Virus record (IMG/VR): IMGVR_UViG_3300020045_006822
Coordinates: 1 to 30,887 of that record
Length of the DNA stretch: 30,887 nucleotides
Direction: 5' to 3' (one strand)
DNA from: a virus
Lineage: Duplodnaviria; Caudoviricetes
A model generated the notes under the pieces. That model worked only from the letters and a program-made list of their open reading frames with translations, ran no database searches and was not told the origin of the DNA. This document shows, piece after piece, positions 1-30,887 of this stretch (position 1 is the first letter of the stretch; each line of letters begins with the position of its first letter). A program made the position numbers and the translations under genes.

Positions 1-1237
1 ATGATTTAAGAAAATCAATTACTTTCATGCTTGGTAATGACTTAATCAAGTCTATTTTATACGAATTGGTATCGTTACTATTGAAATTATTGGTATAACT
101 ACTGATTTTATCACTTAAAGGCGTGCGATATAATACCCTTGATGCGCTATATTTCCAGAATATAGGCTTTGAAACTCTAATATTTGTGTAGAATTCAAAC
201 TGATTTGACGTAAATAAGTACGCTGGAATCGATATTGGCATTGCATTGTCGCCGTTCTTTACCTCAAAATCCTGTGATAATACCATTGCACCATCAGATT
301 TGCGTACTATTTCAATAGTTGCTGTTGCAGTTGCTAAATTATCCCCTACAATCGTATCTGCTAATGATACTCTATACTGAATATAAAAGGTACTTGCGTT
401 CTTTGTAATCTTAATACTGCTGTCCGTTAGGTTTGCAACGGATGTTCCGTGTGAACTTGGCTCTTCATTAGTATATTGCTTCTTTAATATAAAACGATTA
501 TTCAATCCACCAAAATCAGATCCGTTGCACCACACAAACAACTCTTTCAAATCGTTAGTTGCTGCCAATGGAATATCTATATTTAAGGCGTACTTATTCT
601 TAATTAGATTGATTATAGATAGTGCGTCAATACTTGGTCTTAATTCTCCAATATTAATAACTTTGTCTTGCGTAGGGTTGTTCCCTGTTTCAAAAGCGAT
701 GTTGTCTATTGATGGCTCATTAGCATCATAACTCCAAACCCTATTGTTGGACCACAAAGGCACGTAATAACGAATGCCGTTAATAATAGACAATCCTTTT
801 ATTCTATTAAAAACGTTGTCTGCCCTCCAACTTATCTGATTGTTGGCTGTTGATAGGTCGGAAATATTATCTTCTCCTATACGGTCTTTTAAAGATAGAA
901 ACTCTGTACTGAATGAAAGTGTAATACTTCCTTTTTTGCTACCCTCGATTTTTAAAATCCCCTGTTGGTTTAATATTCCGTTTGTGTAGATTTTACAATA
1001 TAGTTTATTGTCGACAACGGTTTTAACGGTTTCAGTATTACCGAAGAAATCTAATGCTACTAAATTTTTAGGACTGTCTGGAACGGTAAAGTTTTGACTG
1101 AAAGGCGCAAAGACTTTTGTAATATCCTGTAAATCTTTCTTTGAATTTTTAACCGTTATACTTTCGTCTTTGAATAAATCCAATAAAGTAAACTCCAGAT
1201 TATCAATTGAAGCGTAGATTTCTGTAACTATATTCAT
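1..1237 (-). CDS. Putative tail/structural protein, runs off the left edge (not in ORF track)
   Basis: ATG at 1237 overlaps the upstream stop (TAATG); open frame MNIVTEIYASIDNLEFTLLDLFKDESITVK...FSQNFTVPDSPKN... to the window edge; tail-module context. Confidence 0.7.
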   Translation of the reverse strand, partial: MNIVTEIYASIDNLEFTLLDLFKDESITVKNSKKDLQDITKVFAPFSQNFTVPDSPKNLVALDFFGNTETVKTVVDNKLYCKIYTNGILNQQGILKIEGSKKGSITLSFSTEFLSLKDRIGEDNISDLSTANNQISWRADNVFNRIKGLSIINGIRYYVPLWSNNRVWSYDANEPSIDNIAFETGNNPTQDKVINIGELRPSIDALSIINLIKNKYALNIDIPLAATNDLKELFVWCNGSDFGGLNNRFILKKQYTNEEPSSHGTSVANLTDSSIKITKNASTFYIQYRVSLADTIVGDNLATATATIEIVRKSDGAMVLSQDFEVKNGDNAMPISIPAYLFTSNQFEFYTNIRVSKPIFWKYSASRVLYRTPLSDKISSYTNNFNSNDTNSYKIDLIKSLPSMKVIDFLKS

Positions 1238-2577
1238 TATAGGTCAAGTATTTTATTGTTTGTTTCTTCAAAGGTAATCTTATAATCTATTTTATTTTTA
1301 TTATTTACTCTATTTAATAACTCGAAATCAGTATCTTTTACAATTACCGGTATCTGCTCATGCGTTTTAAAGAATCCTAAATATTCTGAATCAATGGTTT
1401 CTGAATCAATTGTAATAGTGGTGTCGTCGATTGTAACGAATGTATTATCTATTGTGATACCAATTGTTGTATTTTCTTGATAGTCGCCTTTAAAACGAAT
1501 TAAATATACTTTTGGAGAATATACTATTTGTCTAACTACTTCGGTCATGCTCTCATTTAGTACGCCTGTTTCAATTGTATAACTCGCAAGTGAATCCAAA
1601 GATGCTACATTTTTACTATGCACGTAACTTGTATTTATCGTGCTTGGTTTACGATGTGATACATTGTTATTGGTACGTGTTATTTTTTCACTAACTACTA
1701 CTTTTGAGTTCGGAGTAAACAGTTGATACAGCCCGTCTTTGTCTAAATAAACAATCAAATAAGGATTTAAACTCTCACGTAATAATGTTGATGTTAAAGG
1801 TGTTTTTAATATAATATTGCTGCTCGTTGCGCTTGATGTTGGTTGCGTAAATTCAAAGGTCTGTTTAAAATAATCGTGTATTCTTTCGTCTTGCCACAAT
1901 GTCGGCAAGGGCGTATTGCTTTCGTTATTGTATCGATACCCTAAGGTTGCAAACGACGTTCTGAAATTGCGCCTTTCTACTGTAGTTGCATCTTCAAGGT
2001 CGGCTTGTACTTGATAGAATACGCCTTGCCCTGTAATAGCCGCCAACCCAATTTCGTTATAGGCAAAATTAGGCTCGTTATTCTTGCCAACTATAAAAGA
2101 TTTTATTTGTTTTGATATTTCAATATTGATGTAATTATCTTCAATACTTACTCTGTCTTTTTTAAATACATAATTTGGATTTACTGGAATATCCTCTTGA
2201 TTTCCTCTCCATATCCAAATGCGTAAAGTAGCTTTTAATATTCCGTTTTTTTCAAGCAATACGTGTACCGGACTGTTTACAAAAGTAATATCCTCGATAC
2301 TTTCAATAGGTGTTACAATAGATGTTATAGTCGAAGCATCAAAAACATTCGATAACGTACCGTAAGGATTTAAACGTAATCTAAATAATGTTGGTACTGT
2401 AATCAAGTAACCGCAAAAAGGCGAATCCAATCCGTCCGCTATCTCACTACTCCACGTTAAACCACCATCGATTGACTGCTCTACACTTATTGAACCTGGC
2501 AAAGGTGTTCCTGTAACCGTAAAAGCAATGCACCCTGTTGTTGAATTGTAAGAATCTATTGTTACCGATGCTGCCAT
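1237..2577 (-). CDS. Putative structural (tail) protein, 446 aa
   Basis: Long ORF coupled by TAATG overlaps; beta-rich N-terminal domain; TID repeats near the C-terminus. Confidence 0.6.
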   Translation of the reverse strand: MAASVTIDSYNSTTGCIAFTVTGTPLPGSISVEQSIDGGLTWSSEIADGLDSPFCGYLITVPTLFRLRLNPYGTLSNVFDASTITSIVTPIESIEDITFVNSPVHVLLEKNGILKATLRIWIWRGNQEDIPVNPNYVFKKDRVSIEDNYINIEISKQIKSFIVGKNNEPNFAYNEIGLAAITGQGVFYQVQADLEDATTVERRNFRTSFATLGYRYNNESNTPLPTLWQDERIHDYFKQTFEFTQPTSSATSSNIILKTPLTSTLLRESLNPYLIVYLDKDGLYQLFTPNSKVVVSEKITRTNNNVSHRKPSTINTSYVHSKNVASLDSLASYTIETGVLNESMTEVVRQIVYSPKVYLIRFKGDYQENTTIGITIDNTFVTIDDTTITIDSETIDSEYLGFFKTHEQIPVIVKDTDFELLNRVNNKNKIDYKITFEETNNKILDL

Positions 2578-2897
2578 TATCTTTTAAGTATTTGATCGTT
2601 GATATTCTTTATTATATTTTTTGTTGCTTCTGGAATCAACTCTTTTGTTTTAATCCATAATGCGTTTTTTTCTCCTGTATTCGTTCCACGAGGGTAATTA
2701 AAAGCTCCGTAGTAAAGTTGATACAGATTCAATTCAGTATCGCTATTTAATCTAAAATTAACCTCATCTTGTAATCTACCAGTATCACGTCGAAGTGTAG
2801 GACGTGCCTCTTCAATAATCAGATCGCCCACTTTTAAAAGTTCTTCTCTAATTATTTTGTCTGCTTTTATCTGTCCTTTACTCCTCCTTTTCGCCAT
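2577..2897 (-). CDS. HK97 gp10-like neck/tail-completion protein
   Basis: Basic protein with RDTGRLQDEV motif resembling the gp10 DTG-L signature. Confidence 0.5.
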   Translation of the reverse strand: MAKRRSKGQIKADKIIREELLKVGDLIIEEARPTLRRDTGRLQDEVNFRLNSDTELNLYQLYYGAFNYPRGTNTGEKNALWIKTKELIPEATKNIIKNINDQILKR

Positions 2898-3261
2898 CTT
2901 CCTTTTTGCGTTTCTTTAATATTGCAGCAATATATTTCTGCGTCATTGTTTTTGATGTTGATGCTAATGCTTTCTTTTGTGTTGTACGCCCTTGTTTTGT
3001 TTTGCCTTTCTCATAAGTTGCACCACCTAACTCGGTAAGTATTATTCTGTAAGGAACGCCATAAGGCATAAATTGACTGGCTAACTTTTCAAGTTGCGAG
3101 TTGTCACCATATTGACCCCAATACACTTGACGAAATACAACCTCGCCTTTAATGTAAGTAAAAGCAATCGAACGTTTTAGTGTACCTTGTTCAACTCTCG
3201 CAGTTGCTTTGGCTTTCGTTACTATTGATTGTGCAATTGCTCTTACTTGTGCTTCGTCCAT
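2878..3261 (-). CDS. HK97 gp10-like neck/tail-completion protein (paralog of neighbour)
   Basis: ARVEQGTLKRSI and QVYWG motifs. Confidence 0.5.
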   Translation of the reverse strand: MDEAQVRAIAQSIVTKAKATARVEQGTLKRSIAFTYIKGEVVFRQVYWGQYGDNSQLEKLASQFMPYGVPYRIILTELGGATYEKGKTKQGRTTQKKALASTSKTMTQKYIAAILKKRKKEDGEKEE

Positions 3262-3417
3262 TTAGTCAACCTTCTTAATCGATTCTAAAAAGTTTTCAAC
3301 ATCTGCGTGAGTTACTTTGTTTTTATTTAACTCACTTACTTTGTTTTTCCGTTCGTCAGATAATAAATACTGTCCGAACTTTACTAAATCTTTTTTGTTG
3401 TAATAAGTAACTGCCAT
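3262..3417 (-). CDS. Small hypothetical protein, 51 aa (not in ORF track)
   Basis: MAVTYYNKKDLVKFGQYLLSDERK...VTHADVENFLESIKKVD; stop abuts the next ATG. Confidence 0.75.
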   Translation of the reverse strand: MAVTYYNKKDLVKFGQYLLSDERKNKVSELNKNKVTHADVENFLESIKKVD

Positions 3418-3463
3418 ATTCTTAATTTTTCATGGTCCATCCCTACTCTATTAGCTTTTCGGG

Positions 3464-3916
3464 TTACGCTTTATCTTTATTATGAATACTCAAATCAAAT
3501 TCAAATTGAAAACCATCACACCCAGATGCGCCCCAATTCTTTAAAGGACGTAATGTATTGGTTAAGTTTTCAATCATTATATTTTCATCGTTATGCAAAC
3601 GTACAACATAGTTTATAAACTTCACACAAATAGCATGAGTTTCATTTATATTGTCGAGATAGTTTGTATCGGTAAGTAATTTATTATTTGTTTTCTTTGG
3701 CTGTATATCTCTTTGAGAAAGAACCGTAACTTTATACGATGCAATAATAGCATCGTCCAATACTTCCGAAGTAAGCAAATCAATATTAACAAGTGGATAA
3801 ATATTCTCTTTGTTAGCATCGATATTAATTGTAGGAACTATTGAAATAGTATTAACCAATTCCTGAGATTGGAATTGAGTTATAAGGAAATCGTTAAGTA
3901 TTTGTAATTCGTTCAT
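3464..3916 (-). CDS. Putative tail terminator/completion protein, 150 aa
   Basis: Size, YPLVNIDL motif, C-terminal beta strand GFQFEFDLSI, context. Confidence 0.5.
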   Translation of the reverse strand: MNELQILNDFLITQFQSQELVNTISIVPTINIDANKENIYPLVNIDLLTSEVLDDAIIASYKVTVLSQRDIQPKKTNNKLLTDTNYLDNINETHAICVKFINYVVRLHNDENIMIENLTNTLRPLKNWGASGCDGFQFEFDLSIHNKDKA

Positions 3917-4215
3917 TATTGCATATTTTCAACATTCTTTTTTCGTAATAAGTACTCTCCTAAGTAAAGGAACTCCGAAGTTTTCCATTTATCAAAATCT
4001 TTCATCTTTGAAAAATCCCCTTTACAAAGTAAATACATTAATTCCATAAAACCACCATAATCCTCTGCAAATTCTTTACGAGCCAACGAGCCTTGTGTGA
4101 CTACACCATTTGTAGGCGTAGGTGGCGGATTATAGAGATACTCGTAAGGTTCTTTAATCTCGTTGACTCTTTTATAAAAGACTGCATTATCTTTTGTCCT
4201 TGATATAAATTGATT
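3916..4215 (-). CDS. -1 frame extension of putative tail assembly chaperone (GT-like part)
   Basis: 99 open codons in the -1 frame overlapping the end of 4101..4559; stop overlaps the next ATG (TAATG). Confidence 0.65.
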   Translation of the reverse strand, partial: NQFISRTKDNAVFYKRVNEIKEPYEYLYNPPPTPTNGVVTQGSLARKEFAEDYGGFMELMYLLCKGDFSKMKDFDKWKTSEFLYLGEYLLRKKNVENMQ

Positions 4216-4559
4216 TTATCTACATCGACCTTACCAAACCACCATAAAGGCTTTAAAATATTACGGAATAAGTCAGCATACATTTTATTATCAGCATACG
4301 TAACATTATCGATAAAATGCTCTGTAGTATCTAATTTAGATAATCTTATAAAATAGGGTATGTATTTTGGTTTCTCAACCGTTAAGGCTAATGAAAACTC
4401 TTGCATATAAAACAATTGGTTTTCTGTTACCTCAGGATAAAAGTATTCCATTGTTTTCTGTGTAATAAAATCAACATCCTCTGTATGGTCTTTAATCTCG
4501 TTTGAGAATTCCATAAACTTCAAATACGGAATATCGTTTGTTGAGTTATATTTTGGCAT
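4101..4559 (-). CDS. Putative tail assembly chaperone (G-like part); start likely MPKYN at 4559
   Basis: ORF track 4101..4580; overlapping -1 frame continuation; tail context. Confidence 0.55.
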   Translation of the reverse strand: MPKYNSTNDIPYLKFMEFSNEIKDHTEDVDFITQKTMEYFYPEVTENQLFYMQEFSLALTVEKPKYIPYFIRLSKLDTTEHFIDNVTYADNKMYADLFRNILKPLWWFGKVDVDKINLYQGQKIMQSFIKESTRLKNLTSISIIRHLRLQMV

Positions 4560-4788
4560 TACCTTTTGTTTTGCGTTCAAATTTCAACTCCGCTTTAGGT
4601 ACATCCAAAACTTCAAAAGTTTTATTTCCGTCCTGCTGAAACATATAAACCGCTCTTAATTTACTAATATCAATCGGTTCGTTTGGGAATAGCTCTTTAA
4701 AAACTTCCTCACTTCTGATTTCGTTCTCTTTCAATGGTCTGAATTCCTTATTCAAAAAAGGAAAATAATGTATTAAATGTTCTTTCAT
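4546..4788 (-). CDS. Hypothetical protein, 80 aa
   Basis: Tightly packed after TerL. Confidence 0.7.
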   Translation of the reverse strand: MKEHLIHYFPFLNKEFRPLKENEIRSEEVFKELFPNEPIDISKLRAVYMFQQDGNKTFEVLDVPKAELKFERKTKGNAKI

Positions 4789-4789
4789 T

Positions 4790-5986
4790 TTATATTTGTT
4801 TATATTTTGAACTAAATAAATTAATAAATACTGAGTAACCAGCCGCTTCCGTTATGTGGTCGTAACCACTATCTTTATCAGGCACTCCATCTTTATAACT
4901 TTGCTTTTCAAGTGCCTCAGCTAAAGTAGGACACGCATCGTCATCAACAAATAACTGCCCTCTTTCAAATGCTAAGTTAACCGCATTTACTCTTTCGCTT
5001 ACCTTTGGATTTTTCTTTGGCGCATCAACTTGAAACAATGCTTTTTTAAGTATTCCAAAGTCAGACGAACCGCTTGTACTTCTAGCGTTTCCACTTGCGT
5101 CAGGATTAATCCTTAGTTTATGATTTGGGTAACGTGCTTTTAATTGTTCAACTAATGATTGGGTATTATAAGCGCTTGGCAATTCTGCAACGGCATACAT
5201 ACGTTTATCTCGTTTAATAAACACTACGGCGTTCATATTGGTTATGTTAAAATCCATTCCAATATAAAGAATTTCGCCAGCTATAATCTTTTCACTATGT
5301 CGATGTTCCTCTCTATGATACGAACTATAAACGCTTTCACTTGTGATATTTACAAACTCTCCGTAAAGATATGCTTTTAATTGATTGGTTGTATAAGTGT
5401 TCTTTAAATTTTCAATATATTCTTTTGGTAAAGAAGTGTTTGACTCGGTATGCGCGTGAATTATTTTCTTATGTTCATTAGCTTCTTTTTTAAAAAACTT
5501 ATACATAAACTTGAACCCCTCAGGCGTACTAACGAAATCCAATTTATTTTTTCCGTTTGGAATAACTGACCTATTACGAGCCACTATCATATCAAATGCC
5601 GTTTGCATCTTACGAATAGGTAAAACATCCGCTTCATCAATTATTGCATAGCCAGTTTCATATCCTACAATCAAACTTGGGTTATCCATTGAACGCAATA
5701 TAATTCGTCCGTATGGTGTTGTGAACTCTTTGTTTGTTTCGTGTAGCTTATACGGAATATTTCTTAAGGTTAAATACTCTGAGAAGTTCTTAAATGCAAT
5801 ATCACGAATAAGAGGGTAGGTTGGAAGATAATAAGCTACATCAATGTTTGGCATTGATAATTTCATTTCAACGGTTTTAGCTATACCTATAAACGTTTTA
5901 CCGCTACCATAACCACCAACGATAGCTGTATATGTCGCATCGCTTTGGATAAATTCCATTTGGTGGCTAAATAATTCTATTTGCAT
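4790..5986 (-). CDS. terL: Terminase large subunit
   Basis: Q motif (SHQMEF), Walker A GGYGSGKT, Walker B IIDEAD, STPEG coupling motif, GMDFN nuclease motif, C-terminal DHITEA. Confidence 0.95.
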   Translation of the reverse strand: MQIELFSHQMEFIQSDATYTAIVGGYGSGKTFIGIAKTVEMKLSMPNIDVAYYLPTYPLIRDIAFKNFSEYLTLRNIPYKLHETNKEFTTPYGRIILRSMDNPSLIVGYETGYAIIDEADVLPIRKMQTAFDMIVARNRSVIPNGKNKLDFVSTPEGFKFMYKFFKKEANEHKKIIHAHTESNTSLPKEYIENLKNTYTTNQLKAYLYGEFVNITSESVYSSYHREEHRHSEKIIAGEILYIGMDFNITNMNAVVFIKRDKRMYAVAELPSAYNTQSLVEQLKARYPNHKLRINPDASGNARSTSGSSDFGILKKALFQVDAPKKNPKVSERVNAVNLAFERGQLFVDDDACPTLAEALEKQSYKDGVPDKDSGYDHITEAAGYSVFINLFSSKYKQI

Positions 5987-6483
5987 ATAAAAGTAACTGG
6001 TTCTACTAAGATTGCTTTCTGCTTGTTATCCTTTTCATAACCGCCTAAATGTTTCATTAGTTTTTCAACTGCGTCAAGTTTCGCAATCGTTTTTACTTTC
6101 TTTACTTCTCCAATTGATTGACCGCCCATTTTAATTTCATCACTTGTTAACTCTGAAATCATTTGTCTTGCGATAAGTGGCATTTCTTTTATTTGTAGTA
6201 AGTTACCATTCTCATCGTAAAGGTCTGCTATATCAAAGCGAACCATACCTGAAAGGACGTTTACCAATTCATCAATAGAAGCCTTATTACGTTCCCAAGT
6301 TTCTTGTTGCAGTTCTTTTATCCTTAGGGTAATATTATGGTCAGAATGTAGCTTACACGCCTCTACTGCTACAGTATTGGAATTCATAGCACCTGCATCA
6401 TACGCAAGTCTGTAAGCTGTGGATTGATTACCGCATACTACATAGTTTTGACAATAAGATTCTTGCTTAGCTGTTAAGTCCAT
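5977..6483 (-). CDS. terS: Terminase small subunit (start likely ATG 6483)
   Basis: LTAKQESYCQNY..GNQSTAYRLAY HTH-type N-terminus, KLDAVEKLMKHLG, directly upstream of TerL. Confidence 0.9.
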   Translation of the reverse strand: MDLTAKQESYCQNYVVCGNQSTAYRLAYDAGAMNSNTVAVEACKLHSDHNITLRIKELQQETWERNKASIDELVNVLSGMVRFDIADLYDENGNLLQIKEMPLIARQMISELTSDEIKMGGQSIGEVKKVKTIAKLDAVEKLMKHLGGYEKDNKQKAILVEPVTFICK

Positions 6484-6488
6484 AACCA

Positions 6489-6496
6489 CAAAAATA
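6489..6496 (-). promoter_or_regulatory. Bacteroidota -7 promoter element TATTTTTG ahead of terS
   Basis: Matches TAnnTTTG, 5 nt before the ATG at 6483. Confidence 0.55.
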
Positions 6497-6501
6497 CAAA
6501 A

Positions 6502-6639
6502 TTATTTAATACCATACTCAAAAAATAATAATTCTTTTTCCAACTCCTTAACTTTCTCCCAATCTTTATCGATGTAGGCTTTGCGTAGGTCTTTTTGCTT
6601 TTGGTCGATGGTGTAGATTATTGTGTTTTTATTCGACAT
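6502..6639 (-). CDS. Small hypothetical protein, 45 aa (not in ORF track)
   Basis: MSNKNTIIYTIDQKQKDLRKAYIDKDWEKVKELEKELLFFEYGIK fills the NinG-terS gap. Confidence 0.65.
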   Translation of the reverse strand: MSNKNTIIYTIDQKQKDLRKAYIDKDWEKVKELEKELLFFEYGIK

Positions 6640-7198
6640 TGATAAATGATTTGTTTTGTTTCAATAACAATCTAACCTCTTTTAAGTTTTCAATATTCCA
6701 AACTTTCTCTTGTTGTTTGTCGAATGATGCTAACTTAACCAAATCATTATATCTTTCAATTCCTATTCTATTAGGCAAATTAAGCGCATAGTTATCAAAT
6801 GCGCCCTCTAAATGTAAATTACAACGTTTGCATTGTCCGTGTATATTATCGAGGTTGTATCGCAATGTTATAAAACTATTTGCGCTGTAATGATGTCCAG
6901 CTTGAAATTCATTATTCCATTGAGTACCGCAACTGATGCATGGCTTGTTAACGTCACGGTTTCTAATGTAAGTGTGAACTTGTGTTTTAGTATTGATTAA
7001 AGACGCTTTTAGCTGTTTACTTTCGTTTCGCTCATTCTCAGCTAAAAAAAGATTTTCTTTGTCTTTAGCGTCTTTGATTTGCTTTTTTTCTTTTACGCTA
7101 TCTGAAAATGCTTTTATACATTCATCGTCTTGTAGGCAAAACTGCTGAAAAGCATATTTTTTTTCAAATTTAGTTTTACAATGTTTACATCTAGGCAT
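6629..7198 (-). CDS. ninG: NinG/Rap-family recombination endonuclease
   Basis: N-terminal CxxC, YIRNRD.NKPCISCG, AGHH, NIHGQCKRCN. Confidence 0.9.
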   Translation of the reverse strand: MPRCKHCKTKFEKKYAFQQFCLQDDECIKAFSDSVKEKKQIKDAKDKENLFLAENERNESKQLKASLINTKTQVHTYIRNRDVNKPCISCGTQWNNEFQAGHHYSANSFITLRYNLDNIHGQCKRCNLHLEGAFDNYALNLPNRIGIERYNDLVKLASFDKQQEKVWNIENLKEVRLLLKQNKSFINVE

Positions 7199-7200
7199 AA

Positions 7201-7548
7201 TTAATATTTTACTATTCTAATTTCAATTCCTTTATTTTTAGCTAAATCTATCATTGACTTAGTTCCTTTGCTTTTACCATCCCAAAAAGCAATTAATCCA
7301 TCAGCATAATCTGCCATTTGTGAATTACGTTTATAACCAGCAGATTTACCATACTTATCCCAATCAGCTGGAAATTTAGTAATAGGGTAATTATTTTCGG
7401 TTGCATATTTTTCTCCTAATAAATCAGCACCTTTTGCCATGCCACTTACTATTTCAAAATACAAGTCTTTAGTGAAAAATTTATCACATTTTTTCTTTAG
7501 TAAATTATAATCATTAAAATATCTACTCCCAGCTATAATTATTTTCAT
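7201..7548 (-). CDS. SLOG-fold (YspA/DUF2493-like) protein
   Basis: IIIAGSR, IVSGMAKGAD, AGYKRN..M, FWDGKSKGT motifs. Confidence 0.85.
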   Translation of the reverse strand: MKIIIAGSRYFNDYNLLKKKCDKFFTKDLYFEIVSGMAKGADLLGEKYATENNYPITKFPADWDKYGKSAGYKRNSQMADYADGLIAFWDGKSKGTKSMIDLAKNKGIEIRIVKY

Positions 7549-7556
7549 ATTTTAAT

Positions 7557-7973
7557 TTAAAAGTACTGTTCAATATTAGATTCTATATCGTTGTTGTCTA
7601 AACCAAGCCATTGACAGATTACCTCTTTTACTCCATCGTAAACTTTGTTAAATTCTATTTCATCCATTGAATCAAAGCTAATTGAATGCGCTTTTTTATA
7701 AACTTCTCCTGTTATTAGATTGATTATTTCATCAAAGAAACCCGCTGTTACAATTATATCATGTCGCATTATTTCCATTGTTTTATAATCAGATTGGTTT
7801 TCGTATGCAAGTTTTAACAAAGCGAAAAATTTGCGATGAAAACGTATGTTCCTTTTTTTCTTATACTCAATCTCTACTATTTCATTAAATGGTATTTTTG
7901 AGAATGATTCACTATCTGAATCATAAGCTGGTTTTAAAAAGCCATTTATTGTTTTTACTACTAATACTTTCAT
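7557..7973 (-). CDS. DUF1367/NinB-like protein
   Basis: RNIRFHRKFFALL and SISFDSMDEIEF motifs. Confidence 0.75.
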   Translation of the reverse strand: MKVLVVKTINGFLKPAYDSDSESFSKIPFNEIVEIEYKKKRNIRFHRKFFALLKLAYENQSDYKTMEIMRHDIIVTAGFFDEIINLITGEVYKKAHSISFDSMDEIEFNKVYDGVKEVICQWLGLDNNDIESNIEQYF

Positions 7974-8239
7974 TTGTTTATTTTTGAATAGATTATACGC
8001 CCTAAATCCTTATCGGTTAACATCCAAGTTCCATAACTGATTTTACGCCCGAACTTGTTTTTAGTTTCTATTGTGATACATGGGATATCTAATCCGTAAT
8101 CTAATCTTAAATTTGACAAACGAGCAGATAAATTAAGTATTCCTGTCATAGCATAAATATACGAAAAATCTATTGATTTGCTATTTAGTAAGAAGTATAA
8201 AACTTCCGCAGTTTGGTTTTTAGGATGGTTTAAATTCAT
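7970..8239 (-). CDS. Winged helix-turn-helix protein
   Basis: GILNLSARLSNLR..G.DI pattern. Confidence 0.6.
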   Translation of the reverse strand: MNLNHPKNQTAEVLYFLLNSKSIDFSYIYAMTGILNLSARLSNLRLDYGLDIPCITIETKNKFGRKISYGTWMLTDKDLGRIIYSKINK

Positions 8240-8245
8240 AATGTT

Positions 8246-8386
8246 TTAATTTAAGTTAATAGTGAATAAATATTTTCTTTTTAAGTATTCGTTTTCAATA
8301 GCGATAAAAAAATCATAGTGTATTTTACCCGCAATAAATAGATTGCAATGGTAATCGTACATTCGTAATAATAAATCGTGTTCCAT
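8246..8386 (-). CDS. Small hypothetical protein, 46 aa (start MEHDLL)
   Basis: ATG 1 nt after the primase-helicase stop. Confidence 0.55.
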   Translation of the reverse strand: MEHDLLLRMYDYHCNLFIAGKIHYDFFIAIENEYLKRKYLFTINLN

Positions 8387-8387
8387 A

Positions 8388-10214
8388 TCAAAAAGGGATT
8401 TCTGCGTTTTCATCGTAAGGCATATCGTCAAAAACTCCTTTCAAATCATTCATTGAAACCAATGGAAAAGGTATTATTTCCTCAATTAAACTTTTATCTT
8501 TTTGCTTTCTGTTGTCGATTAAATTATAATCCTGTGGCTGCGTACCCACTTCATAATATCTCCCTGATGGTTTATGGTATTCAAAATCAACACTTGCACC
8601 AATTTCCCCTTGAAAAGTAAATTTTGTCTTAAGGTTTGTAAAAGTTGTTTTAGCGTCATCCCCAAACGTTCTGAATATACAATACCCATCATGCGCCTGA
8701 TTTCTAAAATCAGCACTACCTGAAACATCATAAAGAGTAGGGCGTTCATAATTCCCTGAATCCAATCGTTTCATTTTTGTTGGGTGCGCCACAACAATAA
8801 TTAGTACATTATTTTGCTGTGCAAACTGCGTTAGCCTTGAAAGTGTTTTGGTAATGTTTTCCCTTTCGCTTTTGTTCCCAGTAAACTCAACTTTATTCCA
8901 GGCATCAACCACAAAGATATTTATACCGCTTGAATAAATCTGCTCCCTGAATTTTTCAAATACCCAATCCCAGTTGGCAAACTCTCCTGAATCAGGACTT
9001 GTAAGGTATAATTTTTGATTTGCCCATTGGTGGAACTGCATAATATCCAGCTTACTTATTTTTTGTGTGCCATCTATATCAAAGAAATAATTCTTACCGA
9101 TGACTTTTTGAACAAATGTACTCATGTGCAATTCCAAAGGCTGATGTTCAGGGCTGAAAAAACTTGCTTTATAATCATTTTCCAAAAGATAATTTAAAAC
9201 AATCCATTCAGTAAAGTTAGATTTTCCATGTGATGGGATTCCGGTTCCAATAACCAAATGCCCAAACATCAACTTAAAAACATCATTAAGCCCTGATAAG
9301 GCAGGATTTTGTATGTTTATACAGTTTGGCAATCCTGCATCGTAAAGTTCCAACATCTTATCCAAAAGATCCTCTGTTGTGAATACGCCTGATACCGGAT
9401 ATTTTTTTGAGTTATAAATCGTTTCGTTAAGTTTACCGGACTTTAAGTCATCGTTAGCATCTTTACCTTCAAAAATAATCCTTTCACATCTGTAACGTCC
9501 TAAGCGCTGCGCAATCTTTTCAGCTACATTATTTCCGCTTTCGTCATTGTCTGTTGCTATGTAGAATTTCTTAATATCCTTTATGTACTTTTCTGAATTT
9601 ACCCAGTAATTGTCATTGTCGTTTGCTCCATTAGGAATTGATATTACATTTTTTATCCCAATTTCATAAAGAGCCATCACGTCAAACTCCCCTTCTACAA
9701 TGTAGGCTTCACTTTCTCCAATTATTGAATTTATATTGTAGAAAATCGGCTTTCCATTTTTGCTTTGAGTAAACTTCTTACCACCGGAACGGTATTTTTT
9801 ATTTACCAAAACATCCCCTTCAAAATAATTAAACACAATGTTAGTTACTTCTTTGTTTATGGAAGGTTGAAAATATTTTTCCTCTGACACTTCAAAATGT
9901 TTTAGTGTATATTGGTTTATCTTACGATCCGTTTCGCAATACTTAACCATAGCATCTGAAAGATTGGTATAATTTTTCCATTCCTGACTTGGCAGGGTGT
10001 AGTTTGATTGAACAATTGATTTAACGATGCTTTCCTTAAAGAATAAAGCATTACATCCATCGTTAAAACATTTAGCTGTTCCGTTATTAAACCAAACCAT
10101 CAATGACTTATCATTTTTGTTCTTTCGGGTATCGGTGCAAATAGGGCATTTTATCTTTGCTGTTCCGGATGTTTTGTTGGTATCTATTAAATCCCAAGGT
10201 TGAATATTTTTCAT
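8388..10214 (-). CDS. T7 gp4/Twinkle-like primase-helicase
   Basis: Zn-binding CPIC...CFNDGC, TOPRIM VEGEFD and DNDESG, helicase GIPSHGKS, VVAHP, GSADF. Confidence 0.93.
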   Translation of the reverse strand: MKNIQPWDLIDTNKTSGTAKIKCPICTDTRKNKNDKSLMVWFNNGTAKCFNDGCNALFFKESIVKSIVQSNYTLPSQEWKNYTNLSDAMVKYCETDRKINQYTLKHFEVSEEKYFQPSINKEVTNIVFNYFEGDVLVNKKYRSGGKKFTQSKNGKPIFYNINSIIGESEAYIVEGEFDVMALYEIGIKNVISIPNGANDNDNYWVNSEKYIKDIKKFYIATDNDESGNNVAEKIAQRLGRYRCERIIFEGKDANDDLKSGKLNETIYNSKKYPVSGVFTTEDLLDKMLELYDAGLPNCINIQNPALSGLNDVFKLMFGHLVIGTGIPSHGKSNFTEWIVLNYLLENDYKASFFSPEHQPLELHMSTFVQKVIGKNYFFDIDGTQKISKLDIMQFHQWANQKLYLTSPDSGEFANWDWVFEKFREQIYSSGINIFVVDAWNKVEFTGNKSERENITKTLSRLTQFAQQNNVLIIVVAHPTKMKRLDSGNYERPTLYDVSGSADFRNQAHDGYCIFRTFGDDAKTTFTNLKTKFTFQGEIGASVDFEYHKPSGRYYEVGTQPQDYNLIDNRKQKDKSLIEEIIPFPLVSMNDLKGVFDDMPYDENAEIPF

Positions 10215-10963
10215 AGTACGCCTTTCTGTATTTTGTAACCGTTGGAATTTATAAATGTATCGGATTCTGAAGTTTTGTTTTTGTTTTTAGAATGCCATTC
10301 ACTATCAAAACCTCCCCAACTTTTCTCAATGCATTTTTCCAGAATTTCATTTCCGCTATAACCACTTTTTTCAACTTGTTTTATAAATTTATTAAAGGCA
10401 GTTTCTGTGTTGGTAAGTCGTTTGTTTTTTCTAACCTTAATCCAATCTGAAACCAATTCTTTTTTATACCCTAAGTTAATTAATGAATGGTAAAAACTAA
10501 ACACAGGCAAAGCCGGTATATTTATTTCTTTTATATCTTTTACTGTATCATTAACTGTTACATTTACTGTATCTGTTACAGCGATGTTTGCGATTGGTTT
10601 TATCGCGCTACTATCGGGTTGCGATGCTTTGCGACTTTTAGCGATACTTTCAGCTTCATCTAACGTTATCTTTTTTGCTTCGTATTTAATAAATAGGTCA
10701 TTATTCCAACGCTTTAGATTTCCTATTCTACCATTTAAACTTTTATCTTCAATGCTTTTTTCGTAGGATTTTAGGTCTCGTTTAAGTTGCTGTTTAATAG
10801 GTTCAAAGACTAATTCAACTATTATATTTTCTGTTGTTGGATTTAAGTCATTGGTATATTCTAAAATATGTAAAAACAATTCTCCAGCATCTTCTTTACT
10901 CATCTTTTTAATAGTGTGTAGAAGATCGCAGTAAATTAAAAAAGATTTTTTATTTTCAGCCAT
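10211..10963 (-). CDS. Replication initiator (DUF6291-type N-terminus, lambda O-like role)
   Basis: KKSFLIYCD..., VTDTVNVTVND linker, C-terminal WIKVRK..T.TA...SWGGF; upstream of helicase. Confidence 0.7.
   Translation of the reverse strand: MAENKKSFLIYCDLLHTIKKMSKEDAGELFLHILEYTNDLNPTTENIIVELVFEPIKQQLKRDLKSYEKSIEDKSLNGRIGNLKRWNNDLFIKYEAKKITLDEAESIAKSRKASQPDSSAIKPIANIAVTDTVNVTVNDTVKDIKEINIPALPVFSFYHSLINLGYKKELVSDWIKVRKNKRLTNTETAFNKFIKQVEKSGYSGNEILEKCIEKSWGGFDSEWHSKNKNKTSESDTFINSNGYKIQKGVL
10541..10646. repeat. Iteron-like GCGAT repeats plus ACTGT repeats (candidate replication origin)
   Basis: GCGA(T/C) at 10581, 10590, 10621, 10631, 10641; inverted ATCG at 10602, 10613; about 10 bp phasing. 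Confidence 0.55.
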
Positions 10964-11207
10964 TACTAACCTCACTTTCTGTAATTTTATTAATTTCAGT
11001 TCGGAGTGTTTTAGCGAATTTTATTGCCGTGGACTTGTCTAAATAAATAATTCTTGAAATAGAATCTTCTGGGGTTATGGAAATTTGTATTATTCCATTA
11101 GGGTAAAATTCTAATATAAAATCATCATCAGGTTTTTTCATAGATACTGATAATGTAGTTTCATCAGTACAATCTATGAACTTTAAATCAAATTTTGCCA
11201 TGATCAT
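10956..11207 (-). CDS. Hypothetical protein, 83 aa
   Basis: First gene after promoter/leader A; overlaps initiator start. Confidence 0.8.
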   Translation of the reverse strand: MIMAKFDLKFIDCTDETTLSVSMKKPDDDFILEFYPNGIIQISITPEDSISRIIYLDKSTAIKFAKTLRTEINKITESEVSNG

Positions 11208-11239
11208 AAAGGTTTTTAAGATACCTATAAACTATTAAA

Positions 11240-11338
11240 AAGTGAAAATCCTATTAAGTCAGCGTGAAGTGAGATTTCGCTTTCCTAATAGGATTTTTAT
11301 AATGTTTTCCGGTTCGTAATAAATCTCACTAAATTACA
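11240..11338 (-). ncRNA. Kissing-loop leader RNA, copy A
   Basis: Hairpin GUAAU/AUUAC with loop UUAGUGAGAUUU; linker AAAACAUUAUA; 14-bp + 4-bp hairpin with loop AAAUCUCACUUCA; 10-nt loop complementarity. Confidence 0.75.
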
Positions 11339-11342
11339 TAAG

Positions 11343-11374
11343 CAAATATAAAAATATATTTTGATTAAATCAAA
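11343..11374 (-). promoter_or_regulatory. Bacteroidota sigma-A promoter TTTG-N20-TATATTTG driving the replication operon
   Basis: Consensus -33/-7 boxes; palindrome TTTTGATT-A-AATCAAAA overlaps the -33 box. Confidence 0.85.
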
Positions 11375-11427
11375 AGTTTTAATTAATAATTCTATTAGTT
11401 TTATTTTTTCGGGATTACTAAAAACCC

Positions 11428-11808
11428 TTAGCTAAAAGGTAAATCGTCGTGTTCTTGTTCTTTAAAATTTGTAGCTGGAGCAAAAGTTTCAGCAGCTGGC
11501 ATTGGAGGCATTTGCTGTGCAGATGGCGCATCAGACTGGATTTTTTCAATTCTCCAACCTTTAATAGAGTTGAAATATTTAGTTTCGCCTTGAGGGTTAA
11601 CCCACTCCCTCCCCCCTAAATTTATAGAAACTTTCACGTTTTGACCTACTGAAACGCTATTCAATAAGTCGGCTTTATCCTGTACAAATTCAATCATTAT
11701 TGACTGCGGATATTGCTCGTCAGTTGTAATTACTAATTCACGTTTTACGAATGATGCACTAACTTGTTGCGTGTCTCCGATTACTTTAATCTTACCTAAT
11801 ACTTCCAT
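11428..11808 (-). CDS. DUF3127 family single-stranded DNA-binding protein
   Basis: FVKRELVITTDEQYPQ, GREW...YFNSIKGWRI, acidic DDLPF tail. Confidence 0.9.
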   Translation of the reverse strand: MEVLGKIKVIGDTQQVSASFVKRELVITTDEQYPQSIMIEFVQDKADLLNSVSVGQNVKVSINLGGREWVNPQGETKYFNSIKGWRIEKIQSDAPSAQQMPPMPAAETFAPATNFKEQEHDDLPFS

Positions 11809-11819
11809 ACTACTCTTTT

Positions 11820-12500
11820 TTATCTGTTAATTTTTAATTTTAGTTCAGTAACCAATTTACTGAATATTTTTTGATCCTCTTTGCTTAACTCTAAAAACTT
11901 AGCTTTTAAAGACTCTTCTGTTTTGCAAAGTACTAATTCTTTGTTTACATTAGTTAATCGATCAGTTTCTTTCTTTTGAGCTAGTTCAGTTTCTTTCTTT
12001 TGAGCTAGTTCAGTTTCTTGTTGCTCTTTTAACTCTTCTGCTTTGCGTTCTGGATTATCAATATCATCCTCATCAGTAGATATATGAAAGAATTTAAGTA
12101 AAAAGTATCTTTCAGCATAAGTTAATGCGCTGCCTACTCCTTTATCCCAATCGTTTTGACCATTAGCACCGAAAAGGTTTTCGTCTTTATCTCCTGTTGC
12201 AACGTCAACCCAAGTAAATTTCATCATTACTTTAGATAGAATTTCGCTTTTAGGCTTACCACTCCACACTTTAGTTTCTTTGTCTTGAATTAATGATGTT
12301 GAATAGTCTTGTCTAATGTTGTCAATTGATATAATCTCTTGTTTTAAGATAATGCCTAATGAGTTCATCATAGGTTTAATATGGTCTAATACTTTAGTTC
12401 CTGTTACGTACTTATAGTTTTGACCATCTTTGTCTTTTCCAAGTCCTAAGATTTGACTTTGGATCTTGTGTAGTTTTTGGTAAAGGTTTAAATCTGCCAT
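11820..12500 (-). CDS. erf: ERF-family ssDNA annealing protein
   Basis: GSALTYAERYFLLKFFHISTDEDD signature; NYKY motif. Confidence 0.9.
   Translation of the reverse strand: MADLNLYQKLHKIQSQILGLGKDKDGQNYKYVTGTKVLDHIKPMMNSLGIILKQEIISIDNIRQDYSTSLIQDKETKVWSGKPKSEILSKVMMKFTWVDVATGDKDENLFGANGQNDWDKGVGSALTYAERYFLLKFFHISTDEDDIDNPERKAEELKEQQETELAQKKETELAQKKETDRLTNVNKELVLCKTEESLKAKFLELSKEDQKIFSKLVTELKLKINR
11962..12019. repeat. 24-bp perfect tandem repeat (2.4 copies) in erf
   Basis: TCAGTTTCTTTCTTTTGAGCTAGT x2 plus partial; encodes ETELAQKK x2. Confidence 0.95.
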
Positions 12501-12513
12501 AATATAATAATTT

Positions 12514-12595
12514 AAAAATCCCGACTAAAATCCCATAGGTCAGTATAGGCATAGTCAGGACTGAATAATTTTTGTATCAAACCCTGACCGATTTG
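12514..12595 (-). ncRNA. Kissing-loop leader RNA, copy B
   Basis: CAAAUC-GGUCAG-GGUUUG; linker ACAAAAAUUAUU; hairpin UCCUGACUA..CCUAUA-CUGACC-UAUGGG..UAGUCGGGA then UUUUU. Confidence 0.75.
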
Positions 12596-12603
12596 TTTAT
12601 GTA

Positions 12604-13680
12604 TTAAAGTTTTTCAATTTCAGATAACGCCCATTTTTTGTAAGCATCGAATTTTTCAATAATAGCTTTTGCCGTTTCGTTTTCAGTCATTGGAATTTCA
12701 GGAATTGAAAATGAATTAACCCAAACATTCAATTGTTTTTTAACTGGTGCTTTCGCTAATTTATCAGCTTCTTTTTTATCTGATTCAATTTTTGCTAAAC
12801 TTTCTCTTTCGGCTTTTGCTTTTTCATCGTTTAACCTTTGAATTTCAGCATCTTTTTCAGCCTGTATTTTAGCTTGTTTATCTGCTTCAATCTTTCTGTC
12901 CGCTTCTGCTTTTTCACGCTCTTGTTTAGCCTTTAATTCGATTGCGTCCTGAATAGCTTTTGCTTCTGCACGTTCTTTTTCAATTTGTTTTTCTTTCGCT
13001 TCTGCTTCGGATTTAAGTTTAGCATTTTCAATTTCAATAGCTTTTTGTCTTTCAATTTCTGCTAAACGTTCTATTTCAATTCGTAACACTTCCGCCTCAC
13101 GTTCTTTAGCTTCGTTTTCAAAGCGTGTTTTCTTACCTAAAACAAAATCGTCAAAACTTTCATCGTCAAATTCTGAAAAATTCATATTATCGGCATCCTC
13201 TACATAAGGTCTTATTTTTTCGATACGTTCCAAGTTGATTAAACGCAAACGTTCCTTTTCCTGATTCTCGAAAAACTTTTCGGCTTCAAGTAATTTGGAT
13301 TCCATTTGCTCATTTTCCACAACCTCTTTATTGTACACGGCATCGACAAAACGACCTCCAGCCAAATAAAAAGCTTTGTTTGCTGTATGCCAAACTTTTA
13401 ATCCTTGCGTTCTATTCTTTACAATTTTTAAACGTAGTTCCTTAAAAGCGGGTAACGTTTCAGTTGTAATTTCAAGTTTTAAAACGTCCTCATAAGCTGT
13501 TTTTAAAACTTCTCTTTCGGCTAATGTTGTAGAAAGTCCTACTGTCATTTCCTGTGCCTTTGATAATTCCAATCCGTACAGTTCCGGTTTTATTTCCTCT
13601 GTAAATTCAAGAGGTGGAATATTGTTAGGGTTTTCGTGTAAATCCCATTCTGTTTGCTGTAATGCTAAATCTTTACTCAT
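12604..13680 (-). CDS. Coiled-coil protein of the recombination module, 358 aa
   Basis: E/K/A-rich helical repeats; first gene of the leftward operon, upstream of erf. Confidence 0.8.
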   Translation of the reverse strand: MSKDLALQQTEWDLHENPNNIPPLEFTEEIKPELYGLELSKAQEMTVGLSTTLAEREVLKTAYEDVLKLEITTETLPAFKELRLKIVKNRTQGLKVWHTANKAFYLAGGRFVDAVYNKEVVENEQMESKLLEAEKFFENQEKERLRLINLERIEKIRPYVEDADNMNFSEFDDESFDDFVLGKKTRFENEAKEREAEVLRIEIERLAEIERQKAIEIENAKLKSEAEAKEKQIEKERAEAKAIQDAIELKAKQEREKAEADRKIEADKQAKIQAEKDAEIQRLNDEKAKAERESLAKIESDKKEADKLAKAPVKKQLNVWVNSFSIPEIPMTENETAKAIIEKFDAYKKWALSEIEKL

Positions 13681-13703
13681 CTCTTTTAAAATTTAAAGTT
13701 AGG

Positions 13704-13735
13704 CAAATATAAAACTTTTTTTGATATATATGAAA
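13704..13735 (-). promoter_or_regulatory. Leftward promoter TTTC-N20-TATATTTG
   Basis: Perfect -7 box, near-consensus -33 box. Confidence 0.75.
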
Positions 13736-13751
13736 TATTTTTATATATTTG
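13720..13751 (+). promoter_or_regulatory. Rightward promoter TTTG-N20-TATATTTG
   Basis: Consensus -33/-7 boxes, overlapping the leftward promoter. Confidence 0.85.
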
Positions 13752-13770
13752 TGAAATAAAAATTAAACTT

Positions 13771-14064
13771 ATGATATTAACAGAACAGGCAAAAACGGAT
13801 TTTAAAGAATGGTTAGAAAAAGAATATGATGTTCATTACTACAATCAGGAATGTAGAATAGACATTTGTTTAAACGCATTAATCATTGAATGGCTTGATT
13901 CAATTAATATATTTATAAATCCTTATCCTTGTAGTGATGGTTTATGGGATTATGAAATAACAAAAGATGAAAAATATTTAGCTGATGGTTTAGCTTTTAA
14001 AAACCGAACCGAAGCAACCAACAAAGCAATTGAAAAAGCTAACGAAATTTATAATACTAAATAA
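13771..14064 (+). CDS. Hypothetical phage protein
   Basis: First rightward gene; RTEATNKAIEKANEIYN C-terminus. Confidence 0.8.
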   Translation: MILTEQAKTDFKEWLEKEYDVHYYNQECRIDICLNALIIEWLDSINIFINPYPCSDGLWDYEITKDEKYLADGLAFKNRTEATNKAIEKANEIYNTK

Positions 14065-14065
14065 T

Positions 14066-14275
14066 ATGAATGAAGCACAACAATTATACCACCAACTTTT
14101 AATGAAAGCAGGAGGCAGGCAAAACAAAATAGTTGGTAAAATAGGAATACTTACCAGGTTGAGAAATGGATTCATGCCGGCATTGGAAACAGTCGTTAAA
14201 TTAATGATTGATAACGGTATTCCGTCGATCCACTTAAAAACAGAAACAACCGAACTAATAATTGAGATAAAGTAG
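14066..14275 (+). CDS. Hypothetical protein, possibly HTH-like (start MNEAQ)
   Basis: 1-nt spacers to both neighbours. Confidence 0.6.
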   Translation: MNEAQQLYHQLLMKAGGRQNKIVGKIGILTRLRNGFMPALETVVKLMIDNGIPSIHLKTETTELIIEIK

Positions 14276-14276
14276 T

Positions 14277-14630
14277 ATGGAATATTCAAACGCATATCAA
14301 GGAAGACACGGATTTGCAGACTTTGAAAGGAAAACATTTCAAATAACAAATAAAAAAGATTCAACAACAATTGAATGCCAACTTTTAAAAGTTCCAGACT
14401 ATACCTTTACGCATACCTACGTAGAAAAAATATGCGAGGGCAACGGATGGTATTCAAAAGGAGATAAAATATCAGAAAAGATCACTCACGATTTTTATTG
14501 GTTAGTAATTTTAAACGGTAACTGCATAGGTTGTATAAATGAAAACGAGAAGAAACCATTGAGTTTAAAATATGCTATTGAGGATTTAAAAGGCAAAAAA
14601 CACATAAAGGAATACTTATTAAAAATATAG
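14277..14630 (+). CDS. Hypothetical protein
   Basis: ORF track, operon packing. Confidence 0.75.
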   Translation: MEYSNAYQGRHGFADFERKTFQITNKKDSTTIECQLLKVPDYTFTHTYVEKICEGNGWYSKGDKISEKITHDFYWLVILNGNCIGCINENEKKPLSLKYAIEDLKGKKHIKEYLLKI

Positions 14631-14743
14631 ATAAAGTAATTTTCCTACAATACAAAACCCTATAAACATTTGGAATGTTGAAATAATGTAGTTGGATTGA
14701 GTAAATAAATTATTAAAAACGCTTTTTATTCGTTTTTATATAT

Positions 14744-14751
14744 TACATTTG
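14744..14751 (+). promoter_or_regulatory. -7 promoter element TACATTTG
   Basis: Intergenic, 29 nt before ATG 14781; preceded by inverted repeat TAAAAACG-N9-CGTTTTTA. Confidence 0.65.
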
Positions 14752-14780
14752 CTTATTATTAATTTATAAAAATTTAAAAA

Positions 14781-15275
14781 ATGTCAAGAATCACAAAAGA
14801 AATCGCATCAGAAGTAGCTTTAAAACTAATTTCTAAAAAATCAGATGAAATCATAAAACTGGACAAAGAAATTTCAGAAATATTTGAAGTTATGGTTTTA
14901 TCAAAATTGCCGAGAGCTGTAAAAGAAACTTTTAAATCAAATAAGGTTTTCTTTAACAGAAGAAAAAGTTTTCAAATAAGCGGTAATGGTTTTGATTACG
15001 TTTATGTAAATACGACAAATGAAGTTCCATACAATAATAGTTCATTTGTAGCAACAGCAGAAGAATCAAAAATACTTTTGCCTATGGTTAACAAAAAGAC
15101 TGAATTAGAAGTTAATTATAGAAAGTTGTATCGTGAAATTGAAACGCTTTTATATTCATTAAGAACCTATTCAAAAGTTATTGCAGAATTTCCAGAAGCA
15201 GAGCCTTTTTTACCCGCTTCAATTTCCAATAAATTAATGTTAAACGTTTCTGATATCAGAAAGCAATTGAAATAA
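14781..15275 (+). CDS. Nmad5-like (nucleotide modification associated domain 5) protein
   Basis: RITKEI N-terminus and LYSLRTYSKVIAEFPEAEPFLP C-terminal pattern. Confidence 0.55.
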   Translation: MSRITKEIASEVALKLISKKSDEIIKLDKEISEIFEVMVLSKLPRAVKETFKSNKVFFNRRKSFQISGNGFDYVYVNTTNEVPYNNSSFVATAEESKILLPMVNKKTELEVNYRKLYREIETLLYSLRTYSKVIAEFPEAEPFLPASISNKLMLNVSDIRKQLK

Positions 15276-15276
15276 T

Positions 15277-15450
15277 ATGCCACGAAACAAATTACCACAG
15301 GAACAAAAAAAAGTCAGATGGATGACAATTTACGTAGATCCAAAAGCTATTCCAAGAATGGATAAATCGGAAGTTAACCAATTAATCAACCGCCTACAAT
15401 CCGAATCGTTATCAAAATGCGCGGATGAGGCTTTAAAAAGTAAATTATGA
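15277..15450 (+). CDS. Small hypothetical protein, 57 aa, possibly ribbon-helix-helix (not in ORF track)
   Basis: MPRNKLPQEQKKVRWMTIYVDPK...; ATGA overlap with the next gene. Confidence 0.65.
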   Translation: MPRNKLPQEQKKVRWMTIYVDPKAIPRMDKSEVNQLINRLQSESLSKCADEALKSKL

Positions 15451-15725
15451 GTAAATTAGTAGGATTAGTAGATAATGTTTATGTATTCGGGAACGCTGAA
15501 ATTTCAGTAGGAATAGGTAAAACTAAAGATGTTAAGCAACCATTTATATCAATTGCAAAAATGCAATATCCAGCTTCTAAAATAGCAGAGGATATAGTTG
15601 ATAAAAACATCCCTGAAAACAAAAAAATAATTTTATTATTCAAAAATATTCAAGGCTTGGAAGTTTTAGAAAAAATGATAAAGGAGTGTAAAAAGGAGTT
15701 GAAACTTCAAGCTAAATTATTATGA
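15447..15725 (+). CDS. Hypothetical protein
   Basis: ATGA-coupled ORF. Confidence 0.75.
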   Translation: MSKLVGLVDNVYVFGNAEISVGIGKTKDVKQPFISIAKMQYPASKIAEDIVDKNIPENKKIILLFKNIQGLEVLEKMIKECKKELKLQAKLL

Positions 15726-15985
15726 TACACTACCCAGACCCAACAGAAACCTACGACGAGGTAAAGGAATATACAAAAGAGGAATTATTCTATCAGGAGG
15801 AATCCCACAGCGACGAAACGATAAACTACGTTGATGAGTTGGAGCGTATAATAAAAGATTTCAGAGCGAAAAAAAAGGAGGTTGTATCGGACTTGATTAC
15901 TTTACGTGATACCGCACAGGCTGGAGGTCGTTTGACTTTCTATGTAAAAAAAATGAATGGTTTAATTAATAAATTGAAAGGATGA
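15722..15985 (+). CDS. Hypothetical protein
   Basis: ATGA-coupled ORF. Confidence 0.75.
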   Translation: MIHYPDPTETYDEVKEYTKEELFYQEESHSDETINYVDELERIIKDFRAKKKEVVSDLITLRDTAQAGGRLTFYVKKMNGLINKLKG

Positions 15986-16275
15986 GTAATTTTAAAATCG
16001 GAGAAAAAGTTGTTTGTGTTGATGCAAATAATATTTTTAATGAAACTTTGACAATTCAATCAGATGCAATTGTAAAAGGTGAAATTTATACCATTAAGTC
16101 GTTTAATTCTGTTGGAGGTTTAGTCTTGTTAGAGATTTACAACGGTGTTTTTTTTGATGGTGAAACAGGTGGTTTTAGAGAGAGCCGCTTCCGCAAACTC
16201 GACCACGGATTTGGCGAAAAGATTTGTGCAGAAATATTGGAAAGTATCAAAGTTGATGAACTACAATACAATTAA
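15982..16275 (+). CDS. Hypothetical SH3-like protein
   Basis: FKIGEKVVCVD...KGEIYTI...RFRKL. Confidence 0.7.
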   Translation: MSNFKIGEKVVCVDANNIFNETLTIQSDAIVKGEIYTIKSFNSVGGLVLLEIYNGVFFDGETGGFRESRFRKLDHGFGEKICAEILESIKVDELQYN

Positions 16276-16276
16276 T

Positions 16277-16435
16277 ATGCACATTTCAGAATACTACGCC
16301 CGAAAGGTTTTACCAAAGAATCCGGCAAAATCATTAATTGAAGTACAAAAACAGATTTTTAAAACACTACCGGCATACGTTCGGGAACTAATAAAGAAAG
16401 ATTATGAGCAAAGCAATTCAAAACAAAATAGATAA
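16277..16435 (+). CDS. Small hypothetical protein, 52 aa (start MHISEY)
   Basis: ATG 1 nt after the upstream stop. Confidence 0.6.
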   Translation: MHISEYYARKVLPKNPAKSLIEVQKQIFKTLPAYVRELIKKDYEQSNSKQNR

Positions 16436-16724
16436 AAATAAATCTATTATCGTTAAACTTCTAAATGAAAATATTGATTTAGAGTACAATTTAAAATTAA
16501 AAAGTTTTACAAGGTTTTCTGAAAAAGAAGCGACAGTTTCAAAAAAAGATAAAACGCCAATAAAATTAAAAATAGGACATTGGTTTGAATGGTTTTATGA
16601 CCGAGATTTTCCAAAAGATAAAAAACACGCTGTAAAAATTGAAAGAAGTCATATTTTTGAAATTGACGGAATTAAAAGTAATCATTGGAATAAAATAAAA
16701 TACTACACCATTAACGATATTTAA
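16404..16724 (+). CDS. Hypothetical protein
   Basis: ORF track, operon packing. Confidence 0.7.
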   Translation: MSKAIQNKIDKNKSIIVKLLNENIDLEYNLKLKSFTRFSEKEATVSKKDKTPIKLKIGHWFEWFYDRDFPKDKKHAVKIERSHIFEIDGIKSNHWNKIKYYTINDI

Positions 16725-16726
16725 TT

Positions 16727-16936
16727 ATGAGAGCAGAAATAAATAATTGGCAGTCGGAATGTGAAAAATTTCAAAATTGGTTTCAAGCCTTAGGAGGCAA
16801 CATTTCAAGTAACGAGCAAATGACCGAAGCCTTTAGTAAAATCGAAGCAAAAAAGCTATCAGATAACCGCCTTTATGAGTTATTGGAAGCGGATAGGGCT
16901 AAACAAATCGAAGTTAACGAACCTGAAATACTTTAA
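16727..16936 (+). CDS. Hypothetical protein
   Basis: ORF track, operon packing. Confidence 0.7.
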   Translation: MRAEINNWQSECEKFQNWFQALGGNISSNEQMTEAFSKIEAKKLSDNRLYELLEADRAKQIEVNEPEIL

Positions 16937-16965
16937 TTCATTCAACTTTTAAAAAACAGATAATT

Positions 16966-17373
16966 ATGAAACCAACGATTGAGGAAGTAAAGGAATATTT
17001 TAAGAATGCGAAAGAAGTTAAATCAGTAATAAAACCATTTAAAGGCAAATTAAATTTACATAAAATATATTACAATCAATATTTTAAATCAGATATATGG
17101 TGTCCTAGCGTTTGTGGAAATTATAATATTTTATTATATTGTAGCCTTTCAAACCAATACGCCGAAATCATATCCTACAAAGAGGAAACCGTAACCGTTC
17201 CAAAATCACTTATAACCGAACTTTGCAAAGATAAAAATGTACGTGATATTTTGGTTAGGAATGGGGTTGTTGTTGAGGAGACATACATCCAAATTCCATT
17301 ATCTGAAATCCGCAAGACTTCAAACGATGCAGAGTTGGGTAGAACTGTTCGGAATATAGCGGATAAGTATTAA
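16966..17373 (+). CDS. Hypothetical protein
   Basis: MKPTIEEVKEYFKNAKEV start; ORF track. Confidence 0.75.
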   Translation: MKPTIEEVKEYFKNAKEVKSVIKPFKGKLNLHKIYYNQYFKSDIWCPSVCGNYNILLYCSLSNQYAEIISYKEETVTVPKSLITELCKDKNVRDILVRNGVVVEETYIQIPLSEIRKTSNDAELGRTVRNIADKY

Positions 17374-17376
17374 AGT

Positions 17377-17640
17377 ATGGCAAAGTATATTTTTACAATC
17401 CCTCAAATGGCTAAAGACTTAAATATTGATGAAACAACCATACATCGTAGGATAAAAAAACTTGCTATTCAAGGACGTAAACCGAGAAAGGGTAAAGGGC
17501 TTAGATATGCAGAAGAACACTTCAAAAGGATAGGTAGGATAAAAGATTTTCCTGAGCATGACAATATCGCTATAATATTTGAAAAGTATAATATATTTGC
17601 TATTATACCATCTAAAATGAATTATTTAAACAAATTATAA
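17377..17640 (+). CDS. Helix-turn-helix DNA-binding protein
   Basis: TIPQMAKDLNIDETTIHRRIKKL. Confidence 0.75.
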   Translation: MAKYIFTIPQMAKDLNIDETTIHRRIKKLAIQGRKPRKGKGLRYAEEHFKRIGRIKDFPEHDNIAIIFEKYNIFAIIPSKMNYLNKL

Positions 17641-17653
17641 ACAACGCTTACCT

Positions 17654-17684
17654 ATTGCGTATTGAAATAGAAGTTGTATATTTG
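17654..17684 (+). promoter_or_regulatory. Promoter ATTG-N19-TATATTTG
   Basis: Perfect -7 box with a TTG -33 box. Confidence 0.75.
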
Positions 17685-17758
17685 ATGAACCGATTTGAGA
17701 GAGTCGGTTTTTAAATCGCTAACCGTGTGTAATTTTACACGCATAAAACTTAATTATT

Positions 17759-18004
17759 ATGAAAACAAGAATTTTATTATTTGTTATTTTATTGTGTTTA
17801 ACATCTTGTAAGGATAAGTTATCTTATACAGATACGGAATGCAATAACTTAAAAAAAGGAGATACTATTTATATTAAAGAATTTTATTCAGTTGGAAAAT
17901 TTATAGTATTAAAAAATATTCCTGAAAGAGAGTTAGTCGAGGTTTATAATGCGGAATACACTTGGGATAAAAACATTTTTACATATTCAAATTTAAAAGA
18001 ATAA
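17759..18004 (+). CDS. Small lipoprotein
   Basis: Signal peptide II MKTRILLFVILLCLTS-C. Confidence 0.75.
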   Translation: MKTRILLFVILLCLTSCKDKLSYTDTECNNLKKGDTIYIKEFYSVGKFIVLKNIPERELVEVYNAEYTWDKNIFTYSNLKE

Positions 18005-18007
18005 ACC

Positions 18008-18166
18008 ATGAAACAAAAAATAGAAAATTTACTTTTAAAGTACAGTAAAACGGATTTGTCGGAAAAGTTAGGAATCACACGTAAAACCCTAAACGCCCGA
18101 ATTGAAAACGACACTTGGAAAAAATTAGAAATCGAAAAAATAAATAGGTTATGTCAAGAGAAATAA
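18008..18166 (+). CDS. Cro-like HTH protein, 52 aa (not in ORF track)
   Basis: SKTDLSEKLGITRKTLNARIENDTWKKLE. Confidence 0.75.
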   Translation: MKQKIENLLLKYSKTDLSEKLGITRKTLNARIENDTWKKLEIEKINRLCQEK

Positions 18167-18648
18167 CATTAGAACATTTATCGGCTTATTTGCCTTGGGG
18201 ATTGGAATTCATTTCGGAATTAGATAAACCTTATGATGAATACGGAAAACAGCCAAATTGGACGTTGAATGGAATAACAGAAATGTTTGGGGATAAATGC
18301 TTAATGACTTTAGAGAGTTCGGATGCTTATCCAATACACTTATGTAAACCAATCCTACGCCCACTTTCAGACCTTACAAAGGAAATTGAGGTTAATGGAG
18401 AGAAGTTTGTGCCTATTTTGGAATGGTGCGACATTCCAGATACCATTACTGTTTTTAGTATTGGATATGAAAGGAAAAACTATTTTGCAAAATTTGCTTT
18501 TGATTCTGAAATAGTTACTTATAAAATTCCTTCTGATGCCGATAGTATGAATTATTACACAATAAAAAAACTTCTTTCTTGGCACTTCGACGTTTTCGGA
18601 CTAATTGAATCAGGAAACGCAATCGATAAAAACACCTTAACAAAATGA
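18151..18648 (+). CDS. Hypothetical phage protein
   Basis: LSAYLPWGL, CKPILRPLSDL, WHFDVFGLIESGNAID patterns recurrent in Bacteroidota phages. Confidence 0.8.
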   Translation: MSREITLEHLSAYLPWGLEFISELDKPYDEYGKQPNWTLNGITEMFGDKCLMTLESSDAYPIHLCKPILRPLSDLTKEIEVNGEKFVPILEWCDIPDTITVFSIGYERKNYFAKFAFDSEIVTYKIPSDADSMNYYTIKKLLSWHFDVFGLIESGNAIDKNTLTK

Positions 18649-19130
18649 GCAAATTAATACAGATTTTACCGAAAATATGGGGCGTTAAAGTTCCTATGGA
18701 TGCAGATGATTTTAGATTTTCATTACATAACAACGTTCATTTAACTTATGTGTTAAAAAATAGAGAATCAATTGATTTAGGAAGTAAAAACGACTTCAAT
18801 ATCCTCGGAACGGTTACAAAATCAGAAATCAGTTTTGATGCTTCCGATGTGGTGGAAAATCTATCCGATGGCGATGAAGTTCCTACTTATAAATTTCACG
18901 AAAATAGAGAAGGTAAAAATGCAATATGTTTCAATTCAGAACAATCATTCCGTTCAGCATTGCCCGAAGATATTATTTGGGAGAATCCTTTTTAGAAACC
19001 TTTTTATTCAGATTTGATGTTAATTTATATGAACCATTATGATAAAAAAGCATATCAAGAACGATTAAACCAATGGCAATCCGCCCAACAACAAATTACA
19101 GAAAAAATTTTAATAGTAACTCAAATATAA
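18645..19130 (+). pseudogene. Hypothetical gene interrupted by an in-frame TAG at 18993-18995
   Basis: Frame stays open for 44 codons after the TAG, ending 6 nt before the next ATG. Confidence 0.6.
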
Positions 19131-19136
19131 ATAATT

Positions 19137-19373
19137 ATGGCAACATTTAAAGAGCTAATCTTGAATAGTTATGGTAAAGAAAATGCTGAATTATTAGACA
19201 GAATACCATTAAATGAATGGGATGAACTTTCAAATATGTTAGAAATAAGAACTGATGGAGGTGTATTAAGTCCCGACTATGAATTCGTGGCTAATGTTTT
19301 TATTAAAAGTATTGAAATCTATAAATTATTAAAACCCGATTGCAAGGATAAGTGCTGTAAATATTATGAATAA
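19137..19373 (+). CDS. Hypothetical protein
   Basis: ORF track. Confidence 0.7.
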   Translation: MATFKELILNSYGKENAELLDRIPLNEWDELSNMLEIRTDGGVLSPDYEFVANVFIKSIEIYKLLKPDCKDKCCKYYE

Positions 19374-19626
19374 CTTATTAGATGAATTTTTAAACCACAA
19401 AAGTGATGCTTCAAATTTAGAGGCAAGTCAACAAGAAGAATTGCAAAAAAGCTTTCAAGAATGGTTGGATAATAGAAAACCATCATTTGAAGAATCCGCA
19501 AGACCACTTATGAAATATTTAGGGCATAATCATCATCCTCATACTTCAGCAATTGTGGAGAGCAATAAAGCAGAATTAGTTGAAGGATTGGAGGTATTTA
19601 ATACTGAAGATTATATTTTAGATTAA
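19366..19626 (+). CDS. Hypothetical phage protein
   Basis: FEESARPLMKYL..NHHPH motif. Confidence 0.75.
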   Translation: MNNLLDEFLNHKSDASNLEASQQEELQKSFQEWLDNRKPSFEESARPLMKYLGHNHHPHTSAIVESNKAELVEGLEVFNTEDYILD

Positions 19627-19634
19627 ACTTTTAA

Positions 19635-19656
19635 AAGGGCTTGAAATATAGCCCTT
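19635..19656 (+). other. Intergenic hairpin AAGGGCT-TGAAATAT-AGCCCTT
   Basis: 7-bp perfect stem, weak U tail. Confidence 0.6.
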
Positions 19657-19705
19657 ATTCAAGAACCAAACCAATCCTCAAAGGATTAAATAAACAATAG
19701 GAAGT

Positions 19706-19894
19706 ATGATTGCAAAACTAAAAATGACTTTAATTAGAGTTTCAGAGGGTGGATTATTCCATGACACAAGAAAAGACGTTCGTTTATTAGCGAGTTGCAT
19801 CAATGAATTACGTAAAAAATTAAACGAAGTTATTGATGAAAATAATGAGCTTAAAGAAACTGTAAAAAACCTAAACAACCCAAAACACATTTAA
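19706..19894 (+). CDS. Small coiled-coil hypothetical protein
   Basis: ORF track. Confidence 0.65.
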   Translation: MIAKLKMTLIRVSEGGLFHDTRKDVRLLASCINELRKKLNEVIDENNELKETVKNLNNPKHI

Positions 19895-19911
19895 CATCTA
19901 AAAATAAAAAT

Positions 19912-20244
19912 ATGGAAGCATCAGAATTACGTATCGGAAATTATGTAAACACCGAAAGAGGATTTAAAAAAATATCTTTCGTTTCAATTGATTGGACAGG
20001 ATTTGTCGAATGCGAACCAATTCCATTATCGGATCAAATATTGTTGGATTGTGGGTTTGTTTCAAAATTAGGAAAATTCGGTAATGAATATCATAATGAC
20101 AATTTTTCAATTTATACATCTGAAAAAGGAACTTTCTGTTTTGTGTGGGATAATTTTTTAAGAGATGTTTATTTCTTGCACGAATTACAGAATTTGTATC
20201 ACATACTCAAAAACAAAGAACTAACCATTAATCTAAAAAAGTAA
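19912..20244 (+). CDS. Hypothetical phage protein (YopX-like pattern)
   Basis: ELRIGNYV, EPIPLSDQILLDCGF, LHELQNLY. Confidence 0.7.
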   Translation: MEASELRIGNYVNTERGFKKISFVSIDWTGFVECEPIPLSDQILLDCGFVSKLGKFGNEYHNDNFSIYTSEKGTFCFVWDNFLRDVYFLHELQNLYHILKNKELTINLKK

Positions 20245-20246
20245 TT

Positions 20247-20603
20247 ATGGAAGCAAGAACAGAAATTGAACCACATCCCGAAGATTATTGTCAGATTTGC
20301 AAAGGTAAAAACGTTTGTTGGTATGCTCCAAACGAAATATTCAATTCGGTAAATGGAAATGACATCGGTATAATGTGTCCTCAATGTTTTGAAAAAATGG
20401 CAAAAGAAAAAGGATACGACAAATTGATTTTTAGAGTTGAAGATTTAGCAAGCTCCCAACCCGATTTGATTGGTAAACTGAAAGAGGCGAAAGAACTTCT
20501 TGAAAAACTATTTCAAATGAATATGTGTTCAATAAAAGGAGATGAATTAATAACAGATTTTTTACAACAATTAACCAACCCTGAAAATCAGGATAAAAAA
20601 TAG
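20247..20603 (+). CDS. Putative zinc-finger protein
   Basis: CQIC...CPQC. Confidence 0.7.
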   Translation: MEARTEIEPHPEDYCQICKGKNVCWYAPNEIFNSVNGNDIGIMCPQCFEKMAKEKGYDKLIFRVEDLASSQPDLIGKLKEAKELLEKLFQMNMCSIKGDELITDFLQQLTNPENQDKK

Positions 20604-20608
20604 AGAGG

Positions 20609-20821
20609 ATGAAAAATAAAGTAATTATTATCGGAATGTTATTATTATTTGTAGGATGTAAAGATACCTCAACAAATTATATTGAAAACAACAATAAAAA
20701 AATAGGTGCATATGAAATAACAATTATTGAGGGATGTGAATATATAGTTGTTACTTAAGACAGAAGCCGTTGCGTAACCCACAAAGGAAATTGTACAAAT
20801 CATAAACCCCTAACCAAATGA
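20609..20821 (+). pseudogene. Small lipoprotein gene interrupted by an in-frame TAA at 20756-20758
   Basis: MKNKVIIIGMLLLFVG-C...IEGCEYIVVT*DRSRCVTHKGNCTNHKPLTK; distal TGA overlaps the next ATG (ATGA). Confidence 0.7.
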
Positions 20822-21306
20822 AAACACTACCTAAATTATCGGAGTATGTGAAACGCTTAGATGTTTCTTCAAACTTTAAAACAGATACTCAAGACTTAGA
20901 AGAAATTATTGATTACACAAACTTCATTACCCAACCCTTAAACCTATCCCATTTCGTTCCTGCTAAATTAGTAGATGAATTTTGGATTATACTTGAAGAA
21001 CCAAAAGAGCCTGAAAGTCCTTATAACGATAAACAATGTGATATTTGGGCGCAATACGAAATCTACAAAAGTAGATACCAAACCGCATTAGAGAATGTAA
21101 TTTTTAAGGGATTTGAAGTTTCAGAAATATTAGGACGTTCTGAATATCATTTAAGAATAGCTCATTCAGAAAAAGATTTTATGCCATTTAGGAAAGTAAA
21201 TAATACAGATAAATGGACTATAAAAGATTCTATATTTGACATCGAAGAACTTATTCCCTACAACCTCGAAATAACCGATAAAATTGCAGAGAAATTTAAA
21301 ATATAA
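20818..21306 (+). CDS. Hypothetical phage protein
   Basis: ORF track; YTNFITQPLNLSHFVP, VIFKGF. Confidence 0.8.
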   Translation: MKTLPKLSEYVKRLDVSSNFKTDTQDLEEIIDYTNFITQPLNLSHFVPAKLVDEFWIILEEPKEPESPYNDKQCDIWAQYEIYKSRYQTALENVIFKGFEVSEILGRSEYHLRIAHSEKDFMPFRKVNNTDKWTIKDSIFDIEELIPYNLEITDKIAEKFKI

Positions 21307-21309
21307 TTG

Positions 21310-21317
21310 TACATTTG
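21310..21317 (+). promoter_or_regulatory. -7 promoter element TACATTTG ahead of the methyltransferase leader
   Basis: TAnnTTTG match 5 nt before hairpin 1 of leader C. Confidence 0.65.
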
Positions 21318-21322
21318 CTAAA

Positions 21323-21410
21323 CGGTTCTGGTACAACCGAAATAAAAACATTATAGCCTTTTAGCCAAACCGATAGTACCAGCGTCGGGAGTAACTGAAA
21401 GGCATTTTTA
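21323..21410 (+). ncRNA. Kissing-loop leader RNA, copy C
   Basis: CGGUU-CUGGUAC-AACCG; linker AAAACAUUAUA; GCCUUUUAG..CCGAU-AGUACCAGC-GUCGG..CUGAAAGGC then AUUUUU. Confidence 0.78.
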
Positions 21411-21423
21411 TATACAACACAAA

Positions 21424-22266
21424 ATGAAAAAAGCACAAATATTCAATAATCACTTTCAAAACTTCAAAACCTATGCTATACCGAAGGCTCAATTAATAAT
21501 TGCAGATATTCCGTATAATTTAGGAAATAATGCTTACGCATCAAATCCAGCATGGTACAAAGACGGTGATAATCAAAATGGCGAAAGTGATTTAGCAGGT
21601 AAAAGTTTCTTTGATACCGACGAAGATTTCAGACCTGCAGAATTTATGCACTTTTGCAGCACAATGTTACGCCCTGAACAAAAAACTGTAAAAGTTGAAG
21701 GTGTGGCAAGGCAAAAAAGTGGCGCGCCTTGTATGATTGTATTTTGTGCGTTCGATCAACAAATGTATTTGATAGAATTAGCAAAGAGATACGGATTGAA
21801 TAATTATATAAATCTTGTTTTTCGTAAAAATTTCAGTGCGCAAGTCTTAAAAGCAAATATGAAAGTTGTCGGGAATTGTGAATATGGTTTGATTTTTTAT
21901 CGTGACAAATTACCTAAATTCAATAATAAAGGTAAAATGATTTTCAATTGTATGGATTGGGAGCGTGACGGTTCGGAGGTTGAAAAATTACACCCAACTC
22001 AAAAGCCTTTGAAATTGTTAAAAAATTTAATAGAAATATTTACTGATGAAGGCGATGTTATTATTGACCCTTGCGCAGGAAGTGGGTCTACTTTAATTGC
22101 AGGACAGGAATTAAAAAGGCGTGCCTTTGGATTCGAGATTAAAAAACCTTTTCACAAATTAGCTTCAAATTGGATTGATAATGAATTTACAAAACTGTCA
22201 GAAATTGAGGAATTTGGATTTGCAAAAACATTAATATCAAAACATCAAAACACTTTATTTCACTAA
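21424..22266 (+). CDS. Orphan N4-cytosine/N6-adenine DNA methyltransferase (beta order)
   Basis: Motif IV DIPY, HPTQKP, motif I DPCAGSGST. Confidence 0.92.
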   Translation: MKKAQIFNNHFQNFKTYAIPKAQLIIADIPYNLGNNAYASNPAWYKDGDNQNGESDLAGKSFFDTDEDFRPAEFMHFCSTMLRPEQKTVKVEGVARQKSGAPCMIVFCAFDQQMYLIELAKRYGLNNYINLVFRKNFSAQVLKANMKVVGNCEYGLIFYRDKLPKFNNKGKMIFNCMDWERDGSEVEKLHPTQKPLKLLKNLIEIFTDEGDVIIDPCAGSGSTLIAGQELKRRAFGFEIKKPFHKLASNWIDNEFTKLSEIEEFGFAKTLISKHQNTLFH

Positions 22267-22268
22267 AC

Positions 22269-22299
22269 AAAAAAGCCACAGTAATGATGTGGCTTTTTT
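22269..22299. terminator. Bidirectional intrinsic terminator
   Basis: AAAAAAGCCACA-N7-TGTGGCTTTTTT between convergent genes. Confidence 0.9.
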
Positions 22300-22303
22300 A
22301 ACT

Positions 22304-22792
22304 TTAAACTATTAAATCAATTTTCTTTTTATTATGCAAGTACAAATATCTGCAACCTAAAAATATCGGTATTAAAAGAAGTAACCAGCACAACTGCCAT
22401 AAATTAAAAGTGCGTTCTCTTACAGCGTTCTTATTATTTATCTTTGATTCTGTTTGCTTTGTTTCCGACTTCTTAACGTTATTATTTGCAATAGTATTCG
22501 TATTGACTTTATCTGTCTTTAAACGCTTTGTTTTAGCTTTTACAACTTTAGTGTTTGTGTAGGTTTTACCATCGACAATAAAAGGTTTTGTATTGTCAAT
22601 CGGTTCAATAGTTTCAATTTCCGTAACCTCATCTGTTTTGGTATCTGTAATGGTTTCCGTTTTGGTGGTTGAGTTATCTGTTGTTTTAATTTCAGTAGTT
22701 TCCGATTTCTTTTCCTCAACTTTTGAAACGGTGGATTTTCTGGAACCGCATCCGATTGTAATTATTGCGATTAGTAAGAGTAGTTTTTTCAT
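22304..22792 (-). CDS. Lipoprotein with C-terminal transmembrane helix; putative unimolecular spanin
   Basis: Lipobox ITIG-C, Thr-rich periplasmic part, C-terminal hydrophobic helix, downstream of endolysin. Confidence 0.65.
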   Translation of the reverse strand: MKKLLLLIAIITIGCGSRKSTVSKVEEKKSETTEIKTTDNSTTKTETITDTKTDEVTEIETIEPIDNTKPFIVDGKTYTNTKVVKAKTKRLKTDKVNTNTIANNNVKKSETKQTESKINNKNAVRERTFNLWQLCWLLLLIPIFLGCRYLYLHNKKKIDLIV

Positions 22793-22836
22793 AATTAATT
22801 GTTTTTCAATTGTAAAGATAGGTAAAAATACGATAT

Positions 22837-22866
22837 AAAAAAACCACCTCGTTTGAAGTGGTTTTT
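22837..22866 (-). terminator. Intrinsic terminator after the tRNA
   Basis: AAAAACCACTTC-AAAC-GAGGTGGTTTTTTT on the minus strand. Confidence 0.85.
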
Positions 22867-22958
22867 AGTTTGCAAATCGTTACTTTTAAATGTTAAGCTA
22901 TATAACCACGTTTAAGATTACAAGAGGATTTTCGCCTCTAATCTACGATTCGTCTTCG

Positions 22959-23032
22959 TTGCGCAGATCGGACTCGAACCGACGACCTCAAGGTTATGAG
23001 CCTTGCAAGCTAACCAACTGCTCTACTGCACG
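22959..23032 (-). tRNA. tRNA-Met(CAT), initiator-like; CCA not encoded
   Basis: Cloverleaf CGTGCAG-TA-GAGC-AGTTGGTTA-GCTT-G-CAAGG-CTCATAA-CCTTG-AGGTC-GTCGG-TTCGAGT-CCGAT-CTGCGCA-A; C1xA72 mismatch and A11:U24. Confidence 0.93.
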
Positions 23033-23035
23033 AGG

Positions 23036-23043
23036 CAAATATA
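23036..23043 (-). promoter_or_regulatory. -7 promoter element TATATTTG for the tRNA
   Basis: TAnnTTTG 3 nt before the tRNA 5' end. Confidence 0.7.
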
Positions 23044-23047
23044 CTAA

Positions 23048-23482
23048 TTATTTTTTAAAGTACTGTTCTACTTCTGATTTTCTTCTGCCAATCAATTCAG
23101 GGTTTTTAGTCCATAACATAAATGCTGCAGCAATAGTTGCATCGTTTGGTTTTTTATTTACCTTGCGCAATACTGTACTATTTTTAAATCCGTTCAATCC
23201 GATGTTGTAGGATAAAGAAACCAACGCATTAAATTGATTCTGATTTACTTCTGATGTTACCAGTCTATCAACTTCTTTGGCGAATTTGTCCGCTGTAATT
23301 TTACCTAATTGTTCTGCTTCTGATTTTGTTAAAGGCTTATCTTGCATCGTAACTTTTTTACCGTCTAAATAGTAAGTATTACCGAGTGCAATAGTAGGTA
23401 TTTTTTGAGTATCTAAATAAGGCTTTAATCTTAAACCCTCTCTTTGATGTAGTGCGTTGTAACCGTTGCTGTCTAATTTCAT
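23048..23482 (-). CDS. Endolysin, GH24 phage lysozyme
   Basis: E15-x8-D24-x5-T30 triad, NQNQFNALVSLSYNIG, LIGRRKSE. Confidence 0.95.
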   Translation of the reverse strand: MKLDSNGYNALHQREGLRLKPYLDTQKIPTIALGNTYYLDGKKVTMQDKPLTKSEAEQLGKITADKFAKEVDRLVTSEVNQNQFNALVSLSYNIGLNGFKNSTVLRKVNKKPNDATIAAAFMLWTKNPELIGRRKSEVEQYFKK

Positions 23483-23487
23483 AGTCT

Positions 23488-23793
23488 CTATTTATAAAAA
23501 ATTTCCTTAAATAACAATCCTAATGAAAGTCCAGCAATGCCACGACCCCACCAAGTAGCGTAAGTAATATCTTTACTTTGACTGTTTAATGACTTTTCCA
23601 TTTCATCAACTTTACTTTCAACGGTTTCCATTAAGCGTATAAACCCCTTGTTACCGTTTAAAGATGAACCGCCTAATAATTGTGTTATTTCTTTCATTCC
23701 GTCCCTTAAACTCGAAATATCTTTCTTTAATTCAGTTTGATGACTTTCCATACGTTCCCACTTTTGCTCTAAAATATTAACTCTGTTTTCCAT
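23488..23793 (-). CDS. Coiled-coil protein with C-terminal membrane helix (holin-associated candidate)
   Basis: Heptad pattern and hydrophobic tail, adjacent to endolysin. Confidence 0.55.
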   Translation of the reverse strand: MENRVNILEQKWERMESHQTELKKDISSLRDGMKEITQLLGGSSLNGNKGFIRLMETVESKVDEMEKSLNSQSKDITYATWWGRGIAGLSLGLLFKEIFYK

Positions 23794-24117
23794 TTAATAA
23801 GTGTTACGGTTTTCTTTGAAACAAAAATACAAAGTTGCAGCGATTATCAATGTATAAAATATATAATAAGTTTGGTTATTCAAATTATATTGATAATAAA
23901 CGAAATGCAGAAACACTACTGATGATATTCCGTAAACACAATAAGTAGATGTTTTCCTGTAATCTTTGTAAAAAATAAAGTAATGTAAAAGCGATGCGCC
24001 AACTATTACAGTATCTATCAAATCAATTATTTCTGAATATTTGGCATACCAATCAGTATTGACAAACAATAGAAAAAATATCCAATAGAAAATGATAAGT
24101 TGAGGCAAACGTTTCAT
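23794..24117 (-). CDS. Multi-pass membrane protein
   Basis: About four hydrophobic segments. Confidence 0.7.
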   Translation of the reverse strand: MKRLPQLIIFYWIFFLLFVNTDWYAKYSEIIDLIDTVIVGASLLHYFIFYKDYRKTSTYCVYGISSVVFLHFVYYQYNLNNQTYYIFYTLIIAATLYFCFKENRNTY

Positions 24118-24251
24118 TACTTACGAGGTTTTTTAGGCGTACCTATTTTATTACCATTTTCGTCAATTTCGTATAATTCCGAAATAGTTAACCCAACCTG
24201 TGCTAAAAGTGCCTGGCACTCCGCAATTCTTTCTTCTTGTAATTCTGTCAT
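24117..24251 (-). CDS. Small hypothetical protein, 44 aa (not in ORF track)
   Basis: MTELQEERIAECQALLAQVGLTISELYEIDENGNKIGTPKKPRK; TAATG overlap. Confidence 0.7.
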   Translation of the reverse strand: MTELQEERIAECQALLAQVGLTISELYEIDENGNKIGTPKKPRK

Positions 24252-24264
24252 GGTTTCTATTTGT

Positions 24265-24618
24265 TTATTTGTTATCTGCAATATCTGTTTTTTCGTCTAC
24301 TACTTTACGAATGTAAGTTTTACCTTTGCTATTGAAACTTTGAATTAAATAAGAACCAAAGAACCCCATCCCAAAGAAACTACAACGTACATAATCTAAT
24401 ATCAAAGGGTATTTTGCTCCTACTTCGCCAAAGACAAAAACCCAAACAAAAACCGCTATAAATGAAAGTGATATTCCGAACCAATCACATTTTAAATAAT
24501 GGATTATTCCAAATTCAATATTTGCTACTTTAGCATCTTTCTGTAAAGAGTTAGCCTTAAAAAGTGAGTGAGCAATTACTCCTAAAAATCCCAATAGGAT
24601 AAAAATAAATAGTTCCAT
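24265..24618 (-). CDS. Putative holin (three hydrophobic segments, charged C-terminus)
   Basis: Hydropathy and position in the lysis cassette. Confidence 0.55.
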   Translation of the reverse strand: MELFIFILLGFLGVIAHSLFKANSLQKDAKVANIEFGIIHYLKCDWFGISLSFIAVFVWVFVFGEVGAKYPLILDYVRCSFFGMGFFGSYLIQSFNSKGKTYIRKVVDEKTDIADNK

Positions 24619-24621
24619 AAT

Positions 24622-25032
24622 TTACAATGTTGGTGGCGCGCTTATCGTTTGCCAGTTATTACCTGTTGATTTTACATAAATTGCACCGCCTAAAATAATG
24701 CTTGGGCAATATACCATAAATCTCGGCAGTGCTGTTGGATATTGTGTGTTTAATTGTGATTTTGTAAGCCCAATTGTAGCTGAATTTAAAGCTGAATTTA
24801 CTGAATCATCCCAATTTTTAAGTATTAAACGACCTGATGTCTGAGCATATAAGCTCGGACGTAACACTGAACTTGCATCTGCTGTTGCTGTTGATGAAGC
24901 GTTAAACACGTAAATACGTGGCAAAACATCGCCTATTGCAGTATTTCCTAATAGTGCAACAATTAAATTGTCGTTGAAAGTGATATTGTCTAAATCTGCT
25001 TTCGTGCCTGCTGTTATAAAATTTGTTATCAT
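24622..25032 (-). CDS. Hypothetical fibre-associated protein
   Basis: ORF track; follows the fibre-like gene. Confidence 0.6.
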   Translation of the reverse strand: MITNFITAGTKADLDNITFNDNLIVALLGNTAIGDVLPRIYVFNASSTATADASSVLRPSLYAQTSGRLILKNWDDSVNSALNSATIGLTKSQLNTQYPTALPRFMVYCPSIILGGAIYVKSTGNNWQTISAPPTL

Positions 25033-25035
25033 TAA

Positions 25036-26781
25036 TTATTTAGCTTTATGTACCAAATCAACGTGGTAATTAATATCGTAAACTGCCATATTTCCGTTTC
25101 CAGATGTAATCTTAACAAGTCCTCCGTTAGCAATAAATGTAGCTCCTGAATACATTGGCACTACTATTGAAAAATTATGCTCTATACCCGCTCCTTTTGC
25201 GAAAATCTTGGTTTCCTTAAACTGCACCCCTAACGCTCCACCAATATCAATACCAAAATCGAAATAACCTGCTGTTGGTGCTGTTGTAGTTGCTTTAAAA
25301 CGTATAGTAGTAGTATAATAATCTCCGTTATTAGCGGGTGTTATTTTATTTGTAGCGCTATTGTAATAACTTGTTACGCCTGTTGGTATTTGTGTATTTA
25401 TAACCGTACCCGCATTATTTGGCAATGTAGATGTTACACCTGTTAATATAGAAAAAGGGCTTCCAATAGTATAGGCTGTATCTTGATAAACAGCCCATCC
25501 TGTTTTGTTGTCTACGTATATCTTTTGTGGGTAGTCTAAATTGGTTATGTTTGCAGAATAATCAGAACCGCCTCTAAACCCATATATGTTTTCTTCTACA
25601 CCTAATACTCCTGAAACATCTTTTACCGTTAAAGTTCTTTGATTAGTTAAGCCTATTGCGTTAAACTCTAATTGCCCGCCAGAAGTTGATGGAAATGTAA
25701 ATCTAAAACCATCGCTAACCGTATTTCCTATTTCATAATATAAACCATCTGACTGATAATTTATACCGCCATAATAACCTGTAACATCATTTTCAGAATC
25801 ATATATTTTTATCCTTGCATCGTTTTGTAAATCCAAATCCCCACTAATAGGACTACCCGAAGCCGTACCTGTAATTGGAACGAAATTCAAATCACTTGTC
25901 AAAGCCAATGTACCATCCATATCAGGTAATAGATAATTTCTACCTGTTGTTAAATTTGTTCCATCTAATTTTGCTTGTTTACCATCTAAGCCAATTGATA
26001 ATTTTTTACCACCTGAATAGGATTTTAATTGTAAATTTCTGGTTGCAGTATCCCAATCTTTTATATTATTTTCATAACCTAAATTAGTATTAGCATCAAA
26101 TGTAGCAGTATCAGTAAAAGTTTTTCCCCCTCCAATAGTTTCATTCCCTGTCTTATGGACTAAATTAGAATCATCAGGTATATCAGATACTAATGCTAAA
26201 GTACCAGCGGTTGCAGGTAATAAATGATTTACACTTGTTGTAGATTGTGACGGGTTTCTTGAAAGAGTTCCAAATCTATCAAATGCACTTGATAGGTTAA
26301 GTTCACCTAAATTATTTATACTTGCACCTTTACCTGTGTTTTGGTCTTGTACATTAAAGGCATAATTAAAATGCGTTGCAATTGTAGTTGGTAAACTAAT
26401 ATCGTCTTTTACAAAAATATCATTTGTAGTTGTATTGCCAACATCCGTAACTGATTGTAAATTCTGAGGACTTGAATCAGAATTTACCCAAATTGAACCA
26501 TTCCAATATTGAAATTTTTGTATCGTAGTGTCAAATAATTGCATTGATATAGTTGGACTTACAATAGCATTTTTTTGGGTTGTTGTCATTCTCGGAATAA
26601 GTATTCCAGATGTAGTGCTTACAACGTCAAGTATGGCTTGTGGTGTTGTTGTGTTTATTCCAACCCCTGCGTTTGGAGAATAAGGAACGATGTTTGCCGG
26701 AGCAATACCGTACATAAAACGTGTTGGATTCTGACTGTAACACATTGAACCAATAAAAAGTAATAAAAGTAATTTTTTCAT
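25036..26781 (-). CDS. Tail-fibre-like protein with N-terminal signal peptide, 581 aa
   Basis: LQSVTDVGNTTTN, VHKTGNETIGGGKTF, repeated LP...GTLAL.SD fibre motifs; MKKLLLLLFIGSMCYS-Q. Confidence 0.7.
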   Translation of the reverse strand: MKKLLLLLFIGSMCYSQNPTRFMYGIAPANIVPYSPNAGVGINTTTPQAILDVVSTTSGILIPRMTTTQKNAIVSPTISMQLFDTTIQKFQYWNGSIWVNSDSSPQNLQSVTDVGNTTTNDIFVKDDISLPTTIATHFNYAFNVQDQNTGKGASINNLGELNLSSAFDRFGTLSRNPSQSTTSVNHLLPATAGTLALVSDIPDDSNLVHKTGNETIGGGKTFTDTATFDANTNLGYENNIKDWDTATRNLQLKSYSGGKKLSIGLDGKQAKLDGTNLTTGRNYLLPDMDGTLALTSDLNFVPITGTASGSPISGDLDLQNDARIKIYDSENDVTGYYGGINYQSDGLYYEIGNTVSDGFRFTFPSTSGGQLEFNAIGLTNQRTLTVKDVSGVLGVEENIYGFRGGSDYSANITNLDYPQKIYVDNKTGWAVYQDTAYTIGSPFSILTGVTSTLPNNAGTVINTQIPTGVTSYYNSATNKITPANNGDYYTTTIRFKATTTAPTAGYFDFGIDIGGALGVQFKETKIFAKGAGIEHNFSIVVPMYSGATFIANGGLVKITSGNGNMAVYDINYHVDLVHKAK

Positions 26782-26791
26782 ATAATTGTTT

Positions 26792-27259
26792 TTAAGATTG
26801 TAAACCGTAGATGTGTACTAAGTCGTCCGTAATAGCGTCCGTTACCGTAACAACATCTAAAGTTCTTGAGAAACCAAAGGTAGGTAAATTATTTAATGTT
26901 ACAAATATCACAATTGAATTTGTAGGAACTGTAAAGTCTGTTCCTGTAGCTATGAATTCTTCTTTGTAAGGTAGTTGAGCTGCTACGGTTGGTTTATTCT
27001 TAATATAATCGTCTGCCGTATCGTCGTTTTGATTCCAATCTGCTTGCACATTTACCTCTGCACCATCCTCAATACCCGCTAACTTTACAACCTGAGCATC
27101 CGTAAAGTTATTTTCAGACAATCCAAAACCTACAACCTTATCAACTTTCGTTGTATAAAGTTCGGTATTCATAGCTTGTTGCTCTTGAAATGCCTGTCTT
27201 AATGGTTCTCCTGTACCATCGTTTGCTATTGCTCCTACATTAAAATTAGTCTGTGCCAT
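26792..27259 (-). CDS. Structural protein with T4 gp9/gp10-like N-terminal motif
   Basis: NVGAIANDGTGEPLRQAF; KLAGIEDGAEVNVQADWNQ...YIKNKP fibre motifs. Confidence 0.65.
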   Translation of the reverse strand: MAQTNFNVGAIANDGTGEPLRQAFQEQQAMNTELYTTKVDKVVGFGLSENNFTDAQVVKLAGIEDGAEVNVQADWNQNDDTADDYIKNKPTVAAQLPYKEEFIATGTDFTVPTNSIVIFVTLNNLPTFGFSRTLDVVTVTDAITDDLVHIYGLQS

Positions 27260-27718
27260 TTAGTACCAAGTGTTAAAAGGTTTTTTTTGTACTACGTTTT
27301 CAGTCGTGTATTCTGGAATAGTTATTGTTTTTAAATAAGCCAATAACTGACCCTCGAAATTGATTGCTAATTTACGATATTTTTCCGCAAGTATCTGCGT
27401 TTGTTTTAAGTCTGCTGTTTCGCCACCCTCAACACTCATTTTTACAATACCGTTATTTACAACTTTCACTCCCGCAAAATCAATAAAGTAAGCAGTTGCA
27501 TAGTATGACAAAATAAATACTAAATAATCATCGTAAATAATTAAATATTCATCGGTCAAAGTTTCCTCCAACATCTTATCATATAAAGGTTTTCCTAATA
27601 TTCTTTTAATATCAGTTACTTGCGCTGTGAAAATATGCGGTTTCAAACTATCAATATCAATGTTTCCTGATAAAGAAGTGATACGTGGTATGTCGTTAGG
27701 CTTGAGTAGTAGTTTCAT
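27260..27718 (-). CDS. Putative head-tail adaptor
   Basis: GNIDIDSLKPHI..AQ..DI..ILG..LY; follows portal. Confidence 0.55.
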   Translation of the reverse strand: MKLLLKPNDIPRITSLSGNIDIDSLKPHIFTAQVTDIKRILGKPLYDKMLEETLTDEYLIIYDDYLVFILSYYATAYFIDFAGVKVVNNGIVKMSVEGGETADLKQTQILAEKYRKLAINFEGQLLAYLKTITIPEYTTENVVQKKPFNTWY

Positions 27719-28790
27719 CTGTCTTTATTTCTTCGTTAGTTTCAAAATCTTTAAACTCTAAAGCATCAATTCCAATCGCTTTAAAGAAAGGTAAAATTCC
27801 ACTTATAAAAGTACGTCTATAAGGATTTATTTTCATTCTGTAAAGGTCTTGTATCGCTACTGCTCTTTCATCTGCATTGCTTGAAAAACCGTTACCACTA
27901 TTTGAACCAGCAAATATTACTGGTGGAGCAGAATGTGCAACGATTAATTTTCTTTCAGCTTCCTCACTATAAAATACATTATGTTGCGCAAACTCAGGAG
28001 GTGCAACCCTATCAACGGTTAAAGCGTTCTCCATTGATTCGTTTTGAGAAACAACAACCTTACCAGCGTTCTGACTCCCTACAACTTTTGAACGTAATTC
28101 ATCTGCGTCTTTTTTAGCTTCTTCAGGGTCGGCTATCATACCATTATTAGAGTTAATAATAGTAATATCCTCCATTCCGTTGCGATACTTATTGATTCCA
28201 GTATTCGCAATTTCGCCCTCAATTTGCGCCCAAGGTATTCCACTTAAATAGTCAGGAATAGGAAAAAACGGTTCCTCCGTTGGTCTGCGTATGTAAATTA
28301 TCTCTAAAGGATTTTCGTTCCACTTACCTGTAAAGATTGGATATAGTTCCGCTTTGTATTTATAACGTTGCGTCCAATCGTAGCTATACCAGTAACCATT
28401 TACTTTTACGGTTTTCTGGTCGTAGTTTGGTGCAAGTTTATAAATTGGAATGTACTCCATTTTTAAAGGATCATTATTTTTATTCCAAATAACTTGCAAA
28501 GCGCACCCCCCATATTTATATAAATCCTTAACGCAAAGTTCTTGGTCGTCAAATGAAAGATATTTCTCAATCGATACAATACCCTCGCCAAAGATATAAG
28601 AAGCGTAAGAGTTGATTATTGATGCATTGGTAGGGCTGTCGTCGTAGGCATCCCTATAAATCTGGAAGTTGGTGTTGTTAACGCCATTCAATACCCAATT
28701 TCGCCCGAAAACTGGTTTTATATCAATCGGTTGGTACTTTGAAAACGCTTCAAAAGTATAAACATTATTCTTTGAATTGGAAGTACTCAT
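27696..28790 (-). CDS. Putative portal protein
   Basis: SPTNASII, YGGCALQVIW, PIPDY, GSQNAGK, LIVAH..P, GFSSNADE patterns of Bacteroidota phage portals. Confidence 0.75.
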   Translation of the reverse strand: MSTSNSKNNVYTFEAFSKYQPIDIKPVFGRNWVLNGVNNTNFQIYRDAYDDSPTNASIINSYASYIFGEGIVSIEKYLSFDDQELCVKDLYKYGGCALQVIWNKNNDPLKMEYIPIYKLAPNYDQKTVKVNGYWYSYDWTQRYKYKAELYPIFTGKWNENPLEIIYIRRPTEEPFFPIPDYLSGIPWAQIEGEIANTGINKYRNGMEDITIINSNNGMIADPEEAKKDADELRSKVVGSQNAGKVVVSQNESMENALTVDRVAPPEFAQHNVFYSEEAERKLIVAHSAPPVIFAGSNSGNGFSSNADERAVAIQDLYRMKINPYRRTFISGILPFFKAIGIDALEFKDFETNEEIKTDETTTQA

Positions 28791-29091
28791 CTTTTTGGGT
28801 GTTATATTCGTAATTCTGTATGTCAGTTCCTTGTTTTAATACTAATAATTTACCTAAATATATAATATTTTCATCACTTTTAAGAGTAAATTCGTATTTA
28901 TTCTGTATTGCAAAATCGGTTGGTTGTGTTGTGATTGTAATTGTAAGCAATCTATCAATATCGTAAGTGAATGCAGGTGTAATTACAGCATCCGTTAACT
29001 CGTTACGTAGTGATAATGAAAGGTTTTCTATGTTATAATTACGTGGAATACACGAAAAAACTAACGGTTCATCTAAAAAAAGTACTTTCAT
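28765..29091 (-). CDS. Hypothetical structural protein
   Basis: Between tail tube and portal. Confidence 0.65.
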   Translation of the reverse strand: MKVLFLDEPLVFSCIPRNYNIENLSLSLRNELTDAVITPAFTYDIDRLLTITITTQPTDFAIQNKYEFTLKSDENIIYLGKLLVLKQGTDIQNYEYNTQKDEYFQFKE

Positions 29092-29105
29092 TTTAATTTT
29101 TGTAT

Positions 29106-29135
29106 AAAAAAAGCCTACCGTATTGATAGGCTTTT
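29106..29135 (-). terminator. Intrinsic terminator after the tail tube gene
   Basis: AAAAGCCTATC-AATAC-GGTAGGCTTTTTTT. Confidence 0.85.
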
Positions 29136-29150
29136 GTTAAATTTATTCTA

Positions 29151-29699
29151 TTATACGTATGCTTTTAAAGCAGCAGCATAATCTGTAATAGCATCGCCTG
29201 TAAGTAAATACAAATCTGCTGGGTCTGCTTCCATTGTTGTAATAGTAACAGTAAAACCTTTAGCATCGCCAATAGTTCCACCACTATCTAAGATTGGAGC
29301 AGTACATTGCGCACCATTCTGAGAACCAATAGGTCTGATTGTTCCGTCGTAATATTCCAAAAACGCTACGATTTCAGATTTACATAATTCAGTCAATAAA
29401 TTAGCTCTTTCAATTTCCGTTCCCGCTGGAGTTGAAAACATTAAAGTAACCGATCCGTTGTAACCACCGTTTCTGTTATCCCCTAATGCAATCCCTGTTT
29501 CAACGTAACGTGTTGTAGTGTTCTTAACTTCTAAACGTGCAATTGTAGTAGCACCGAAGTAAGTAGCCAAATCGACAACTCCAGTTGAAGTCGTTACGAT
29601 TCTATTGGTAGAGTTCCAAACACCAACACCAACGGCTTTAATACCCGCTTGTTTGGATTGGTCTTTTAACTTTACCGATTTTGTTAATGTAAGTGGCAT
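29151..29699 (-). CDS. Putative major tail tube protein
   Basis: AGIKAV, G..NGA, GGTIGDAKGFTVTITTME pattern; follows capsid and precedes a terminator. Confidence 0.65.
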   Translation of the reverse strand: MPLTLTKSVKLKDQSKQAGIKAVGVGVWNSTNRIVTTSTGVVDLATYFGATTIARLEVKNTTTRYVETGIALGDNRNGGYNGSVTLMFSTPAGTEIERANLLTELCKSEIVAFLEYYDGTIRPIGSQNGAQCTAPILDSGGTIGDAKGFTVTITTMEADPADLYLLTGDAITDYAAALKAYV

Positions 29700-29716
29700 A
29701 TTTTTTAAGTTTTTAA

Positions 29717-29734
29717 ACCGCCCCGAAAGGCGGT
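29717..29734 (-). other. UUCG-tetraloop hairpin between capsid and tail tube genes
   Basis: ACCGCCT-TTCG-GGGCGGT with a short U tail; weak terminator or mRNA stabiliser. Confidence 0.7.
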
Positions 29735-29745
29735 GTTAATATTTC

Positions 29746-30768
29746 TTATCCTACGTATAAAACGTTAAATTTCTGATTCGCAACGTGTGCGCCAATTGAT
29801 AAAATAGATTTGATAAACATATCTTCTCTATTTTCTGCAATTCTATCAATTTTCATTGTGTTGTTATCAGAAGCTAAATCTGTTACCCAAAACAAATGAG
29901 ATTTCAAAGCAGCAATTACTACGTTACTTGGTAGTGGCACAAACTCAATTAAGATACCATTAAAACGAAATTCTGTATTAGAATCGTTTACAGTAAATGG
30001 TCTGTTAAAATCTGAAACCACATTGTTTGCAGTAACAATCATTTGCATTACATTTCTTGGCGCATAGATTATCGGTTGCTCTGCACCCGCCAAAACCTCT
30101 GCAGGGATAGCTGCGTAGATTTTATCAAATTCCGCTTTTATATTTGCAGCAGTTAATGTTGTACCCGCTACTTTTATACGTGTTCCTAATGCCGCTGTTT
30201 GAGTTGCGTTAGAATCATTATAAACCATTTTAGCAAAAACACCGTCAATTTGAGAAGCTGTTAGAGCTGCAATAGCTGTTTTTTCTGCTGCTCCTACCGC
30301 GCCTTGACCTGTACCCGCTGTTAATGCCGCTACTGCTGTTTTAGTTGCTGCTGTTACACCATTCCAAAATTCATTCTCTAAAGCTAATGCCATTTTTTTA
30401 GCGTAAACACCTCCAATAACAACTCTTTCAAATTCTGTACTCATGTTATTCCATGCACCAGCTGCCATATCTCTTTTGAAACGAGAGAAACGTAAATTGT
30501 CTGGGCAAAATTCTTGATAGAACATTGCTTTTTTAGGAGTTACAACTGAATCAAATGCGCTTAATTCTCCTGAGCTTGTTGGGATTCCGCAAACAAATTC
30601 TTGAAGCGTTGCTGTTGCGCTTGCCTCAGTAAAAATTGTTTCGGCTTTTACGTCTGTTTCAAACGTTACCAATCCTTTAGCAATTGTTTGATTCTCGAAT
30701 AAGATTTCTTCGATAATCGGCTCGGCTGCTACACCTCTAATGTCTACTTTGTTATAAGTTATTGCCAT
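29746..30768 (-). CDS. Major capsid protein
   Basis: 340 aa, YQEFCP, LENEFWNG, FNGILIEFV; follows a scaffold-like ORF. Confidence 0.8.
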   Translation of the reverse strand: MAITYNKVDIRGVAAEPIIEEILFENQTIAKGLVTFETDVKAETIFTEASATATLQEFVCGIPTSSGELSAFDSVVTPKKAMFYQEFCPDNLRFSRFKRDMAAGAWNNMSTEFERVVIGGVYAKKMALALENEFWNGVTAATKTAVAALTAGTGQGAVGAAEKTAIAALTASQIDGVFAKMVYNDSNATQTAALGTRIKVAGTTLTAANIKAEFDKIYAAIPAEVLAGAEQPIIYAPRNVMQMIVTANNVVSDFNRPFTVNDSNTEFRFNGILIEFVPLPSNVVIAALKSHLFWVTDLASDNNTMKIDRIAENREDMFIKSILSIGAHVANQKFNVLYVG

Positions 30769-30784
30769 TTTTTCTTTTTATTTA

Positions 30785-30887
30785 TTAATTGTTTTTTTGT
30801 ATTCTAAATTTTTCTAATGCTTTGTTAGGGTGCGAAACCTCAACTGGCGCATTAATAATAGTAGCAACAGCTGGAGTTTCAGATTTG
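30785..30887 (-). CDS. C-terminus of putative scaffold/protease, truncated by the window
   Basis: KSETPAVATIINAPVEVSHPNKALEKFRIQKNN* directly upstream of capsid. Confidence 0.55.
   Translation of the reverse strand, partial: KSETPAVATIINAPVEVSHPNKALEKFRIQKNN

Follow-up and report, generated by a model that had tools for sequence, protein, structure and literature searches.

Three leaders of one architecture stand before DNA-metabolism genes in the window, which is the whole 30,887-nucleotide stretch of DNA analysed here, and they raise the question of whether they form a genuine RNA family and how such leaders might act on the genes behind them. The source is a Flavobacteria-type phage, in which leaders of about 90 bases precede the replication, recombination and methylation gene blocks.

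Architecture of the leaders, their promoters and their genes

Each leader (copies 1–3) contains a short hairpin (hairpin 1), an A-rich linker, and a long terminator-like hairpin (hairpin 2) followed by a U run. Copy 1, on the minus strand, comprises hairpin 1 (11316..11337, delineated by fold and covariation), the linker (11298..11315, with AAAACAUUAUA at 11308-11298), and hairpin 2 (11297-11245), which together with its U-rich tail spans 11237..11297. Copy 2 (12512..12595, minus strand) shows the same order of hairpin 1, linker, hairpin 2 and U run. Copy 3 (21323..21411, plus strand) is composed of hairpin 1 (21323-21339), the linker (21340-21355) and hairpin 2 (21356-21403), and then the U run; its hairpin 2 contains an internal loop, which we take to resemble loop E. 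The two-hairpin fold has z values of −3.7, −3.3 and −2.7 for copies 1, 2 and 3, respectively, and in copy 1 the first hairpin is weak, at about −1 kcal/mol. The two hairpin loops are complementary in every copy: AGUGAGAUUU (loop A, 11330-11321) with AAAUCUCACU (loop B, 11277-11268) in copy 1, GGUCAG (12589-12584) with CUGACC (12543-12538) in copy 2, and CUGGUAC (21328-21334) with GUACCAG (21376-21382) in copy 3. The folds and a descriptor scan, whose strict matches in the window are exactly these three copies, bear out the common architecture described in the initial annotation, as well as the matching of loop 1 to loop 2 and the linker that is identical in two copies (AAAACAUUAUA, copies 1 and 3). 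An earlier, slightly stricter descriptor recovered two of the three copies and produced four matches in 100 shuffled windows, with at most one in each. Cross-pairing between the three window copies does not exceed 3 bp.

Copies 1 and 3 each start where a Bacteroidota promoter is predicted to have its +1; the TAnnTTTG box of this promoter, overlooked in the initial annotation, lies 4–5 nt upstream of each. The predicted −7 box (Bacteroidota sigma-A) of copy 1 is located at 11343..11350 (minus strand), with a predicted +1 near 11338, and that of copy 3 at 21310..21317 (plus strand), with a predicted +1 at 21322; the Bacteroidota box is reported to span −12 to −5 (PMC9723704). Copy 2 starts 8 nt after the upstream stop codon and has just a 2-mismatch remnant in place of an intact promoter, and its homolog in another locus (L001) has a promoter-like box. 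Across the family, a promoter stands ahead of 82 of 114 matches, compared with a background of 3.3%, with the gap peaking at 4–6 nt, and hairpin 1 starts at the predicted +1 to +3.

The replication and nin block (6629..10975, minus strand) encodes a DUF6291 initiator-like protein, a primase-helicase, a NinB-like protein, SLOG and NinG. Behind copy 2 lie erf (11820-12500, minus strand) and a DUF3127 SSB-like gene (11428-11808, minus strand), and behind copy 3 an N6/N4 DNA methyltransferase gene (21424..22266, plus strand). DNA-metabolism genes are found downstream as first proposed, except that copy 1 is followed first by an 81-aa ORF (10956..11201, minus strand) and not by the initiator itself.

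The structure model of this ORF (pLDDT 87.7) predicts a fold of the PUR/PC4 type, which binds single-stranded nucleic acids. The ORF has no Pfam match, and a sequence comparison with solved structures returned only noise (E about 1). The best 10 Foldseek rows for the model are all Pur-alpha, though at E values of 0.06–0.17, and the model aligns with PURA repeat III at a VIA Z of 7.4, which is below the bar of Z 8 (rmsd 2.2, 63 aligned). A small hairpin with a CUUAAAA loop (11199..11236, minus strand) lies in the start-codon region of the ORF, is present in 64 of 67 orthologous leaders, and is a candidate translational operator of the ORF. The Borrelia PUR-fold protein BpuR is reported to autoregulate by binding its mRNA in the 5´ region (PMC4347634) and offers a model for the ORF and its conserved hairpin, in which binding by the 81-aa protein is putative and the likeness to BpuR is in fold only (Z 7.2, 14% identity). 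A search of 401 host genomes did not find the PUR-like gene, which is a weak negative. New here is the finding, behind copy 1, of a gene with a predicted PUR/PC4 fold that carries a conserved operator-like hairpin of its own.

Extent of the family and covariation of the kiss

The descriptor matches 114 sites in 3.0 Mb of phage loci, compared with 9 in shuffles, and the element is present in four cultured phages: Cellulophaga phi18:3 and phi19:1, and Flavobacterium elemoA_7-9A and mumin9-1. Weak negatives were obtained from 80 Flavobacterium host loci, mostly homologous, with no promoter-linked match, and from 150 host genomes, in which the copy-1 model found nothing with only 26 candidates scored per listed genome; FpV9 contains no element within 24.7 kb. 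The Rfam search with the three copies and 18 homolog loci was negative, in agreement with the earlier failure to name a family. A literature search on these leaders, whose coverage excludes most subscription journals, found nothing relevant, and a lead on the pLS20 establishment genes was dropped because the available part of the source (PMC8708921) makes no mention of a zipper, attenuation, kissing, a terminator or a leader.

The predicted pairing between the two loops (the kiss) extends over at least 7 bases in 59 of 67 leaders chosen solely by gene orthology, compared with 7% in the swapped control. It is retained in two more sets selected without it (26 of 27, and 8 of 9, the latter by eye). 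The covariation proposed from a single genome holds, with compensatory changes in the kiss. Because relatives keep the loop match using different letters, the leaders are confirmed, at the level of sequence, as a real covarying loop-loop RNA family without an Rfam match. Loop and stem letters vary freely, with 76 core codes among 138 elements. Of the 138, 90 have a polarised GU/AC kiss end, in both orders, and a polarised kiss motif that is usable in both orders is new here.

The loop codes had also been regarded as private addresses that prevent cross-pairing, which the family does not support. Cross pairs among copies are not depleted (4 observed versus 5.5 expected, P=0.43); cross-pairing is absent from 20 of the 21 contigs with multiple copies, and one contig carries two copies with the same code. 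Code divergence does not outpace that of the stems (drift of 0.26 versus 0.19–0.47), and selection for fast code change was looked for and not found. We infer that what is read in the kiss is its shape and not an address.

Conservation of the linker stands in part: AAAYAUUA occurs in 26 of 92 linkers versus 1.5 in shuffled linkers, its spacing from hairpin 2 being fixed in most cases, and by eye it seems to vary less than the stems within the copy-1 subfamily, whereas the exact 11-mer AAAACAUUAUA is confined to 3 of 92 elements. The linker reach (~11–23 nt) is kept when an extra hairpin is inserted. When stretched, the linker can accommodate the kiss alongside the complete terminator in 74 of 92 elements (median ratio 1.35), and in 18 of 92 it is apparently too short for self-kissing of the finished RNA. 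A leader peptide was rejected, since ATG occurs in just 7 of 92 linkers and reading frames that start at the linker AUA show no conservation by eye. Different leader subfamilies substitute for one another before the same gene, and comparison of the loci shows the predicted module to be portable between genes.

Terminator layout and competing explanations

The family has the layout of an intrinsic terminator: a G-C-containing hairpin that runs directly into a U-rich tract and lies between a promoter and a gene. At least 5 U follow within 8 nt of the last G-C pair in 72 of 92 and 51 of 59 elements, and weaker tails (3–4 U in 8) are found in 20 of 92. The hairpin 2 elements escape a canonical terminator scan, owing to their long loops and interrupted stems. 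What stands of the attenuator or antiterminator system suggested initially is the attenuator position, in which promoter, leader and U run are followed by a start codon at a median of 15 nt downstream of hairpin 2. No nested antiterminator was found (median gain of 0.55 kcal/mol from an alternative partner), and no regulatory input for the leaders was found. By a rough estimate, the kiss duplex is worth about −9.2 kcal/mol versus a cost of 9.5 kcal/mol for opening the 7 basal bp.

We tentatively read the leaders, with slightly less than an even chance, as cis transcription attenuators. The kiss would form while the polymerase is still transcribing the long terminator-like hairpin, would compete with closure of the hairpin base, and would set read-through into the gene ~15 nt downstream, with a fixed leak or a general factor as the default guess for the input. 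The letters support a predicted promoter position, two helices, a strict Watson-Crick kiss with compensatory changes, and a U-rich tail; termination at the U run and formation of the kiss are presumed. The anti-terminating direction is borrowed from the guanidine-IV riboswitch. Because the linker reach allows coexistence in those 74 elements, the steric exclusion suggested for that riboswitch need not apply here, and the kiss could instead favour termination. In a more ambitious but doubtful version, the leaders would be a widespread class of ligand-free portable promoter-valve cassettes with one polarised kiss motif, in either order and with any code, switched during infection by their own terminated RNA or by a PUR-like RNA-melting protein, which would time replication, methylase and homing-endonuclease expression.

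Gating by a phage or host protein, the initially suggested model minus its address codes, is unlikely; such a protein would recognise the AYAUUAUA linker or the fold made by the kiss and turn read-through on or off. The enrichment, spacing and apparent steadiness of the linker motif would fit such a protein, as would the predicted PUR/PC4-fold gene that follows the leader in 66 of 67 cases of the orthology set, but the motif is missing from most linkers, and the PUR-like gene has a separate hairpin motif of its own. Of 92 leaders found by the scanner, just 4 have this gene directly behind them, and of 67 leader-bearing (partial) loci 6 contain it, so that a role as universal leader factor is not supported; no shared linker-binding factor was identified. 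The promoter and terminator would release an RNA of 80–100 nt, and prophage leaders are reported to provide a precedent (PMC4825925) for small-RNA feedback, in which terminated leaders pair in trans with the nascent leader loop, block the cis kiss and shut the operon after an early pulse, according to P4 CI/IsrK logic. The contigs without cross-pairing and the linkers too short for self-kissing are consistent with such feedback. It nevertheless has a low probability, since there is no selection for orthogonality or fast code change, most released RNAs could kiss themselves, separate partner hairpins (53 versus 56 expected in partial loci) and antisense promoters (6 of 92 versus a background of 8.5%) show no excess, and window copy 2 sits mid-operon.

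Coexistence of the kiss with the full terminator, the steady linker reach, the burial of the 5´ end by hairpin 1 and the closeness of hairpin 2 to the start codon point to a stabilising clasp, which would aid terminator folding, shield either the terminated RNA or the read-through mRNA at its 5´ end, or tune translation at the start codon. However, the U tails and G-C basal pairs indicate termination, and a purely protective role leaves the mid-operon copy unexplained; that the kiss is such a clasp and not a switch is improbable.

Comparison with known RNA systems

Cis attenuation by a kiss resembles the guanidine-IV (mepA) riboswitch, in which a 5´ hairpin loop is reported to kiss the loop region of the terminator hairpin and compete with terminator completion during transcription (PMC11611296). 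The leaders share this topology, the 5´ loop being complementary to the terminator loop, and have structured internal loops, but a metabolite or ion riboswitch of this design is highly improbable: the kiss letters vary freely (the 76 core codes), with no evident ligand, fixed pocket or invariant ligand-binding nucleotides, and there is no Rfam match, though the Rfam set may omit guanidine-IV. The leaders further differ in their long A-rich linker, their phage host and their downstream genes, which serve replication, recombination and methylation or encode nucleases, with no mepA-type exporter and no transport or metabolism genes.

P1 C4 belongs to the same class of phage leader RNA control as P4 CI. 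In P4 CI/seqA-seqC and Gifsy-1 IsrK, premature termination in a phage leader before replication or antirepressor genes is reported to be decided by RNA-RNA pairing (PMC4825925). Unlike in these three systems, the pairing partners here are the two hairpin tips of one 80–100 nt leader, no separate antisense RNA or processed product was found, and the C4-type Rfam covariance model has no match in the window or the 18 homolog loci. HK022 put and lambda nut are structured RNAs just after an early phage promoter and before delayed-early-type genes; in contrast, the leaders have a U run directly after hairpin 2, complementary loops and no invariant box. The pT181 and pIP501 antisense attenuators tie loop-loop contact to a leader terminator before replication genes, whereas the leaders show neither antisense-promoter enrichment nor a nested alternative fold.

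To our knowledge, the timing of replication genes in Bacteroidota phages has been little studied. The leaders are a common, strongly covarying RNA element located exactly at the replication genes of these phages, and they can be put to a direct test in the cultured phages with hosts that contain them. Should termination be tuned by the kiss with no ligand involved, the mechanism of one riboswitch would extend to a general phage control module, and the leaders would supply dozens of natural, interchangeable kissing-loop terminators as RNA engineering parts.

Three leaders and their promoters

The window, a linear virus record, spans 30,887 bases and carries a gene set of the Flavobacteria-phage type. 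Re-reading of the sequence bears out the positions that the initial annotation had assigned to three kissing-loop leaders: copy 1 (11240–11338, −), ahead of an 81-aa ORF and the replication block; copy 2 (12514–12595, −), ahead of erf and an SSB-like gene; and copy 3 (21323–21410, +), ahead of a methyltransferase gene. All three fold in the order hairpin 1, linker, long hairpin 2 (z −3.7, −3.3 and −2.7), and loop A of hairpin 1 is complementary to loop B of hairpin 2, a match termed the kiss, whose letters form its code. The internal loop of copy 3 hairpin 2 resembles a loop E. A strict scanner for two separate hairpins with loops complementary over at least 6 bases matches exactly these copies in the window and nothing else; an earlier, slightly stricter version found two of the three and gave four matches in 100 shuffled windows, with a maximum of one each. 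Cross-pairing among the copies does not exceed 3 bp.

A TAnnTTTG box, overlooked in the initial annotation, lies 4–5 nt ahead of copies 1 and 3. Since this box occupies −12 to −5 in Flavobacterium (PMC9723704), both transcripts are predicted to begin with hairpin 1. At copy 2 the box is reduced to a two-mismatch remnant and the leader starts 8 nt past the upstream stop codon; its homolog in locus L001 carries a promoter-like box.

Elsewhere in the window, divergent TAnnTTTG boxes at 13711 (−) and 13744 (+) lie where the leftward recombination-replication arm meets the rightward small-ORF arm. The region at 17677–17758 (+), with a promoter box, a 10-bp hairpin and U run, a second hairpin and then an ORF of 81 aa bearing a lipoprotein-like signal, is a simple leader terminator with no kiss partner. 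A tRNA gene (22959–23043, −; CAT anticodon) with its own TAnnTTTG box directly follows the lysozyme gene, and an Rfam DUF805b motif (3440–3472, −; 44.4 bits, above the gathering score) precedes a late-region ORF of 51 aa.

Covariation of the kiss

Because scanner matches are themselves selected for the kiss, sets independent of it were used. The first is built on orthologues of the 81-aa ORF that follows copy 1: their loci (79 of 80 used) give 69 distinct upstream regions, 67 of them with a promoter and long hairpin. In 59 of these 67 leaders the first 24 nt contain a complement of at least 7 bases to the apex of hairpin 2, compared with 7% of swapped pairs, and 38 codes are represented. When the non-matches were re-examined, six automated misses showed the kiss by eye, one 6-base match was real and one was spurious, which brings the kiss to about 66/67. 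Loop-masked profiles added nine further loci, eight of which keep the kiss by eye. A pattern fixing only the promoter, 5′ arm, two loop bases and linker retrieved 37 loci (27 distinct), and a 7–8 base kiss is present in 26 of the 27, in seven codes; the sole miss is a non-homolog. In all three sets the kiss is retained.

In the copy-1 alignment (17 relatives, 15 scanner-chosen) the kiss is 99.3% paired, with both-side changes at six of eight pairs, none by G-U; in the copy-3 alignment (seven relatives) it is 100% paired and two of seven pairs change. In one copy-3-type leader (L006:7681–7782), hairpin 2 and its counterpart in L214 are exact reverse complements, which makes loop B identical to loop A and breaks the kiss. 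Either the hairpin has naturally inverted or the assembly is in error; two inversions of this kind could be the source of codes that occur in both orders.

Extent, codes and gene context

The phage sample, 242 loci (2,997,872 bases) collected by way of homologs of erf, the methyltransferase, SSB and the initiator together with two stretches from cultured phages, contains 114 strict matches, compared with 9 in block-shuffled copies. The promoter box accompanies 82/114 matches (3.3% background; gap peak 4–6 nt), and promoter and U tail together accompany 72/114 compared with 0/9 shuffled. The 80 Flavobacterium chromosomal loci (1.39 Mb, largely mutually homologous) contain nine matches, none promoter-linked. 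From 102 distinct elements, promoter, tail and linker filters kept 87, and five clear homologs were added back to give 92. Among cultured phages, elemoA_7-9A, mumin9-1 (two leaders), phi19:1 and phi18:3 (the last two by eye) carry leaders with their own codes at the copy-1 position; the FpV9 stretch examined has no kissing leader.

The codes had been viewed as private addresses that prevent cross-pairing. This view is not sustained: in 21 contigs with at least two elements, 4/72 ordered pairs cross-pair where 5.5 are expected (P=0.43), all four in L222, a contig with two same-code copies. Leaders of the copy-1 type (34 compared) differ pairwise by a mean of 0.26 in the kiss and of 0.19, 0.47 and 0.42 in three stem arms. 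Both results indicate that the codes vary like an ordinary helix under compensatory drift, and the conserved feature of the kiss is its shape. A GU/AC step closes the kiss end in 90/138 resolved elements (145 in total; relatives not independent). The 5′ spacer on the GU strand is short (mean 1.6 nt, often AA); the spacer of the AC strand lies 3′, is A-rich and averages 2.5 nt. Hairpin 1 may carry either strand (50 vs 41, relatives not independent). The L222 copies (2009–2088 and 4780–4859) are near-identical, their kiss spanning 10 bases and their linker 10 nt; this type, often promoterless, recurs in L081, L212 and L223 and is the best natural setting in which to examine cross-talk and steric strain.

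Hairpin 2 lies a median of 15 nt from the next start codon (85 elements with an ORF). The Pfam scan covered 50 of the 85 downstream proteins: HNH or GIY-YIG nucleases account for 10, initiator, primase, helicase, methylase or AAA_24 proteins for 11, and others for 2, and 27 have no Pfam family, in a list biased to DNA metabolism by the choice of seed genes. Leaders of different subfamilies substitute for one another ahead of a given gene, and erf and the methyltransferase can do without the module, which precedes erf in 2/79 cases and the methyltransferase in 0/77, including a 97% identical orthologue. The leader resembles a portable promoter-leader cassette.

The 81-aa ORF that follows copy 1 (10956–11201, −) belongs to no Pfam family and has 1,218 relatives. 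Its structure model (pLDDT 87.7) retrieves Pur-alpha in all top ten Foldseek hits (E 0.06–0.17, short of the tool's bar) and PUR repeats first in VIA (Z 7.4, rmsd 2.2, 63 aligned, below the tool's bar), which is suggestive of a PUR/PC4-type fold. Just ahead of its start (11199–11236, − in the window), 64/67 orthologues have a small hairpin whose CUUAAAA loop is near-constant. Across the window and the remaining loci, all 14 matches (13 flagged, one by eye) precede this gene; the hairpin has no Rfam match. By analogy with BpuR, which binds the leader of its own mRNA (PMC4347634), it is a candidate autoregulatory operator of the PUR-like gene. A universal partnership of the PUR-like protein with the kissing leaders was rejected, as the protein directly follows only 4/92.

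Mode of action

The sequence directly shows the promoter, a 5′ end engaged in pairing, loops complementary to each other, a G-C stem that runs into a U tail, and a start codon close by; the tail (at least 5 U in 8 nt) is present in 72/92 and 51/59 leaders. We tentatively favour, at a little short of even chances, a cis valve: the long interrupted hairpin 2 would expose loop B before its base closes, and the kiss would form first and then compete with terminator closure. The energies of kiss and base opening are roughly matched (−9.2 vs 9.5 kcal/mol), and no nested antiterminator was found among the leaders examined. The long linker counts most against the valve, because it would allow the kiss to act in either direction. 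Its reach (median 18 nt-equivalents) could span the stacked helices in 74/92 elements by a crude length estimate and is maintained where an extra hairpin is inserted. In one such subfamily (L056, L091, L170, L178, L212, L214, L219, L224), a third small hairpin stands within the linker, the leaders have a GAGAA/UUUUCUC base, and the single-stranded reach stays similar.

The linker had been regarded as conserved; the exact 11-mer occurs in only 3/92, but AAAYAUUA occurs in 26/92, compared with 1.5 in shuffled linkers, and is spread over several subfamilies. The linker is 52% A, and AAAYAUUA resembles the local start-codon context (AUU precedes 18% of 2,937 ORF starts); no conserved reading frame was found in the linker. 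A valve gated by a protein is unlikely. Feedback in trans by the terminated leader, as described for P4 CI and IsrK (PMC4825925), is still more doubtful, and so, to the same degree, is a clasp that merely stabilises the RNA. A riboswitch is very improbable. The guanidine-IV riboswitch is reported (PMC11611296) to work by a kiss competing with hairpin closure; the leaders resemble it in this proposed way of working but depart from it in the ligand nucleotides and gene context by which that family is tested.

The leaders have no match in Rfam, neither copies 1–3 nor 18 homolog loci, in agreement with the initial annotation, which could match them to no named family. No description was found in the literature searched, which mostly excluded subscription journals and could miss one in motif-discovery supplements. 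The known systems with which the kissing leaders were compared are put, nut, C4 and pT181. The leaders are a real RNA family, without a match in Rfam or in the literature searched, and putatively a new form of kissing-loop attenuation.
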